From Candidatus Saccharimonadia bacterium (GTDB lineage: Bacteria > Patescibacteriota > Saccharimonadia > Saccharimonadales > Saccharimonadaceae), in NCBI GenBank assembly GCA_023257145.1, contig JALRDA010000131.1, forward strand, positions 4,451 through 68,450: DNA of 64,000 nucleotides, written 5' to 3'. The notes under the pieces were generated by a model, which was not told where the DNA came from, did not search any database, and saw nothing but the letters and a program-made list of their open reading frames with translations. Made by a program: the position numbers and the translations under genes. Positions 1 through 64,000 of this stretch are shown one piece after another (the first letter of the stretch is position 1; the number at the start of each line of letters is the position of its first letter).

Positions 1-1
1 C

Positions 2-796
2 ACTGGATTTAAAGAACTGCCACAATTTGGTGACGTCTTTACGATCGTTAAGAAGGAAAAAGATGCCCGTCATGCCACCGAGCAAGCACGCATCGAGCGT
101 GAAAAGAACGCCGCAAGTACGAACGTTACTGGCGCCGACCTTTTGAAGATGATGAACCAAAAACACGATACGCAGGATGTGAATGTCATCGTCAAGGCTG
201 ACGTACAGGGTTCGCTTACATCCGTTATGGATAGTTTGCGACTGGTGGATACGAACGGTGAAATCCGTCTACGTATTATCGGTAGCGGCGTTGGTAGCAT
301 TTCAGAGAGTGATATTCGCTTGGCTGCTGATAGCGACACGATTATCTACGGTTTTAATGTCGAACTGCCTCCTGCCGTCAAGCGTTTGGCGATGCGTGAC
401 AAAGTGCAGGTCCGTATCTTTAAGATTATCTACGAACTACTTGATGACGCACGCAATTCAATGGAAGCAATGCTTGCTCCAGAAGTTGTTGAGACTGAGA
501 TTGGCAAACTGACAATTAAAGGTATTTTCCGCACACTTAAGGACGAAGTGATTGCTGGTGGTGAAGTGACGAACGGCAAAGTTGTCCCGAATGTACTTGC
601 ACGCGTTAAACGCGGCGACGAACAGCTAGGTGAGGTAGAGGTGACCAAGGTTCAGCGCCAGCAGCAAGAGGCCAAGGAAGTGTTCGAAGGCGAGATGTGC
701 GGTATTTCGCTAAAAACAGATAAGAAGCTCCTCCTTGAAGAAGGCGACAAACTAGAGCTATTCACTCGAGAACTGGTCAAGCGCACCCTTAAGTAG
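2..796 (+). CDS. infB: Translation initiation factor IF-2, C-terminal part (5' end lies outside the window)
   Basis: The reading frame is open to the window edge. The translation (..GFKELPQFGDVFTIVKKEKDAR.., VIVKADVQGSL.., RIIGSGVGSISESDI.., GKLTIKGIFR..) is typical of IF-2 domains C1/C2. Confidence 0.9.
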   Translation, partial: TGFKELPQFGDVFTIVKKEKDARHATEQARIEREKNAASTNVTGADLLKMMNQKHDTQDVNVIVKADVQGSLTSVMDSLRLVDTNGEIRLRIIGSGVGSISESDIRLAADSDTIIYGFNVELPPAVKRLAMRDKVQVRIFKIIYELLDDARNSMEAMLAPEVVETEIGKLTIKGIFRTLKDEVIAGGEVTNGKVVPNVLARVKRGDEQLGEVEVTKVQRQQQEAKEVFEGEMCGISLKTDKKLLLEEGDKLELFTRELVKRTLK

Positions 797-816
797 TAGC
801 CAGCTATTGTAAAAAA

Positions 817-846
817 GCAAGTACAGGATATAGTACTTGCTTTTTT
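817..846 (+). terminator. Intrinsic terminator after infB
   Basis: An 8-bp stem gcaagtac/gtacttgc with an 8-nt loop is followed by tttttt. Confidence 0.75.
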
Positions 847-913
847 ATTGCATTTATGCTAATATAAAACATAGAAACAGATAAAAACAAAAGTACTTAA
901 CGGAAAAATCTAT

Positions 914-2767
914 ATGCCAGCAAGTCGCACAGTAGAATCACCACTTACATCTTACGAATCTTCTGATCCGGCGAAACGTTATGCTTTCCGAATCAACAAT
1001 CTTGTTACAGAACATGGTCGGCGTAGTAATCCTAATGGCGAGATGGTATTTGCTGATCACGACATACGGGGTAGCAGCGCGCGGTTACATATCGGCTTTA
1101 ATCCACGATCTATTTCAGCCGAGACCAGCAAACAATACGAAGATCTTGCCGTAGAAGTACCGACAGATTCAATGCATCAGACAGCAGCAATGCTATCTCA
1201 GGCATATGACTTCGTTGCCCATTCGGACGAAGATACTTCGCGCCCTGCATCATTTCTCGTTAGCGATAAAGGTGAAATTGCATGGAGTGCAGATACAAAG
1301 AATGAGACAACAGGTCTAGTGCTCGTGCGAGGCGATGGTAGTGCGGCGCACTTAGGCGCGACTGGCGAAACGTTCGGTGTCATCGATGACATTGGAGCTA
1401 AAGATATACTCTATATGCTCCCTAATTCGCTAATTGGTGCAATGAAAGATACGGATCAATTTGATAAAGATGGCTTGAAGCAGGCCTTTATCGATACAGA
1501 CGAGCGGAATGAAATGACACGCGTGCGCTTCAACGATGCATTGCCGAAAGCCCCAAACACTACTGAAGAGTTCAAGGCCGCGCATCAGACGAAAGCGCAG
1601 AGGAAGCAGCGTCAAAACGCGACTAACGCCCCTAAGTCACAAAATCCACCGGCAATGTACCAGGCTGACGTGGCTGAGCTAACTATTCTAAATACAACTA
1701 CTAGTCCATCGGTACCGAGCAAGCCTAAGCGCGCGCCAAAACATGCCTTGGATACCGAGTCGACGGTTACACCATCGGATAGGGTGCCGAAACACCGACT
1801 TGGGCTTGGCGAAATAGAAACGATACACGACGACAGTCACTATACAGTTACGACACAAAGCGGTGTAGAGTTCACAGTGACCGATAAGCGTCGGTGGCGT
1901 GACGTGCCAGCGGCTATGCAGGCTGAGCCTGAGCGTCATGGTAAGCACGTCGCTACTAATGAAGATACTGCTGACGACGAATCTGAATCTTCAGTTGCAA
2001 TGTCACCGAAGTTTGAGCGTGAATCTAGGATTGGGGATGTAACCTACAAGATTCCACCAAAGCCTGATCATGAACCTCAATCGGCATCACTAACGAATAC
2101 GTATGATCCACGTGTGCGAGCTAGCATGCAATGGTCTGCTCTGCATGGTGACGAGACACTAGTCAATAACCAGGCTGATCAAGAGCCGGAACAGAACCGC
2201 AAGCGCGAGAAGCGTAATCCATTTACTTATCTCGCTAGTCGATTAAGCAGCGCGTACTATATACACAAGAATAAACGCGAGGCTGCAGGAAAGTCACGAG
2301 AGGTCTTTGGATTAGATGCCAATAAACAAGAAAAGGTGGCGAAGATTGCTTTAGGCGCGGTTGCCGTGTCATTGGTCGGTATTGCCGCATGGAAGCTCGG
2401 CTGGGAGATGCATAATGCTGAAGTTTCATCAGCTATGCAAGTACCGCAGCCTAATGGTGGAGTCGGTTTGGATGCAGCACGTCAAAGTGGTGGACTTGAC
2501 CCAATTCAAGACCGTGTTATCGGGCAGCGCACCGAAATACTTAATTCACCAGTTAATATCATTCCAACGGGTGGCGGCGGTGAGCAATTCGCAGTAACGA
2601 ACGGCGTGGATAAAACGCTTTGGTATCAAAACCAAGATGAATTTATGCAAAAATTTCCAAATGAAGGCTATCGTATGACAGACGGTAACGTGGGATTCGT
2701 TCGACCTGGTGGTCTGAGTACTGAAGCCAAACAATTCTGGGCGCAGAAGTTTGGTAAGTGGCAATAG
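914..2767 (+). CDS. Hypothetical 617-aa protein with one predicted TM helix near residue 480
   Basis: Long ORF with a plausible amino-acid composition. A hydrophobic segment IALGAVAVSLVGIAAWKLGW is present. I recognise no family motif. Confidence 0.55.
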   Translation: MPASRTVESPLTSYESSDPAKRYAFRINNLVTEHGRRSNPNGEMVFADHDIRGSSARLHIGFNPRSISAETSKQYEDLAVEVPTDSMHQTAAMLSQAYDFVAHSDEDTSRPASFLVSDKGEIAWSADTKNETTGLVLVRGDGSAAHLGATGETFGVIDDIGAKDILYMLPNSLIGAMKDTDQFDKDGLKQAFIDTDERNEMTRVRFNDALPKAPNTTEEFKAAHQTKAQRKQRQNATNAPKSQNPPAMYQADVAELTILNTTTSPSVPSKPKRAPKHALDTESTVTPSDRVPKHRLGLGEIETIHDDSHYTVTTQSGVEFTVTDKRRWRDVPAAMQAEPERHGKHVATNEDTADDESESSVAMSPKFERESRIGDVTYKIPPKPDHEPQSASLTNTYDPRVRASMQWSALHGDETLVNNQADQEPEQNRKREKRNPFTYLASRLSSAYYIHKNKREAAGKSREVFGLDANKQEKVAKIALGAVAVSLVGIAAWKLGWEMHNAEVSSAMQVPQPNGGVGLDAARQSGGLDPIQDRVIGQRTEILNSPVNIIPTGGGGEQFAVTNGVDKTLWYQNQDEFMQKFPNEGYRMTDGNVGFVRPGGLSTEAKQFWAQKFGKWQ

Positions 2768-2819
2768 GTCTGACACTCGCGTATACTAGAGATTATAGAT
2801 AGCAGAAGAGAGGATAAGT

Positions 2820-3269
2820 ATGTTTCAACTTGATGACAAATTTCTACAAGATCTGGGGCTAGATCAGTTACCTGACGATCAAAAGCAGGCGTTTAAAGAG
2901 CATATTTACAGCGAGCTTGAACTTCGCGTTGGGACACGACTATCCGACGGTTTAACTGAAGCGCAGTTGGCTGAATTTGAGTCATTCGTTGATCGTGACG
3001 CCGAAAAGGTTCGAGCCTGGATTCTTGCGAACGTCCCTGATTTTCAAAATGATCCGACATTTCAGCAGCTACAAGCGAGCGTGCAGCAGTCCGCTGATTT
3101 GCCGCAAGAGGGTAGCTATACGGCTGTCCTTTCAGAGTATGCTTCGCTAAAATGGCTTAGTATGAACCGCCCTGATTATCGGCAGGTCGTGGCGTCAGTT
3201 CTCGAAGAATTGAAGGCTGAGATTGTTGGCAACCGTGATGCGATTTTAGGCAACACTCAGGCGGCGTAG
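2820..3269 (+). CDS. Small acidic helical protein, DUF5663-like
   Basis: SD aggataag lies upstream. The pattern L.DLGLD.L......H....L..RVG......L...QL is shared with the ORF at 53928-54224. Confidence 0.55.
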   Translation: MFQLDDKFLQDLGLDQLPDDQKQAFKEHIYSELELRVGTRLSDGLTEAQLAEFESFVDRDAEKVRAWILANVPDFQNDPTFQQLQASVQQSADLPQEGSYTAVLSEYASLKWLSMNRPDYRQVVASVLEELKAEIVGNRDAILGNTQAA

Positions 3270-4144
3270 CCATTTAAGAACGCTGCTGCATTCATGTGGC
3301 GCCCACTTGGTGCGATAAGCTCCTCAATACACAGATAAACACCGTCTTGGCAGATTTGATCAAGCGGTGTTTTTGGTTGGTCAGCGATGCTAGCTTTAGT
3401 GATAATGACAGTTTGACCAAGCAAGGCGAGCTTACTTTTTGGGAAGCCGAGATGTGCACGTACGTGGCGTTCGGCTTGGGTTGCAGTGAGAGTGGCGAGT
3501 GTTAGTTCGGCATCGGCTTTTTGTAGCAGTTGTGAATATGTTGCGACGACGTCATTTTGCGGTACGGGCTGCAACGAATTATCGATAATTTGCGGTAGGG
3601 TTTCGAGTAATAGATCTGTACCAACATCAGCGAGTGCGTGATAGAGTTCTGGGCGGGTCTCTTCGCCATTTAGCGGATGTTCTTTTGCGGCATAGACGGG
3701 GCCAGCATCCATTTTGGCAGCAAGTTGCATAATTGACACGCCAGTTAATGCATCGCCGTTTACAATAGCCGATTCAATAGGGGATGGGCCGCGGTATTTT
3801 GGTAGTAGCGATGGGTGTACATTGATAATGCCGGGGGTAAAAAGATCGATGATCGATTGCGGGACGATCTTGCCATAGCTAACGAGAACACCAGTGACTG
3901 GTCCAAGTGCAATAATGTCATCACGAATGTCAGTCAAGTTTTGCGGTTGCCAGACGGGAATGTTGAATCGAGAGGCTAACGTTTTGACGGCTGGCGCAAT
4001 CAGCTGTTGGCCGCGACCTTTTTTGCTATCTGGTTTCGTGACGACCGCAGCTATAGTGTAACCGGCTTCAATGAGGCCGGTTAGCGCGGTGAGGCTAAAA
4101 TCTTCAGTCCCAAAGAATACTATTTTCGCGGATGTGTTCGTCAT
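3257..4144 (-). CDS. fmt: Methionyl-tRNA formyltransferase
   Basis: Motifs KIVFFGT..F and HPSLLPKYRGPSPI are present. I take the internal Met (residue 61 of the track ORF, MTNTSAKIVFFG) as the start, which gives a short overlap with the def stop as in def-fmt operons. Confidence 0.88.
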   Translation of the reverse strand: MTNTSAKIVFFGTEDFSLTALTGLIEAGYTIAAVVTKPDSKKGRGQQLIAPAVKTLASRFNIPVWQPQNLTDIRDDIIALGPVTGVLVSYGKIVPQSIIDLFTPGIINVHPSLLPKYRGPSPIESAIVNGDALTGVSIMQLAAKMDAGPVYAAKEHPLNGEETRPELYHALADVGTDLLLETLPQIIDNSLQPVPQNDVVATYSQLLQKADAELTLATLTATQAERHVRAHLGFPKSKLALLGQTVIITKASIADQPKTPLDQICQDGVYLCIEELIAPSGRHMNAAAFLNGYAA

Positions 4145-4679
4145 AGTTGAGGGGTTGCAGCTCGCCTTTCTCATCGAGGGTAAAGAATGCATCTGTTTGG
4201 TCCTGGAGGTGATCGATAAAAACAATGCCATTTGTGTGGTCGATTTCGTGCTGGATGACGCGGGCAAGGAATCCCTCGGCCTTAAAGCGCACTTCGTTAC
4301 CCTCAAGGTCGAGTGCTTTGACACGGACCTTCGTATGGCGAGGTACCTTACCGTAGACGCCGCTAACGCTTAAGCAGCCCTCGTAATCACTGACGACTTC
4401 GCCCTCGTATTTAACGATTTCTGGATTGATAAGGGGTGTAAAGTCACGAGCGGACTTGTCGTCAAAGTCGCTTCGTATAATAACTACGCGTTCGAGGTGG
4501 TCGACTTGAACAGCGGCAAGGGCGGCGCTAATTTCATGCGGGCGAGAATCTTCCCAGTCAATTGACGCCGCGGTCATATCTTCGATCAGTTTAATCGTGT
4601 CATCAGTAATAACATGAACTTTTGTTGATTTTGTCCGCAGGTGCGGATTTGGAAGGGCAATAATATCTTCTTTTTTCAT
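4104..4679 (-). CDS. def: Peptide deformylase
   Basis: Motifs EGCLSVSG and QHEIDHTNG are present. The gene sits upstream of fmt. Confidence 0.93.
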   Translation of the reverse strand: MKKEDIIALPNPHLRTKSTKVHVITDDTIKLIEDMTAASIDWEDSRPHEISAALAAVQVDHLERVVIIRSDFDDKSARDFTPLINPEIVKYEGEVVSDYEGCLSVSGVYGKVPRHTKVRVKALDLEGNEVRFKAEGFLARVIQHEIDHTNGIVFIDHLQDQTDAFFTLDEKGELQPLNYDEHIRENSILWD

Positions 4680-4724
4680 TACCCCTTATTATACCGAATA
4701 TCACGATGAATTAACAGGAGTCGG

Positions 4725-6665
4725 CTAAAGAAGACTCATAGGATCAAGTTCGTACTGCCAGTGGGTGCTGGGGACGTAGGGAAGAATAGCAACGAGCGAT
4801 GCGCGCTTGGGTGACTTTAGGGTTAGCTGCCAACGATATGTATCACGCTGGCGTTCGTAAAATGCCGGCGTCGGTCCAAGTATCTGCACATCACTAGAAC
4901 GAAGTTTTCGCAGTTCGCTAGCAAGTTTCTGAGCGTTCTTTATGGCGGCAGCTTCTGTTTTGTAGACGCACGTTAATTTTAGAAGATAAGTAAAAGGCGG
5001 AAAGTGTGAACGTTGACGTTCCTTCAGTGCAGTTTCGTAAAACTGCGTATAATTTTGTGCTAGGCCATCGACAACTGCAGGATGGGTCGGCTGGTAGCTT
5101 TGAACAATAACGTTCGTCGCATGGTGTGAACGTCCAACGCGTCCGATGACCTGGGCGAGCAGTTGAAAGGTCCGCTCGCTTGAGCCATAATCGGGCAGAC
5201 TAAGTCCACTGTCGGCTTGGATAACGCCGACTAGTCGGAGCTTTGGCAAGTCGAGTCCCTTTGCGATAACCTGCGTGCCGATGATGATATCAATCTCGCC
5301 GTTGTAGAGTTCTTTATATTTTTGTTCAATTGATTCACCACTTTCGCTGTCGCCGTCAAACCGAGCAATAATTTTGTCAGGAAACAGCTTGCGCAGTTCG
5401 GATTCTATCAGCTTTGTGCCAATGCCCTTATGGATAATGTCGGCCCCGTGGCATTCAGGGCAGCTTGTCGGTACACGTTCGGTGATACCGCAGACGTGGC
5501 AGCGAAGATGATGCTTGTCGGCGTGAAGAGTCAGTGGAACAAAGCAGCGGGTGCACATGGCCGACCAGCCGCAATTTTCGCAAAGAGTTGTCGATGCGCT
5601 ACCGCGTCGATTATGAAAAATAAGCGCCTGATTACCACTTGCTAGCGTTTCGTCTAGCTGCACTAATAATTTATCCGACAAAAAACGATGCTTCTTAAAA
5701 TTAGTGCGCTTGGTCATATCGACTAGTTCGATCGTGGGAGCGACGGCGTTGTCGCGCGCGCGTTTTTTCATAGATATGACCGGTCGACCGGATTGCTTGG
5801 CCAAGTAATAATCGGCGATCGCTGGAGTTGCGCTGCCAAGAACAACTTTGCCTGCATGCAGTGACGCCAAGACACTCGCGGCACGCAGGGCGGAATAGCG
5901 GGGCGATTGCTCTTGTTTGAAACTTGGTTCGTGGGCTTCGTCGATAATAATCATACCAACGTTCTTAAGCGGCAAGAAAAGCGCCGAGCGCGGACCGATC
6001 GCAACGCGAGGCTTGTCGCTATTCAGCGCATCACGCCATGCATGATGTCGTTCAGCTTCGGTCTGTCGCGAGTGGGTGAGAATTGTATTTTCGAAATGAT
6101 GGGAAAACTCATCAACGACCTGCGAGGTGAGGGCAATTTCCGGAACGAGCAGAATAACCGACTGGCCACGCTCAATCGTCTTTTTTGCGAGCTCGATGTA
6201 GACATGTGTCTTCCCGGAGCCGGTTACGCCATGTAGAAGTGCCGTGCCCGGAGACATTGCGTCAATACTTTCAATCGCATTTGCCTGTTCACTAGTGAAC
6301 ACTATATTTGTTCGATCTCGATATGATTCTTGGGGTGAAGCTTTACGATCACGGCGGCTTTTTTGGAGACCGCGCGGTAGAATCGTCTGTAAGACGGTGG
6401 CGAGATGTGTTGCGTAGTAGGTGCTAAGCCACTGCGAAAGTTGCAATAGTTGTTCAGGTAGCGGCTGGTCTTCAATAACGCCACTAATCGCTTTTGTGTC
6501 ATAATTTGGCTTACTAACTGCCCGTAGGACGACGCCAACTAGTACTTTTTTACCGACTTCAATAGTGACCAATTTACCAACTGGTAGTTCGACATCTGAT
6601 GCATATGTAAATGAAGCGCTAGCTGTGCGAATGATTTGATTTGGGGCCACCTCATAGTAGTGCAT
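4725..6665 (-). CDS. priA: Primosomal protein N' (replication restart helicase PriA)
   Basis: Walker A GVTGSGKT, DEAH box IIDEAHE and a Cys-rich zinc region CENCGW..CTRC..CHVCG..CPECHG are present. Confidence 0.93.
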   Translation of the reverse strand: MHYYEVAPNQIIRTASASFTYASDVELPVGKLVTIEVGKKVLVGVVLRAVSKPNYDTKAISGVIEDQPLPEQLLQLSQWLSTYYATHLATVLQTILPRGLQKSRRDRKASPQESYRDRTNIVFTSEQANAIESIDAMSPGTALLHGVTGSGKTHVYIELAKKTIERGQSVILLVPEIALTSQVVDEFSHHFENTILTHSRQTEAERHHAWRDALNSDKPRVAIGPRSALFLPLKNVGMIIIDEAHEPSFKQEQSPRYSALRAASVLASLHAGKVVLGSATPAIADYYLAKQSGRPVISMKKRARDNAVAPTIELVDMTKRTNFKKHRFLSDKLLVQLDETLASGNQALIFHNRRGSASTTLCENCGWSAMCTRCFVPLTLHADKHHLRCHVCGITERVPTSCPECHGADIIHKGIGTKLIESELRKLFPDKIIARFDGDSESGESIEQKYKELYNGEIDIIIGTQVIAKGLDLPKLRLVGVIQADSGLSLPDYGSSERTFQLLAQVIGRVGRSHHATNVIVQSYQPTHPAVVDGLAQNYTQFYETALKERQRSHFPPFTYLLKLTCVYKTEAAAIKNAQKLASELRKLRSSDVQILGPTPAFYERQRDTYRWQLTLKSPKRASLVAILPYVPSTHWQYELDPMSLL

Positions 6666-6694
6666 AGTTCTTAGTATACTGCTAAAATAAGGAT

Positions 6695-7351
6695 ATGTAT
6701 TTTGAAAGTCGCACCCAGGCGGGGCAGATATTGGCCGAACAACTCTTCGAAAGATACCGATATGAAAACTGCGTTGTCGTCGCGCTTAGCGATGGTGCTG
6801 TGCAGGTAGGGGAACAAATAGCGGGCGCACTACACTGTCTACTAACACTGCTGCTGATTGAAGATATTCAAATTCCTGGCGAAAGCTTGAGTTTTGGTGG
6901 TGTATCTCAGAGTGGTGGCTTTACCTATAATGGATCATTTAGTAGTGGTGAAATCGATGAATACACGAGTGAGTTTCACGGCTACCTGGAAGAGCAAAAG
7001 CGTGAGGCGTTTCAAAGAATTAATCGACTACTAGGCGATGGCGGGGTTATCGACCACGACATGCTTCGTGACCATGTCGTTATTTTAGTTGCGGATGGAG
7101 TGGATAATAACGCAGCTATGGATGTGGCGATTGATTTTCTCAAGCCAATTCGCATACAGCGCCTCGTTGTTGCTACTCCGGTCGCATCCATACCTGCAGT
7201 AGACAAACTGCACATGTTGGCGGATGAGCTACATATTTTGGATGTGAAAGAAAACTACATGGGCACGAACCATTATTACGAGGTAAATGACATCCCATCA
7301 CACGAAGATACGATCGCGAAAATCAATCAAATCGTGCTGAATTGGCGCTAA
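6695..7351 (+). CDS. Phosphoribosyltransferase-like protein with a degenerate PRPP loop
   Basis: N-terminus F.SR.QAG..LA..L and the core VVILVADGVDNNAAM resemble the PRT fold (usual motif VILVDDG.ATGAT). Confidence 0.55.
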   Translation: MYFESRTQAGQILAEQLFERYRYENCVVVALSDGAVQVGEQIAGALHCLLTLLLIEDIQIPGESLSFGGVSQSGGFTYNGSFSSGEIDEYTSEFHGYLEEQKREAFQRINRLLGDGGVIDHDMLRDHVVILVADGVDNNAAMDVAIDFLKPIRIQRLVVATPVASIPAVDKLHMLADELHILDVKENYMGTNHYYEVNDIPSHEDTIAKINQIVLNWR

Positions 7352-7425
7352 TGCTACTTGCCAAAACGATGTAAAAAAGTGTACAATAACAAGCAATAGG
7401 GAAAAGGATTTAAGTAAGGGAAGTT

Positions 7426-7722
7426 ATGTTAGACGTTTTTATCACCTCACGAGTGCGCCGGAAAATTGTAGTAGTCTATGCCAAGTATCCAGACTTTCAT
7501 ACTCATGTTCGTGGACTTGCAAAACTAATTAAAGAAGATCCAGGTAATATTCAACGCGAACTAAAGCGTTTGGAAAAAGTTGGATTCTTAAGCTCTGAGA
7601 AGCAGGGCAATACTAAGATTTATTCGACCAACAAGCAGTTTCCGATCTTTAAGGAATTGCAGAGCATTGTGATCAAATCTCAACAGCATGCAGGTCGCCC
7701 AAAACGTTCATCTGATTTGTAA
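7426..7722 (+). CDS. Winged-helix (ArsR/MarR-like) transcriptional regulator
   Basis: The sequence RRKIVVVYAKYPD...VRGLAKLIKEDPGNIQRELKRLEKVGFL...GN.KIY is a typical wHTH. Its stop overlaps the recJ start (TAATG). Confidence 0.6.
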   Translation: MLDVFITSRVRRKIVVVYAKYPDFHTHVRGLAKLIKEDPGNIQRELKRLEKVGFLSSEKQGNTKIYSTNKQFPIFKELQSIVIKSQQHAGRPKRSSDL

Positions 7723-9350
7723 TGACACTATTTGATCAAATACTAAAGGCACGAGGTCTCGAGGGCGAGGCACGTGACCTTTTTTTATCTCCCAGTTATG
7801 ATGCCAAGCATGATCCATTCCTACTTCCTGATATGCAGGCTGCAGTCGAGCGGCTGGTCAAGGCTCATGAAAAGCAGGACAAGATTACCATTTATGGCGA
7901 CTATGATATTGATGGTTTGACGGCAACGACGGTACTGCTTGATGCCTTTGAATCATTCGGATTTTCGCATGTTGACGCTTTTATTCCCAATCGTTTTGTC
8001 GAGGGGTATGGATTAACTATCGACGCAGTCGAGCGTATTGCCCAAACTGGCGCACAGCTGATTGTGACGGTTGATTGCGGCAGTCTTAGCGAAAAAGAAA
8101 TCATTCGTGCTAATGAATTAGGTGTTGATATTATCGTGACAGACCATCATAACGTTGCGCCAATTCAACCACCAGCGGTAGCTGTAATAAACCCCAAGCG
8201 CCCAGATCATCACTATCCATTTATTGACCTTGCCGGCGTCGGCGTGGCATTCAAGCTAGTGCAGGCGTTGCAGACCAGGCTTGATGGATTACCAGTAGGG
8301 CACGAAAAGTGGCTGTTGGATTTAGTGGCGCTGGGGACGGTATGTGACGTCGTGACGTTGGTCGATGAAAACCGGGCGAATGTTTACTGGGGATTAAAGG
8401 TATTAGCACAGACGCGTCGACCCGGTTTAAAGGCATTGATGGCTGTGGCTGCAGTCGAGCCGGAAAAGGTTAATGCGCGCAGTCTAGGTTTTGGGCTGGG
8501 GCCGCGCATGAACGCTGCTGGGCGCCTAGAAACAGCGCAGTACGCACTGGATATGCTGCGAGCAACGGATTCAATGGAGGCATTAGAAAAAGCGCAGCAG
8601 CTAGACGCACTTAACCAATCTCGACGCGCGGACCAGGACAAAATATTTAAGGCAGCAGTGATTCAAGCCGAGCAATATTTGGATGATCCCGTTCTAGTTG
8701 TCAGCCATGCTGACTGGAATCATGGGATTATTGGTATCGTGGCAGCCAAGTTGTTAGAGAAATACAAAAAACCAACCTACGTACTGCAAGAGATGGGCGA
8801 AGAGAGTAAGGGGTCGGCACGTAGCTACGGTGACTTCAGCGCGGCAGACGCCATCCGTGCGAGCGATGATATTATCACCAAAGGGGGTGGCCATAAATTA
8901 GCTGCAGGCGTAACGATGCCGACAAAAAATATTGAAGCGTTTCGTCGTCGGGTTAACGAATTTTATCGATCAAAAGATTTGTTCAATCAAGCTGCATTGC
9001 TGCTGCCGAAAGAGGATATTATTGTAACTAAATTTAGTGATGTGAATGAGTTATTGCTAAAAGAACTAGAACAGCTAGAGCCGTGTGGAAACGGTAATCC
9101 GGAGCCAGTATTTAAAAGCGAAAACATGCTTGTTATGCATTTACGGCGCATGGGTGCTGACGCGCAGCATGTCAAAGTTACTTTGCAGGACGCAAATAAG
9201 AAAACGATGGAGTTTCTGGCATTTAATGCACCTGAGTCATTTTTCGCCGAACCTGGAGAGTATGTGACAATCTGGTTTCAGCCGAGTGTGAATGAATGGC
9301 AGGGGAGACGGACGGTCGAGGGGCGACTACTTCATTTGGAGTCTATGTAG
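7722..9350 (+). CDS. recJ: Single-stranded-DNA-specific exonuclease RecJ
   Basis: DHH family motifs DYDIDGLTA, VDCG and TDHHN are present, with a DHHA1 region GGGHKLAAG. Confidence 0.9.
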   Translation: MTLFDQILKARGLEGEARDLFLSPSYDAKHDPFLLPDMQAAVERLVKAHEKQDKITIYGDYDIDGLTATTVLLDAFESFGFSHVDAFIPNRFVEGYGLTIDAVERIAQTGAQLIVTVDCGSLSEKEIIRANELGVDIIVTDHHNVAPIQPPAVAVINPKRPDHHYPFIDLAGVGVAFKLVQALQTRLDGLPVGHEKWLLDLVALGTVCDVVTLVDENRANVYWGLKVLAQTRRPGLKALMAVAAVEPEKVNARSLGFGLGPRMNAAGRLETAQYALDMLRATDSMEALEKAQQLDALNQSRRADQDKIFKAAVIQAEQYLDDPVLVVSHADWNHGIIGIVAAKLLEKYKKPTYVLQEMGEESKGSARSYGDFSAADAIRASDDIITKGGGHKLAAGVTMPTKNIEAFRRRVNEFYRSKDLFNQAALLLPKEDIIVTKFSDVNELLLKELEQLEPCGNGNPEPVFKSENMLVMHLRRMGADAQHVKVTLQDANKKTMEFLAFNAPESFFAEPGEYVTIWFQPSVNEWQGRRTVEGRLLHLESM

Positions 9351-9371
9351 CAGCAGGGATATGGCAAAGCT

Positions 9372-10211
9372 TTAGTTTTTTGATTGATCGTTCATTGACT
9401 CTCGAAAAGCTGCTAACTGACGAAATGCTAATGATGTCGCACTTTCAAACAACTTCTTCTTTATCTTTTTAGAGGTTTCAGTAGCCTGGGTGTGCATCTC
9501 CCACGCTTCGTCCTCTGCTTCTGCCTGCTCGGTTTTACTCTTAGCATTTAAGAGGGTACTAAATCCGATGCCTATGACTGCTAGGCCTGTATGCTCGGTA
9601 TTTGAAGTTCTTAGAATGTCACTGCCATACGCGGTGCTTACACGGTCTCCTAATTGGCTAATCAGCCACTGAAAATTATCGTCGGTAGTACCTTCGTTTA
9701 TCTGATTTGTAAGTGCATTTAATACTTCTTGTGAGGTAGAACTGCGTGCTTCTATTGAGCTCATTATTTTCGCAGTGCGCTGGTTGTTTGCGGTGTAAAG
9801 TGTATGGTTTTGTATGCTACCATCACGGAGATTCATGTCTGGTGGGCGGAAAAATGATGGAATCGTTACATCTCTTTGGTCGCCAGCGATGAACACTCGC
9901 GCTATAGTTGGCAGGGTTGCTGGGTCCGGGATTAACGTTTTTTGCTTGAGGCCTAATGCAATAATTTTTATCAATCTACCTTCGCTATCAACGACTGAGC
10001 AATTGAAATCAGACTGCTCTTTATTAAATCCATCAATTGACCATTCTTGATCTAATTGTTGATCAAGTGCATGGAGCGTGGATATGTCGATTGTCTCGTT
10101 GCTAATTATATTCGTGGCTACTTCTTTTATTTGAGAACTATACTCAAGACGTGCTTGCTCGGCATTCTCAAAGCGACTTTTAGATGTGCTGTTTATGTTT
10201 AGTTCTGACAT
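9372..10211 (-). CDS. Hypothetical 279-aa protein in an AT-rich segment
   Basis: Long ORF with no recognisable motif. Three 60-nt lines I counted inside it give 67/180 = 37% G+C. Confidence 0.45.
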   Translation of the reverse strand: MSELNINSTSKSRFENAEQARLEYSSQIKEVATNIISNETIDISTLHALDQQLDQEWSIDGFNKEQSDFNCSVVDSEGRLIKIIALGLKQKTLIPDPATLPTIARVFIAGDQRDVTIPSFFRPPDMNLRDGSIQNHTLYTANNQRTAKIMSSIEARSSTSQEVLNALTNQINEGTTDDNFQWLISQLGDRVSTAYGSDILRTSNTEHTGLAVIGIGFSTLLNAKSKTEQAEAEDEAWEMHTQATETSKKIKKKLFESATSLAFRQLAAFRESMNDQSKN

Positions 10212-10399
10212 GAAAAAATATTAACATTTTATTAACAAAAAGTCAATATTTGGTTTATGTAAACTTTATAATAGGAGACTAGTTTATATTTAGGTGTAGG
10301 TAAAGTGAGTGCTCTGATTGGAAACTGTCGAAGGTACTTGCTTCATCTTGAAGTGGCTTAGTGTGTGCGTTACAATAAGCACAAGAAATAAGGTGGGAA

Positions 10400-10912
10400 A
10401 TGAAATATAAACAAAATCTAGGTTTCACGATTGTCGAGCTGCTGATCGTTATCGTCGTCATCGGTATTTTAGCGGCAATCACGATTGTTGCATACAATGG
10501 GGTTCAAAACCGAGCTAATGATACGGCAGTCCAGGCGGATTTGCGTAATATCGGCGGTAAGATTAATGAATTTAAGGCAATAAATGATAAGTTACCAGTT
10601 CCGGCATCAGATCTAGCTGGTATGAATCTCAAAGTGTCAAGGAACGCCTATGGCGCTCATTACACACCCGCCGCCGGTAACGAAAATAATCTTATTTACT
10701 GCTACACCTCGCTGACAAACTCGAATGCTACATTTATTCTCGTTGCCGCAGCTAAGTCTGGTAATGTCTACGTTTATAAAGATGGTGGAGTTAAGGTAGG
10801 TGTCGGTCCGCTAGTGACATTTACAAATACGTGTACAAATAATGACCCTGCAATGGTCACTGGCTCATGGTTCTACGCGGGCGGCGCCTGGCAATCATAT
10901 GTCGCTCCGTAG
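10400..10912 (+). CDS. Type IV pilin-like protein with a prepilin N-terminal cleavage/methylation domain
   Basis: The N-terminus MKYKQNLG/FTIVELLIVIVVIGILAAI is a class III signal with the conserved Glu at +5. Confidence 0.85.
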   Translation: MKYKQNLGFTIVELLIVIVVIGILAAITIVAYNGVQNRANDTAVQADLRNIGGKINEFKAINDKLPVPASDLAGMNLKVSRNAYGAHYTPAAGNENNLIYCYTSLTNSNATFILVAAAKSGNVYVYKDGGVKVGVGPLVTFTNTCTNNDPAMVTGSWFYAGGAWQSYVAP

Positions 10913-10950
10913 TTGCGCGATAATTGCATCTCTGTTACAATAGTGTCCAT

Positions 10951-11166
10951 ATGGTACAAGTAACACGTAAAGACGAACGAGAAGCAAACGAGAATATTAT
11001 TCGTCGTTTCAACCGCAAGGTTTTGCAGAGCGGTGTTTTGGCAGAGGCTAAGGCTTCTATGCGATTCGCTAAACCTCTTAGCAAAACTGAGCGCCGCGCG
11101 AAAGCGATTATTCGCAAAGAGCGCAAAGCCGACAAACTAGCTAAAGCCCGATTGGGTCTTCGCTAA
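10951..11166 (+). CDS. rpsU: 30S ribosomal protein S21
   Basis: The sequence MVQVTRKDEREANENIIRRFNRKV...KTERRAKA..K is typical of S21. The start is taken at ATG 10951 rather than the TTG at 10924. Confidence 0.88.
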   Translation: MVQVTRKDEREANENIIRRFNRKVLQSGVLAEAKASMRFAKPLSKTERRAKAIIRKERKADKLAKARLGLR

Positions 11167-11169
11167 ATA

Positions 11170-11622
11170 ATGGCGCTAAAACAGCGCATTACTGACGATA
11201 TTAAAGCCGCTCTTTTGGGCGGCGATCGTTTTGTAGGCGAAACACTGAAAAATCTCAAAGCAGCAATCTTGAATGAAGAAGTTGCGCAGAATAAACGCGA
11301 CGAAGGTTTAGATGATGCGACGATTGAGCAGATTATTGCTCGTGAAGTAAAGAAGCGAAGTGAAAGCGTTAAGATGTACGAACAGGGCGGTCGCGCTGAT
11401 CTTGCAGAAAATGAACAAAAAGAAATTGATGTTATCAAAGTCTATCTACCAGAGCAATTAGGTGAAGATCAGATTCAAGTAATCGTTGATGCGGCAATTC
11501 AACAGCTTGGCGCAAGCGGCATGAGTGACATGGGTAAGGTAATTGGCGTCGTGAAGGCAAAAGTTGGCAATACTGCCGACGGTGCTTTAGTGGCAAAGAT
11601 CGTTAAAGAAGCCCTCAATTAA
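11170..11622 (+). CDS. GatB/YqeY domain protein
   Basis: The sequence MALKQRITDDIKAALLGGD....TLKNLKAAI.NEEV...R..LDD..I..II.REVKKR.ES is typical of this family. Confidence 0.85.
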   Translation: MALKQRITDDIKAALLGGDRFVGETLKNLKAAILNEEVAQNKRDEGLDDATIEQIIAREVKKRSESVKMYEQGGRADLAENEQKEIDVIKVYLPEQLGEDQIQVIVDAAIQQLGASGMSDMGKVIGVVKAKVGNTADGALVAKIVKEALN

Positions 11623-11646
11623 ACAAAAAAGGAGCGTAACAAAGTA

Positions 11647-12192
11647 ATGATAGTATTTTTTGGTCCGGCTGGCGCTGGAAAGAGTGTTCAGGGGCAAATG
11701 CTGGCTGCGCGACACGGTTGGCGTTGGCTTAGTGCCGGGCAACTGCTGCGCGACACGCACGATATCGAATTGATCAAAGAAATGCAGACCGGTGCGCTGG
11801 TTAATCCTGAAAAGGTCAACAAATTAATGGGCGACGCACTTAAGCGTGCAACGAACATTGACCGTGTTATTCTTGATGGGTTTCCTCGACAATTAGAGCA
11901 AGCAAAGTGGTTGATCGATTCACAGCCAGATCATGGTCGTTCGATCGCACTTGTTGTTGTGCTTGAAGTGCCGCGTAGTGAATTGATGAAGCGCCTTGAA
12001 GTTCGTGGTCGTGCTGATGATCGTCCTGAAGTGATTGAGGAGCGATTGCGTATTTATCGTCAAGAAATGTACCCAGTGCTTAGCTACTTTACTGAGCAGC
12101 ACATCAGCATTGTTCATATCGACGGGACCGGATCTGTCGGACAGGTTCACGATAAAATTATGGAAGAATTAGAAGCGTGCAAACTGGTCTAA
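11647..12192 (+). CDS. adk: Adenylate kinase (short form)
   Basis: P-loop GPAGAGKS, ILDGFPR and RGRADDRPEVIEERL motifs are present. Confidence 0.82.
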   Translation: MIVFFGPAGAGKSVQGQMLAARHGWRWLSAGQLLRDTHDIELIKEMQTGALVNPEKVNKLMGDALKRATNIDRVILDGFPRQLEQAKWLIDSQPDHGRSIALVVVLEVPRSELMKRLEVRGRADDRPEVIEERLRIYRQEMYPVLSYFTEQHISIVHIDGTGSVGQVHDKIMEELEACKLV

Positions 12193-12938
12193 AAACTGAA
12201 GCGCAAATTCAGGCGATGAGAGAGTGTGGGAAGATTCTCGCGACTATTTATGATGATCTAAAAAAGTACGTTCGCGCCGGCATGACCGAGCTTGAAATTG
12301 ACGCGTGGGTGGAAGGTGAGATCAAACGCCACGGCGCAGAGGCGACCTATAAAACATCTGAGGTGAACTTTCCAAACGCTATCTGTATTAGCACAAACGA
12401 TGAAATTGTTCATAGCGTCCCGACAGAATACGTCCTTGAAAAGGGTGATGTGGTGAGTTTTGACTTGGTTATTACCTATAAAGGGATGAAAACTGACAGC
12501 GCCTTTACGATGGTGATCGACGAGCAGCCGACTGGTATCAAAAAACACTTATTGAACGTTACTGAGCGGAGCTTGTATGCTGGCATTGATGCGATTAAAG
12601 GCCCTGTCTATACGGGTGATATTGGTGCAGCGGTTGAAAAGGTGTTGAACGACGGAAAGTTAGGAATTATTCGCGATCTTGTCGGACACGGCGTCGGCTT
12701 AGAGATGCACATGCCGCCAGATGTACCGAACTATGGCCGTAAGGGAACTGGCGTATTGCTTAAACCGGGCGATACAATTGCGATCGAGCCGATGGCGACA
12801 TTGGGCGGTGAAAAAATCGTCACCGATACTGCGGGCGACGGCTGGACAATCAGCACACGCGACGGTAGTTTAGCGGCGCATTTTGAACATACGGTATTAA
12901 TTACTAAAGATGGAGCAGAGATTCTGACGAGTCTCTGA
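12177..12938 (+). CDS. map: Type I methionine aminopeptidase
   Basis: Motifs NDEIVHSVP, D.V..YKG...D.A.T, GHGVGLEMH, EPM and FEHTVLIT are present. A GTG start overlaps the end of adk. Confidence 0.9.
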   Translation: MQTGLKTEAQIQAMRECGKILATIYDDLKKYVRAGMTELEIDAWVEGEIKRHGAEATYKTSEVNFPNAICISTNDEIVHSVPTEYVLEKGDVVSFDLVITYKGMKTDSAFTMVIDEQPTGIKKHLLNVTERSLYAGIDAIKGPVYTGDIGAAVEKVLNDGKLGIIRDLVGHGVGLEMHMPPDVPNYGRKGTGVLLKPGDTIAIEPMATLGGEKIVTDTAGDGWTISTRDGSLAAHFEHTVLITKDGAEILTSL

Positions 12939-12946
12939 ATATAAAA

Positions 12947-13438
12947 ATGTGGACATTGATGATTATTGCGCATGCCTTAACGGCATCACTAAGTTTGCTG
13001 TTAGGTGCGTTTCAGTTATTGCGACCTAAAAAAGGTGACCGCTTTCATAGAATGGTCGGACGTACTTGGGTGGTGTGTATGTATGTTGTCTGCCTGAGTT
13101 CATTTTATGTTCAGGAGGTGACCGAAGGATTCAGTTGGCTGCACGGGCTGTCGTTATTTACTATTATGACCGTTTCGTTAGGGTTATATGCGGCAATCAA
13201 GGGTAATATTGCTGCACACAAAGCGAATATGATCGGTAGTTATTTCGGATCAGTTGCTGCATTCGTAGGAGTTATCGCTGTTCCTAGTCGGCGCATCCCG
13301 CAACTTGCCATGAATGAGACGCCACTATTTTTCTTGTTTATCGGTCTGATCGTCGCCAGCGCAACACTTTTTATCTGCGGGCTTTATTTCTTTGCTAAAT
13401 ATCGTACGAAAGTTATCAATGCAAGAAAAGTTGCGTAA
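12947..13438 (+). CDS. Integral membrane protein (about 4 TM helices, DUF2306-like)
   Basis: Four hydrophobic helices are evident. The family assignment is tentative. Confidence 0.5.
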   Translation: MWTLMIIAHALTASLSLLLGAFQLLRPKKGDRFHRMVGRTWVVCMYVVCLSSFYVQEVTEGFSWLHGLSLFTIMTVSLGLYAAIKGNIAAHKANMIGSYFGSVAAFVGVIAVPSRRIPQLAMNETPLFFLFIGLIVASATLFICGLYFFAKYRTKVINARKVA

Positions 13439-13465
13439 ATCAAAATAGTCGTCTTGATTACCGTA

Positions 13466-14107
13466 TCACTGTTCGAGTAAGACACGGACTCGTCGTCCGA
13501 TTGCCTCGGATGGTTCAATGACTACTGCGCGCCCGTTTGCGTATTCGATGATCGTATCTTTTATCCAATGATAGTGTGTGCAGCCCAAAACAATGACATC
13601 CGCACCATCCTCGCAGACTTTTTGAATAGTCGCTTTAATAATCTGATGATTGATATCATTATTTTCGATCATGTTCGCCCAAGTGCTGCAGTCGGGCTCA
13701 ATAATTTTAAGCGAGCTACCATATTTATCAATGAGACCATGGTATCTTTCGCTACGTAGCGTCGCGGGGGTTGCGCAGACAGCAATCGTTCTTGCTGCTG
13801 TTAGCGAGGCAGCGGTTTTAATCATCGGTTCGATACCGATGAACTTCTGATAGGGATAACGCGCACGCAGGCTTTCTATCGCCAGGGCCGTGGCGGTGTT
13901 GCAGGCGAGGATAATAACATCCGAGTCAATCAGAAGTGGCTGGATTGCAGCATCCGTTAAGCTGATGACTTCTTCTTTTGACTTGTTGCCATATGGGACG
14001 TTGGCGCGATCGTTGACTGTGACGATCGATGCATCAGGAAAGGTGGTATATAGCGCTGCGGCAACTGCCTCGCCACCGATTCCGCTATCGAATACGCCAA
14101 GTTTCAT
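13466..14107 (-). CDS. murI: Glutamate racemase (short, 213 aa)
   Basis: Motifs FDSGIGG, LACNTATA and LGCTHY are present. Confidence 0.8.
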   Translation of the reverse strand: MKLGVFDSGIGGEAVAAALYTTFPDASIVTVNDRANVPYGNKSKEEVISLTDAAIQPLLIDSDVIILACNTATALAIESLRARYPYQKFIGIEPMIKTAASLTAARTIAVCATPATLRSERYHGLIDKYGSSLKIIEPDCSTWANMIENNDINHQIIKATIQKVCEDGADVIVLGCTHYHWIKDTIIEYANGRAVVIEPSEAIGRRVRVLLEQ

Positions 14108-14170
14108 AAATCAATAATAACCCCATATGACCGCTAGGCAAAACATTCCATAAGCGGTATACTAAAACAC

Positions 14171-15415
14171 ATGCAAGAAACTTCTCGATACGCAGTCGGT
14201 ATTGATATCGGTACGACCACTGTTCGCTGTGTGGTTGGACATATTGACGCGACGACTGGCGCACCAACGATTGTTGGCGTCGGCACAGCTCCAAATAGTG
14301 GAATGCGAAAGGGCGCGGTCGCGCATCTCGCAGGCCCAGGCCAAGCAATTGATACAGCGTTGGGTGAAGCTGAACGTATGAGTGGGTATCAAGTTGACGC
14401 GGCGTCGATCAGTATTAACGGCGCACATATTCTTAGTACGAAAGCTGACGGCATGATTGCTGTCGGTGGTGCGGACCATGAAATTACTGAAGAGGATTTG
14501 GCGCGTATCGAAGAAGTGGCAACCCTAGGTAAGGTTCCAGCAAACCGTGAAATTCTAGAGGTAGTACCTCATAGCTATCGTCTCGATGGCCAGGATAATA
14601 TTAAAGATCCAATTGGTATGACGGGAACTCGCTTAGAGATTAATGCGAATGTAGTGTCTGCATTAGCGCCTCATCTAGCCAATCTGCAGAAGTCAGCTGA
14701 AATGGCAAAAGTAACACCGCACACTATCACGCCTGCGGTACTTGCCGCTGCCCGCGCCGTGTTAACGGAGCAGCAGCTGGAAAACGGTGTCGCTGTGATT
14801 GATCTGGGTGGCGCGACGACAAGTATCGCCGTTTTTGAAGAAGGTGATCTGCAATATGTCGCCGTGATTCCACTTGGCGGTTCGAACATCTCAAATGATC
14901 TTGCGATTGGCTTAAAGACTGACCCTGAAATTGCCGAGAAGGTAAAACTAAGCCATGCAGTTGCCATTCCTCGTGGATCGAGTGAGGAAATCAACATCAA
15001 GCATGAAAAAGAGACGTATACGTTCACGACTGATGATATTGATGAAATTGTCGAGGCGCGGCTTGAGGAAATTTTTGATGCAATTCAAAAAGAGCTAAAG
15101 AAAGCTGGCCGAGCAGGTCAACTACCTAGCGGTGTTGTATTGACTGGCGGTACCGCTAATCTTAAAGGTATTTCGTCGTACGCAAAAGATAAATTGAACC
15201 TCGCAGCCCGTGTTGGAAAATCAGCGGGTTACGGCGGCGTGGCTGAAAATATTGACCAACCTCAGTTTGCGACTGCAGTAGGATTGATGCTCACTGATGT
15301 TCACGGCGCTAATCATATTTCCAGTCAATCATCGCAGGTGAAAGGCAGCAGTAAAGCTGCTTTAAAGAGCGCTTCGGGCTTTGTGTCTAAGTTTTTAGAC
15401 CGGTTCAAGGTGTAA
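14171..15415 (+). CDS. ftsA: Cell division protein FtsA
   Basis: Actin-fold motifs VGIDIGTTTVRCVVG and DLGGATTSIAVF are present. The gene lies directly upstream of ftsZ. Confidence 0.92.
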   Translation: MQETSRYAVGIDIGTTTVRCVVGHIDATTGAPTIVGVGTAPNSGMRKGAVAHLAGPGQAIDTALGEAERMSGYQVDAASISINGAHILSTKADGMIAVGGADHEITEEDLARIEEVATLGKVPANREILEVVPHSYRLDGQDNIKDPIGMTGTRLEINANVVSALAPHLANLQKSAEMAKVTPHTITPAVLAAARAVLTEQQLENGVAVIDLGGATTSIAVFEEGDLQYVAVIPLGGSNISNDLAIGLKTDPEIAEKVKLSHAVAIPRGSSEEINIKHEKETYTFTTDDIDEIVEARLEEIFDAIQKELKKAGRAGQLPSGVVLTGGTANLKGISSYAKDKLNLAARVGKSAGYGGVAENIDQPQFATAVGLMLTDVHGANHISSQSSQVKGSSKAALKSASGFVSKFLDRFKV

Positions 15416-15479
15416 TTAATTTTTGAATAATAATGGTATACTGTATTAAGAATAGAATATCTGGGGGAGAGTGCATTCC

Positions 15480-16685
15480 ATGCCTGAAGTAAAACCAAGT
15501 GAAATACAAACATTCGCCAGCATCAAAGTAGTTGGTGTCGGTGGCGCTGGTGGCTCAGCTGTCAACCGCATGAAAGACGCAGGATTATCGGGCGTACAAT
15601 TTATTGCGATGAATACCGACGCACAGGCGTTGCACAATTCTAAAGCCGATATTAAAATCCATCTTGGACATGCGACAACAAATGGACTAGGTGCAGGGGC
15701 CGACCCTTCAACTGGTGAAGCAGCAGCGAACGAATCACGTGATGAAATTCGTGCGGCAATTGAAGGTGCTGACATGGTATTTGTTACCATCGGTGCCGGA
15801 GGTGGTACTGGTAGTGGTGCCGGTCACGTTGTCGCTGAAGTTGCGCGCGAGCTAGGAATTTTAGTTGTTGGTGTTGCGACAAAGCCATTTAGCTTTGAAG
15901 GTGACAAGCGCCGCCGTAATGCCGACTGGGCAATTGCACAGCTGGGTCGTTCAGTGGATACATTGATTACGATTCCAAACGATCGTTTGCTTCAAACAAT
16001 TGACCGTCGTACGCCACTACTCGAGACGTTCAAGATTGCAGATGATGTCCTGCGTCAGGGTGTCCAGGGTATCTCAGAATTAATTACCGAACACGGTCTG
16101 ATCAACCTCGACTTTGCCGACGTAAAAGCAATTATGAGCAACGCTGGCTCAGCACTTATGGGAATTGGTCGCGCTAGTGGCGATGACCGCGCAGCGCAAG
16201 CTGCTCAGCAGGCTATCGAATCACCACTAATTGAAGTGTCGATTGATGGGGCAAAGGGTGTACTGTTTAATGTCACTGGTGGCTACGACATGAGTATGAG
16301 CGAAATTCAGGAAGCTGCTGAAATTATCACGAGTTCTGTGTCGCCTGATGCAAATATCATCTTTGGTGCAACCCTCAAGCCAGAACTTGAAGACGAACTA
16401 ATCATTACTGTGATTGCGACTGGCTTTGACAGCGCTTACTTCCATGAACAAGCGGCTCAATTAGAAGTACCAGCAGCATTGAACCAGCGCCGCGAAACGC
16501 CAGTTGTTGACGATGCTGCGGTAGAGGCAATTAACATGGACCTTGATCAGGTTGATGCAGCGGCTAACTTCGCCGATGATACACCGCATAATATTTGGCA
16601 TGATGAGCCAGAAGAGACCGATGAGTCTGATACGCCAGCCTTCCTTCGTCGCCGCAAAAAGAATAAAAACACTGACGAATCTTAA
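15480..16685 (+). CDS. ftsZ: Cell division protein FtsZ
   Basis: Motifs VGVGGAGGSAVNRM and GGGTGSGAG are present, with a C-terminal peptide DTPAFLRRRK. I prefer ATG 15480 (SD gggggaga upstream) over GTG 15471. Confidence 0.95.
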   Translation: MPEVKPSEIQTFASIKVVGVGGAGGSAVNRMKDAGLSGVQFIAMNTDAQALHNSKADIKIHLGHATTNGLGAGADPSTGEAAANESRDEIRAAIEGADMVFVTIGAGGGTGSGAGHVVAEVARELGILVVGVATKPFSFEGDKRRRNADWAIAQLGRSVDTLITIPNDRLLQTIDRRTPLLETFKIADDVLRQGVQGISELITEHGLINLDFADVKAIMSNAGSALMGIGRASGDDRAAQAAQQAIESPLIEVSIDGAKGVLFNVTGGYDMSMSEIQEAAEIITSSVSPDANIIFGATLKPELEDELIITVIATGFDSAYFHEQAAQLEVPAALNQRRETPVVDDAAVEAINMDLDQVDAAANFADDTPHNIWHDEPEETDESDTPAFLRRRKKNKNTDES

Positions 16686-16698
16686 TAAGAGGTAGGAC

Positions 16699-17148
16699 AT
16701 GAGTCATAAGTATAAAATCGGTGACAGCCGCGTTATCGAATCACGCGAATCAGCTGATGGTGTTACAATTCGCCGCCGCCGAGAATCACATGATGGCAAG
16801 CATCGTTTTACGACGTACGAACGCATTGAACGACCTAATCTCGCAGTCGTAAAAAAAGACGGATCGCGTGAGCTATTTGACCGTGACAAGCTCTCGATCG
16901 CGATCAAGCGTTCAGTAGGCAAATTCTTCACAAGTGAAGTCGAAGTCGAAGAGATGATCAATAGTGTTGAAGATGCCCTGTATGAACTCGGCGAAAGCGA
17001 AGTAACCTCCAGTCAGATTGGCGACCTTGTGATGGATGAATTGGCAGTTCGAAACGAAGTCGCCTATGTCCGCTTTGCGAGTGTTTATCACGAGTTTAAG
17101 ACACTCGATGAGTTTGAGGAAATCTTACAACAGCGTCGAAGGAAGTAA
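16699..17148 (+). CDS. nrdR: NrdR-family repressor (ATP-cone) with a degenerate zinc ribbon
   Basis: The sequences ..DSRVIESR...G..IRRRRE....G..RFTTYE, an ATP-cone (VVKKDGSRELFDRDKL) and AYVRFASVY match NrdR. The four usual Cys positions are H, K, S and G. Confidence 0.78.
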   Translation: MSHKYKIGDSRVIESRESADGVTIRRRRESHDGKHRFTTYERIERPNLAVVKKDGSRELFDRDKLSIAIKRSVGKFFTSEVEVEEMINSVEDALYELGESEVTSSQIGDLVMDELAVRNEVAYVRFASVYHEFKTLDEFEEILQQRRRK

Positions 17149-17153
17149 CTCGT

Positions 17154-17411
17154 ATGAAAGCAGTCGTGATCTACAAAGAAGAAAGTGACCATGCCAGAGA
17201 GGTGCTTGATTACCTGCGAGACTTTGCGCGCCAGACCGGCCACGAGTTAGAGACTATCGATCCCGATACGCGCGAAGGTGCGTCATTTTGTCGAACGTAC
17301 GACATTGTCGAATATCCAAGCATCGCTGCATTAAGTGATGACGGTATGCTGCAGAATTTATGGCGGGGTCGACCATTACCAACCATTAGTGAGGTGAGTT
17401 ATTATGTCTAA
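17154..17411 (+). CDS. Small thioredoxin-fold-like protein without a CXXC motif
   Basis: An 85-aa ORF that overlaps the VKOR start by 8 nt. The beta-alpha-beta start MKAVVIYKEESDHAREV and ..YPSI.. suggest a Trx-like fold, and it has only one Cys. Confidence 0.4.
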   Translation: MKAVVIYKEESDHAREVLDYLRDFARQTGHELETIDPDTREGASFCRTYDIVEYPSIAALSDDGMLQNLWRGRPLPTISEVSYYV

Positions 17412-18021
17412 AATGAAAGAATTATTTCACAAGCAAAAGAATTACAAAGCATTGTTCGGCACGATGCTTGCTTTTGGTATTATCGGATTGATTGCAAGTT
17501 TTGTTCTTGCTGTCGAAGAATTCCACTTACTGAAAAACCCACAGGCAACCTTAAGCTGCTCGTTTAACTTGGTGCTTAACTGTTCAACTGTTATGCAGAC
17601 ATGGCAGGCAAGCGTCTTCGGTTTTCCTAATATGTTTATCGGTTTAATGGCCTTTCCTGTCGTAATTATTGTTGCAGCGCTTGGACTTGCGCAAGCTAAA
17701 GTGCCTCGATGGTTTTATGTATGGGCAAATATAGGCTATCTCGCGGGTGCGATCTTTGCATATTGGCTATTCTTTAACAGTTTGTACGATATTCAAGTGC
17801 TTTGTCCGTGGTGCCTGGTGGTGACATTCAGCACGACAATTCTACTTGCGACAATTACATCATATAATTTGCGCGAAAACACATTTAATTTTACAAAAAA
17901 AACGGATACAACGATACAAAAGTACCTTTCAAAAGATTTTCATAAGCTGACTGTTGCAAGCTGGATCGTCCTAATGATTATCCTTGTCGTGCTTAAGTTC
18001 GGCGATGCTTTGTTTGCATAA
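17404..18021 (+). CDS. Vitamin K epoxide reductase (VKOR) family membrane protein
   Basis: There are four or more TM helices, a loop Cys pair (LSCSFNLVLNC) and an active-site CPWC within a TM helix. Confidence 0.8.
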   Translation: MSKMKELFHKQKNYKALFGTMLAFGIIGLIASFVLAVEEFHLLKNPQATLSCSFNLVLNCSTVMQTWQASVFGFPNMFIGLMAFPVVIIVAALGLAQAKVPRWFYVWANIGYLAGAIFAYWLFFNSLYDIQVLCPWCLVVTFSTTILLATITSYNLRENTFNFTKKTDTTIQKYLSKDFHKLTVASWIVLMIILVVLKFGDALFA

Positions 18022-18043
18022 ATCAGGGGCGATGTCGTACAAT
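18014..18043 (+). promoter_or_regulatory. Putative sigma-70 promoter of the T-box leader
   Basis: TTGCAT (18014-18019), an 18-nt spacer, then TACAAT (18038-18043). Confidence 0.45.
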
Positions 18044-18051
18044 TTAATATA

Positions 18052-18250
18052 GTGACACTTCCGATTTCGGATTGAGCGGCTATCACCCGCGAACGTTACT
18101 TGAGAAGAAAAGCTATTTGCTGATTAGACCTCAACGTGTGCGCGACGTTACAGCGAACAACTAAGCGCTAAAAAGAATCTCTTTTTAGAAACTGGATGGT
18201 ACCGTCCGCATGATGCGGATTCCAGTGACTAAATAGGGATTTTTTGTTTT
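18052..18250 (+). promoter_or_regulatory. T-box leader (tRNA-Ile specifier) upstream of nudix-ileS
   Basis: The T-box core aaACTGGATGGTACCGTCC lies at 18189-18207. It has antiterminator architecture: helix actgga/tccagt (18191-96 / 18221-26), a 5' bulge UGGUACC and an inner hairpin tccgca-tga-tgcgga. The hairpin gcgg-CUAUCAC-ccgc (18076-18090) displays AUC (18082-84) followed by A. Confidence 0.6.
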
Positions 18251-18266
18251 TAACGAAAGGAATAAT

Positions 18267-18866
18267 ATGTCACCAGAACAACTTCGTCCACGGCAAAATG
18301 AACGCCTCTTCGCTAAAGGTAAGCTCTTTGAATTAGTTCATATTGAGCAGCCAGATGGTAGGGTGTTTGAAGTGGCGCGACGCGCACCCGGCGTACGTTT
18401 GATTATTGCAGATCAAGACGCGAAAAAAGTGCTTTTGACCAGAGAGTTTAGGCGTGAATTAGGTGAGCAGGGCGAGTGGGACTACCGATTACCGGGTGGA
18501 AAGGTGTTTGATAGTCTTGAGGAATATGAATCATTTCGTGAAACAGGACATGATATAGCAGATGCTGCCAAACATAAGGCGCTCGCAGAATCGGTTGAAG
18601 AAGCGGGTATTCAATTAAATTCGCTATCAGAATTTAAAAAATCTAACCTTGGTGCAACTGTTGAGTGGGATTTATTCGTTTTTGAATCTAAAGATTGGCG
18701 GCGACATGAGGCGGGTCAGCAACTAGAATCTGGCGAGCAGATTGAGGCGGAAAATTGGTTTACTTACGATGAAGCTACGGAAATGGCTCTTGGTGGCAAC
18801 ATGAAAGAAGAGCGTATAGCCTTAATTTTATTGCAGTGGATTCGTACGCAAAAGGAGGAGCAGTAA
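18267..18866 (+). CDS. Nudix hydrolase with an interrupted Nudix box
   Basis: The sequence LPGGKV...(about 25-aa insert)...ALAESVEEAGI matches the G.....E.......REU.EE.GU signature with R replaced by A. SD aaagg lies upstream. Confidence 0.65.
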   Translation: MSPEQLRPRQNERLFAKGKLFELVHIEQPDGRVFEVARRAPGVRLIIADQDAKKVLLTREFRRELGEQGEWDYRLPGGKVFDSLEEYESFRETGHDIADAAKHKALAESVEEAGIQLNSLSEFKKSNLGATVEWDLFVFESKDWRRHEAGQQLESGEQIEAENWFTYDEATEMALGGNMKEERIALILLQWIRTQKEEQ

Positions 18867-18868
18867 TT

Positions 18869-21727
18869 ATGAAATTTAAAGCCAACAGCCGTCGACGCGC
18901 GCTCGAATATGAAAAAGATATCGTCGCACAGTGGAAGAGAAACAAGACATTTGAAAAGTCGGTTGAAATGCGACCGAAAGATAATTCCTATGTCTTTTAT
19001 GATGGCCCTCCGTTTATTTCCGGCGTGCCACACCATGGGACACTTTTAAGCTCAATTGTTAAAGACGTCGTGCCTCGTTATCAGACGATGAAAGGCAAGC
19101 GTGTCGAGCGTGTTTGGGGTTGGGACTGCCATGGGCTACCCGCTGAACGCTATACCGAAAAGAAGCTTGGTATTAATTCACGCGAAGAAGTAATTAATTA
19201 CGGCATTGAGAAATATATCATCGCCTGTCGCGAAAATATGGTGCAAACCAGTAGTCTATGGGAAGACACAATTGACCGAATTGGCCGCTGGGTAGACTTT
19301 AAGGGTGCCTATAAAACCATGGACAAGGAATACATGGAAAGTGTTTGGTGGGCATTCAAGAATCTTTACGAAAAGGGCAAGATCTACGAAGGCGAAAAAG
19401 TACTCATGTACTGTACGCTCGATGCGACACCACTTTCAAAGGCCGAGGTGACGATGGACGCCGGTGCGTACCAGGATGTAACTGACCCAAGTGTGTATGT
19501 GAAGTTTAAATTAACAAGTGGCGCAACACTACTGGCTTGGACGACAACGCCGTGGACGCTGCCGTCAAATACAGCGATTGCTGTGAACAAAGAAATTGAT
19601 TACGTTGAAGTTAAAGTGAACGGTGAACAACTAATTATCGCGAATGAATTAGTTCAAAAAGTTTTGACTGATCAAAAACATCAACCGCTAGACTACGAAA
19701 TTGTGCGTAGTCTAAAAGGTGAAGAGCTGATTGGGGAATCATACGAACCGCTACTAGGTGTCGATCGCGGTGAAAATGCACACAAGGTTTGGCATGCAGA
19801 CTACGTGAGTGTCGAAGACGGTACCGGAATTGTTCATATCGCACCGACGTACGGTGAAGAAGACTTTGCGATGGCGAAGAAAAATAAAATTCCAGTTGTC
19901 CATACGATAGACGCCAATGGCTTATTTACCGAAAGTGACTGGAAAGGCCAAAATGTCTGGGAGATCAACAAGCAAATTGCAAAAGATCTTCATGAGCGAG
20001 GAATTGTGTGGAAGATCGACTATATCCGTCACAGCTACCCACATTGTCACCGCTGCGGCACTAAGCTAATGTACCGTGCACATCCTAGCTGGTTTATGGA
20101 CATCGACGCGCAGCGTGAAACAATGCTGGAAAAGAACGGCAATGTTAATTGGTTCCCAGAACATGTTAAGAATGGTCGCTTTGCAAAAACAATTGAACAA
20201 GCGCCGGATTGGAACCTATCACGAGATCGCTTCTGGGCAACAGCGATGCCAGTTTGGAAGGGTACTGATAAAGACGGGGACACGCATATAAAAGTCGTCG
20301 GTAGCTACGCGGAATTGAAAGAACTAAGCGGTGTCGAACTCGACGATTATCACCGTCCATGGGTCGATGACATCACATTCGAAATTGATGGCGTCACGTA
20401 TAGCCGCATCGACAAGGTGATGGATAGTTGGTTTGAGGCTGGTAGTATGCCATTTGCACAGTTCCATTATCCATTTGAAAACAAGCAGAAGTTTGAAGCG
20501 AATTTCCCCGGTGATTTCATCGTGGAATATATCGGACAGGTTCGTGCATGGTTCTACTACATGCACTCGATGAGCGTTGCCTTGTTTGGTGAAAATTCAT
20601 TTAAAAATGTTATCGTAACCGGTAACGTTGCCGGTAATGATGGCCGCAAGATGAGTAAAAGCTACGGCAACTACACCGACCCGAATGTTTTGATGGATCA
20701 GTATTCTGCCGACAGTCTACGCTTCCTATTGCTGCAAAGTCCGTTGCTAAACGGTGAGGATTTCGCCTTGCAAGATAAAGAAGTGGGTGATGTTGCACGC
20801 AAGCTTTCCATGATCTGGAATATGTACGATTTCTTTACGATGTATGCAGAAGTTGATGGTTGGGAGTTTAATGGCGATTTATCTGATCCATCTGATCATT
20901 TAGAAAATCCGCTCGACCAGTGGATTGTCAGTCGCGTCCATCAATTAACGGCCGAGATTGAAAAACACTTGGATGCCTATGATATTCCGAATGCCGTAAA
21001 GCCAATCTTGCCATTTATCGAAGATGCTAGTAACTGGTATGTGCGCCGTAGTCGACGTCGCTTCTGGAAGTCTGACGAAATCGAAGATAAGGATAATGCC
21101 TATCGGACATTGCACTATGTTCTTGTTCAGCTTGCGCAGGTGATCGCACCGTTTACGCCGTTCCTCGCCGAAGAGCTCTACCAAAAATTAACAGGTGGTG
21201 AAAGTGTTCATTTGCTTGACTGGCCAAAGGTTGGCCACGTGAATGAACTGGTGATCAAGGACATGGAGACGGTTCGTGAATACGTGAACGAGGGGCTAAG
21301 TATTCGTGCTAAGGAGCGCCAAAAGGTTCGTCAGCCACTTGCAAGTGTCACCATTCCAACATTTGGTGAGTTTGTGAACTTCGAAGATATCCTGACGGAA
21401 GAACTGAATGTCAAAAAAGTTATTCAAGGTAAAGAATTGGCATTAGATCTAGCGCTAACCCCAGAACTCAAGCGCGAAGGGTTGATGCGCGAAGTGATTC
21501 GCCATATCCAAAGCGCGCGAAAGGCGGCTGGATTGAATGTCGATGATCGCATTACTGTCGGACTATCAACTGATGATGATGACTTGAAGCGGGCCATCGA
21601 CGAACATCGCAATACCATCAGTGCCGAGGTTCTGGCGGATGACCTGGGCAGTGATATGCGGGAATTGTACCAAAGTGCTGCAAAAGTTGAAGGTGTGATG
21701 CTGGATATTTCGATCGATAAAGCCTAG
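18869..21727 (+). CDS. ileS: Isoleucine--tRNA ligase
   Basis: The class I HIGH-type motif PHHGT and the KMSKS motif are present, along with WDCHGLP. SD aaggagg sits before ATG 18869, 2 nt after the nudix stop. Confidence 0.95.
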   Translation: MKFKANSRRRALEYEKDIVAQWKRNKTFEKSVEMRPKDNSYVFYDGPPFISGVPHHGTLLSSIVKDVVPRYQTMKGKRVERVWGWDCHGLPAERYTEKKLGINSREEVINYGIEKYIIACRENMVQTSSLWEDTIDRIGRWVDFKGAYKTMDKEYMESVWWAFKNLYEKGKIYEGEKVLMYCTLDATPLSKAEVTMDAGAYQDVTDPSVYVKFKLTSGATLLAWTTTPWTLPSNTAIAVNKEIDYVEVKVNGEQLIIANELVQKVLTDQKHQPLDYEIVRSLKGEELIGESYEPLLGVDRGENAHKVWHADYVSVEDGTGIVHIAPTYGEEDFAMAKKNKIPVVHTIDANGLFTESDWKGQNVWEINKQIAKDLHERGIVWKIDYIRHSYPHCHRCGTKLMYRAHPSWFMDIDAQRETMLEKNGNVNWFPEHVKNGRFAKTIEQAPDWNLSRDRFWATAMPVWKGTDKDGDTHIKVVGSYAELKELSGVELDDYHRPWVDDITFEIDGVTYSRIDKVMDSWFEAGSMPFAQFHYPFENKQKFEANFPGDFIVEYIGQVRAWFYYMHSMSVALFGENSFKNVIVTGNVAGNDGRKMSKSYGNYTDPNVLMDQYSADSLRFLLLQSPLLNGEDFALQDKEVGDVARKLSMIWNMYDFFTMYAEVDGWEFNGDLSDPSDHLENPLDQWIVSRVHQLTAEIEKHLDAYDIPNAVKPILPFIEDASNWYVRRSRRRFWKSDEIEDKDNAYRTLHYVLVQLAQVIAPFTPFLAEELYQKLTGGESVHLLDWPKVGHVNELVIKDMETVREYVNEGLSIRAKERQKVRQPLASVTIPTFGEFVNFEDILTEELNVKKVIQGKELALDLALTPELKREGLMREVIRHIQSARKAAGLNVDDRITVGLSTDDDDLKRAIDEHRNTISAEVLADDLGSDMRELYQSAAKVEGVMLDISIDKA

Positions 21728-21747
21728 GCACTAAAATAGCCTGCTCA

Positions 21748-21780
21748 AGCGCCTCGGAGTGATCCGGGGTGCTTTATTGT
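21748..21780 (+). terminator. Intrinsic terminator after ileS
   Basis: An 11-bp stem agcgcctcgga/tccggggtgct (two G-U pairs) with a GTGA loop is followed by ttattgtt. Confidence 0.6.
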
Positions 21781-21846
21781 TGGTCTGACATCAAAGATTA
21801 CGCTTGTGTGTAGCCATAAGCGTTATTGACTTTTTTATAAAAAGTG

Positions 21847-21875
21847 TTGACATATGTTTTATAATTATGTATGAT
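21847..21875 (+). promoter_or_regulatory. Putative sigma-70 promoter of the TasA-like cassette
   Basis: TTGACA (21847-52), a 17-nt spacer, then TATGAT (21870-75), in an AT-rich spacer about 110 nt upstream of the ATG. Confidence 0.55.
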
Positions 21876-21983
21876 TACCGATGTGTCTTATGAAAGTCAT
21901 AAGTAACAACCCAGATGTTTTGGGGTAGCAATGTAATTTTCAGACCTTCTATTGTGGCGATTGTCACAAGAAAGGGGACAATT

Positions 21984-22520
21984 ATGTCCTCCAACATTAA
22001 CAACACACGCAAAAAGCGGATCCTCGGATCGGCTGCAGCCATCGCGGGTCTCGGCATTGCGGTGGCGGCGTTCAGCCCAATTGCCGGCGCCAACTTCAGT
22101 GACTCGAAGACCGGTCGCATCGACGCGACCGCCTCGACGCTGACCATCGGCTTGTCGGACGACAAGAACAACGTCAACACGTTCGATCTCGACTACGACA
22201 ACCTGACGCCGGGGCAGCCCATGTCCAGGACCATCTACGTCAAGAACAACGGCAGCATCCCGGCAGCGACCAAGGTCGGCTACCCTCTCACAGAGGGGGT
22301 GACGCCGGTCGGTGTCAATCTGGACGAGCTCAAGGTTGGTGTGAACGGTACGCAGGACATGGTTCCCGCATCGCAGTTCAATACCATCAACCTCGGAGTG
22401 CTTCAACCCGGCGAGACCAAATCGGTCAACCTGACGATGCTGCTCCAGACCAACGACAACAACTGGCAGGGCAAAACCTTTGGGGCAACCCTCACGGTCA
22501 CCGGCGAGCAAGTCGGCTGA
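21984..22520 (+). CDS. TasA/camelysin (peptidase M73) family secreted fibre-type protein with a SipW-cognate signal peptide
   Basis: The signal peptide is KKRILGSAAAIAGLGIAVAAFSPIAGA/NFSD (compare TasA ..WAAFND). Motifs A.TLT.GL, NLTPGQ, VKNNGSI and the C-terminal NNWQGKTFGATLTVTGEQ parallel TasA motifs. SD aagggga sits before ATG 21984. Confidence 0.78.
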   Translation: MSSNINNTRKKRILGSAAAIAGLGIAVAAFSPIAGANFSDSKTGRIDATASTLTIGLSDDKNNVNTFDLDYDNLTPGQPMSRTIYVKNNGSIPAATKVGYPLTEGVTPVGVNLDELKVGVNGTQDMVPASQFNTINLGVLQPGETKSVNLTMLLQTNDNNWQGKTFGATLTVTGEQVG

Positions 22521-22537
22521 CGCAGGATCTTGCGCTA

Positions 22538-22582
22538 GCAGTGGACACTCTCTTCCTTTTTTGGAAGGTGAGTGTCCACTGC
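22538..22582. terminator. Long perfect stem-loop without a U-tail after the TasA-like gene
   Basis: The arms gcagtggacactc..cttcc / ggaag..gagtgtccactgc pair for about 19 bp around a tttttt loop. The sequence after it is gacacaaaa. Confidence 0.45.
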
Positions 22583-22680
22583 GACACAAAATTTACTATT
22601 GAAATGATCGTAAGGTTCCGAACGTATTCTGAATCTTACGCACACGTCCATAGACAATCCAATATATGTTAGGAGTGGTG

Positions 22681-23103
22681 ATGAAGTACCGCCGGTATGT
22701 GCTGATCTCAGCAGGAATATTGACCGCCGGTTTGATTGCTACAAGCCCGGTTGCTAATGCGGCATGGCAAGACAGCCGTCACGGCAATGTCTCGGTTACA
22801 GTAAAAATGAACGAGATACCAAGTATTAACGTAGTGAGGCCGACTTCGCCGAATAGCGAACCTCAGCCCATTAGCACGGTACCAGTAATGGCGCCTATTG
22901 CTCCAGTAGTGACAACAAAATCCACATCTGGTCCTGCGCCCACTTCGGACGCACCCGCGCTTCCGAAGGAGCAAACAATTGACCCAGCATCCACTACGAA
23001 AGAATCGCCGACAGCGCAATCCGGCGCAGAGCCTGAGGCTTCAACCACAGCAACTTCGCCAGCCGGAGTTGCAGCCGAAGAAACAAAGAAGGTCGGTCCT
23101 TAG
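22681..23103 (+). CDS. Secreted Pro/Thr/Ala-rich protein with a SipW-type signal peptide
   Basis: SD aggag sits before ATG 22681. The signal is KYRRYVLISAGILTAGLIATSPVANA/AWQD (the A-[FW]-x-D junction as in TasA), followed by a low-complexity P/T/A/S tail. Confidence 0.6.
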   Translation: MKYRRYVLISAGILTAGLIATSPVANAAWQDSRHGNVSVTVKMNEIPSINVVRPTSPNSEPQPISTVPVMAPIAPVVTTKSTSGPAPTSDAPALPKEQTIDPASTTKESPTAQSGAEPEASTTATSPAGVAAEETKKVGP

Positions 23104-23590
23104 GGCTGTATCTGCCTGCGTTATATCTGTTATGATTTTACTTGTCGCTGCGGCCGTATTTGCTACCGGAGTAAAATCGTTCCGTATCGGATCGGGTTCC
23201 ATGGAGCCTACCATCCCCGTTGGCTCACTCGTTATTGCAACGCCTGCACCTGACGTCAAAGTCGGAGATGTCATTCTTTTTCCCGGCAATCACGGTACTC
23301 TAACCGTCCACCGCTATATCGGTGATGCGGATGACGGTAGTGTGCAAACGCAAGGCGATGCGAATGCGACACCTGATATTCATGAGCACCCGCTTCAAAA
23401 GAGCGAAGTCATGGGAAAAGTTGTCATGCAGATGACACTGCTGAGTCCATCAGTGTGGATGAGCATTCGCGGCCTCGTTATCGCGCTGATGATTATAGTA
23501 ATCATTGCGTGCTGTATTATGTGGCCAAAAAGTGACGGCGAGGATTTGTCGAAAAACCCAAAAGTGGAAGACCACGCTCTGACACATTAA
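22979..23590 (+). CDS. SipW-type (archaeal/ER-type) signal peptidase I; start uncertain
   Basis: Motifs GSGSMEPTIPVGSLV, GDVILF, HRYIG, TQGDANATPD and V.GKV are present, with a C-terminal TM helix. ATG 22979 would overlap the previous ORF by 125 nt. The alternatives are TTG 23069 or ATG 23132. Confidence 0.78.
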   Translation: MTQHPLRKNRRQRNPAQSLRLQPQQLRQPELQPKKQRRSVLRAVSACVISVMILLVAAAVFATGVKSFRIGSGSMEPTIPVGSLVIATPAPDVKVGDVILFPGNHGTLTVHRYIGDADDGSVQTQGDANATPDIHEHPLQKSEVMGKVVMQMTLLSPSVWMSIRGLVIALMIIVIIACCIMWPKSDGEDLSKNPKVEDHALTH

Positions 23591-23725
23591 CCCCGACCGA
23601 CTTTTCGGTCAGCGTTCCGAGCATTGCTCCGCTGACGAAACGTCGGCGGGGTATTTGCTTTCCGAACTATTGTATATGCTTGTGCTTGGGAGTATAAATG
23701 AGCGTATAAACAGGAAAACAGACAT

Positions 23726-24478
23726 ATGCAGCCAATCATCGGGATTACAATGTGCTTTGACGGTAGTGATATGATCAAGCCAGGTGTCGAATATAACTAT
23801 GTGCGAAGAGAGTATGGTGCTGCGGTCCAAAAAGCGGGCGGTCAGCCCGTCTTTCTTGATCCAAGTCTTGATCCGCTGGTTGCGGCAAGATTATGCGACG
23901 GTATTGTGATTAGTGGCGGGGAAGACATCGACCCGACACTTTACGGGCAGCTGATTAATGGTGCGCGTCAGCAGGAGCCACGAACGAGGACTGATTGGGA
24001 GCGACGACTTATTGATGCTTGTGACGAATGGAGCCGTCCAATACTCGGTATTTGTTACGGCGAACAGCTATTGAATGTGCACTACGGCGGTACATTGTAC
24101 CAAGATATTGCATCGGATCTACAGAGCCAAGTTGACCACGGCACGAGTGTAGCTGCTGCATATCATGAAATTGTATTCGAACAGGATTTTCTGGGGTATA
24201 GTAGTGGTGATTCGGTGACCGTTGCTGCGCGACATCACCAAGCGGTTCGAGACTTAGCACCGGGATTTGTTGTGACGGCGCGCTCAAGTGACGGCAGTGT
24301 CGAGGCGATTGCCGGGCGTGGGCATGTCGGCGTGCAGTGGCACGCTGAATCGGATCAGACTGCCGAAAAAATTTACGAAGAATTTATCAAGCATTGTCAA
24401 GCGCGTGCGGCTAGTGTAGCAAGTGTTCGTTCGCAGCTTATCAAAATCCCAAAATTTCTCTCTCGATTCAGCAGATAG
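23726..24478 (+). CDS. Class I glutamine amidotransferase, gamma-glutamyl-GABA hydrolase (peptidase C26) family
   Basis: Motifs IIGIT, ISGGEDIDP.LYG, the nucleophile GICYGEQ, HHQAV and GVQWHAE are present. Confidence 0.85.
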   Translation: MQPIIGITMCFDGSDMIKPGVEYNYVRREYGAAVQKAGGQPVFLDPSLDPLVAARLCDGIVISGGEDIDPTLYGQLINGARQQEPRTRTDWERRLIDACDEWSRPILGICYGEQLLNVHYGGTLYQDIASDLQSQVDHGTSVAAAYHEIVFEQDFLGYSSGDSVTVAARHHQAVRDLAPGFVVTARSSDGSVEAIAGRGHVGVQWHAESDQTAEKIYEEFIKHCQARAASVASVRSQLIKIPKFLSRFSR

Positions 24479-24535
24479 TCTGTTATCAGTAAATTTGGGT
24501 CTTGCAATTGCATTCTGTGGTCGCCAATATAAAGA

Positions 24536-25699
24536 GTGATGATTCCAGACATATCTTCCTTAAAGCATAGCTTCTATAACGGTGCGATTAAAACCCGCAT
24601 TCAATTAATTTGGATGCAGGATTGGGCAATGAAGATCGCCTTGTGGTTGACACTGTTCGTAAATCTATCCGGTGCAACCCTTTTTCTGATAGCATATTTG
24701 GTTGTCGAAGACAGGTCACAGATTTTGTCGCGCACCGATTCGCTAATCGTCTTAGCAGCTGCGCTATTTCCCTTTGCTATGTTCTATTTCGCGGCAGTCT
24801 ATAGTATGGGGCTACTAATTTACCGTCATCGGGTGAGGTGGGCTGTTCGCCGTCAAGCGACAATCGTACCTCAGTATGACCTGTCGCTAAGCCCACTCGA
24901 GGCGGCAGCGCTAATCGGGCATGCTGGGTACATGACCGAAGCATGGCATTTGCTGTATAGGCTAGTGCAGACCGGTAATGTAGCGGTGATTGAAAGCGCA
25001 GATGGGACAGGTGAGTTGAAGAGGATTGCCACAGATGCATCAGCTGCGCGTCTTAAATGGTATGAGCGTCTAGTGCTTGATGATATTTTTATCGTGAAAG
25101 AACAGTACGAGCAGCGACTCCAAAAGAGTATGAATCCAGCGCGTTTAGCGGCACTGACTGGTTTGCATTACGATAAGAATCTGCCGCTTTCATCAGTACG
25201 TGATCGCATGGGGGAGGCGTACCTATCGCATTTAAACAGCTTGATCCGCACCAGGCTCATTAATGATGGGTTTTTCCGTCAGCTGGGGGTAGTCGGTGTG
25301 TGGCTGCAGACATTACTTTACGTCATGATGCTGACATTGCCGTTTTTTAGTTTCCTGTTCTCGTACATTATGATTGATACCATTCCTTGGCAGGGTGCAT
25401 CGCTTCAATTTTCGGTCCCGATGACGGCAATGATCATAGCGGGGTATGCGCTGGGGATCGTCGTTTGCATGATGTGGTTTTTAAGCACAAATATTTACAC
25501 CAGGTTTGGTTTTGGCAAATACGTCGAGGCTGAGGGCCTGCGGTTATATATTGACGCTGCGATGAAAGACAGGCTGCGTAGTGGAGCTGTCAGCAGTAAA
25601 GAGATGGCGTATTTTATGCCATATGCCCAGATGATGGGATTAGTTGATGGAGATGAGGAGAGGGAGCGGGCCGTCCTTGTCGCACTTGGCAAGAGATAG
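24536..25699 (+). CDS. Hypothetical polytopic membrane protein
   Basis: Several hydrophobic helices lie at both ends with a soluble middle domain. I recognise no family motif. Confidence 0.5.
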   Translation: MMIPDISSLKHSFYNGAIKTRIQLIWMQDWAMKIALWLTLFVNLSGATLFLIAYLVVEDRSQILSRTDSLIVLAAALFPFAMFYFAAVYSMGLLIYRHRVRWAVRRQATIVPQYDLSLSPLEAAALIGHAGYMTEAWHLLYRLVQTGNVAVIESADGTGELKRIATDASAARLKWYERLVLDDIFIVKEQYEQRLQKSMNPARLAALTGLHYDKNLPLSSVRDRMGEAYLSHLNSLIRTRLINDGFFRQLGVVGVWLQTLLYVMMLTLPFFSFLFSYIMIDTIPWQGASLQFSVPMTAMIIAGYALGIVVCMMWFLSTNIYTRFGFGKYVEAEGLRLYIDAAMKDRLRSGAVSSKEMAYFMPYAQMMGLVDGDEERERAVLVALGKR

Positions 25700-25773
25700 C
25701 AATATGTTGACATTTTATTAAACTTATGCTAACATAGTATTATAAACCAATAAAAATAAACAGAATTACATTT

Positions 25774-25980
25774 ATGTCACTATTTCATCCACATTTAACG
25801 CATCACGTCGGTTTTAAGCCGATCGATCCATTAGGCGATGGGCTACGCGAAGATATTTTGGCCGAGCAGGCTGAACCTGACCGTATTGTATTAGAGCTTC
25901 GTCCAGATGAGAATGAGATGCTTAAGTATCTTAAGGTTCTGACTGAAGATAGCGATAGAATCGATTTTTCTGAAAGCTAG
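25774..25980 (+). CDS. Small acidic hypothetical protein (68 aa)
   Basis: The ORF is preceded by an AT-rich promoter-like region (TTGACA at 25707, 17 nt, TAACAT). Confidence 0.35.
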   Translation: MSLFHPHLTHHVGFKPIDPLGDGLREDILAEQAEPDRIVLELRPDENEMLKYLKVLTEDSDRIDFSES

Positions 25981-26019
25981 ATATTACTATATATTCTATA
26001 GTACAATAGCATAACTATT

Positions 26020-26403
26020 ATGATGCAGCTGACCGATGATCAATTTGACCAACTTATTTCCAATGCGATGGATGAACTGCCACAAGAATATATTCGTGGG
26101 CTAGAGAATGTCGTCATTGTTCAGGCTGATGATCCGACACCGGAACAACTTGAAAAGATGAAGGTAGATCCGCATCATGTTTTACTAGGCCTGTACGAAG
26201 GTACTCCATTAACGCAGCGCGGCAGTGGATTTTCGGGCATGCTACCTGACAAAATTACTTTATTCAAGCATCCAATCCTTGCAGTGGTGTCAAATGACGA
26301 CGAACTACGCGAGCAGATTAAACGGACGCTTTGGCATGAAATCGCTCACTACTACGGCCTCAATCACAGCCATATTGATAAATTGCAAGCCAGTAGCGAA
26401 TAA
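26020..26403 (+). CDS. Minimal zincin-like metallopeptidase family protein
   Basis: The HExxH motif LWHEIAHYYGL near the C-terminus, and the size and layout, fit the Zincin_1/DUF1025-type family. Confidence 0.75.
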   Translation: MMQLTDDQFDQLISNAMDELPQEYIRGLENVVIVQADDPTPEQLEKMKVDPHHVLLGLYEGTPLTQRGSGFSGMLPDKITLFKHPILAVVSNDDELREQIKRTLWHEIAHYYGLNHSHIDKLQASSE

Positions 26404-26464
26404 AACCCTTATGGTATAATTGACTCACTAAACCCACGAAATATGGGTATGAGTGAGGGAAGTG

Positions 26465-27055
26465 ATGAGACGATATGGTCTTGACGGGACATTACTACTG
26501 ATTCAGTCGAGCTTACTTATTTTTTCGTGTGCTTTGATTGCCTTGCTTCTTCCGGCGGCGGCAGTTCATGGACTATCGGTCGGACCACTAGTGGATAAGG
26601 TGCTGGATGCGACGAAACTGATCGAACCGTCACGTCCAGGCTTGAATGAAAATAAAAATAATAACCAATCATCAGCTACTGATTCACGACCACCCGCTAT
26701 GGCAACCCCTGCCGAGCAGAGCGCCGACTACTCTGCGCCGGTAGTGTCCGAGCGGCAATTCCAGCAAAATACACTGAAGCAGCTATCTACTGTCGAGCCG
26801 ATTGAGGCGTTCAGCAGTGAGCGCAGCCTTACGCGCATCGCATATGTCGATTCTACTACAAAGAACTCGGCGTCAACTTTCGAGCCTATTTCGCAAACGT
26901 CCGCGCCATTGCAAGTATCTAATCATGGCTGGAAGGTGTTTGGCGTGACTTGGTATTGGTGGTTAAGTGGAGTAGCTGGAGTTTGGTATAGTATTCGCTG
27001 GGTGGGTAGTGTAGGGTGGCGCCGACGGGCTAATAAAGATTTGTTAGCCAGCTAA
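26465..27055 (+). CDS. Hypothetical secreted/anchored protein with a C-terminal WYWW-TM-RRR tail
   Basis: It has an N-terminal hydrophobic signal/anchor, a Ser/Pro/Ala-rich middle and the C-terminus GVTWYWWLSGVAGVWYSIRWVGSVGWRRR. Confidence 0.55.
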   Translation: MRRYGLDGTLLLIQSSLLIFSCALIALLLPAAAVHGLSVGPLVDKVLDATKLIEPSRPGLNENKNNNQSSATDSRPPAMATPAEQSADYSAPVVSERQFQQNTLKQLSTVEPIEAFSSERSLTRIAYVDSTTKNSASTFEPISQTSAPLQVSNHGWKVFGVTWYWWLSGVAGVWYSIRWVGSVGWRRRANKDLLAS

Positions 27056-27124
27056 ATTTGAGTGTGGTATAGTAGGCGCAAAGTAATACTGCATGTGGAG
27101 TGCGGGAAAGCGAGACAATTCAAT

Positions 27125-29998
27125 ATGGCATTACAAGTTCGACGCTCGTCGTCAATCAAGGTTCGACTGATAACAACTTTAATTGCTGTGTTCGCACTTG
27201 TCGCGCAGCCACTGTATGGATTCGTCTCGGCGCAGATCGTAGATGCGGCACCCGTCGATACTCACGTAGTCGTGAATGAGATTATGGCATTTCCTCAAGA
27301 TGGTCAAAATGAGTGGATCGAACTATACAATCCAACCAATGCAGACGTGTCACTTGTAGGTTGGAATATTATCTTCGGTGGCGGACAGCAGTATGCCATA
27401 CAAACACCCGTCATTGCGGCTAAGAGTTACGCAGTGGTCGATGGGCCCGACGCAAATAGCTATATCAGTAATGATAGCGAGACTATTGGATTAGCTAATA
27501 CAAATGGTGTGACGGTCGATTCTGTGACGTATTCTGCGATTACTCAAGGGAAGTCATACGCACGTTCGTATGATGCGGCTGATACATTTACTGCACAAGC
27601 CACTCCTAGTAAAAATGCAACTAATGGCCCTGTGCCAATCGCTGCTTGCGCTACAACATCACAGGTGCACAGCACAAGCCTGACCGCGTGGGATCGAGGC
27701 GACACGCGAGCAAATGGTCACAATGAATTAGTGTCTGGTGGCTTGCGAGTATATACGGACGGCAGTACTGACGAAGGGTCTCGCACGGATGGAGCTCCGG
27801 GGAATTGGAACACTGATAAAGCAGCGGGATATCATGCACTTAATATCCCTTTGTCAAAGATTGGTCAGCCTGCTATTGAGTTCGCCTCCACGGCAGGCGG
27901 ATTGCCTGGTTTGCAATTAGGACTAGACCGTGATGGTAATGGAACCTGGGACGGATACCTCGTTAATGAAGGCAATCTATACGGCGCGAATAACTGGTGG
28001 GTCAATAAGGATGGTTTCGGTGTGCCTGCTGGCGGCGGCTATAAATCGCTCGGAAGCCTTAGCCAGTACCTTGCGGCAAATCCAAACGCTGTCGTACTAA
28101 GTTTTGGTTATAGTCTAGGATCAGGAGTAAAAGGTGATGTCGTTATTAGTAAGATCACCGCTGGTTGTACGGATTACACATTTGGACTTGATAAAACAGC
28201 GCCTGCGGTTCCATCTGTGAGTTTCTACGATCAAAACACAACGCAAAAATATAGCGCTGGCTTTACCGCGACGGAAAACTTTACTTTCAAGCTTGCGAAT
28301 GCACAGTCTGACGAAACAGCTCGATATCAGTTGAAATACTGGAATGTCATTCCGGGATCAGGATATAACGGCTCTGATCGTGCATGGTCGCTAAATGATA
28401 TGGCGGGTTATTCGTCTGCGCTCGGTGTTTACAATGATCGATTTAGTCAGGGTGAAGGCAAGCATTACTTTAGCTTTAGCGCCTGTGACGCGGCAGGAAA
28501 TTGTTCTGACTTTTCGCAGCCATTCGAGATTACCTATGATAAGACTGCACCAACTGACCCAGCAGGCCTCCAGTTATTTACAAAGGCTGGAAAGCAAATT
28601 ACCAATGGCTACACCAATGCATATGACGTCACAGCAAAATGGACCGCTAGTAGTGACGTGAATGGCCTTTCGTACCAATACAAGTACTGGAATACTATTG
28701 CGAGTAGCGCATATAACAAATCAGAAGCTAATGCAGAGTACTGGAATGTGGGCACGGGAACGACTAACCCTGGTGTATTCAACCAGGGCGAAGGGCAGCA
28801 CTACCTAGCTGTTCGCAGTATTGATAACGCTGGCAATGTATCCGCATGGACTGATTCGTTTGGCGTGATCTACGATGCCACTAAGCCAATGATTGCCGCA
28901 TCTGCGGACAAAGATACGACTGTAAGCGGTACAAAGACGTTTACGATCAACCAAACAGAAGCAAACCCTTCGACTTTATATGTTGAATATATGGAAAAGA
29001 ATCCTGCTGGCGTATGGCAAAAGAAACTTGGTAAGGAGTTTACTGGAAATACTGCCGATCTCGTCGTTGATACAACGAAGTGGAATGATGGCTTGCATCA
29101 GATAAAGGTGACTAGTAAAGATAAAGCTGGCAATAGCGCAGGTTATTCATTTACGGTAACTGTCGCAAATCCTCAGCCAATGGTTGTTGGTGAAAACTTC
29201 AACACATACGCTGGAGCGGATTACAAAGGTATTAGTGTTGGATTCTCTATCGATAACTTTAAGACGGTAAATGGCGTTTCGGTGTCATTGTATGATGCTG
29301 CCGGCAATTTGCTTGTAGAGAATGTGCACAATACGAAATTGTTGGATCTGATTAATGATGATGGTGTAAAACAATTAAGTACACCATTTATCGTCACACC
29401 TGGAACATACAACGAAGAATATTGGCAGCCGGGTGCTCGTGAATGGAAAGCTCAAGACAAGCCAGCGAAAGCTGTCATTGCCGTAACTGGCACTAATAGT
29501 GCTGGGCTGCCAGCGACACGATCGGTTGACATCCTGACACTGACAGAGCCAGATGGTGTTATGTTTGATGATACACTACCAACGATAGTGAACCTTCCGC
29601 CAGTAGTGGATGAAGATGATGACGAGTCTGTTCCTGTGAGCGGAAATACGAACGGATCGACAACTGGGACATTACCTTTGGTAGCACCGATCATCTTGGT
29701 GAACACACTCCCTGGCGCAACGACCTTCCTTGGCAATGTGTTTGATACGAGTTTTGCAGCCGGTGCAGCGGATGCTGGCACGACTCCTGCATCGGACAAC
29801 AATGCAGCTGTTCTTGGTACGCAAGATAAAAAGACATCAACGCCTCTGGCGGATACAGCAGCAATCGTGACTGCGGACAAAAATGGTGGTATCTTTAATC
29901 TTGCATGGTACTGGTGGGTTGTATTGTTCGCCGCGGCAATTTCTGGCTGGCTATTACTCGCAGCAGTTATTCGACGCATTCGAGGCACTGAACTGTAA
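27125..29998 (+). CDS. Large surface protein with a lamin-tail domain, repeated Ig-like modules and a C-terminal WYWW-TM anchor
   Basis: The signal anchor is RLITTLIAVFALVAQP. The LTD signature is VVVNEIMAFPQDGQNEWIELYNPTNADVSLVGWNI. Repeated modules contain ..Y.YKYWN...QGEG.HY......D.AGN.S. The C-terminus is NLAWYWWVVLFAAAISGWLLLAAVIRRIRG. Confidence 0.8.
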   Translation: MALQVRRSSSIKVRLITTLIAVFALVAQPLYGFVSAQIVDAAPVDTHVVVNEIMAFPQDGQNEWIELYNPTNADVSLVGWNIIFGGGQQYAIQTPVIAAKSYAVVDGPDANSYISNDSETIGLANTNGVTVDSVTYSAITQGKSYARSYDAADTFTAQATPSKNATNGPVPIAACATTSQVHSTSLTAWDRGDTRANGHNELVSGGLRVYTDGSTDEGSRTDGAPGNWNTDKAAGYHALNIPLSKIGQPAIEFASTAGGLPGLQLGLDRDGNGTWDGYLVNEGNLYGANNWWVNKDGFGVPAGGGYKSLGSLSQYLAANPNAVVLSFGYSLGSGVKGDVVISKITAGCTDYTFGLDKTAPAVPSVSFYDQNTTQKYSAGFTATENFTFKLANAQSDETARYQLKYWNVIPGSGYNGSDRAWSLNDMAGYSSALGVYNDRFSQGEGKHYFSFSACDAAGNCSDFSQPFEITYDKTAPTDPAGLQLFTKAGKQITNGYTNAYDVTAKWTASSDVNGLSYQYKYWNTIASSAYNKSEANAEYWNVGTGTTNPGVFNQGEGQHYLAVRSIDNAGNVSAWTDSFGVIYDATKPMIAASADKDTTVSGTKTFTINQTEANPSTLYVEYMEKNPAGVWQKKLGKEFTGNTADLVVDTTKWNDGLHQIKVTSKDKAGNSAGYSFTVTVANPQPMVVGENFNTYAGADYKGISVGFSIDNFKTVNGVSVSLYDAAGNLLVENVHNTKLLDLINDDGVKQLSTPFIVTPGTYNEEYWQPGAREWKAQDKPAKAVIAVTGTNSAGLPATRSVDILTLTEPDGVMFDDTLPTIVNLPPVVDEDDDESVPVSGNTNGSTTGTLPLVAPIILVNTLPGATTFLGNVFDTSFAAGAADAGTTPASDNNAAVLGTQDKKTSTPLADTAAIVTADKNGGIFNLAWYWWVVLFAAAISGWLLLAAVIRRIRGTEL

Positions 29999-30020
29999 TA
30001 CATTTTGACCTAATAAAAAT

Positions 30021-30049
30021 GCGAGAGGCGATAGCGCTCTCGCTTTTTT
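30021..30049 (+). terminator. Intrinsic terminator after the LTD protein gene
   Basis: The stem gcgagag/ctctcgc with a 9-nt loop is followed by tttttt. Confidence 0.75.
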
Positions 30050-30077
30050 ATTTGCCATTCTATATACTATAAGCACT

Positions 30078-30977
30078 GTGAAAGTCGCGTCCAAAAAAAT
30101 GAAGAAAGCTTCACTGAAAACCCATTTGCATCGACAAGTGAAATTAGCGGTGGTTCCACATAAGGCAAACCACTATAGGCCGCATCTGGTGCGCCGCGTT
30201 GGACTGGCGTTGATTCTTCTAGCGGTTGTAGGCCTAAACGCCGGATATAATGCAAAGACGACCGGAACTGTTTTGGGCGATAAAGCGAACATTACCATCG
30301 ATGCTTTAGCGCAGGCGACAAATGATGCTCGTGAGCAGAATAGTCTACGTCCGCTTATAGTAGATCAAAAGCTAAATCAGGCTGCGTATCTAAAAGCTAA
30401 AGATATGTTTGCAAAGCAGTACTGGGCGCACGTCGCACCAGATGGGGCACAGCCTTGGCGGTGGTTTGCGGATGCCGACTATAACTATAGTGTCGCTGGT
30501 GAAAACCTAGCGAAAAACTTCTATACCGTCGAGTCGACAACTGACGCATGGATGAGTTCATCAGAGCATCGCGCAAATATACTCGGACAAGATTATACGG
30601 AAGTCGGGTTTGCAGTTATGAGCGGTTCGCTGCAGGGGAAGGAGACAACGATTGTGGTTGCACTGTATGCTGCACCAGCCGTCAGCGTTGCCGGCGCGCA
30701 AGACGTAGCGCCAGCGGCAGTCGCAATTGCTCGGCCACCCGGTGGGGTTGTGTCTCAGTTTGGCGTGATTATGCAGTCACTTAGTCCTGCCGCCACTGGT
30801 TCGATAGTCCTGCTGATGATCGCGGGTCTCGTTGCGTTCACTGCGCACCTATATCGAAATAAACTTCCTAAGTCGCTGCGGCAATCGTGGTATCGTCACC
30901 ATGGCGCATACAAGATGGCAGGACTTGCGTCGATTATCGTCGTTGTTGCGACGGTGTATAGTGGCGGACAGATCTAA
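30078..30977 (+). CDS. CAP/SCP (PR-1-like, YkwD-type) domain protein with membrane segments
   Basis: Motifs ..YWAHV.PDG..PW.W........AGENLAKNF....S..DAWM.S.EHRANIL...YTEVGFAV are present. It has an N-terminal anchor and two C-terminal TM helices. Confidence 0.85.
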   Translation: MKVASKKMKKASLKTHLHRQVKLAVVPHKANHYRPHLVRRVGLALILLAVVGLNAGYNAKTTGTVLGDKANITIDALAQATNDAREQNSLRPLIVDQKLNQAAYLKAKDMFAKQYWAHVAPDGAQPWRWFADADYNYSVAGENLAKNFYTVESTTDAWMSSSEHRANILGQDYTEVGFAVMSGSLQGKETTIVVALYAAPAVSVAGAQDVAPAAVAIARPPGGVVSQFGVIMQSLSPAATGSIVLLMIAGLVAFTAHLYRNKLPKSLRQSWYRHHGAYKMAGLASIIVVVATVYSGGQI

Positions 30978-31066
30978 ATATATACGGATATGGTTGCATT
31001 GATCATCAGATGATGATTAGATATTATTTATCATGAGCCAAATCGGTGTCATGTGAATGTAAGTGA

Positions 31067-31432
31067 ATGGGGACTCGGATGAGTATTGTGATCTTGGAGG
31101 TTCAAGTTCGAATCTTTATTCTCGGCAGGGGTAAGCAATTTCCTGACGAAGAAGTAGTTCGACTTGCGCAACGAGAGATTGGTGACGATTATATTGATCC
31201 AATCAAGCAGCGTGCTCGTGCGATACTGGATGAGTACGCGAATGACCCCAAAGCGGCTAGCATTCCTGAAGGGGAGAAGCCAATAGTCGTCCAGAAGGCA
31301 AAGCTGCTATTGGCTTACATCGACAACCTTAATCAAATTGAGACGTCGATAAACCCTCAACCCACGCTAGACGAAAGGGTGGAGAGCGATCGCGCACAAG
31401 GCTCGATCAACCGATCAAGTCTAAATCTTTAG
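31067..31432 (+). CDS. Hypothetical protein (start uncertain)
   Basis: ORF only, with no recognisable motif. Confidence 0.3.
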   Translation: MGTRMSIVILEVQVRIFILGRGKQFPDEEVVRLAQREIGDDYIDPIKQRARAILDEYANDPKAASIPEGEKPIVVQKAKLLLAYIDNLNQIETSINPQPTLDERVESDRAQGSINRSSLNL

Positions 31433-31502
31433 CAGGCCGACCCAAGAGTGTCATTTTGTAGTACCTGCAAGCATGCATCGAGTCGTTTGAATGGAGAATG
31501 CA

Positions 31503-31730
31503 ATGTCCCAGTACACAACCAGGCAGTGCCAGACGGTACGTCAAGCCATGCGTCAATTGTCATTTCAGGATGCGGGGCTTCGGCAGTATGCCGAGTCTGG
31601 CAGCATAGCAAGCGACAGCTTGCCGGCGCTCAAAAAGCGGTTGGAAGAGATTGCTAGCGATCGCGATCACTCCGACGCCAAGAACGCCGCCGACGTACTG
31701 TCGATCATTAGAGGCTTCGCAGTGTCGTAG
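31503..31730 (+). CDS. Small hypothetical protein in a GC-elevated patch
   Basis: SD ggaga lies 8 nt before ATG 31503. The ORF ends just before a strong terminator. Two lines counted inside (31561-31680) give 70/120 = 58% G+C. Confidence 0.4.
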   Translation: MSQYTTRQCQTVRQAMRQLSFQDAGLRQYAESGSIASDSLPALKKRLEEIASDRDHSDAKNAADVLSIIRGFAVS

Positions 31731-31750
31731 CTGACTGTCGACCAGATAAC

Positions 31751-31797
31751 GAGCCCGTCTATGGAATTGAGTCCACTCTTCCATAGACGGGCTCGGT
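31751..31797 (+). terminator. Strong stem-loop terminator
   Basis: A 14-bp perfect stem gagcccgtctatgg/ccatagacgggctc with a 16-nt loop is followed by ggtttc. Confidence 0.65.
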
Positions 31798-31873
31798 TTC
31801 ATATCTAGGGCTCTTGTGAAAACCGGTTCAATCTGTTACAATTGACAACTGATTAGTTAATAAAAGGAATCAT

Positions 31874-32182
31874 ATGACAAAAGCAGTCGTTAAGATCGGC
31901 GGAAAACAATTCGTTGTCGCCGAAAAAGAGACCCTACTGGTGGACCTCCTCCAGGAAGGCACAAAAGAGCTCACGCTTGATGCACTGTTGGTAATTGATG
32001 GTGATAAAACTACCGTCGGCGCGCCAACTGTAAAAGGTGTGAAAGTTACCGCAAAGGTCGTTGACGATCTTGTTAAGGGCGAAAAAGTCCGCATTATTCG
32101 CTACAAAGCGAAAAAGCGCGTCCACAAAGAAATGGGCCACCGCCAAAAATACAGCCGCGTTGAAATTACTTCAATCAAATAG
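31874..32182 (+). CDS. rplU: 50S ribosomal protein L21
   Basis: The sequence MTKAVVKIGGKQFVV.E...L.VD.L......KV....V..YKAKKR..K..GHRQ.Y is typical of L21. Confidence 0.93.
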   Translation: MTKAVVKIGGKQFVVAEKETLLVDLLQEGTKELTLDALLVIDGDKTTVGAPTVKGVKVTAKVVDDLVKGEKVRIIRYKAKKRVHKEMGHRQKYSRVEITSIK

Positions 32183-32191
32183 CTGATAAAA

Positions 32192-32228
32192 AACCCCGCA
32201 TGAAATAATGCGGGTTTTTTATTTTTTT
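32192..32228 (+). terminator. Intrinsic terminator after rplU
   Basis: The stem cccgca/tgcggg with an 8-nt loop is followed by ttttttattttttt. Confidence 0.8.
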
Positions 32229-32300
32229 ACATCATCCAGTCGATCGTGCTCATGCTATACTGAGGCAAGTAAAACAACGTATCGACAGTGGAGGCCGAGG

Positions 32301-34889
32301 GTGAGAATAAAGCAGACAGTTCGCAGTAAGATGATGCGAGGATTTTTTGTAATAACGGCACTTGTTCTTGGTCTGACGTCGGCTGTATCGATCAGTGGTA
32401 ATAATCAAGCATCGGCTTTGGAGTCGTGGCAAACTGATGGCTGGTATCAGATTAGTACGGGATCGTCGCATACTTGCGGTATTTCTCACGATCAAAAAAG
32501 CGTGTACTGCTGGGGGTATTCATATGGTGGTGGGTTGGGGAGCGGAGACTCTGAACCGTACCAACCTATGCCCGGTGCAGTTGACACGAGCGGCATATTG
32601 ACGAGTAAGACCTTCACGTCGATTGCGACAGGGCAGGATATGACCTGCGTTATTGCAGACGGACAAGCCTACTGTTGGGGGCGTAGAACTGGCGATGGTA
32701 CGTATGAATCTCGGCTGGCGCCAGTTGCGGTGAATACTTCGGGTGTTTTGGCTGGTAAGGTGCTCAAGTCGGTTACTATGGGCCATGGCCATACCTGCGT
32801 GCTTGATACTGGCGGTAAAGCCTACTGCTGGGGTGGCACGGAAGGTGGTGAGCTTGGAGTAGCGGGGCAACTATACTCGTCCACACTGCCTGTAGCAGTA
32901 GACACGGACGGTGCTCTAGCTGGCAGGACATTAGTGTCAATTCAAGCAGGTACTCGGCATACGTGTGCAATAGATGTGGCCGGTTTGGCATACTGCTGGG
33001 GATATGTCGACAATGGACAATTGGGCGACAATCCGTCTCAATCTGAACTGGAGCAGGGTGGATTTAAAGCACCCGTAGCTGTGGATATGTCCACAGTGTT
33101 AGCGGGAAAGACGATTCTCTCAATTGCAACACCATATGGGTATACCTGTGTAATTGCGTCTGATCATCGCGCATACTGCTGGGGCGTGAACAACAATAGT
33201 CAGCTAGGAGATGGAACGTCTGTCGCAAGTACTATGCCCGTTGCGGTTGCTACCAGCGGGGTTTTGGCGAGTAGAGATTTAACTCAAATTTCTGGTAACG
33301 GCGACGATAGTGTTTGTGTCCTTGGTACTGATGGGCTAGCCTACTGTTGGGGTGGAAATCGATACGGACAGCTGGGCAATGGAACTGAGCGCTTTGGTGA
33401 GTATTCGGAGCTGCCGACTGCAGTAAATACTAGTGGCGTTTTGGCTGAACGAACATTGAAAAATCTGTCTGGTGGTGCATACCGAATGTGTAGTATCGAC
33501 GTGTCTAACACTGCATTCTGCTGGGGTGATAATGGTGCTAATACACTTGGCAACTCCGGTCACGAAAGTGACGCCTATGTCACTTCGCCTGTAAAGGTTG
33601 GCGTGGCTGATCCGTTTATCGAATCGTATTCTCCGGTAACTAGACTACGAACAGGTGACGGATCAAAGGTGGGTAGAGTGTATGGACAGTTTTTTTCTGC
33701 TGACGCAAGGGTATTTGTCGGCACTCAAGAGGCAGTTGTAACTTCAAGTAGTCCGTATACGCTACTTTACACCATTCCGGTATCTAACAATGCTGGGGTG
33801 AGGGATGTGAAGGTTGTAAATCCTAATGGAGCATCTGCTACAAAAAATGGAGCAATAACATATTTTGCGGCTGATGAGCCAAGCATAGCCAATGTTGATT
33901 TTGATTATGGTGATCAAAATATGCTTATTATCAACGGGACAGGATTTTTATACGATCCGCTTGATCGATATAATTTCGAAGAAGCATACGACCGCTCGTT
34001 AGTGACCTTTAATGGAGTTAAACTTGCATATTGTGTTCAAGGCACTGGTCGCACGCTCGAACAAGAGCAGCAGTACATGACTGATAAGACTGTTGTTACC
34101 GACACCGCACCATGCTACTACATGTATGACACCGATTACAACGGGCTGATTACGTACACGAAAGCAATTGTTTTGCTTCCGGAAGATTATGACATTAGCG
34201 CAGGTGGGACGGTCTCTGTAAATGGTTCACCTGAGTTTTCATTAGGGCAGTCGACGCCGCCATCGACTGAGCAGCCAGCGCCAACTGTACCAGCAGTCCC
34301 GCCTGTTGTGAGCCAGAATCCTGCAAATGATACCAAGGTTCAGTCATCCGATAGTGCGGTCAAACCAAAGCCAGTGACGGTATCTAATACTCAGCAGGGG
34401 TCATTTGTAGAGATTGCCAAGAATGCACCGATTGAAGATCGTATCTCGGCAAAGGCTATCAGAATCAACGGCAATGCTATTGAAAGCAATATGTCGATTA
34501 GCGCACTTCCGACATTTAGTGGAGCTGCACCAGCTGGCAGCAGGATAACAGTGACGGTTCATTCGGATCCTGTAACATGCGGGGCAGTTACTAAAAGTGA
34601 TGGCACGTGGTCATGCACGTTACCGACGAAGCTTCCGGTGGGGCAACATACGGTTCGCTTTGCGGCAGTGACGCTTGATGGTGAAGAAGTCCAGTATGGT
34701 CCATACGACGTAACGGTAGTAGATAATGAGCGAGAGGCTGCGCAAGCTTCGTCGTTAGACGCTACTAATCGTGATGACGAAGCAAAAAAACAAGCGCCGA
34801 ATATTATGCAATCTTTACTTATTGGTCTTGGGGGACTGATATTGGTCGGCGTCATTATCGCTGCTGCAATCAGATTCCGACGTCGATAA
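32301..34889 (+). CDS. Surface protein with a 7-bladed RCC1-repeat beta-propeller, IPT/TIG-like and Ig-like domains and a C-terminal TM anchor
   Basis: There are seven repeats ending in ..YCWG....G.LG. (CWGYSYGGGLG, CWGRRTGDG, CWGGTEGGELG, CWGYVDNGQLG, CWGVNNNSQLG, CWGGNRYGQLG, CWGDNGANTLG). The signal is FFVITALVLGLTSAVS and the C-terminus is LLIGLGGLILVGVIIAAAIRFRRR. SD ggagg sits before GTG 32301, with ATG 32331 as an alternative start. Confidence 0.85.
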   Translation: MRIKQTVRSKMMRGFFVITALVLGLTSAVSISGNNQASALESWQTDGWYQISTGSSHTCGISHDQKSVYCWGYSYGGGLGSGDSEPYQPMPGAVDTSGILTSKTFTSIATGQDMTCVIADGQAYCWGRRTGDGTYESRLAPVAVNTSGVLAGKVLKSVTMGHGHTCVLDTGGKAYCWGGTEGGELGVAGQLYSSTLPVAVDTDGALAGRTLVSIQAGTRHTCAIDVAGLAYCWGYVDNGQLGDNPSQSELEQGGFKAPVAVDMSTVLAGKTILSIATPYGYTCVIASDHRAYCWGVNNNSQLGDGTSVASTMPVAVATSGVLASRDLTQISGNGDDSVCVLGTDGLAYCWGGNRYGQLGNGTERFGEYSELPTAVNTSGVLAERTLKNLSGGAYRMCSIDVSNTAFCWGDNGANTLGNSGHESDAYVTSPVKVGVADPFIESYSPVTRLRTGDGSKVGRVYGQFFSADARVFVGTQEAVVTSSSPYTLLYTIPVSNNAGVRDVKVVNPNGASATKNGAITYFAADEPSIANVDFDYGDQNMLIINGTGFLYDPLDRYNFEEAYDRSLVTFNGVKLAYCVQGTGRTLEQEQQYMTDKTVVTDTAPCYYMYDTDYNGLITYTKAIVLLPEDYDISAGGTVSVNGSPEFSLGQSTPPSTEQPAPTVPAVPPVVSQNPANDTKVQSSDSAVKPKPVTVSNTQQGSFVEIAKNAPIEDRISAKAIRINGNAIESNMSISALPTFSGAAPAGSRITVTVHSDPVTCGAVTKSDGTWSCTLPTKLPVGQHTVRFAAVTLDGEEVQYGPYDVTVVDNEREAAQASSLDATNRDDEAKKQAPNIMQSLLIGLGGLILVGVIIAAAIRFRRR

Positions 34890-34908
34890 TTAAATCCCAT
34901 AATATTAA

Positions 34909-34937
34909 AATCTCCGCATAGTAAAGCGGAGATTTTT
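34909..34937 (+). terminator. Intrinsic terminator after the RCC1 protein gene
   Basis: The stem tctccgc/gcggaga with an 8-nt loop is followed by ttttt. Confidence 0.75.
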
Positions 34938-34987
34938 ATTTATGCTCATGCTATAATAGTCCAAAAGAGAGAGGGAAGATAAACACT

Positions 34988-35749
34988 GTGACGACTGTCA
35001 TATCTGTAACAAATCAAAAGGGTGGCGTTGGTAAGACGACAAGTGCGGTCAATATTGCCTATTACCTAGCAAAGATGGGCAAAAAGACGTTGCTAGTTGA
35101 TTTTGATCCGCAGGGTAATGCATCCAGCGGCCTTGGGATTGATAAGCAGCAACTAGAGGGTTCGATGACGGATGTCATTCTTGAGACAAAATTATTGACG
35201 GATATTATCATACCTACTGATCACAAGAATCTTTTTTTGGCGCCGACGACGTCACATCTTGCAAACACTGAAGTCGAGCTGGCTCAGGCAAACCGGCGAT
35301 TTACTCGATTAAAAAATGCGATCGAAAATACGCCAAATTACGACTACATTATTATTGATAGCCCACCAAGCCTGAGCTTGTTGACGGTAAATGGTTTAAT
35401 AGCCGCGCGATATGTTTTGCTACCTGTGCAGGCAGAGTTTTACGCACTCGAAGGCCTGGGGCAGTTACTTGAGACGATGAAACTTATCCGCAAAAGCATG
35501 AACCCAACACTCGATTTGATTGGCGTGTTACCGACGATGGTGGATGGACGGACGACACTTAGCGGCCAGGTGCACGAAGAAATCAAGAAGCATTTTCCTG
35601 GTAAGGTGTTTAAGACAGTTATTCCGCGTAATATTCGTCTCGCCGAAGCGCCAAGTCATGGACTGCCTGTAGGTGTCTACGACAAGTTTTCAAAAGGTGC
35701 TCGCGCATACAAAGCGGTGACAAAGGAGGTGATTGAGCGTGTCGGTTAA
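34988..35749 (+). CDS. parA: Chromosome partitioning ATPase ParA/Soj
   Basis: The deviant Walker A NQKGGVGKTT, DFDPQGN and IIDSPPSL motifs are present. The start is GTG. Confidence 0.92.
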   Translation: MTTVISVTNQKGGVGKTTSAVNIAYYLAKMGKKTLLVDFDPQGNASSGLGIDKQQLEGSMTDVILETKLLTDIIIPTDHKNLFLAPTTSHLANTEVELAQANRRFTRLKNAIENTPNYDYIIIDSPPSLSLLTVNGLIAARYVLLPVQAEFYALEGLGQLLETMKLIRKSMNPTLDLIGVLPTMVDGRTTLSGQVHEEIKKHFPGKVFKTVIPRNIRLAEAPSHGLPVGVYDKFSKGARAYKAVTKEVIERVG

Positions 35750-36626
35750 AAAGGGACTAGGGCGTGGATTTGATTCGTTAATTCCAACAGAACTGTTGGA
35801 CGAGTCGTTTGATCCAACCGCTGCGCAGGATGATCAGGTCAGCGACTTGCGGCACATCAAACTATCTGAGATATCTGCAGACCCAGATCAGCCGCGCCGT
35901 CATTTCGACGAGCTAGGCCTGGAGGAATTATCAGCATCTATCAAAGAGCATGGTATATTGCAGCCGATTGTTGTCACGCCTAAACATGGTGGCTATCAGA
36001 TTGTCGCTGGTGAGCGTCGCTACCGCGCTGCAAAGATGGCGGGACTAGAGAAAGTGCCGGCACTTGTACGCACATTAAGTGATCAGCACAAGTTAGAGCT
36101 ATCGTTAATTGAAAATCTACAGCGACGTGATCTTAATGTTCTAGAGACGGCGACTGCTTATCTAAAACTTCGCGATCAATTTAATTTGACACTTGATCAA
36201 ATTGGTCAGCGCGTTGGTGGTAAGTCGGTGAGTGCGGTGAGCAATACGCTACGGTTATTGCGACTACCAGAATCGGTCCGTAAGGCGCTTGTTGAGGGAA
36301 AGCTTCGTGAAGGTCAGGCTCGCCCATTGGTCAATATTGATCCAGCTATCATCGAAGAGGTTTTGCCACAGATTCTCAAAGAAGAGTGGAGTGCCCGTAA
36401 GATCGAACAGTTTATCGTACAGTTAAAAAAGACACCGCAGTTAGCTGACCCAGCTAAAAAACAAAAGATCGATCAGCAACCATACGAAGATACGACAAAG
36501 CGCCTCGTGCAGCGACTAGCGACTGACGTGAGCGTCAAGACAAACGCTAAGGGTGCTGGTCAGATTATTATTCGTTTCAAGAGCGACGATGAGTTTAAGC
36601 GCTTGGAACAATTGCTGAATCAATAA
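35733..36626 (+). CDS. parB: Chromosome partitioning protein ParB/Spo0J
   Basis: Motifs GLGRGFDSLI, PDQPRR.F, GILQPIVV, VAGERRYRAA and an HTH region are present. The gene overlaps the end of parA. Confidence 0.92.
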   Translation: MSVSVKKGLGRGFDSLIPTELLDESFDPTAAQDDQVSDLRHIKLSEISADPDQPRRHFDELGLEELSASIKEHGILQPIVVTPKHGGYQIVAGERRYRAAKMAGLEKVPALVRTLSDQHKLELSLIENLQRRDLNVLETATAYLKLRDQFNLTLDQIGQRVGGKSVSAVSNTLRLLRLPESVRKALVEGKLREGQARPLVNIDPAIIEEVLPQILKEEWSARKIEQFIVQLKKTPQLADPAKKQKIDQQPYEDTTKRLVQRLATDVSVKTNAKGAGQIIIRFKSDDEFKRLEQLLNQ

Positions 36627-36640
36627 GGCAGATCAGTTAA

Positions 36641-36676
36641 AAAATAACACACAGACGACGCCTGTGTGTTATTTTA
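36641..36676. terminator. Bidirectional terminator between parB and lepB
   Basis: The stem aataacacacag/ctgtgtgttatt is flanked by an A-run and a T-run. Confidence 0.7.
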
Positions 36677-36690
36677 ATTTTGAAATTAGT

Positions 36691-37290
36691 TTAGAATGTT
36701 CGAATGCCTGTGAATGGGAAGATGCGGAATTTGACTGGACCAACGATATCGTAATAAGGGATGAATCCTAGTCCACTGCGTGAGTCATATGAATAATCAC
36801 CTTGGCGATGATCACCTGCGACAAACAGTGCACCGTCGGAAACAATTGTATCGACATTGCCGCTCGTTGGTGAGGTTGGCTCGCTGTTGTGTGAATCATC
36901 AGGATGGATGCCTTCGGGGTGTGCGTCGTTATAGACGGTCATTGTGCCATCTTTGACGACAACGCGCTCGCCGGGAAAGGCGATAACTCGTTTAACGATA
37001 TATTCATCGCCAGTCCCAACGTTGTAGCGCGGGTTTTTAAAGACGATTACTTGGCCACGTTCAGGGATGTAAGGTTTGTTTTGTAGCTGCGCCCATGTTG
37101 CTGGTAAGCGGCTGACGATTAGGCGATCGCCTGTGTACATCGTTGGCTCCATGCTCGGGCCGACAACATTAAAGCTACGAAAAATGAATGCATTAATTAA
37201 GACAGTGCCTATCAAAACGCAGGCAATAAACACGAGTATGCCAACTGTGTCTTTAATAAAGGGGTGTCGTTGTAAAAATGAGGCTTCCAC
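36691..37290 (-). CDS. lepB: Signal peptidase I (LepB type)
   Basis: Motifs GPSMEPTM, VKRVIAFPGERV and GDHRQGDYSYDSR are present, with an N-terminal TM helix. Confidence 0.9.
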   Translation of the reverse strand: MEASFLQRHPFIKDTVGILVFIACVLIGTVLINAFIFRSFNVVGPSMEPTMYTGDRLIVSRLPATWAQLQNKPYIPERGQVIVFKNPRYNVGTGDEYIVKRVIAFPGERVVVKDGTMTVYNDAHPEGIHPDDSHNSEPTSPTSGNVDTIVSDGALFVAGDHRQGDYSYDSRSGLGFIPYYDIVGPVKFRIFPFTGIRTF

Positions 37291-37395
37291 TATTTCTTAC
37301 TATAGCATGCTTTAGAAACTATATAAATGTAATCATGTTTATGGTTTTTATGGTTCAAAAATGATAGCAAATCCAGTATAGTAGAATGAGAATTT

Positions 37396-39066
37396 ATGAA
37401 ACCACAACGACACTCAATCGACGGATTTGTTCCACGCCGAGCTGGTAGCACTTTGGGCGAACAACACCCCTCACAGGCAGGTGACCTTCGTCGCCGACAT
37501 GCTCAGCAGGTAGGCGGACTACAGCGACCGGCTGCTCAATCAAGTGCTTCAACTGCGACAGTGCAGCAAGGTTCTGCTCCGTTACGCTACAGTGACCGTG
37601 GACTTGCGAGACGTGATATCGACGAGTCTCTCAGTAGCATTGGCGATGCCGCACCCGAAGTACCTAAAAAGCGCAAATGGTTATTCCGAAAAAAAGCGGC
37701 AGCCTTGCCAGCTCGAACGGGCAAGCGTCGCTGGGTGAAGTGGGCGATTATTGCCGCTGTTATACTGCTCGGACTTTTAGGTGGCTGGCTGGCCTATAAG
37801 ACAATTAATGCCAGCGGTAATATATTTAAGGGCAATATCCTTGGTTTAATTCAAAGTCAGCCCTTAAAGCAAGACCAAAATGGACGCAGTAACATCCTTG
37901 TACTGGGCACATCGGAAGATGACCCAGGGCATGGTGGGGCATTTTTGACCGACTCGATGATGATTGTGAGCATTGATCAAAAGAACAAGACGACTACTAT
38001 GTTTAGCATTCCTCGTGATCTGTATGTCAAATACGGCATGGCGTGTAATAGTGGTTATGCGGGTAAGATTAATGAATACTTTAACTGTGTAAACGAAGAT
38101 TACACCTCTGCAGAGGCAGAGCAGGAGCGTATTACAAAGACACGTGAATTTATCGGCGATATTTTTGGCATGGATATTCAGTATGGTGTTCATGTAAATA
38201 ATACTGTCATCAAGGATGCGGTAGATGCAGTTGGCGGAGTGGACGTTGATGTGCAGGGGAGTAACGGTGATCCTGGCGTACTTGACCGAAATTTTGACTG
38301 GCGCTGTAATTATAAGTGTAATCTGGTGAAGTACGATAACGGCGTTCATCACTTAGACGGCGAGCATGCGCTATTCCTTGCTATGGCGCGCGGTAGTACC
38401 GAACCGACATACGGACTTGGTAATTCTAACTTTGACCGCGAGAAAAACCAGCAAAAGATTATTATCGCGCTGAAGGAAAAAGCAGTGAGTACCGGGACGT
38501 TGACTGATCTTGGAAAGGTTACTGGATTAATCGATAGTCTTGGGAACAATCTGCGCACTAACTTTGAAACCAGCGAGATTCGTACGTTGATGACACTAGG
38601 GTCTGAAATATCTTCATCAAATATCAACTCAATTAATCTCTACGGCGGTGAGGATGCGGTGTTTGTCAGTGGCCCATACGGTGGGGCAAGTGTCGTTATG
38701 CCTGCTGCGGGTATCTTCAATTACTCGGAAATTCGCACGCATCTCAAACAAAAACTAAGCACCGATCCAGTGACTCGTGAGGGTGCAAAAATTATTGTTC
38801 TTAATGGATCGGGTGTTGCTGGGGTTGCTCAAACAGAGGCCGATAAGCTGACTGAATCTGGCTTTATCGTATCAGATGTCGGTAATGCGCCAGATGGAAC
38901 ATACGCGAGTGTAGAAATATATAAGGTTGGCGAGGGTATGAGTGGAACAAAAGCGCGCCTAGAATCCAACTTCAACGTCAAAGTCAAAACAACTGCACCG
39001 CCACTTACGGTTTCGCAGGATACAAACTTTGTAATTGTGATTGGCGAAGACCGTTCATCAAACTAA
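37396..39066 (+). CDS. LytR-CpsA-Psr (LCP) family cell-envelope phosphotransferase with a LytR_C domain
   Basis: It has an Arg-rich cytoplasmic tail, a TM helix, the motifs NILVLGTSEDDP..TDSMMIVSID....T..SIPRDLYV, and a C-terminal region KIIVLNGSGVAGVA..EADKL. Confidence 0.88.
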   Translation: MKPQRHSIDGFVPRRAGSTLGEQHPSQAGDLRRRHAQQVGGLQRPAAQSSASTATVQQGSAPLRYSDRGLARRDIDESLSSIGDAAPEVPKKRKWLFRKKAAALPARTGKRRWVKWAIIAAVILLGLLGGWLAYKTINASGNIFKGNILGLIQSQPLKQDQNGRSNILVLGTSEDDPGHGGAFLTDSMMIVSIDQKNKTTTMFSIPRDLYVKYGMACNSGYAGKINEYFNCVNEDYTSAEAEQERITKTREFIGDIFGMDIQYGVHVNNTVIKDAVDAVGGVDVDVQGSNGDPGVLDRNFDWRCNYKCNLVKYDNGVHHLDGEHALFLAMARGSTEPTYGLGNSNFDREKNQQKIIIALKEKAVSTGTLTDLGKVTGLIDSLGNNLRTNFETSEIRTLMTLGSEISSSNINSINLYGGEDAVFVSGPYGGASVVMPAAGIFNYSEIRTHLKQKLSTDPVTREGAKIIVLNGSGVAGVAQTEADKLTESGFIVSDVGNAPDGTYASVEIYKVGEGMSGTKARLESNFNVKVKTTAPPLTVSQDTNFVIVIGEDRSSN

Positions 39067-39095
39067 GCTGATAAGTGCTATAATAAAGATTGATT

Positions 39096-39875
39096 ATGGA
39101 GTTTCTAAAGTCATCTAAACGACGCTCGTTGGTGAGCGAGCTAGTATATATCGCCTTGAATGTGGCATTTGCTGTGACCATTTTAATTGTTGTTTTAGCG
39201 GTTAATTCGCCGCTACCAGCCTTTGCCTTGGTGCTACTGAGTAAGTGGCGTATCCTTGCAGTGCGTCCTCGATATTGGTTTGTAAACATCCAAACAAATC
39301 TTGTCGATATTATCTTTAGTCTTAGTATTGTCATATTGCTGTATTCAGCTGGTGGCGCAATCGGGGTCCAAATACTGCTTACTGCACTATATATCGCGTG
39401 GCTACTGTATGTTAAGCCAAAGTCGAAGCGGATGTTCGTGGCAATACAGGCTGGCGCAGCGATATTTTTCGGCGTGACTGCACTGATGATCGTATCGTAC
39501 GACTGGATTGCTTCGATTGTTGTTCTTGCGATGTGGCTAATTGGATATAGCGCAGCTCGACATGTTGTGAGTAGCTACGACGAACCGCATACATCGTTTT
39601 ATAGCTTGACCTGGGGATTTTTATTCGCCGAGTTGGGGTGGCTTGGGTACCACTGGACATTTGCCTATACATTGCCGGGCGCAGGTGATATAAAACTGTC
39701 GCAGATTGCGTTGATCGCACTGGCTATTAGTTTCGTGTCAGAGCGTGCATACCAAAGTTACGTGAAACATGGATCAATTCGCTCGAACGATATTATTATG
39801 CCGGCGTTACTGTCAGGTAGTGTGATTCTCATTCTTTTGACATTATTTAACACAATCAGCACGGGTGCAATTTAA
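39096..39875 (+). CDS. Hypothetical polytopic membrane protein
   Basis: About 7 hydrophobic helices are evident. I recognise no family motif. Confidence 0.5.
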   Translation: MEFLKSSKRRSLVSELVYIALNVAFAVTILIVVLAVNSPLPAFALVLLSKWRILAVRPRYWFVNIQTNLVDIIFSLSIVILLYSAGGAIGVQILLTALYIAWLLYVKPKSKRMFVAIQAGAAIFFGVTALMIVSYDWIASIVVLAMWLIGYSAARHVVSSYDEPHTSFYSLTWGFLFAELGWLGYHWTFAYTLPGAGDIKLSQIALIALAISFVSERAYQSYVKHGSIRSNDIIMPALLSGSVILILLTLFNTISTGAI

Positions 39876-39916
39876 TTTTCAGGAATATATAAGTTTTATA
39901 CGCTAGCATAAAGGAG

Positions 39917-41152
39917 ATGAAAAATATGGATCCTAACCCAACACCTGAATCAAAAAAATCACTTCCTCCTGTGGTAACCCACGCTGATATACAGCAGCCG
40001 GTCGAGAACTCTTATGTGCCACCCAAAACTAAGAAGCCATTCCGCTACGGTCGCATCGCTGCAACGGTGGCGATTGCGGGTATCGTGGGGCTTGCTGCAG
40101 GCTATGGCGGCGCAAAGCTAGCTGGTTCAACAAGCGATCAATATTCTTCACGGCTAACGAGTGGCGTTGACGGTAATAAAATCGTCACCCAAGAAGAAGA
40201 AAACATCTCGAGTGTTGTCTCTAAAGTATCCCCGAGTGTGGTTTCAATTATCACCCAGTCGCAGTCGTCGAATTTTTACTTTGGTAATGCAACAGAAGAG
40301 GGTGCAGGTACGGGTATTATTGTTAGTAAAGACGGCTACGTCATGACGAACAAGCATGTGATTAATGGCGCCAGTACAGTTGGGATTGCGTTAGCGGATG
40401 GGACGACATATTCCGATGTAAAAGTACTGGGATCAGACCCGCTGAACGATGTTGCATTCCTAAAAATCCCCGATGTAAATAATTTGCCGGCAGCTGAGCT
40501 TGGTGATTCTACCTCGATTCGAGTAGGACAGAAGGTAATTGCCATCGGTAACTCACTTGGCCAATATCAAAACACTGTGACGAGCGGTATCGTTTCTGGT
40601 ACGGGACGGCCTGTCTCAGCACAGGCGGGCAGTCAAGTAGAGACGCTTACTGACTTAATCCAAACGGATGCAGCGATCAACCCGGGAAATTCCGGCGGTC
40701 CACTGTTGAATTTGCAGGGGCAAGTCATCGGTATTAATACAGCAATTGCAGCAGATGCCCAGGGTATTGGATTCTCAATTCCAATTGGTGCAACCAAAGG
40801 CATTTTGAAGGGTGTATTAGAAGGGAAAGGTGTACAGCGGGCGTATCTAGGCATTAATTATGTGCCGTTGACGGCGGATGTTGCTGAATTCTATAAACTA
40901 TCGGTCAAGAAGGGCGCATACGTATTTAACGGTGAAGGTAAGACGGCGGTTGCTGAAGGTAGCCCAGCTGCAGACGCCGGCATTAAAGACAAAGACATCG
41001 TGACAAAAGTGGGTGATATCGAAGTTGGTGATCGAGGGAGTGTTTCGAGTCTAGTGGCTGAATATGCACCTGGAGATACGATTAAATTGACTGTCCTGCG
41101 TGACGGTAAGACGTTGACGCTTGACGCCAAGCTTACCGCTTTCAAAAGCTAG
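39917..41152 (+). CDS. htrA: HtrA/DegP-family serine protease with a PDZ domain
   Basis: The catalytic triad contexts TNKHVI, NDVAFLKI and GNSGGPLLN are present, with an N-terminal TM helix and a C-terminal PDZ domain. Confidence 0.9.
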   Translation: MKNMDPNPTPESKKSLPPVVTHADIQQPVENSYVPPKTKKPFRYGRIAATVAIAGIVGLAAGYGGAKLAGSTSDQYSSRLTSGVDGNKIVTQEEENISSVVSKVSPSVVSIITQSQSSNFYFGNATEEGAGTGIIVSKDGYVMTNKHVINGASTVGIALADGTTYSDVKVLGSDPLNDVAFLKIPDVNNLPAAELGDSTSIRVGQKVIAIGNSLGQYQNTVTSGIVSGTGRPVSAQAGSQVETLTDLIQTDAAINPGNSGGPLLNLQGQVIGINTAIAADAQGIGFSIPIGATKGILKGVLEGKGVQRAYLGINYVPLTADVAEFYKLSVKKGAYVFNGEGKTAVAEGSPAADAGIKDKDIVTKVGDIEVGDRGSVSSLVAEYAPGDTIKLTVLRDGKTLTLDAKLTAFKS

Positions 41153-41171
41153 GGCGATAATTAGTCTTAAA

Positions 41172-41200
41172 AAATAAGATGCCAATTCGGCATCTTATTT
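41172..41200. terminator. Bidirectional terminator between htrA and prmC
   Basis: The stem ataagatgcc/ggcatcttat with a 5-nt loop is flanked by an A-run and a T-run. Confidence 0.7.
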
Positions 41201-42046
41201 TTTAAGAACGACGATAAGCCCTTCGACCTTATAAAGTGTGAATCCATGCTCCTTTGCGGTCTGAATAATTGCCGCATGTTGCCGAGGGTCAGCTTCGAGT
41301 AGCAAATAGCCACCGGAGTTTAAGTGTGAGGGTGCTTGCTCAATCAACTTGTTAATAAGTGCTAGGCCATCATCATCAGCAAAGAGGGCGAGGGCAGGCT
41401 CAAATTTAGTCTCTGGTGAACGATCCCATTCTGGATCAACGTAAGGTAAATTGGCAACAATATATTCCGCCTGGAACGGGTAGGCGGCAAGGAGATCGCT
41501 ACGGGTAAGTGTCACGTTTGCATGGAGCCATTTTGCATTTGTCTCGGCAATTTTCAATGCATGGCGGCTGACATCCAGCAGCGTTACATCCAATTCAGGG
41601 ATTTCGAGTTTTGCTGAAATGCCCAGACAGCCTGTGCCAGTTCCAACATCAACAAGGCGAAGCGGCTTTCCGTCCAAGCTTAAAGTTGATTGGGCCGTCA
41701 GCTCCTTTAAGATAGTAATAATTGTTTCGGACTCGGGTCGAGGAATGAGCGTCGCGGGATTAACGCGAAACAGCCGGCCGTAAAATTCTTTGTGACCGAC
41801 GATATAGGCAACGGGCGTCCGGTCGAGTCGTAACTGCAATCGTGCGTCAGCGATCTCAAGACGACGCGGAGTGAGTAGCTCGTCGTCGTGCGCATGCAAA
41901 TACGTCCGTGTTTCGCGCAAGGTGTGCGCGAGGATTATTTCCGCATCGAGCTTGGCTGAACTAATCCCGGCCGCTGTCAGGGCGCTGGTTGCTGTTTGCA
42001 GCCAGTCTTTAATTGCTGGCGCTTTTAGCGGCAAGTTCTCGTTCAT
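41195..42046 (-). CDS. prmC: Release-factor glutamine N5-methyltransferase
   Basis: The SAM motif VDVGTGTGC and the NPPY-type motif NLPYV are present. The gene overlaps the end of prfA. Confidence 0.9.
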
Positions 42047-43079
42047 ACGCCTGTAGATGCTCGATTAAATCATCAATTGATCCATTCATCGCTTGGGGAA
42101 TGCTACTGCGCGAATAGCCGATGCGGTGGTCGGTAATGCGGTCTTGTGGGAAGTTATAGGTGCGGATCTTTTCACTCCGGTCGCCACTACCAATAAGGCT
42201 GCGCCGTTCAGCGGCAAGCTTTGATTGTTCTTCGTCGATCTTTGCCTGTAGTAGGCGGGCGCGAAGGACGCTCATCGCTTTTTCTTTGTTTTTGATCTGC
42301 GACTTCTCGTCCTGGTTGGTAACAACGAGGCCGGTTGGAAGGTGGGTGATGCGCACGGCACTGTCGGTTGTATTGACCGATTGGCCGCCGTGGCCACCAG
42401 CGCGATAGACATCAATCTTTAGGTCGTTTGCGTTGATCTCGATATCGGTCTCTTGTGCTTCCGGAAGAACGGCAACAGTAACGGTACTGGTGTGGATGCG
42501 TCCTTGAGATTCTGTCGCTGGAACACGCTGAACGCGGTGGACGCCAGACTCGAATTTTAACTGCGCGTAGGGCATGTCACCCTTGACGCTAAACACTACT
42601 TCCTTGTATCCACCAGTATCATTGGCACTTTCGGACATATGCTCGGTTTTTAGACTGTGCATTTCGCAGTAACGTAGATACATACGGTACAGTTCGGCCG
42701 CAAAAAGGCTTGCTTCATCACCGCCGGCTCCGGCGCGAATTTCGATAATAACATTCTTTTCATCGTTGGGGTCTTTTGGCGCCAACATAATGAACAGTTC
42801 ATCCTCTAGAGTGGCGAGTTTTTCGGTCGTCTCGGTAACTTCCATCTTTGCTAGCTCGGCGAGCTCATCGCCACCGCCTTGTAGTTCTTTTGCTTCAGCT
42901 AGTTGCGCTTCGAGTGTTTTACGCAGATGAGCTTTTTCAAGAATTGTTTCTAACTCGGTGAAGCGTTTGTTTTTGCTACTAAAGTCAGAATCGGTATAAG
43001 CGTTCGGCGATGCTAAAAAATCAGCCAAGCCGGCTTTTTCGGTAGTGAGCTCGTCGATGTTTAAGCTGATCTTTGGCAT
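42009..43079 (-). CDS. prfA: Peptide chain release factor 1
   Basis: The PAT tripeptide context (RVPATES) and the GGQ motif (GGHGGQSVN) are present. Confidence 0.95.
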
Positions 43080-43158
43080 GTCGTTTACGCTTTCTCCTTC
43101 TTATTATATTGTAACAAAAAAGAGACTACGAAGATGCAGTCTCTTTTTTGTAAGGGTG

Positions 43159-43479
43159 CTATTGCTCAGCTTTGGCAGCTTTTTTAGCAGCGGCTTTTTT
43201 AGCTTTGCTTGCAAGTGCTTCTTTGCGAGCTTCTGCAGCGGCAAATTTCGCCTTGAAGCGATCGACGCGACCTTCGGTGTCGATAATGCGCTCTTCACCA
43301 GTAAAGAATGGGTGAGAGGCTGATGAGATGTGGACTTTGACGAGTGGGTACTCGCTGCCATCTTCCCATTTAATAGTTTCGTTGGTCTGCGCAGTAGACT
43401 GTGTCAAGAACGCAAACCCAGCCACGTCATCGCTAAATACGACGGGACGGTAATCGGTTGGGTGTATAGTGCTTTTCAT
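43159..43479 (-). CDS. rpmE: 50S ribosomal protein L31 (type B, no CxxC) with a Lys/Ala-rich C-terminal tail
   Basis: The sequence [16 protein letters not shown]........S.....ETI.W.DG.EYP...V.ISS.SHPFFTG is typical of L31. The tail is [31 protein letters not shown]. Confidence 0.85.
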
Positions 43480-43549
43480 ATCTGTACTAGTATAGCTGAT
43501 CTAACGGGGATTGTCAAAGGGGTTCAGTTGAGTCTACATCATCGCCGTG

Positions 43550-43588
43550 TCAAAAAAGTAAAACGCCCGCACGTATTTCAGTGCGGGC
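43550..43588 (-). terminator. Intrinsic terminator of the 43617-43883 gene
   Basis: The stem gcccgcac/gtgcgggc with an 8-nt loop is followed on the minus strand by a U-rich run (gtttacttttttga). Confidence 0.55.
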
Positions 43589-43616
43589 AACCGTTCTCGG
43601 TCAGCGAGACTGACTC

Positions 43617-43883
43617 CTAGTTGCCTGTGATTGGCCACCTAATGTTACTGTGAGCATCGGGACATGACTCGGCAACAACAGATTCGAGGGCCTCAAGTTG
43701 CTCTGGGTTTAGGCTGTCGACTAGTTCCTGTAGTAGGAGGGGGTTGTGTAAGCTGCGTGCTAGTTGGCGTCCGATCAGGTTTGCTTCGACGCATTCAGCC
43801 ACGCTTGGCCGTCTTGTTTTGGCCCTTAGCGCGCCAATGATACTTCTAATCATTACCATGCTCCATTTTCTCGAAGGTGTCAT
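43617..43883 (-). CDS. Small hypothetical protein
   Basis: ORF with its own terminator and no recognisable motif. Confidence 0.35.
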   Translation of the reverse strand: MTPSRKWSMVMIRSIIGALRAKTRRPSVAECVEANLIGRQLARSLHNPLLLQELVDSLNPEQLEALESVVAESCPDAHSNIRWPITGN

Positions 43884-44065
43884 TTATATTATAACACCAT
43901 TAACACTGTTGTGCAAGTTACGGCCATCATAACGGTGAGGCTAGCTCTGGACAGGGGTTGAATGTTTTGCTATACTACAACGGTAACAATTTTTAATGAC
44001 ACAACCGATCCGCATACTTCTGACACACTCAGAGCGGACGGCGAGGAAACAAGGAGTAAACAATT

Positions 44066-44785
44066 ATGGCAGTAGATGTCGATATTAAAGCTTTGCTCGA
44101 AGCTGGTGTCCACTTTGGACACAAAACGAGCCGTTGGCACCCTAAAATGGCACCTTACATTCACAGTAAGCGCCAGGACAGCCACATCATTGACCTAACA
44201 AAGACGGTTGAAGGTCTTGATAAAGCACTTCCATTCCTTACGAAAGTAGCCGCAAGTGGCAAACAAGTACTTTTCGTAGGTACAAAGAAGCAAGCTAAGG
44301 ATATCGTCCGCACAGCTGCTGAAAAAGCAAACCAACCATTCGTTACTGAACGATGGGTTGGCGGTATGCTTACAAACGTTAACACTGTTAACCAGCAGAT
44401 CAAGAAACTAAAAGATCTTGAAAAGCGAATGACAAGCGGTGACCTTGAAAAGCGCTATAACAAGCTAGAAGTACAGCGCTTCCAGGAAGAAATCGATGAA
44501 CTGAACGTTAAATACGGTGGTATCAAGAACCTAAACGGCAAGCCAGGCGCTATCGTTGTGGTTGATGTCATTACTGATGCAAATGCTGTCAAAGAAGCAA
44601 AGACACTTGGCGTGCCAGTTGTTGGTCTTGTTGACACAAACGCAAACCCAAGCGAAATTGACTACGTCGTTCCAGGTAATGATGATGCAATCAAGGGCGT
44701 ACAACTACTACTTGATTACTTTACCGCTGCAGTTGCAGAAGGCGCAGGCGTACAAAAACCAGCTGATAAATCTGAGGAGAAATAA
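44066..44785 (+). CDS. rpsB: 30S ribosomal protein S2
   Basis: The sequences LLEAGVHFGH.TSRW.PKM..YI, FVGTKKQA and ERW.GGMLTN are typical of S2. Confidence 0.95.
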   Translation: MAVDVDIKALLEAGVHFGHKTSRWHPKMAPYIHSKRQDSHIIDLTKTVEGLDKALPFLTKVAASGKQVLFVGTKKQAKDIVRTAAEKANQPFVTERWVGGMLTNVNTVNQQIKKLKDLEKRMTSGDLEKRYNKLEVQRFQEEIDELNVKYGGIKNLNGKPGAIVVVDVITDANAVKEAKTLGVPVVGLVDTNANPSEIDYVVPGNDDAIKGVQLLLDYFTAAVAEGAGVQKPADKSEEK

Positions 44786-44788
44786 ACG

Positions 44789-45385
44789 ATGGGCATATTA
44801 ATCGAAGATATCAAGAAGCTAAAAGAACTGACTGGTATTGGCTTGACTGATGCCAAGGCTGCACTTGTTGAAGCTGATGGTGATTTTGATAAAGCACTTG
44901 AAGCGATGCGTAAAAAAGGTCTGACAAAGGCAGAGAAGAAGGGCGATCGTGAAACTCGCGAGGGAATCATTGATAGCTACGTTCACTCAAACCGCATCGG
45001 TGTTATTGTCGAAGTAAACTGTGAAACTGACTTTGTCGCTCGTCTTGATGACTTCAAAGAGCTTGCACACCAGATGGCTATGCAGATCGCTGCGATGGCG
45101 CCACAGTATGTTTCAGAAGAAGACATCCCAGCGGAAGAAGTAGAGCGCGTTAAAGCTGAACTACTTGCAAGCGAAGATCTTCAAAAGAAGCCAGAAGATA
45201 TGCGTGAGAAGATCGTTGAAGGTCAGCTAAAGAAGCACTTTGCAGAAAAAGTACTTCTTAGTCAATCGTTTATCCTTGATGACAGCATGACTGTTGAAGG
45301 ACGTATCAAAGAGCAAATCGCAAAAAGTGGTGAAAACATCCGTGTTAGCCAGTTCAAGCGAATTGAACTTGGTGTAAACGAATAA
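44789..45385 (+). CDS. tsf: Translation elongation factor Ts (short form)
   Basis: The sequences IKKLKELTG.GL.DAK.AL.E..GD.DKA...MRKKG and G.I.SYVH...RIGV.VE.NCETDFVA are typical of EF-Ts. Confidence 0.93.
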   Translation: MGILIEDIKKLKELTGIGLTDAKAALVEADGDFDKALEAMRKKGLTKAEKKGDRETREGIIDSYVHSNRIGVIVEVNCETDFVARLDDFKELAHQMAMQIAAMAPQYVSEEDIPAEEVERVKAELLASEDLQKKPEDMREKIVEGQLKKHFAEKVLLSQSFILDDSMTVEGRIKEQIAKSGENIRVSQFKRIELGVNE

Positions 45386-45409
45386 ATTAAACCTTGTTTG
45401 TTAGTGAAA

Positions 45410-45434
45410 GAGTCGGCCTCGTGCCGGCTCTTTT
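45410..45434 (+). terminator. Intrinsic terminator after tsf
   Basis: The stem gagtcggc/gccggctc (one G-U pair) with a 5-nt loop is followed by tttt. Confidence 0.65.
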
Positions 45435-45493
45435 ATTGACTTTTTATAGTTTTTATGCTTAAATTATTATAGACATTATTTAAAATAAACAAT

Positions 45494-46246
45494 ATGCACG
45501 AAAATAATCCACCATCACACCAGCCCAAGGAAAAAGGGTACCATCTGCCGCACTACAAAGATTCTGAACTGCCATCAGCAATGAAGTATCCTAGCCCCTG
45601 GGATGTAGCGCCTGAAAACCTCCCCGATTTGGCAACAATAGCACCGCTCGATAAGCGAGCTGCAAGTGACCCGGAAATGATTCAGTTAATTCAGACGTAT
45701 AATGCATCGCCGGGCCATCTTCCCGAGACGCCTAGTCGCGCATTGCTACAGTCGTTACCGAACAATAATCCAGATACACCCCAAGAAATTATAGCCTCTA
45801 TGGCGACCTACGATGAACGTAGTAACGGCGTCGTTTATTTGCGAGCTGACAAGTTTGTTTATGCGCCAGAGCTTCGCGACTTTACGAATGGGCGCGATTC
45901 ACCCAAGAATGGCCGGCCAAGTAAGTACTGGATTAATAAGTATCGCGAGATGCCATATCAAACAATGCCGCCAATAAAGCAGACCATTGCGTACTACGAG
46001 GAACTTAGCGGTAAGACCTACTACGCACTTGTCGATGATGGCGCGCACAGTCTTGCTGGAGCGGTGGCGCGGGGTGATGAGTACATTCCGGCGGCATCTG
46101 TGTCATTTGTTCGCCTTCAGACAAATGTCATTTCAGAACAGCTTGATCAGTTGTCGGCAGCTGAACAAGAGGCAAAGCCCACTCATCGAAGTTTTGGTGC
46201 GAGTATTTTGCATTGCCTGGGTGTTCGAAAGCCTGGTCGCGACTAG
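45494..46246 (+). CDS. Hypothetical 250-aa protein occupying the usual pyrH position
   Basis: Long ORF with none of the UMP-kinase N-terminal motif I would expect (roughly KRVLLK.SGE). The segment YYALVDDGAHSLAGAVARGDEYIP weakly resembles the ParB/Srx DGHHR core. Confidence 0.45.
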   Translation: MHENNPPSHQPKEKGYHLPHYKDSELPSAMKYPSPWDVAPENLPDLATIAPLDKRAASDPEMIQLIQTYNASPGHLPETPSRALLQSLPNNNPDTPQEIIASMATYDERSNGVVYLRADKFVYAPELRDFTNGRDSPKNGRPSKYWINKYREMPYQTMPPIKQTIAYYEELSGKTYYALVDDGAHSLAGAVARGDEYIPAASVSFVRLQTNVISEQLDQLSAAEQEAKPTHRSFGASILHCLGVRKPGRD

Positions 46247-46344
46247 TCATCGTGTTTATAGTTGCAACCTGCGTATATATCGTTTTTACTAAGATATAGA
46301 GCGACGGTTTGCCACGGAATATATTTTCGTGCCGGCGCTAGAAA

Positions 46345-46695
46345 GTGGTGGCTGTTTTGGAGGTTGTACGTATACCGAGTAGTCTTGATTCAAGCCGAAA
46401 GGTGCAAGCGCGATTTACCGAACTTGGGTATAGCGAAGGTGATCGAACATTCGAGTACCAATTAGATTGTGATGGTCTGGAAGGTAAAGATTCGCCGCAA
46501 CTGTTCTTGGTTTCGATCCCGATCGAAGATGCGAATGAGCCGTCTCGGCTTGCAGGGGTGCAGCAGTCCAGCGTCATCTTGAACGAGGCTAAGACTGCTC
46601 CGGCGTTCTTGCTTTTGAGGAGTGGAATGATGGTCGCATGCACAAATGTACGCGTTCGCGGTAATTCGCATTCGGCCGCAATGCAGTCTAGATGA
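46345..46695 (+). CDS. Doubtful ORF (116 aa); may instead be part of a non-coding transcript
   Basis: It has a GTG start and no obvious SD. The opposite strand is also open (46338-46763). The region ends in tandem terminators. Confidence 0.25.
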   Translation: MVAVLEVVRIPSSLDSSRKVQARFTELGYSEGDRTFEYQLDCDGLEGKDSPQLFLVSIPIEDANEPSRLAGVQQSSVILNEAKTAPAFLLLRSGMMVACTNVRVRGNSHSAAMQSR

Positions 46696-46716
46696 CTATT
46701 TATTTTGCTTTGAAGT

Positions 46717-46768
46717 TGAGCTCGCCCCGTCAGGGTTTGAATGCTCCTTCGGGGCGAGCTCACTTTTT
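46717..46768 (+). terminator. Strong intrinsic terminator (first of a tandem pair)
   Basis: A 12-bp stem tgagctcgcccc/ggggcgagctca is followed by ctttttat. Confidence 0.8.
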
Positions 46769-46770
46769 AT

Positions 46771-46794
46771 ACACCGCTATGGCGGTGTTTTTTG
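46771..46794 (+). terminator. Second intrinsic terminator of the tandem pair
   Basis: The stem acaccgc/gcggtgt with a 4-nt loop is followed by tttttt. A TATAAT box follows at about 46795. Confidence 0.7.
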
Positions 46795-46827
46795 CTATAA
46801 TAACAACAGACTAAAACGAGGAAATGT

Positions 46828-47382
46828 ATGTTTGATACCGATACGTATGAATTAAAAATGGCAGGTGCGCTTGAGCACTTTGAGGAAGAATTAAAGAAAG
46901 TCCGCACTGGGCGTTCACATCCAAGCATGCTTGAGGGCATTAAAGTTGAGGCCTATGGTGTACTGACACCGCTTAACCAAGTTTCAAATATCACCGCTCC
47001 GGAACCACAAATGTTGCAGGTGACGCCGTTCGATCCGAGCAATGTGCAGTTGATTGTCGGCGCGATTCGCGCTGACCAATCTTTGGGCTTTAATCCAAGT
47101 GATGACGGCCGCATTATCCGCGTGCCTGTCCCTCCACTTACAGAGGAGCGACGTAAGCAGCTTGTTAAACAGACGGGTGATAAGGTTGAAGAGACTCGCA
47201 TTGCGCTACGTAACGTTCGCCAAGATGCACTAAAAGATGCCAAGCGCAAAAAAGATGCCAAGGAACTATCAGAGGATGATGTGAAGCGCGTTGAAAAAGA
47301 AATCGACAAGCTTATGGCCGACTACCAGGCAAAGATCGAGGCGACTTTTGCTGCTAAAGAGAAGGATATTCTTACAATCTAA
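46828..47382 (+). CDS. frr: Ribosome recycling factor
   Basis: The sequences ..F.EEL.KVRTGR..PSML..I.V..YG...PL.Q...I..PE...L.V.PFD and LTEERRK.LVK are typical of RRF. Confidence 0.95.
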   Translation: MFDTDTYELKMAGALEHFEEELKKVRTGRSHPSMLEGIKVEAYGVLTPLNQVSNITAPEPQMLQVTPFDPSNVQLIVGAIRADQSLGFNPSDDGRIIRVPVPPLTEERRKQLVKQTGDKVEETRIALRNVRQDALKDAKRKKDAKELSEDDVKRVEKEIDKLMADYQAKIEATFAAKEKDILTI

Positions 47383-47777
47383 TGACGATCGTTCGGCGTT
47401 TCCAGGAACTTGGTTTGCCAGCAGACCAATGTGTCGTTATTGGCAGCGGTATTCTAGATGCGCTAGGACTACGTGAGAGCGATGATATTGATCTTGTCGT
47501 ATCTTCTGACGTATTTGCGACTTTACAAGCTGATGGCAGTTGGACGGCCAAAGAAAAGCATAATGACATAGTGCTTCTTAAGGACGACGCCGAAGTCTGG
47601 CAAGATTGGGGTGCGGACGAAGAGGCAAGCTTTTTGAGTCTTTATGAAAACAGCGTTATCATTGACGGCGTGCATTTTGTGAACCCACAGTTTTTACTTG
47701 CGTGGAAAAAGCAGCAAAGCCGCGAAAAAGACGTGAAGGACATTCAGTTGTTAGAGGAGTACTTGCGTCGTGGCTGA
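47382..47777 (+). CDS. Minimal nucleotidyltransferase-fold protein (pol-beta-type GS..DxD motif)
   Basis: The motif VIGSGILDALGLRESDDIDLVV is present. The start overlaps the frr stop (TAATG) and the end overlaps the uppS GTG start. Confidence 0.55.
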   Translation: MTIVRRFQELGLPADQCVVIGSGILDALGLRESDDIDLVVSSDVFATLQADGSWTAKEKHNDIVLLKDDAEVWQDWGADEEASFLSLYENSVIIDGVHFVNPQFLLAWKKQQSREKDVKDIQLLEEYLRRG

Positions 47778-48465
47778 TCAGTTGGTGACACCAAATCATA
47801 TTGGCTTCATTGTCGACGGCAACCGCCGCTGGGCGAAGGAGCATGGCTTGCCAGCCTATGAAGGTCACTTAGCAGGCTATGATGCTTTGAAAGAGGTGGC
47901 CTTTGCGACGCTAAAAGCTGGTGTGCCGTATGCTTCGGCGTACGTGTTTTCGACTGAAAATTGGAAACGCAGCGAAGATGAAGTTGGCAAGCTGATGAAT
48001 TTAATCATGCATGCATTTAAGGTTGACCTAAAGACGTTCATCGATAACAATGTTCAGCTGCGAATTATTGGTTCGCGTGAACGACTGAGTGACAAAGTCA
48101 AAAAGGTGTTAGATCAGGCAGAGGCAAAAACTGCTCATATGACCGGTGGTGTATTTATCCTATGTCTTAACTATGGCGGTCAAGCAGAGATTGCGGATGC
48201 GTGCAAAAAAATTGTTCAGTCGGGCATTCAGGCAGATGCGGTTACCCCCGAGCTAATCGAGCAGAATCTTTATGCTCCAGACATTCCGCCTATTGATATC
48301 GTGGTTCGAACGAGCGGGGAGCAACGACTTAGTAACTTTATGCTATGGCGTGCTGCTTATAGTGAATTTCTATTCCTCGAAAAATTCTGGCCCGACATGA
48401 CAAAACAGGATGTCACGGGTATACTAGAAGAATATTCACGGCGTAGCCGACGATTTGGAGGGTAA
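47770..48465 (+). CDS. uppS: Undecaprenyl-diphosphate synthase (cis-isoprenyl transferase)
   Basis: Motifs HIGFIVDGNRRWA, FSTENW.R and RTSGEQRLSNFMLW..AYSEF are present. Confidence 0.93.
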   Translation: MADQLVTPNHIGFIVDGNRRWAKEHGLPAYEGHLAGYDALKEVAFATLKAGVPYASAYVFSTENWKRSEDEVGKLMNLIMHAFKVDLKTFIDNNVQLRIIGSRERLSDKVKKVLDQAEAKTAHMTGGVFILCLNYGGQAEIADACKKIVQSGIQADAVTPELIEQNLYAPDIPPIDIVVRTSGEQRLSNFMLWRAAYSEFLFLEKFWPDMTKQDVTGILEEYSRRSRRFGG

Positions 48466-49608
48466 ATGGAATTAATTTTTGGGATCATAGTTGGTGTATT
48501 AATCCTGGTTTTTTTAGTGTCAGTACACGAACTGGGGCATGCAATTTTTGCTCAACGTAACGGCGTCGTAGTCGAAGAATTTGGCATAGGTTTTCCTCCG
48601 CGCGCGTGGGGAAAAAAGTTGAAGAACGGTATTTTGTTCACACTCAACTGGCTACCGTTAGGTGGATTTGTGCGATTACAGGGCGAGCACGACTCGGCGA
48701 ATAAAAAAGGTGATTACGGTGCAGCAACGTACTGGCAAAAAACAAGGATTTTGCTTGCCGGTGTGTTGATCAACTGGCTTGTGGCTGTCTTGTTGCTAAC
48801 CGTACTCGCATGGACTGGTCTACCAAAGATTTTACCTAATCAATTTTCGATTGCAAGTGATACGACTATTGTTAAAAAGCCAATTGAACTAACGCTCGTG
48901 GCAGCGGATTCTCCGGCTGCGAAAGCTGGACTGCAGTCTGGCGATCAAATCCTCCGTTTTGGTGGCGAGGTGACGAGTACTTCCGAGGATCTATCTAAGG
49001 CAACTAAAGCCAATAAAGGCAAGACGGTCGAAGTGATTTACTCGCGCGACGGCGTTGAAGCACGAAAGAGTGTTACGCTGCGGTCTGATGCAGAAAAGGG
49101 GTACCTTGGCGTCAGTTCGAGTCAGCGTCAGTTAATTCAGGCAAGTTGGTCGGCACCAATTGTCGGTGTTGCGACTACAGCGCAGTTTACATATGTGACG
49201 CTGCAGGGGCTTGGAAACTTGTTCACTGACTTTACAAAAGGCGTGTTCCTGCAGTTTAGTCCTAGTGAAACAACACGCCAAGAGGCGGGTGAAAGTCTAG
49301 AGAAGGCTGGAAATAGCGTCGCAGGTCCGATCGGTATTCTGGGTACGATTTTCCCGGCTGCTGAACAGGCTGGTTTGACACAGCTAACTTTCCTGACGGC
49401 GATCATATCATTGACACTGGCTGTAATGAACGCACTGCCGATACCTGCGTTAGATGGCGGACGATGGTTTACGATGACAATTTTCCGGTTACTTAAGAAG
49501 CCGCTCACTAAAGAGCGTGAAGAGAAAATTCAGACTGTCGGTTTTATGATTTTAATGGGCTTAATAGTAGTGGTGACGATTGCAGATGTCAGTAAATTCT
49601 TTAAATAA
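48466..49608 (+). CDS. rseP: RIP site-2 metalloprotease (M50, RseP family) with a PDZ domain
   Basis: HELGHA lies in TM1, with a PDZ segment (SPAAKAGLQSGDQI) and a C-terminal NALPIPALDGG motif. Confidence 0.88.
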   Translation: MELIFGIIVGVLILVFLVSVHELGHAIFAQRNGVVVEEFGIGFPPRAWGKKLKNGILFTLNWLPLGGFVRLQGEHDSANKKGDYGAATYWQKTRILLAGVLINWLVAVLLLTVLAWTGLPKILPNQFSIASDTTIVKKPIELTLVAADSPAAKAGLQSGDQILRFGGEVTSTSEDLSKATKANKGKTVEVIYSRDGVEARKSVTLRSDAEKGYLGVSSSQRQLIQASWSAPIVGVATTAQFTYVTLQGLGNLFTDFTKGVFLQFSPSETTRQEAGESLEKAGNSVAGPIGILGTIFPAAEQAGLTQLTFLTAIISLTLAVMNALPIPALDGGRWFTMTIFRLLKKPLTKEREEKIQTVGFMILMGLIVVVTIADVSKFFK

Positions 49609-50401
49609 GTCAGAAGCGCAGGCTGTTGAAGCCGGTGGTGTCTCGCGAAACCGTAACTGGTGGGCGATTGTTGCGTTGCCGTTCTGGGTGTTTGGTTGCT
49701 TTATCTTTGCCCAAGTGGTTGTTGTTGCACTATTGGCTGGTTTGCAGGGGATTGGGGTAGGTTTCGAGGGCGTCAATGTATCTGTCCTTGAGACGGTAGG
49801 TGCTGCCGTTATCTATCTGCTGTGTTTTGGTTTGATTGTTGGGTTGCCTTGGGCTGTGAAGCGATATCGAACAGATCGTAGTGATCTTGGTATTGCACGA
49901 TTGCCGTCGTGGATGGATCTTGGTTTGGCGCCAGCGGGGTTTGTCGTCTACTTGCTCGCTTCAGGGGTTATAATGTACGTTGTTGCGCAATTGGTGCCTG
50001 GATTCAACGCAGGGGAACGTCAGGAAATTGGGTTCCAGAATTTGTCCCATAGCTACGAGTACATCTTGGCATTTATTACGCTTGTTGTTGTCGCACCGAT
50101 TGCTGAAGAGGCGATATTTCGCGGCTATTTGTATGGAAAATTACGCAAAGCGGCGCCGGTTTGGGCGTCTATACTCGTCACAAGTCTCTTGTTTGGGGCA
50201 TTGCATATGAAGTGGGATGGTAATTTACTAGCGGGCGTAAATGTCGGCATCGACGTCTTTATCCTGAGTATTGTGATGTGTAGCCTGCGTGAAATCACCG
50301 GCAGTATTTGGACCGGAGTTTTGCTCCATATGATGAAAAATGGTTTAGCATATTATCTTCTCTTTATTAATACGTCCTTATTGACTACAATGGGTGGGTA
50401 A
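49586..50401 (+). CDS. CPBP-family intramembrane glutamic endopeptidase (CAAX protease type)
   Basis: Motifs APIAEEAIFRGYLY, FGALH and HMMKN are present among TM helices. Confidence 0.85.
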   Translation: MSVNSLNKSEAQAVEAGGVSRNRNWWAIVALPFWVFGCFIFAQVVVVALLAGLQGIGVGFEGVNVSVLETVGAAVIYLLCFGLIVGLPWAVKRYRTDRSDLGIARLPSWMDLGLAPAGFVVYLLASGVIMYVVAQLVPGFNAGERQEIGFQNLSHSYEYILAFITLVVVAPIAEEAIFRGYLYGKLRKAAPVWASILVTSLLFGALHMKWDGNLLAGVNVGIDVFILSIVMCSLREITGSIWTGVLLHMMKNGLAYYLLFINTSLLTTMGG

Positions 50402-50501
50402 TGATGTCGATTATTCCATCTTTTCTTTATCAATTGCCGCTTGGTCGGTAGTTTCTTTTAATACCTAGCACACAGAAAAACTAATTCAGGAGAGAGATCT
50501 T

Positions 50502-51746
50502 ATGCGAGTATCAAAATTATTCACTAAAACAAGTAAAACAGCACCAGCGGATGAAGTGGCAAAAAATGCACAGTTGTTGATTCGCGCTGGGTATATACAC
50601 AAGGAAATGGCCGGTGTATATGACTACTTGCCACTTGGAAAAATCGTTTTGAATAAAATCATAGACATCATCCGAGAAGAAATGAACGCTATTGGTGGAA
50701 ACGAACTGAGTCTTACGGCTTTGCAGCAAAAAGATGCCTGGGAGGCGTCCGGACGATGGAACGATCAGGTGATGGATGTATGGTTCAAGACGAAGCTTGC
50801 GAGTGGCAGCGAATTAGGCTTGGCGCCAACGCACGAAGAGCCTCTGACAAAACTGATGAAGAGTTTTATTAGTAGCTATAAAGATCTACCTGTCTACCCG
50901 TATCAATTCCAAATCAAGTTCCGTAACGAGCTTCGCAGTAAAAGCGGGCTGATGCGTGGACGAGAGTTTTGGATGAAAGACTTGTACAGCTTTAGTCGAA
51001 CTCAAGAAGAACACGATCAATTCTATGAAACTATTAGTTTAGCGTACGATCGTGTGTACGATCGCCTTGGTCTTGGCGATATTACCTACAAGACATTTGC
51101 CAGTGGTGGTAGCTTTGCAAAGTACAGTCATGAATTCCAGACGCTTAGCCCAGTTGGCGAGGACAAGATCTATGTGCATGAGGCTAAAAAGATTGCAATT
51201 AACGAAGAGGTATACAACGATGAGGTGCTTGCTGACCTTGGGGTGACACGCGACGAGTTGACGGAGCGTACCGCCGTAGAAGTGGGGAATATCTTTACGC
51301 TCGGTACGAAGTTTTCTGATGCGCTTGATTTGAATTATACAGACGAGGACGGCACTAGTAAGCGTGTTGTTATGGGTAGTTATGGCATCGGTCCAAGTCG
51401 CGTCATGGGGCTAATTGCCGAACATTTTAGCGACGACAAGGGGCTAGTCTGGCCTGAAAACGTCGCACCATTCCGCGTCTATCTGGTGCGCATCGGCGGC
51501 GAACAGGCAGTTGCTCATGCTGATGCACTGTACGATGAGTTAAGTGCAAAGGGGATTGAAGTTTTATACGACGATCGAGATGAGCGCCCAGGAGCGAAAT
51601 TTGCAGATGCTGAACTAATGGGTATACCATACCGAGTGACCGTGAGCGATCGACTTATCGAGGCGGGGCAGTATGAGTTTACCCCTAGAACTGGCGGTGA
51701 AACCACTCTATTGACACGTGACGAGCTGCTTGATAAACTAAATTGA
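50502..51746 (+). CDS. proS: Proline--tRNA ligase (compact, lacking the INS editing domain)
   Basis: The N-terminus MRVSKLF.KT.K..P.DE....AQLLIRAGYI and motif 2 FRNELRSKSGLMRGREFWMKDLYSF are present, with a C-terminal anticodon-binding domain. Only about 40 aa lie where the INS domain would be. Confidence 0.88.
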   Translation: MRVSKLFTKTSKTAPADEVAKNAQLLIRAGYIHKEMAGVYDYLPLGKIVLNKIIDIIREEMNAIGGNELSLTALQQKDAWEASGRWNDQVMDVWFKTKLASGSELGLAPTHEEPLTKLMKSFISSYKDLPVYPYQFQIKFRNELRSKSGLMRGREFWMKDLYSFSRTQEEHDQFYETISLAYDRVYDRLGLGDITYKTFASGGSFAKYSHEFQTLSPVGEDKIYVHEAKKIAINEEVYNDEVLADLGVTRDELTERTAVEVGNIFTLGTKFSDALDLNYTDEDGTSKRVVMGSYGIGPSRVMGLIAEHFSDDKGLVWPENVAPFRVYLVRIGGEQAVAHADALYDELSAKGIEVLYDDRDERPGAKFADAELMGIPYRVTVSDRLIEAGQYEFTPRTGGETTLLTRDELLDKLN

Positions 51747-51842
51747 CTGTAAGAAACTTCAGGAGGGTTACGCTATATATAGCGTTTTAAAATATATAAA
51801 AGCCCCATATAATGGAATTAGATCAATTTAGAGGATAAACGT

Positions 51843-52298
51843 ATGAAAAAAATGTATCAAATTACCGACGAAGGTAAAAAAGAACTTGAAACAGAACTGG
51901 CTGAGTTAGTCGGACGCCGCGGCGCTATTGCTGACAAAATTGCCGAAGCGCGAGATTTCGGTGACCTAAGCGAGAACGCTGAATATGACAGCGCCCGCGA
52001 AGAGCAAGGGCTTGTTGAAAGTCGTATCGCTGAAATCGAAGATATTCTTTTGAATGCGGAGCTGATCAAAGCTGAAAAAAGCTCAAATGTTATCTTGGGA
52101 AGCAAGGTAGAGCTAATGTCAGGCAAGAAGACGACGACATATTCAGTCGTTGGCCCTGTTGAAGCAAACCCGCTCGAGGGAAAGATCAGTAACGAATCTC
52201 CACTAGGTGAAGCACTGATGGGTAAAAAAGTTGGCGACAGCGCAACAATTACAACTCAAAAGGGTGAAATTACGTACGAAATCGTAAAAATAGGCTAG
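51843..52298 (+). CDS. greA: Transcription elongation factor GreA
   Basis: Motifs A...GDLSENAEYD.AREEQ and the C-terminal S..SPLG.AL.GKKVGD are present. Confidence 0.93.
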   Translation: MKKMYQITDEGKKELETELAELVGRRGAIADKIAEARDFGDLSENAEYDSAREEQGLVESRIAEIEDILLNAELIKAEKSSNVILGSKVELMSGKKTTTYSVVGPVEANPLEGKISNESPLGEALMGKKVGDSATITTQKGEITYEIVKIG

Positions 52299-52316
52299 AC
52301 TATCCAGGCTGTATAA

Positions 52317-52345
52317 ACTCGCTCATTACAATGGGTGAGTTTTTA
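52317..52345 (+). terminator. Intrinsic terminator after greA
   Basis: The stem actcgctcat/atgggtgagt (with G-U pairs) is followed by ttttt. Confidence 0.55.
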
Positions 52346-52377
52346 ATTTGGCATAAATACGCTATACTGTAACAGAT

Positions 52378-53880
52378 ATGGCAACACTACAAGACTACCG
52401 CGATGAGCGATTACGAAAACTTGATGAACTTAAGGCGCTAGGGATTAATCCTTTCCCGGCCGAAAGTCATCGCACACATCACGCGGGTGCGATTTCTGCT
52501 GACTTTGAGCAACTTGAGGGTCAGACGGTGATTGTTGCAGGTCGCATTACGAGTATTCGTAAGTTCGGCAAACTGGCGTTTATTGTTATTAAAGACCAGA
52601 GTGGGCAAGTGCAACTGTTCCTACGAGCAGGTGAAGTTGCCGAGCTTGATGTGACTGCCGGCACGATCGGCATAAAAGAGCTGCCACTGCTTGATACGGG
52701 TGATTTTATTGAGGCTGCGGGTCCTGTCATCAAGACACAGACCGGTGAAATTTCGATTGCCGCAAATACCCTGCGACTACTGACAAAATCGCTACGTCCA
52801 ATGCCCACAGAACTGACAAACAAAGAAGAGCGTTTGCGTCGCCGGTACGTCGACATGAACGTCAATCAAGAGGTTCGTGAGCGTTTTGTGCGTCGGTCAA
52901 AATTTTGGCAGGCGACGCGTGATTACTTAAATCAAAACGGCTTTATAGAAGTTAATATTCCCGTGCTTGAACATACGACTGGTGGTGCGGACGCAAATCC
53001 CTTTGTCACGCACATGGACGCACTAGACCAAGATTTCTACCTTCGTATTAGTCACGAGCTACCATTGAAGCGATTAATTGGTGCTGGGTTTGAAAAAGTC
53101 TACGATCTAGGTCCTCGCTTCCGCAATGAAAATTATAGTGACGAACATCTTCCAGAGCACGTCGCGATGGAGTGGTACTGGGCGTACGCCAACTGGCAAG
53201 ATGGCATGAAGTTTATGGAAGGCATGTACAAACATGTGCTTCAGCAAACATTTGGCACTCTGCAGTTCAAGTTAGGTAAATTTGATATCGATATGAGCGG
53301 TGAGTGGGAAGTATGGGATTACGCCACGGTTATTAAAGAGAGATATGGGATTGACGTCTACGAGTCGTCGTTAGATGACGTGAAGCGTGCGCTAGCTGAT
53401 AACAAGCTCGAAGTCGAGCAGACGGAGAATCGTGCTCGCGGTATCGACAAGTTATGGAAAAACATCCGCAAAGATGTTGCTGGGCCAGTATGGCTAATCA
53501 ATACACCGAAATTTATTAGTCCACTTGCAAAATCAAATCCAGACAACGAACAGACGGTACAGCGATTCCAGCCGGTCATGGCCGGCTCTGAGCTAGGGAA
53601 TGGCTTCTCTGAATTAAATGACCCGGTTGATCAGCTAAATCGTTTCGTTGAGCAACAGAATATGCGCGAAGCGGGTGATGATGAAGCGATGATGCTTGAT
53701 ATAGATTTTGTCGAAATGCTGGAATATGGCATGCCACCCGCTTGCGGCTGGGGATATAGTGAGCGAGTATTCTGGATTTTCGAAGGCGTAACCGCCCGTG
53801 AAGGGGTACCGTTTCCGCAGTTGCGAACGGAATATGACAATACGACCCGCGAAATATACCCAGAAGTAAATCTGGACTAA
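52378..53880 (+). CDS. lysS: Lysine--tRNA ligase (class II)
   Basis: It has an OB-fold N-domain (GRI.SIRKFGKLAFI.I.D.SGQ.Q), RRRYVD, the motif 2 region FRNENYS.EHLPE and GWGYSER. Confidence 0.95.
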   Translation: MATLQDYRDERLRKLDELKALGINPFPAESHRTHHAGAISADFEQLEGQTVIVAGRITSIRKFGKLAFIVIKDQSGQVQLFLRAGEVAELDVTAGTIGIKELPLLDTGDFIEAAGPVIKTQTGEISIAANTLRLLTKSLRPMPTELTNKEERLRRRYVDMNVNQEVRERFVRRSKFWQATRDYLNQNGFIEVNIPVLEHTTGGADANPFVTHMDALDQDFYLRISHELPLKRLIGAGFEKVYDLGPRFRNENYSDEHLPEHVAMEWYWAYANWQDGMKFMEGMYKHVLQQTFGTLQFKLGKFDIDMSGEWEVWDYATVIKERYGIDVYESSLDDVKRALADNKLEVEQTENRARGIDKLWKNIRKDVAGPVWLINTPKFISPLAKSNPDNEQTVQRFQPVMAGSELGNGFSELNDPVDQLNRFVEQQNMREAGDDEAMMLDIDFVEMLEYGMPPACGWGYSERVFWIFEGVTAREGVPFPQLRTEYDNTTREIYPEVNLD

Positions 53881-53883
53881 CTA

Positions 53884-53911
53884 AAAGACCGACACACTGT
53901 CGGTCTTTTTT
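53884..53911. terminator. Bidirectional terminator between lysS and the DUF5663-like gene
   Basis: The stem gaccgac/gtcggtc with a 5-nt loop is flanked by an A-run and a T-run. Confidence 0.75.
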
Positions 53912-53927
53912 ATGAATAGCGTTGATG

Positions 53928-54224
53928 CTATTCTTCTTCTGTTTCGGCAATTTCACCAATAAGAATATCAATTTCGTTTTGGACGATCTCATGCATGTTG
54001 GGTATATGCTTTTCGAGCCATTCACCAAGCTCTTGTTCAGAGGCGTTTTCCTGCATATCAGCGAGCGTCTTAAGTTGGTCTTCGTCAAGTGATTCGGCAA
54101 TCTCTATGCCAACACGTTCTTGCAGCGTTTCGTTTAGGTGGTCGAGCAGGGCTTCGACATCCTCGCCCGTTAGATCAAAACCGAGTGCTTCGAGGGTGCT
54201 TTGCGTGATGTAAAAATGATTCAT
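53928..54224 (-). CDS. Small acidic helical protein, DUF5663-like (paralogue of 2820-3269)
   Basis: It shares the pattern L..LG.DL......LL.HL...L..RVG.......L...QL with 2820-3269. Confidence 0.5.
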   Translation of the reverse strand: MNHFYITQSTLEALGFDLTGEDVEALLDHLNETLQERVGIEIAESLDEDQLKTLADMQENASEQELGEWLEKHIPNMHEIVQNEIDILIGEIAETEEE

Positions 54225-54279
54225 AAATAAAATTCCGCCATTCGTTATTATGCTACTAGTATACGTGATTGATGGGTGA

Positions 54280-54519
54280 CTATGGCTGGTTTTCTAGGTG
54301 AAAGGTCGTATCTTCTTGGGCGAAATGTACAAGTGCTGCCTCGCCTAGTTTCGAAAGCGACAGACGCTCAACGAGCATTTGCTCGGCGCGGGCGGTTGGC
54401 CTGGTGAAATTTACTTCTTGGTGACCCTTTTGCTGGGTAAGCGTGTATTCGCCGATTTTATGTGCCGCAAACCTGGTTGCCGTAACGGGGTCGATAAGGG
54501 GGAGTGTTTCTTTTGTCAT
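54280..54519 (-). CDS. Small hypothetical protein (79 aa)
   Basis: ORF only. Confidence 0.35.
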   Translation of the reverse strand: MTKETLPLIDPVTATRFAAHKIGEYTLTQQKGHQEVNFTRPTARAEQMLVERLSLSKLGEAALVHFAQEDTTFHLENQP

Positions 54520-54653
54520 TTTTATTTCTTACACGATAGTGTGTATTTCTATTGTCAATCTACTTTATCATAAGTATTATAAAAAGTCAATCTGTGCGAC
54601 TAAGAGCACCTTAAATGACGCTCATCGCGAGCGTCATTTAAGGTCGGGATTGG

Positions 54654-55085
54654 TTACTTGTGCGATTTGCTTTTAATGGCAATTTTCTTAGGCTCTGGAA
54701 GAGGGGTGAGTGGAACGGTGACCTTTAGGATGCCGTCGTCTAAATGTGCTTGAATCGCATCCGCATCAGCACGTTTAGGTAGCTGGATGCGGCGATAAAA
54801 ACTACTGCTACTTTCGCGCACAACGTACTTTTTGCTTTTGTCCTCTTCTTTTTCGTGGCGTTCTGCTTGGATGACAAGCGCGCCTTCGTCGACTTGTATG
54901 TGTACGTCCTGTTCGTTAAAGTTCGGCAGGTGTGCCTCGACGACCATATGATTGTTATCGTCGGTGTAGACGTCGGTAGTGGGGATGGTAACCCCTTTTA
55001 GTGGTGACATCCAGTCATCACTAAAAAATTGTTTTTGCAAAGCATTTAGCTCGGCAAACGGATCATAGCGCATTAGTTTATCCAT
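54654..55085 (-). CDS. Hsp20/alpha-crystallin small heat-shock protein
   Basis: The alpha-crystallin domain is recognisable from ..DVY.D.....V.A.LP.F....V.I.V....L.I.AER.....F.R...LP......I.A.L.DGIL.V.VP. Confidence 0.9.
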   Translation of the reverse strand: MDKLMRYDPFAELNALQKQFFSDDWMSPLKGVTIPTTDVYTDDNNHMVVEAHLPNFNEQDVHIQVDEGALVIQAERHEKEEDKSKKYVVRESSSSFYRRIQLPKRADADAIQAHLDDGILKVTVPLTPLPEPKKIAIKSKSHK

Positions 55086-55164
55086 TATATTTTCTCCTTT
55101 CGTTAAATTAGTTAATGTAACGTTCGAGAGAAGCTATAACGCTTCTATATCTAGTATAAAATCG

Positions 55165-55191
55165 CTAGCACTCCATCGTCAAGAGCGCTAG
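55165..55191. promoter_or_regulatory. CIRCE-like inverted repeat (putative HrcA operator) overlapping the hsp20 promoter
   Basis: The sequence is CTAGCACTC-N9-GAGCGCTAG, against the consensus TTAGCACTC-N9-GAGTGCTAA. On the minus strand the spacer carries TTGACG, followed 18 nt later by TATACT. Confidence 0.6.
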
Positions 55192-55208
55192 TTAGGGTTT
55201 TTAACCAT

Positions 55209-57554
55209 ATGCGGTACAATAAAAGCATGACAACTGACACAACAGGTTTTACAGATCAACTACCTGTATTTGATTTTCGACAAACTATCCTAGACGCAGT
55301 AGATGCCCATCAAGTCACCATTGTTACAGCGGAAACGGGTGCCGGCAAAAGTACGCAAATTCCTCAATACTTAATGGATCATGGCTATGAGAAGGTGATC
55401 GTTACGCAGCCGCGTATTTTAGCCGCACGCAATCTGTCTGCGCGAGTGCGCGAAGAGTGGGCTATCCACACAGGCAGGGATAGTGATGACCTGATCGGGT
55501 ATCGTACAGCTCATGAGCGAAACGACGGGCCCGATACGACAATCCTATACTGCACAGACGGACTACAGTTGGTGCGTGAAATTACTGGCAGCGGGACGAG
55601 TACGCGTCAAATTCTTGTACTGGATGAGGTGCATGAATGGAACGAAAATATGGAAGTGCTCGTTGCATGGGCGAAAAAACGTTGCCAAGAAGAGCCGAAT
55701 TTCAAAGTGGTTGTTATGAGCGCGACAATTGAAGTTGATACCTTGGCTGCATATTTTAATGGCGCCGCAACGATTGCTGTGCCTGGTCGAAGCTTCGACG
55801 TAGCCAAGCGCAGCGGACGCGACGTCGTCACTGAGATTATCAACGCCATAGATTCAGCAAGAAATATGTTAGTGTTTTTGCCGGGCAAGGCTGAAATTGA
55901 AAGTGTCGCATCGATGATCAAAACAAAAGCAGCGTCTGCAGGCGTTCCTGTCATTCCGCTTCACAGCCAATTAGAGGCATCGACGCAGCAACAGGCATTT
56001 GCAAATTACCCGAATGGGAAGATTATCCTTTCGACGAATATTGCACAGACAAGTGTCACGATTGACGATATTGATGTCGTGATCGACTCAGGATTAGCTC
56101 GCCGCAGTGAAGTGCGAAACGGTGTTGAGGGGCTTTTTATCTCACAGATTTCGCAGGCAGATTGCTTGCAGCGAGCGGGGCGAGCGGGTCGTACGAAACC
56201 CGGTGAATACATATTGGCACCCCTTGATGATATGCCATGCCTAGTTTTCGAGGAGCGTCCCGAGTATGCCACACCTGAAATACTACGAAAACACATTGAC
56301 CGGCTGACCTTGCGGCTCGCGAATGTCGGTATCGATATCGAAATGCTGGAATTTTACCATGACCCAAGTAACCGAGCGATTAAAATGGCGAAGCATACAC
56401 TACGAAGTTTGGGTGCTATGACGCCATCGGGTGAGGTGACGAGCGTTGGACGGCAAATGGAGCGGTTTCCGGTCGAGTCAAACTTTGCGCGCATGCTTGT
56501 TGAGGTATCTCAGTACGATGCGACCTTGCAGGCAAAATTGGCGGCGATAATTGGCATTCAGGAAGTTGGCGGGATTGTTAAGGGTGGGACGCGGTTTAGT
56601 GGCTGGCGTAAATATACCAAGCAGACACGCTCGGATATGATTGCGCAGTATGATGTGTACTTAGCGTTTGATCAGATAGACCCGGAACTCTACGAAGAAC
56701 TTGGTATTATCAGCAAGAACGTTGCAAAAGCAGAAGAGGTGATTGAACGGCTTCACCGCGATTTGGGACTGGAAGGAACAGCGCTTAGCCCCGTGCAACC
56801 TGATGAGGTTGAGCGATTGCTGCTATGTATCATAGCCGGTCAAATTGATCAGCTCTGGATGGTTGAGGGTGATGGTGTTGTCATTCACCTGATGAATAAA
56901 AGCAAGCGCGAACTATCGAGTAGTACCGTAGTGACAAATCCTAAATTGATTGCGGGAACGCCATTTGACCTGCAGATTCAGACGCAAAAGGGTGACCTTG
57001 AAACGCTTCATCTTGTGCAGGGAGTTACCGAAGTAAACCCTAAGTGGCTGCAAGTGCTCGCACCTCAGCTGTTTAGCGTCCGTCAAGGTAAAACCTATTT
57101 CGACAGCCGTCGCGGTGCGTTAGCAACGCGACAACTTGTTCGGTTTAATGGTCGAACAATTGAGGGTGGTGGCGAGGCGCTGACGCCGCGTAATACTCAT
57201 GATAAGCGTATGTTCAGTGAACTGTATGGGACTTGGATTTACGAGCGATTAGAGACCGAGCGACGTCATTTGCAGCGCGGATATAGTCGACGCATTCCAA
57301 TGATTCCGCTGCGTCAGATTCAGCAAAAAGTAAGAGCAATTGCTGGTCATGCGGTATCGCTCGACGAGCTGAGTGATTATCAACGAGAAGATTTGGCAAA
57401 GCTCCAGAAGCTAGAAACGTATTTAGGAGATGCGTTTGTGTCGAAGGTAAAAACAAACCGTCATAACAATGATGATCGGCAAATAGACCATCATGCTCGT
57501 CGTTCTTGGAAACCGCAGCATAAACGAAAGTACGATCGTCGCCGAGGGCGCTAG
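55209..57554 (+). CDS. DEAH-box ATP-dependent helicase (HrpA/HrpB-like)
   Basis: Motifs TAETGAGKSTQIPQ, LDEVHEW, SAT, TNIAQTS.TI and QRAGRAGR are present, with a basic C-terminal tail. Confidence 0.85.
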   Translation: MRYNKSMTTDTTGFTDQLPVFDFRQTILDAVDAHQVTIVTAETGAGKSTQIPQYLMDHGYEKVIVTQPRILAARNLSARVREEWAIHTGRDSDDLIGYRTAHERNDGPDTTILYCTDGLQLVREITGSGTSTRQILVLDEVHEWNENMEVLVAWAKKRCQEEPNFKVVVMSATIEVDTLAAYFNGAATIAVPGRSFDVAKRSGRDVVTEIINAIDSARNMLVFLPGKAEIESVASMIKTKAASAGVPVIPLHSQLEASTQQQAFANYPNGKIILSTNIAQTSVTIDDIDVVIDSGLARRSEVRNGVEGLFISQISQADCLQRAGRAGRTKPGEYILAPLDDMPCLVFEERPEYATPEILRKHIDRLTLRLANVGIDIEMLEFYHDPSNRAIKMAKHTLRSLGAMTPSGEVTSVGRQMERFPVESNFARMLVEVSQYDATLQAKLAAIIGIQEVGGIVKGGTRFSGWRKYTKQTRSDMIAQYDVYLAFDQIDPELYEELGIISKNVAKAEEVIERLHRDLGLEGTALSPVQPDEVERLLLCIIAGQIDQLWMVEGDGVVIHLMNKSKRELSSSTVVTNPKLIAGTPFDLQIQTQKGDLETLHLVQGVTEVNPKWLQVLAPQLFSVRQGKTYFDSRRGALATRQLVRFNGRTIEGGGEALTPRNTHDKRMFSELYGTWIYERLETERRHLQRGYSRRIPMIPLRQIQQKVRAIAGHAVSLDELSDYQREDLAKLQKLETYLGDAFVSKVKTNRHNNDDRQIDHHARRSWKPQHKRKYDRRRGR

Positions 57555-57625
57555 CGTCGAACCTCTGTGCTTGCATAAGTGGTATAGTAGATATAGCAAT
57601 AAATTCGTTGGGGGAGCAGTGGATA

Positions 57626-58348
57626 GTGATTGAGATTAAAAATGTATCAAAGACATATGGAAAAAAACATACGTCGTTTACTGCACTGAATGATATTAGC
57701 GTGACGATTCCAGATGGAGCAAGTGTTGCGATCATCGGAAAGTCAGGTAGCGGTAAAAGTACTTTGATGCATGCAATGAGCGGATTGGATCGTCCGACTG
57801 CAGGTGAAGTGATCATTGATGGACAGGACATCTTAAAGTTGAAACAAAAAGATGTCGACCGGTTCCGCTCTGCCAAGATGAGTTTTATTTTTCAAAGTTT
57901 TTTCGTTCAGGCAAATGAAAGTTGCTACGACAATGTAAGTTTGCCACTTGAAATTGCTCAGGTGCCAATGCGTAAACGACGTGAAATGATAGAATCAACA
58001 CTTGAATCAGTTGAACTGCTCGACAAGCTAAAATCTCGAGCGCGCGATTTATCGGGCGGACAGAAGCAGCGCTTGGCAGTGGCACGAGCAATCGTAAATC
58101 AGCCCCGCATCCTGTTTGCGGACGAACCCACTGGTAATTTGGATAGTACGACTGGTGAGAAAATCGAGGATTTATTGTTTGACTACAATAAGCAAAGCGG
58201 CTGTACGCTGATTATTGTGACGCACGACCCGGATTTGGCGGCAAAATGCGATATGCGTATTTATATCAAAGATGGAGTCATCGATTCTGTTGTCAAAGCA
58301 CCAAAGCAAACAGCCAAGATGGACGAGAAGTCGGAAGGGGAGCAATAA
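57626..58348 (+). CDS. ABC transporter ATP-binding protein (MacB/LolD-like)
   Basis: Walker A GKSGSGKST, the signature LSGGQKQR and Walker B ILFADEPT are present. The start is taken at GTG 57626 (MIEIKNVSKTYG). Confidence 0.9.
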   Translation: MIEIKNVSKTYGKKHTSFTALNDISVTIPDGASVAIIGKSGSGKSTLMHAMSGLDRPTAGEVIIDGQDILKLKQKDVDRFRSAKMSFIFQSFFVQANESCYDNVSLPLEIAQVPMRKRREMIESTLESVELLDKLKSRARDLSGGQKQRLAVARAIVNQPRILFADEPTGNLDSTTGEKIEDLLFDYNKQSGCTLIIVTHDPDLAAKCDMRIYIKDGVIDSVVKAPKQTAKMDEKSEGEQ

Positions 58349-58349
58349 G

Positions 58350-59633
58350 ATGAAGATTAGAGATACTATCCGTCGTGCGGGCCGAAGTTTACGACAGGCG
58401 AAGGCGCGGACACTTCTAACAAGTCTTGCGATCGGCGTCGGTGCATTTACGATTACTTTGGCATTTGCGGCCGGTGAGGGAGGACGACAGTATGCTGCAG
58501 ACATCGTGAGTGCGAATACTAACGAGCGTGAGCTCTATGTCCAGATGAAGCCGGATGATTCTGCAGATCCAACTGCACCGAAAGAATACTCTGACGACCC
58601 TACTATGCAGTATGGTGGCGGATTTAGTGTGAAATTACTGGGCCAGAAAGACATTGAGAAACTAGAAGCTATCGCAAATGTCGATGATGTCACGCCATAC
58701 TATAACGTCACGGCAAAGTATATAACCGCACCAAATCAAAAAAAGTACACGATTGGTGTTGAGACGTTTCAGCCTGCCGTAAAATTGGAATATGCAGCAG
58801 GTGGTGGAATTACTAAAAAAGGAACAGTAGTTATTCCTGATAGCCTTCGAGAGGCGCTTGGATTTGACTCAGCGCAGTCGGCGATAGGAAAGACAGTGAC
58901 GATAGCGGTCAATCAGGGGTCGCAAGATGTGCTGCAGCAGGCAGAAGTACTACGTAATCTCGAGGTTGTTGGCGTCAACGAACCCTCGTCGCTTGCTGTA
59001 GCCGATGGAAGCGGAAGTGTACGGATTGATCGTGAAACGGCTCGCGAGCTGTACGAAATAATTAATCAGGGCACGACCAACGAACAGGCTTATATGGCTG
59101 CAACAGTCGTAGCGAAAGACGGTGTTGATGTTGCGAGCGTGAAAAAAGCGATTAACGCTGCGGGAAACTACGATGCGCAAACGGCGGAAGATGCAATGAG
59201 TTTCTTGTTTCAATTTATAAACGTCTTGCAGGGTATACTGCTTGGGTTTGGTGCGCTCGCTGTGTTGACATCGATATTTGGCATCATTAATACGCAGTAT
59301 ATTAGCGTCCTTGAACGAACCCAGCAAATTGGGCTGATGAAAGCACTTGGCATGAGGCGTCGTGACGTTGGCCGCTTATTCCGCTACGAAGCGGCATGGG
59401 TGGGATTCTTGGGCGGAGCTATCGGTGCCGGCATGGCGGTCGTTGTAGGTGCGGTTGCCAATCCATACATTAGTGACGCCTTAAAGCTTGACGATACCAA
59501 CCTCCTGATTTTTCAGCCAGTAGCGGTAGGCGGGGTTATCATGGGGCTTATGGTAGTGTCAGTTCTAGCTGGCATCTTGCCGGCGCGTAAAGCGGCAAAA
59601 CTTGATCCGATTGAAGCGCTGCGCACAGAGTAG
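58350..59633 (+). CDS. ABC transporter permease (FtsX/MacB-type)
   Basis: The N-terminus R.LR..K.RT.LT.LAI.VG, a large periplasmic loop and a C-terminal FtsX 3-TM domain with ..PARKAAKLDPIEALR are present. ATG 58350 lies 2 nt after the ATPase stop. Confidence 0.85.
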   Translation: MKIRDTIRRAGRSLRQAKARTLLTSLAIGVGAFTITLAFAAGEGGRQYAADIVSANTNERELYVQMKPDDSADPTAPKEYSDDPTMQYGGGFSVKLLGQKDIEKLEAIANVDDVTPYYNVTAKYITAPNQKKYTIGVETFQPAVKLEYAAGGGITKKGTVVIPDSLREALGFDSAQSAIGKTVTIAVNQGSQDVLQQAEVLRNLEVVGVNEPSSLAVADGSGSVRIDRETARELYEIINQGTTNEQAYMAATVVAKDGVDVASVKKAINAAGNYDAQTAEDAMSFLFQFINVLQGILLGFGALAVLTSIFGIINTQYISVLERTQQIGLMKALGMRRRDVGRLFRYEAAWVGFLGGAIGAGMAVVVGAVANPYISDALKLDDTNLLIFQPVAVGGVIMGLMVVSVLAGILPARKAAKLDPIEALRTE

Positions 59634-59680
59634 GGTTATTTTATCTACCACCCGCCAAAGGGTAGTGCTACAATAGCAGT

Positions 59681-60979
59681 ATGTTAGATATTCGTTTTAT
59701 TAGAGATAACGCAGCAAAAGTGCAAGAAAATGCCCGTCACAAGGGATATAACGTTGATATTGACGAGCTGTTAAGTCTAGATAAAGCGAAACGCGAGTTG
59801 CAGCAGCAGGCGGATGAGCTGCGCGAAAAGCGTAATGTCATTTCTTCACAGATGAAAGGCGGCAAGCCTTCGGATGAACTTATTGCTGAAGGCAAGGCAT
59901 TGAAAGATCAACTAAGTGATATCGAAGCAAACCTAAGGGTGGCTGACGAGTCATTTGTGGCTCTACTGAAACTCGTTCCAAATATGGCGGCTGAGGACGT
60001 ACCTGTCGGTGAAACCGAAGACGAAAATGTCATTGCAAAAGTTGTCGGCGACAAGCCAGAGTTTCACTTTGCGCCACGTAATCACTACGAAATTGCGGAA
60101 CAGCGTCAGTGGATCGATAAAGAACGTGCGGCGAAGGTCGCAGGAAGCCGTTTTGCCTATATCAAGGGCGATTTAGTAAAGCTGCAGCTTGCGATTGTGC
60201 AGTTTGTTATTAACACGCTTAGTGATGAGGCGAAATTAAAACAGATTGCCGATGGCGCTGGGTTGGATGTATCATTGAATCCATTTACGCCGATTCTACC
60301 GCCACTCATGATTCGGACTGAACTTTATGATGCAATGGATCGGCTAGAGCCGCGCGATGATCGTTATAAATTAGAAGGTGATGATTTATGGCTCCAGGGA
60401 AGTGCCGAGCATGTGCTTGGCAGTATGCACGCTGATGAGATCTTTGATGAAACACAGCTGCCTCTACGTTATGTCGGCTACGCAACTAGTTTCCGCCGCG
60501 AGGCTGGAACGTACGGTAAAGACATGGAAGGTATCCTTCGCATGCATCAGTTTGACAAGCTTGAGATGGAAAGCTTCACTACTGGTGAAGATGGCCTGAA
60601 GGAGCATCTTTTGTTTGTCGCTGTTCAGGAACACCTACTGCAAACTTTGGAATTGCCGTATCAGGTCATTCAAAAATGTACCGTGGATATCGGTAAGCCG
60701 AACGCGCGCGGTATTGATATGGAGACGTGGCTACCTGGACAGGATAAGTACCGAGAAACACACACTGCCGATTACATGACTGATTATCAATCGCGTCGTT
60801 TAAAAACGCGTGTTCGTCGTCAAAGTGGTGAACTAGAGTTGGTCCACACAAACGACGCAACGGCATTCGCTCTTGGTCGTATTATGATTGCAATCATAGA
60901 AAATGGTCAGCAAGAAGATGGTACTGTTAGGGTACCTACGATACTACAGCCATATCTTGGCGGACGTGAAATTCTTTAA
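59681..60979 (+). CDS. serS: Serine--tRNA ligase
   Basis: The N-terminus MLDIRFIRDN with a coiled-coil arm and motif 2 FRREAGTYGKDMEGILRMHQFDK.E are present. Confidence 0.95.
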   Translation: MLDIRFIRDNAAKVQENARHKGYNVDIDELLSLDKAKRELQQQADELREKRNVISSQMKGGKPSDELIAEGKALKDQLSDIEANLRVADESFVALLKLVPNMAAEDVPVGETEDENVIAKVVGDKPEFHFAPRNHYEIAEQRQWIDKERAAKVAGSRFAYIKGDLVKLQLAIVQFVINTLSDEAKLKQIADGAGLDVSLNPFTPILPPLMIRTELYDAMDRLEPRDDRYKLEGDDLWLQGSAEHVLGSMHADEIFDETQLPLRYVGYATSFRREAGTYGKDMEGILRMHQFDKLEMESFTTGEDGLKEHLLFVAVQEHLLQTLELPYQVIQKCTVDIGKPNARGIDMETWLPGQDKYRETHTADYMTDYQSRRLKTRVRRQSGELELVHTNDATAFALGRIMIAIIENGQQEDGTVRVPTILQPYLGGREIL

Positions 60980-61063
60980 ATTCTACAACTGTGCGTCGGC
61001 TGACTTTACTGTCGGGCAAGTGTTATAATAGGGATACCACCAAATAACATTTAGGAGGGTTGC

Positions 61064-61438
61064 ATGATAGATTCAATCGATATCAGTAGTAAACGATACG
61101 ACGTAGATGAAACTACGAGAAAGTACGTCATCAAGAAGATAGGACGACTGGATCGCTACCTCCCTCGGCATGCACGAAAGTCAGCAACAGCCGATGTGCG
61201 TCTGCGGCAAATTAATGGCGATCATGGCAATAAATATGAAGCAGAAGTCGTATTTAATATCCCCGACAAACGGATTACCGTTGTTGATTCAACCGTTAAT
61301 ATGCTCGCCGCAATCGATATCATCGAGGCAAAATTAGTCACGCAACTTCGTAAGTATAAGGATGCGAATATTCCGCACGTTGGTAGTCGTGGTGTACTCA
61401 GTCGCTTCAAGCGAAGCTACGCCCGCGAAGCTCAATAG
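61064..61438 (+). CDS. hpf: Ribosome hibernation-promoting factor (HPF/RaiA family)
   Basis: The sequences ...I......Y...K...L.RY.......V.L.........Y.AEV......K........DM.AAID....KL..QLRKYK are typical of this family. Confidence 0.8.
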   Translation: MIDSIDISSKRYDVDETTRKYVIKKIGRLDRYLPRHARKSATADVRLRQINGDHGNKYEAEVVFNIPDKRITVVDSTVNMLAAIDIIEAKLVTQLRKYKDANIPHVGSRGVLSRFKRSYAREAQ

Positions 61439-61463
61439 TTAATTTTCAGCAATTTTAAAGCAT

Positions 61464-61490
61464 AAGCCCCTTGAAAAAGGGGCTTTTCTT
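61464..61490 (+). terminator. Intrinsic terminator after hpf
   Basis: The stem aagcccc/ggggctt is followed by a T-rich run (tttctt). Confidence 0.75.
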
Positions 61491-61581
61491 ATGTCTAGCT
61501 ACTTTTATATGATGTAAAAACAGCGTATAATAACTCCTAGTATTTGACAGAAGTTTCAGGTCAGCGAGGGGAATCTATATA

Positions 61582-64000
61582 ATGGTCAATCGACAAAAAG
61601 CATTAACAAAGGTGTTTGGTGATCCGCAGGCGCGGATTTTAAAAGGGTTACAGAAGAAAGTAATAGTCATCAATGATTTGTCTGAATCTTATCAGAAAAT
61701 GACTAAAACTGAACTCCGTAAGCAAACCAGCGTCCTTAAAGAGCGACTTCAAGATGGCAAAGTGACTCTTGATAGCATCTTACCTGATGCATTTGCCTTA
61801 GTCCGCGAGGCGGGTGATCGCGTGTTGGGAATGCGTCACTTTGACGTGCAGCTAATTGGCGGCATGGCGTTACACGAAGGTAATGTAGCTGAAATGAAAA
61901 CTGGTGAAGGTAAAACTTTGGTTGCAACATTGCCCGTCTATTTGAATGCTCTTGAAGAAAAAGGTGTTCACGTTGTGACGGTTAATGACTACCTAGCGCA
62001 GCGTGATGCGAGCTGGATGGGGCAATTGTATGATTTCCTAGGTATGAGCACGGGTGTTATTGTTAACGACGCGTCTTTCGTTTACGACAAAGATTACGAC
62101 AACGAAGATCATGACGATCCACGTATGCGCAAGCTTCGACCCGTCACTCGCAAGGAAGCATATGCAGCTGACATTACCTATGGAACAAATAATGAATTTG
62201 GGTTTGATTACCTACGCGACAACATGGTGAACGAAGTTGATCTTTTGCGACAGCGCGAACTAAATTTTGCTATCGTTGACGAAGTGGATTCGATTTTGAT
62301 TGATGAAGCTAGGACGCCACTGATTATTAGTGCGCCTGCTGCAGAGAATCCTGACAGCTACTATCAGTTTGCGAAAATCGCTGCAAAATTAACTGACGGC
62401 GACTATGTTCTCGACGAAAAGCGTCGCAGCGTTGCATTGACTGATGAAGGTGTTGAAAAAGTGCAAAAGATGCTTGGTATCAAGAATCTTTACACGCCTG
62501 ATTCTGTTCGTTCTGTGTATCACATGGATCAAGCGCTACGCGCCCAAGCGTTATTTAAGCGCGATAAAGATTATGTGGTAACAAACGATGGTGAAGTGAT
62601 TATTGTCGACGAACACACTGGTCGTTTGATGCAGGGCCGCCGCTACAACGAAGGTCTACATCAGGCAATCGAAGCAAAGGAAGGTGTCTCGGTCCTTCAG
62701 GAAAGCATGACGCTTGCCACCGTTTCATTCCAGAATTATTTCCGCTTGTACAACAAACTCTCTGGTATGACCGGTACGGCGTTTACTGAGGCTGAAGAGT
62801 TCCAGCAAATCTACAGTTTGGACGTTATTCAAATTCCATCAAACCGACCTGTTGCGCGTATTGACCACGAAGATCTTATTTTCAAGACTGAAAAAGGTAA
62901 ACTCAAAGCCGTTGCGGACGCGATCAAAGAATATCACGAACAGGGCCGTCCGGTACTTGTTGGCTCTGCATCAATCGCAAAGAACGAACTGATTGCTGCA
63001 TGGCTTGATAAAGAAAAAATTTCATACGAACTTTTGAATGCTAAGAATAACGAGCGTGAAGCTGCGATTGTCGAAAAGGCGGGGCAAAAGGGTGCGATCA
63101 CACTAGCAACTAACATTGCCGGACGTGGTACTGACATTGTCCTTGGTGAGGGTGTTAAGGAGTTGGGCGGACTTGTAGTGATTGGTTCAGAGCGTCACGA
63201 ATCTCGTCGTATTGATAATCAGCTTCGTGGGCGTGGTGGACGTCAAGGTGATCCGGGTGAAACGCAGTTTTATGTGAGCACCGAAGACGATCTCATGCGT
63301 ATCTTCCAGGGTGAGCGTATCGCAAGCCTTATGGACCGACTAGGGGTTGATGAAAATACGCCGATTCAAAATAAGGCTGTTTCAAAAACTCTCGAAGCGG
63401 CACAAAAGCGTGTTGAGGGCTACAACTACGATACTCGTAAGAATGTTGTCCAATACGACAACGTCATTAACCGACATCGTCGTGTTGTGTATGTCATGCG
63501 CCGCAAAATTCTTGAAGGTGATGATATCAAGCCTGAGATTCAGCGCTTAATTGACGAAAAGGTCGCAGAACTCACTGTGCTGCCTGCTAAGAATAACCCT
63601 AATTTTGCCGAGCAATTTGAAGCGGTCTTCCCGGTTGATGTAAAAACGATCGAGGCTATCGGTGCAGAGAAAAAAGACAAGACGCGCTTAGATTTAGCGA
63701 AAAAAGCTGTTGCAGAACTGTATGAATCGAAAGAGAACGAGCTTGGTACGGATGTAATTCGCAAAGTAGAGCGTGAAGTATATCTCCAGATTCTTGACAC
63801 ACTATGGATGCAGCACCTCGAGAATATGCAGCATCTCCGCGAGGGTATTCACTGGCGAAGTGTTGGTCAGCGTGATCCACTGGTTGAATATCGCAGTGAA
63901 TCACAGAAATTGTTTAGTAGCTTGCAAGCAACGCTTCGCGATGAAGTGCTCCGTTCGGTCATGCACGTTCATGTTCACGACGTCGTTGCAAGTGAAGCCG
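61582..64000 (+). CDS. secA: Preprotein translocase ATPase SecA (3' end lies outside the window)
   Basis: The frame is open from ATG 61582 to the window edge, so it is not in the ORF track. Motifs KVFGDPQARILK, Walker A MKTGEGKTLVATLP, DEAD-type VDEVDSILIDEARTPLIIS and TNIAGRGTDI are present. Confidence 0.95.
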   Translation, partial: MVNRQKALTKVFGDPQARILKGLQKKVIVINDLSESYQKMTKTELRKQTSVLKERLQDGKVTLDSILPDAFALVREAGDRVLGMRHFDVQLIGGMALHEGNVAEMKTGEGKTLVATLPVYLNALEEKGVHVVTVNDYLAQRDASWMGQLYDFLGMSTGVIVNDASFVYDKDYDNEDHDDPRMRKLRPVTRKEAYAADITYGTNNEFGFDYLRDNMVNEVDLLRQRELNFAIVDEVDSILIDEARTPLIISAPAAENPDSYYQFAKIAAKLTDGDYVLDEKRRSVALTDEGVEKVQKMLGIKNLYTPDSVRSVYHMDQALRAQALFKRDKDYVVTNDGEVIIVDEHTGRLMQGRRYNEGLHQAIEAKEGVSVLQESMTLATVSFQNYFRLYNKLSGMTGTAFTEAEEFQQIYSLDVIQIPSNRPVARIDHEDLIFKTEKGKLKAVADAIKEYHEQGRPVLVGSASIAKNELIAAWLDKEKISYELLNAKNNEREAAIVEKAGQKGAITLATNIAGRGTDIVLGEGVKELGGLVVIGSERHESRRIDNQLRGRGGRQGDPGETQFYVSTEDDLMRIFQGERIASLMDRLGVDENTPIQNKAVSKTLEAAQKRVEGYNYDTRKNVVQYDNVINRHRRVVYVMRRKILEGDDIKPEIQRLIDEKVAELTVLPAKNNPNFAEQFEAVFPVDVKTIEAIGAEKKDKTRLDLAKKAVAELYESKENELGTDVIRKVEREVYLQILDTLWMQHLENMQHLREGIHWRSVGQRDPLVEYRSESQKLFSSLQATLRDEVLRSVMHVHVHDVVASEA

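Follow-up and report, generated by a model that had tools for sequence, protein, structure and literature searches.

Three consecutive, co-oriented genes in a Saccharibacteria genome probably constitute a self-contained operon that produces a TasA-superfamily protein fiber outside the cell. The genes, designated g1, g2 and g3, lie in a 64,000-nucleotide stretch of DNA (the window) and encode a proposed major subunit, a proposed minor partner and an ER/archaeal-type signal peptidase, respectively. A sequence-only reading of the window had likened this set to the tapA-sipW-tasA genes of Bacillus, and all of the sequence features that it described were recovered at the same coordinates. A genome scan with IleRS assigned the window to Saccharibacteria, and the phylum of the host suggests a reduced genome and an epibiotic lifestyle.

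Organization of the transcription unit

The interval 21847–23663 is a single insulated transcription unit composed of a promoter, g1, two conserved hairpins, g2, g3 and a terminator (Table 1). The promoter is identical to the consensus at 11 of 12 positions, and its −35 and −10 hexamers align, with their position kept, in nine cassettes from different genomes. In the leader, the cassette alignment reveals a conserved ribosome-binding site and start context; the arms of the leader hairpin vary between loci yet remain complementary (judged by eye, uncounted). Two further terminator-like hairpins follow the upstream gene ileS, at 21747–21823. The view that all three genes are served by one strong promoter holds insofar as a promoter search of the window found no promoter-like site between g1 and g2, but it has to accommodate the two conserved hairpins that interrupt the g1–g2 gap. 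A candidate second promoter in front of g2 was rejected, as some 45 nt separate its TTGAnA and CCATAG blocks, which are not accompanied by a conserved −10 element.

Table 1. Features of the g1–g2–g3 transcription unit, in window coordinates
Feature	Position	Strand	Details
Sigma-70-type promoter	21847..21875	+	TTGACA-17 nt-TATGAT; A-rich tract 5' of the promoter
5' untranslated leader, ~100 nt	21876..21983	+	From alignment; small hairpin, then ribosome-binding region GAAAGGGGACAATTATG
g1, 178-aa precursor	21984..22520	+	Predicted compact TasA-superfamily member, proposed major subunit
Long GC-rich hairpin, 19 pairs	22538..22582	+	MFE fold; 18 nt 3' of the g1 stop, no U-tract
Structured RNA, ~75 nt, 5' of g2	22592..22665	+	ATTGAnA...ATAAGGnTCCGAA-loop-TTCnGAGCCTTAT...CCATAGCAA
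g2, 140-aa precursor	22681..23103	+	AGGAG-N5-ATG
g3, ER/archaeal-type (SipW-like) type I signal peptidase, 173 aa	23069..23590	+	TTG start
Intrinsic-terminator-like hairpin, 13 pairs	23625..23663	+	T-rich tail; closes the unit

RNA elements between g1 and g2

A hairpin of the same kind as the one that follows g1, and in the same place, was found in all 11 cassettes that were folded; it is proposed to act as a 3' stabilizer of the g1 message or as a partial terminator. For the structured element in front of g2, RNAalifold predicted 14 pairs, and compensatory double changes occur in 10 of these. A covariance model of this element, R1, matched exclusively inside cassettes in the ~1 Mb searched, including three loci that had not been used for model building. 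On the + strand it scored 60–71 bits in 13 of the 14 cassette loci and 32.6 bits in the remaining one (L028), compared with 24–52 bits on the − strand of cassette loci. The alternative that the palindromic element serves as a DNA operator was judged less likely, given the presence of G-U pairs and the wide excess of the + strand score over that of the − strand. The intergenic elements had no match in Rfam; the structured RNA is an uncatalogued element specific to these operons, and it may matter independently of the fiber.

The proposed subunit g1 is a distant relative of TasA

The start of g1 was placed at ATG 21984 because the start context GAAAGGGGACAnnnATGTCC is conserved in nine loci, and a longer reading frame from 21915 was rejected on the same ground. 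The predicted signal peptide covers residues 1–36 (...PIAGA), with the junction ...SPIAGA/NFSDSK, and leaves a mature protein of 142 aa with a pI of 4.4, whose N-terminus, NFSDSKTGRIDATASTLTIGL, is the proposed donor strand.

By sequence, g1 lies below every curated family threshold and its matches fall mainly in the N-terminal half. PF12389 (Peptidase_M73) reached 19.8 bits against a gathering threshold of 22.5 (E = 7.6e-4, residues 12–92 only), and the TasA equivalog NF046066 reached 16.7 bits against a cutoff of 450; g1 is not a TasA ortholog. The check by the SipW-cognate signal model TIGR04088 also came out negative, with no match for g1 or g2 at E ≤ 1.

Searches at the family level were more informative. 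Word-index homolog searches with g1 yielded two matches, or seven with a 54-sequence profile, and an exhaustive profile search returned 332 cluster representatives, mostly of 170–190 aa, that share the motif P-x-S-G-A / x-F-[ST]-[AD]-S. Among 54 g1 relatives, 25 matched PF12389 at E ≤ 0.01, 18 the TasA model, 4 the BsaA SipW-dependent family TIGR04090 and 2 TIGR04088 at E ≤ 0.01; generic Ig models (choice-of-anchor D, HYDIN-like) also matched 18 of the 54. The relative P0002, 45% identical to g1, carries a precomputed PF12389 match. When compared with PDB sequences, the g1-family profile matched AbpX (E = 2.1e-5), the TasA fiber 8AUR (4e-5) and TasA 5OF1 (1.8e-4), and the profile alignment begins at the Phe in position 2 of mature TasA.

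AlphaFold modeling of g1 gave a pLDDT of 81.9, with the core above 90, and folded the 142-aa mature part into an all-β sandwich; residues 37–53, immediately after the cleavage site, were of low confidence and unstructured in the monomer model. The comparison of the 178-aa protein with TasA proposed in the sequence-only reading came out in its favor, since the best Foldseek match of the model in the PDB is the TasA fiber 8AUR (E = 4.5e-5, probability 1.00). Donor-strand pilins (Fim, Pap, CfaB, Csu) and the archaeal bundling pilus 7UEG rank next. With a TMq of 0.54 the fold match is moderate, and generic domains of the Ig-like or PapD-like kind reach scores almost as good. The model displays a jelly-roll/Ig-like β-sandwich similar to that of TasA, the core feature of the superfamily. 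Together, the family profile and the predicted fold place g1 in the TasA superfamily as a compact and distant member; the label "TasA/camelysin-like" is thus appropriate for the superfamily and too narrow for PF12389 and the TasA equivalog, below which g1 falls.

As Peptidase_M73 is the sole Pfam name attached to the g1 family, g1 could in principle be a camelysin-type secreted metalloprotease activated by g3. This can hardly be the case: the PF12389 match is limited to the signal peptide and first strands, and His-rich or HExxH-type motifs are absent from the all-β mature protein. Calling M73 a protease family is itself questionable, TasA being a structural fiber protein.

The signal peptidase g3 and the separate LepB

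The g3 reading frame is open from 22979 to 23590 (203 aa), with an alternative TTG start at 22979 behind AAGGAG-N7. The public gene call (129 aa, ATG 23201) is wrong, as it loses the catalytic Ser; orthologs indicate the TTG at 23069, and with this start the last 35 nt of g2 also belong to g3. Two hydrophobic segments, residues 43–61 and 163–181 of the 203-aa ORF, correspond to N- and C-terminal membrane helices. Its motifs GSGSMEPT, VHRY and GDANA (QGDANA) supply the Ser, His and Asp, respectively, and S44, H81, D97 and D103 are invariant across 25 g3 homologs. Its description as a SipW-type peptidase is well supported: TIGR02228 matched residues 45–175 of the 203-aa ORF with 69.7 bits against a cutoff of 51.85 (E = 2.5e-19), and SEC11A/C were the best matches both by sequence and by fold. 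The Bacillus SipW equivalog NF046067 gave 37.1 bits against a cutoff of 190, and by this score g3 is SipW-like in type and not an ortholog of Bacillus SipW.

A normal LepB is indeed encoded separately, on the − strand at 36691–37290, with a full-length PF10502 match of 103 bits and SMEPT and VKRV motifs. Judged against this LepB, the window's own, g3 differs in its predicted catalytic pair: Ser/His, with His in VHRY, versus Ser/Lys, with Lys in VKRV. From gene linkage and homology, we infer that g3 is dedicated to g1 and g2 and that it, rather than LepB, would cleave them; fiber formation is deduced on the same basis. The Ala residues at −3 and −1 of g1 and g2 would fit LepB as well.

The partner g2 shares a donor-strand-like segment with g1

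The predicted signal peptide of g2 spans residues 1–27 (...PVANA; junction ...SPVANA/AWQDSR), and the mature protein of 113 aa begins with the donor-strand-like sequence AWQDSRHGNVSVTVKMNEIP. Mature g2 consists of 15% Pro and 26% Ser+Thr; past its first ~20 residues it continues as a low-complexity, Pro/Thr/Ser/Glu-rich tail that is disordered. What is retained in g2 across 11 cassettes is limited to the signal, a strand-like segment (G-x-[VI]-x-[VI]-x-[VI]...IP) and the Pro-rich tail. The sequence contains no LPXTG motif and no TM helix, and therefore a role as an anchor is speculative.

The mature starts of g1 (NFSDSKTGRIDATASTL) and g2 (AWQDSRHGNVSVTV) both align with the start of mature TasA (FNDIKSKDATFASGTL). 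Each combines an aromatic residue in position 2, an acidic residue in position 4 and alternating hydrophobic residues; the aromatic-2/acidic-4 pattern is the donor-strand signature described in the AbpX preprint (bioRxiv 10.64898/2026.01.04.697558). The common A-[FW]-x-D junction noticed in the sequence-only reading proved real and more extensive: in hhalign, the g2 N-termini matched the g1 family over 29 columns (probability 96.3%, E = 1.6e-9) that extend across the cleavage site as far as mature residue 13, and the likeness of the two proteins is confined to this stretch. When the window and ~1 Mb of Saccharibacteria DNA were searched with an HMM of the segment, trained on the very g1 and g2 proteins that it then found, only those proteins matched at E < 0.01. 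The junction is better read as the putative start of a donor strand than merely as a peptidase recognition site.

A TapA-type feature, an N-terminus resembling the donor strand of the subunit, is present in g2, as the hhalign comparison with the g1 family indicates; a match to the TapA family is not, and g2 matched no Pfam or NCBIfam family. By sequence, g2 is not a TapA homolog, and at best it is a functional analog.

The same data can be read without any fiber, with g1 as a monomeric Ig-like/CARDB-like surface protein (adhesin or coat), g2 as an unrelated Pro-rich wall protein and g3 as a second signal peptidase co-transcribed by chance. The TasA-family scores of g1 are all sub-threshold, many of its relatives match choice-of-anchor D, HYDIN/VesB-like and CARDB models, and the Foldseek E-values of PapD-like/ASH domains differ from that of the TasA match by less than a factor of 100. 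We consider this reading unlikely, however, as it leaves the conserved post-cleavage segment of g1 and g2 without a role. That segment is unstructured in the g1 monomer model, and its equivalent in TasA and AbpX, with the same aromatic-2/acidic-4 pattern, is the donor strand (PMC9674648; AbpX preprint). A chance association is also at odds with the strict g1–g2–g3 linkage in 14 loci.

Distribution of the cassette and codon bias of g1

The gene order g1–g2–g3 recurs in 14 independent loci, mostly downstream of ileS, and such strict linkage argues for a probable functional unit. With g3 passing TIGR02228, relatives of g1 matching PF12389 and the genes co-occurring in this way, the sequence-only reading withstood the main checks that it had named. 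The distribution is patchy, the cassette being found within 4.5 kb of ileS in 4 of 80 GTDB Saccharibacteria ileS loci. The GTDB orthologs carry ADF and IA in place of A[NK]F and IP, and a two-pattern genome scan for A[NK]F and IP, too narrow for these orthologs, returned 0 relatives.

The codon usage of g1 is strongly C/G-ending: its GC3 is 0.816, compared with 0.46 ± 0.06 for 57 ORFs of the window (z = 5.9), and g2 (0.475) and g3 (0.494) are at the native level. Across orthologs that are only about 40% identical, g1 GC3 ranges from 0.79 to 0.99 in genomes with a GC3 of about 0.5. Translational selection was rejected as the source of the bias, since GC3 is low in rpsB, in tsf and in the type IV pilin gene. 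The maintenance of a subunit gene at such values across diverged orthologs may matter independently.

This composition, the patchy occurrence among Saccharibacteria and the presence of related M73-like/peptidase pairs in Actinobacteria-like high-GC loci (L003, L004) would be accounted for if the cassette, or at least g1, had recently been imported from high-GC bacteria, for example actinobacterial hosts, and had no settled function. Such an origin seems very unlikely. The closest g1 relatives are all found in Saccharibacteria-like contexts, usually downstream of ileS, and as they share the high GC3 at ~40% identity, the bias is old and maintained, not recent. In addition, g2 and g3 of the window have native GC3, conservation extends to the promoter, the leader and the RNA elements, and no g1 homolog above about 45% identity was found among 1.84 billion cluster representatives.

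Proposed assembly of the fiber

In the pathway favored here, g1 and g2 would be exported by Sec and cut by the membrane-anchored Ser/His peptidase g3, g1 after ...GA and g2 after ...NA. Cleavage would expose N-termini of the form x-[F/W]-x-D-S-x-x-G followed by alternating hydrophobic residues, and this segment would act as a donor strand that fills the incomplete β-sandwich of the next g1, by analogy with TasA and AbpX. TasA polymerizes via donor-strand exchange, and the TapA N-terminus resembles a donor strand (PMC9674648, PMC10151520); by the same analogy, g1 may polymerize head to tail through donor-strand complementation, with no need for ATP. We hypothesize that g2 starts or caps the fiber, as proposed for the TapA N-terminus: with a donor strand and no acceptor domain, it would fit only the free groove at one fiber end. 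Its Pro/Thr-rich tail could serve as a flexible stalk that crosses the cell wall or sits on it. The conserved strong promoter would provide much g1 and little g2 and g3, and the stable hairpin after g1 and the conserved RNA element before g2 may contribute to this skewed stoichiometry. The biological role of the fiber could lie in matrix formation, bundling or attachment.

Comparison with known fiber systems

The Bacillus subtilis tapA-sipW-tasA system resembles the cassette in its β-sandwich subunit, its secreted partner with a donor-strand-like N-terminus, its ER-type Ser/His peptidase with a C-terminal helix, the mature N-terminus A/x-F-x-D and the overlap of the peptidase gene with the end of the partner gene. 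The order of the genes differs, being partner–peptidase–subunit in Bacillus and subunit–partner–peptidase here. The mature TasA subunit has 234 aa, whereas g1 has 142 aa and scores under the PF12389 and TasA thresholds; TapA contains an Ig-like domain, whereas g2 is a strand with a Pro/Thr-rich tail and no TapA homology; and Bacillus SipW and g3 are not orthologous (37 vs 190 bits). The Saccharibacteria host with its reduced genome, the conserved RNA hairpins between subunit and partner genes, and the extreme GC3 of the subunit gene further set the cassette apart.

AbpX of Pyrodictium abyssi (PDB 9SJ2), the best PDB sequence-profile match of the g1 family (E = 2.1e-5), is likewise small (163 aa mature, vs 142 aa) and acidic in pI, with a D+E content of about 15% vs 9.9% in g1. 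Both loci include an adjoining TIGR02228-type signal peptidase gene; the peptidase of abpX loci is reported to have 10 TM helices (bioRxiv 10.64898/2026.01.04.697558), compared with two in g3. The P. abyssi locus consists of abpX and the peptidase only, and other abpX-like loci contain accessory genes. The taxa covered in the AbpX preprint are Thermoproteota, Bacillota and Chloroflexota, not Patescibacteria (bioRxiv 10.64898/2026.01.04.697558).

N-terminal donor-strand complementation of an Ig-like subunit is also found in Fim/Pap pili and in AbpA/AbpB, which are structural neighbors of the g1 model. Unlike Fim/Pap, the cassette includes no usher and no periplasmic chaperone, and the cell is monoderm; no sequence homology of g1 to Fim/Pap was detected. 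In pap and fim operons a hairpin that may set stoichiometry lies behind the major-subunit gene, a feature that the hairpin 3' of g1 would parallel. AbpB is a minor protein proposed as the supplier of the first strand (PMC9245690), and it has three β-rich domains, whereas g2 has none. The SipW-dependent families TIGR04088 and TIGR04090 similarly combine a secreted protein that has a distinctive cleavage region with an adjoining archaeal-type peptidase; g1 and g2 of the window match neither, and the Saccharibacteria g1 subfamily is a clade separate from both. TasA homologs beside SipW-type peptidases, including those of Patescibacteria, were reported in a 2022 survey (PMC9245690). The cassette is most likely a variant of a known fiber system with an unusually minimal starter protein, and not a new machine.

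Implications for Saccharibacteria

Saccharibacteria live as obligate episymbionts, and the surface appendages known from them are type IV pili. A bolder, and rather doubtful, extension of the fiber model holds that the cassette makes a minimal, Saccharibacteria-specific donor-strand fiber that tethers the episymbiont to host or sister cells, or embeds it in a matrix, separately from type IV pili, with a bare-strand initiator on a Pro/Thr-rich tether. In this extension the g1 GC3 of 0.8–0.99 would be held by mRNA selection, the leader and hairpins forming a post-transcriptional program for massive, skewed expression.

Judging by the composition of g2, starting a fiber may take no more than a donor strand carried on a flexible tail. 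The statement cited within PMC9674648 that the larger part of TapA is dispensable fits such a strand-plus-tail protein. With one small subunit, a strand-only partner and one peptidase, the cassette offers a convenient model of TasA-type fiber initiation. If the fiber reading is true, environmental Saccharibacteria would possess a second, self-assembling fiber that needs no ATP, a new candidate for a part in attachment, aggregation or the formation of a matrix.

Gene models and layout of the cassette

In the window, the cassette region is made up of three genes in one orientation: g1, encoding a TasA-superfamily-like secreted protein, g2, encoding a Pro/Thr-rich secreted partner, and g3, encoding a SipW-like signal peptidase. 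All motifs named in the sequence-only reading were recovered, namely PIAGA/NFSD, PVANA/AWQD, SGSMEP, HRY, GDAN and a C-terminal hydrophobic helix. For g1, a longer ORF starting at 21915 was rejected, as the start context GAAAGGGGACAnnnATGTCC is kept at the ATG 21984 position in an alignment of nine orthologous loci. The public gene call for the same contig in an ENA metagenome assembly places the g3 start at ATG 23201 (129 aa); this start is wrong, since the Met lies inside SGSMEP and the product would lack its membrane anchor and catalytic Ser. The public product has no Pfam match on record, and such a misannotated start would conceal the enzyme from family searches. In g3 orthologues, ~8 basic residues precede the membrane helix and the gene reaches 4-35 nt back into g2, which points to TTG 23069 as the probable start; TTG 22979, which has a perfect AAGGAG-N7 ahead of it, is a possible alternative.

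Features of the cassette and other loci discussed, in window coordinates
Feature	Position	Strand	Description
ileS	18869-21727		compared with L006
Cassette	21984-23590	+	compared with L006
Promoter	21847-21875	+	TTGACA-17-TATGAT; 11/12 positions match
g1	21984-22520	+	178 aa; ATG 21984
GC-rich hairpin	22538-22582	+	long, no U-tract; just 3' of g1 stop; counterpart in 11/11 cassettes examined
Structured RNA element	22592-22665	+	~75 nt; g1-g2 gap; conserved in 11/11 cassettes examined
g2	22681-23103	+	140 aa; AGGAG-N5-ATG
g3	22979-23590	+	open ORF; likely start TTG 23069 (173 aa)
Terminator-like hairpin	23625-23663	+	with T-tail; downstream of g3
LepB	36691-37290	-	full-length PF10502, 103 bits; SMEPT and VKRV motifs
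Other surface genes	10400-10912, 27062-29998, 30078-30977, 32208-34889, 37396-39066		

g1 is a divergent member of the TasA superfamily

Searches with family models placed g1 at 19.8 bits for PF12389 (threshold 22.5) and at 16.7 bits for the TasA equivalog model (cutoff 450). A word-index homologue search returned one relative only, and an exhaustive profile search 332 cluster representatives, 20 of these below 1e-30. Members of this family are mostly 170-190 aa long and are best conserved around the signal cleavage site, with the motif P-x-S-G-A / x-F-[ST]-[AD]-S. Among 54 relatives, PF12389 was matched by 25, the TasA model by 18 and the BsaA SipW-dependent family by four; 18 also matched a generic Ig-like 'choice-of-anchor D' model.

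When compared with PDB sequences, the family profile matched AbpX (2.1e-5), the TasA fibre 8AUR (4e-5) and TasA 5OF1 (1.8e-4), the alignment beginning at Phe 2 of mature TasA. AlphaFold modelling of g1 gave an all-beta sandwich (mean pLDDT 81.9, core > 90), in which the 17 residues behind the predicted cleavage site are unstructured and of low confidence. Among solved structures, the model came closest to the TasA fibre determined by cryo-EM (E 4.5e-5, TMq 0.54), with donor-strand pilins (Fim, Pap, CfaB, Csu) and the archaeal bundling pilus 7UEG ranking next. The mature protein (142 aa, pI 4.4; N-terminus NFSDSKTGRIDATA) resembles AbpX more than TasA in length. The proposed TasA likeness holds for the superfamily fold and the family profile, but not at the Pfam and equivalog thresholds; g1 is a compact, divergent TasA-superfamily member.

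g2 combines a g1-like strand with a low-complexity tail

No family match was obtained for g2 in Pfam or NCBIfam. Across 11 cassettes, its constant parts are a signal peptide, a strand-like segment (x-[FWYL]-x-[DAST]-[ST]-x-x-G-x-[VI]-x-[VI]-x-[VI]..IP) and a low-complexity, Pro/Thr/Ser/Glu-rich tail of varying length; sequence analysis of mature g2 (N-terminus AWQDSRHGNVSVTV) found neither a wall-anchor motif nor a membrane helix. The junction said to be shared by g1 and g2 is real: profiles of the g2 N-terminus and the g1 family match over 29 columns (probability 96%, E 1.6e-9), from the end of the signal peptide across the cleavage site to mature residue 13. The signature of this segment, an aromatic residue at mature position 2 and an acidic one at position 4, also stands at the TasA mature start (AFND), and a preprint describes it as structurally critical in the AbpX donor strand (bioRxiv 10.64898/2026.01.04.697558). 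TasA fibres assemble via donor-strand exchange, and the TapA N-terminus is akin to the TasA donor strand and able to nucleate assembly (PMC9674648, PMC10151520). A donor strand is the best reading of the shared junction; considering the common strand segment and the published behaviour of the TapA N-terminus, g2 appears to be a minimal analogue of TapA in function, without being homologous to it.

The g2 genes of two other cassette loci, L002 (2261-2890) and L095 (5735-6553), encode an extra ~110-aa globular insert between Pro-rich linkers (PFDWNWTY...C..VT.AFPSNLP...WTVTRL.VHGTNY.W.G.L.CGN), which is absent from window g2 and is a possible tip or adhesin domain. Near the L095 cassette, an LPXTG-like protein (7260-8291, minus strand) carries a similar F[IV]PWS[AE]F motif.

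g3 is an ER/archaeal-type signal peptidase

The g3 product scored above the TIGR02228 cutoff (69.7 bits against 51.85), its Ser44, His81, Asp97 and Asp103 are invariant among 25 homologues, and its best PDB matches, by sequence and by fold (model pLDDT 84), are human SEC11A/C. It is an ER/archaeal-type signal peptidase, and the SipW designation is upheld for type only, the Bacillus SipW equivalog giving 37 bits against a cutoff of 190. A separate, normal LepB is likewise present, its motifs marking it as Ser/Lys type. The SipW-cognate signal model TIGR04088, put forward in the sequence-only reading as a check, was matched by neither g1 nor g2. An HMM of the signal-end/strand segment was built from g1 and g2 proteins; run on the window plus ~1 Mb of Saccharibacteria loci, it retrieved these same proteins and no others with E < 0.01. 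From the linkage of the genes, we infer that g3 cleaves g1 and g2.

Expression signals and conserved RNA elements

Upstream of the cassette, two terminator-like hairpins lie behind ileS; with the hairpin downstream of g3, they flank the cassette as an insulated unit. The promoter hexamers, an A-rich upstream tract, the ~100-nt leader and the RBS context are kept in an alignment of nine loci. For the structured element between g1 and g2, 14 base pairs are predicted, and compensatory double changes occur at 10 of these. Its covariance model matched cassettes only in ~1 Mb searched, including three loci outside its training set, and scored much higher on the sense than on the antisense strand. 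The intergenic RNA elements had no match in Rfam, and no promoter-like site was found ahead of g2 in the window. The simplest reading is a single transcript whose g2-g3 part would be attenuated or processed, leaving a surplus of the subunit; the structured element could have a role in processing, attenuation or translational control.

Codon anomaly of g1

GC at third codon positions (GC3) is 0.816 in g1, compared with 0.46 +/- 0.06 for 57 window ORFs (z = 5.9); g2 (0.475) and g3 (0.494) are ordinary for the window, and values are low (0.38-0.43) for rpsB (ribosomal protein S2), tsf (EF-Ts) and a type IV pilin gene. In the 10 loci besides the window with a usable in-frame g1 call (L002, L006, L015, L028, L066, L095, L096, L097, L099 and L100; L018, with out-of-frame coordinates, was left out), g1 GC3 is 0.79-0.99, with C- and G-ending codons, beside ileS at 0.47-0.57. 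These orthologues share only ~40% protein identity, a divergence at which synonymous sites would be expected to have equilibrated. The bias is maintained across them, and a simple recent import is thereby ruled out. Repeated re-import from high-GC donors is unsupported, since no homologue above ~45% identity was found among 1.84 billion representatives. Our guess at the cause is selection acting on the stability or structure of the mRNA.

Recurrence and genomic context

The order g1, g2-like gene, peptidase recurs in 14 independent loci (window, L002, L006, L008, L009, L010, L015, L018, L028, L066, L095, L096, L097 and L099). Nine loci lie downstream of ileS, eight with full cassettes (window, L006, L010, L015, L018, L028, L066 and L097) and one, L100, a partial contig with g1 only; at other sites, the cassette follows ftsK (L002) or a PBP gene (L095). 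Occurrence is patchy, with g1 within 4.5 kb of ileS in only 4 of 80 GTDB Saccharibacteria loci, and the high-GC loci L003 and L004 hold more distant M73-like/peptidase pairs. In L018, ~1.6 kb with spurious-looking ORFs only (7360-8930) separates ileS from the cassette, against ~250 nt in the window, and could be the remnant of an insertion or rearrangement.

The cassette proteins have changed far more rapidly than IleRS, the neighbouring housekeeping protein, as surface proteins usually do. Compared with L006, window g1 shows 40% and g3 41% identity, against 73% for IleRS, in keeping with diversifying pressure on components of the cell surface.

The window IleRS is 70-86% identical to that of 80 genomes, nearly all Candidatus Saccharibacteria or Saccharimonadales, which assigns the window to Saccharibacteria; the organism is probably environmental and, judging from its phylum, would be epibiotic. 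Other cell-surface genes are plentiful in the window, encoding among others a type IV pilin-like protein (MKYKQNLGFTIVELLIV...), a 978-aa protein with lamin-tail and Big_13 domains, an 893-aa RCC1-repeat/TIG/Big_13 protein, a CAP-domain protein and a LytR-CpsA-Psr protein.

A putative donor-strand fibre operon in Saccharibacteria

Patescibacteria were already listed among the phyla with PF12389 homologues in a 2022 survey (PMC9245690); full-text literature searches turned up no work on a system of this kind in Saccharibacteria. The cassette falls outside the TasA equivalog, the Pfam threshold, Bacillus SipW, TIGR04088 and TapA, and within the TasA superfamily fold, the donor-strand signature and TIGR02228. 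Overall, the observation behind the sequence-only reading was confirmed and its interpretation supported, but homology is at the superfamily level only. New in this analysis are a Saccharibacteria-specific g1 subfamily with its conserved operon, the strand-only partner g2, the operon-specific RNA elements and the g1 codon anomaly. Judging from its genes, the cassette would work like tapA-sipW-tasA and like AbpX with its peptidase. We consider it fairly likely that it is a donor-strand fibre operon, with g1 as subunit, g2 as initiator or cap and g3 as strand-exposing peptidase; the cell would then form fibres with g3 as a putatively dedicated peptidase, and the biological role of these fibres may lie in matrix formation, bundling or attachment.
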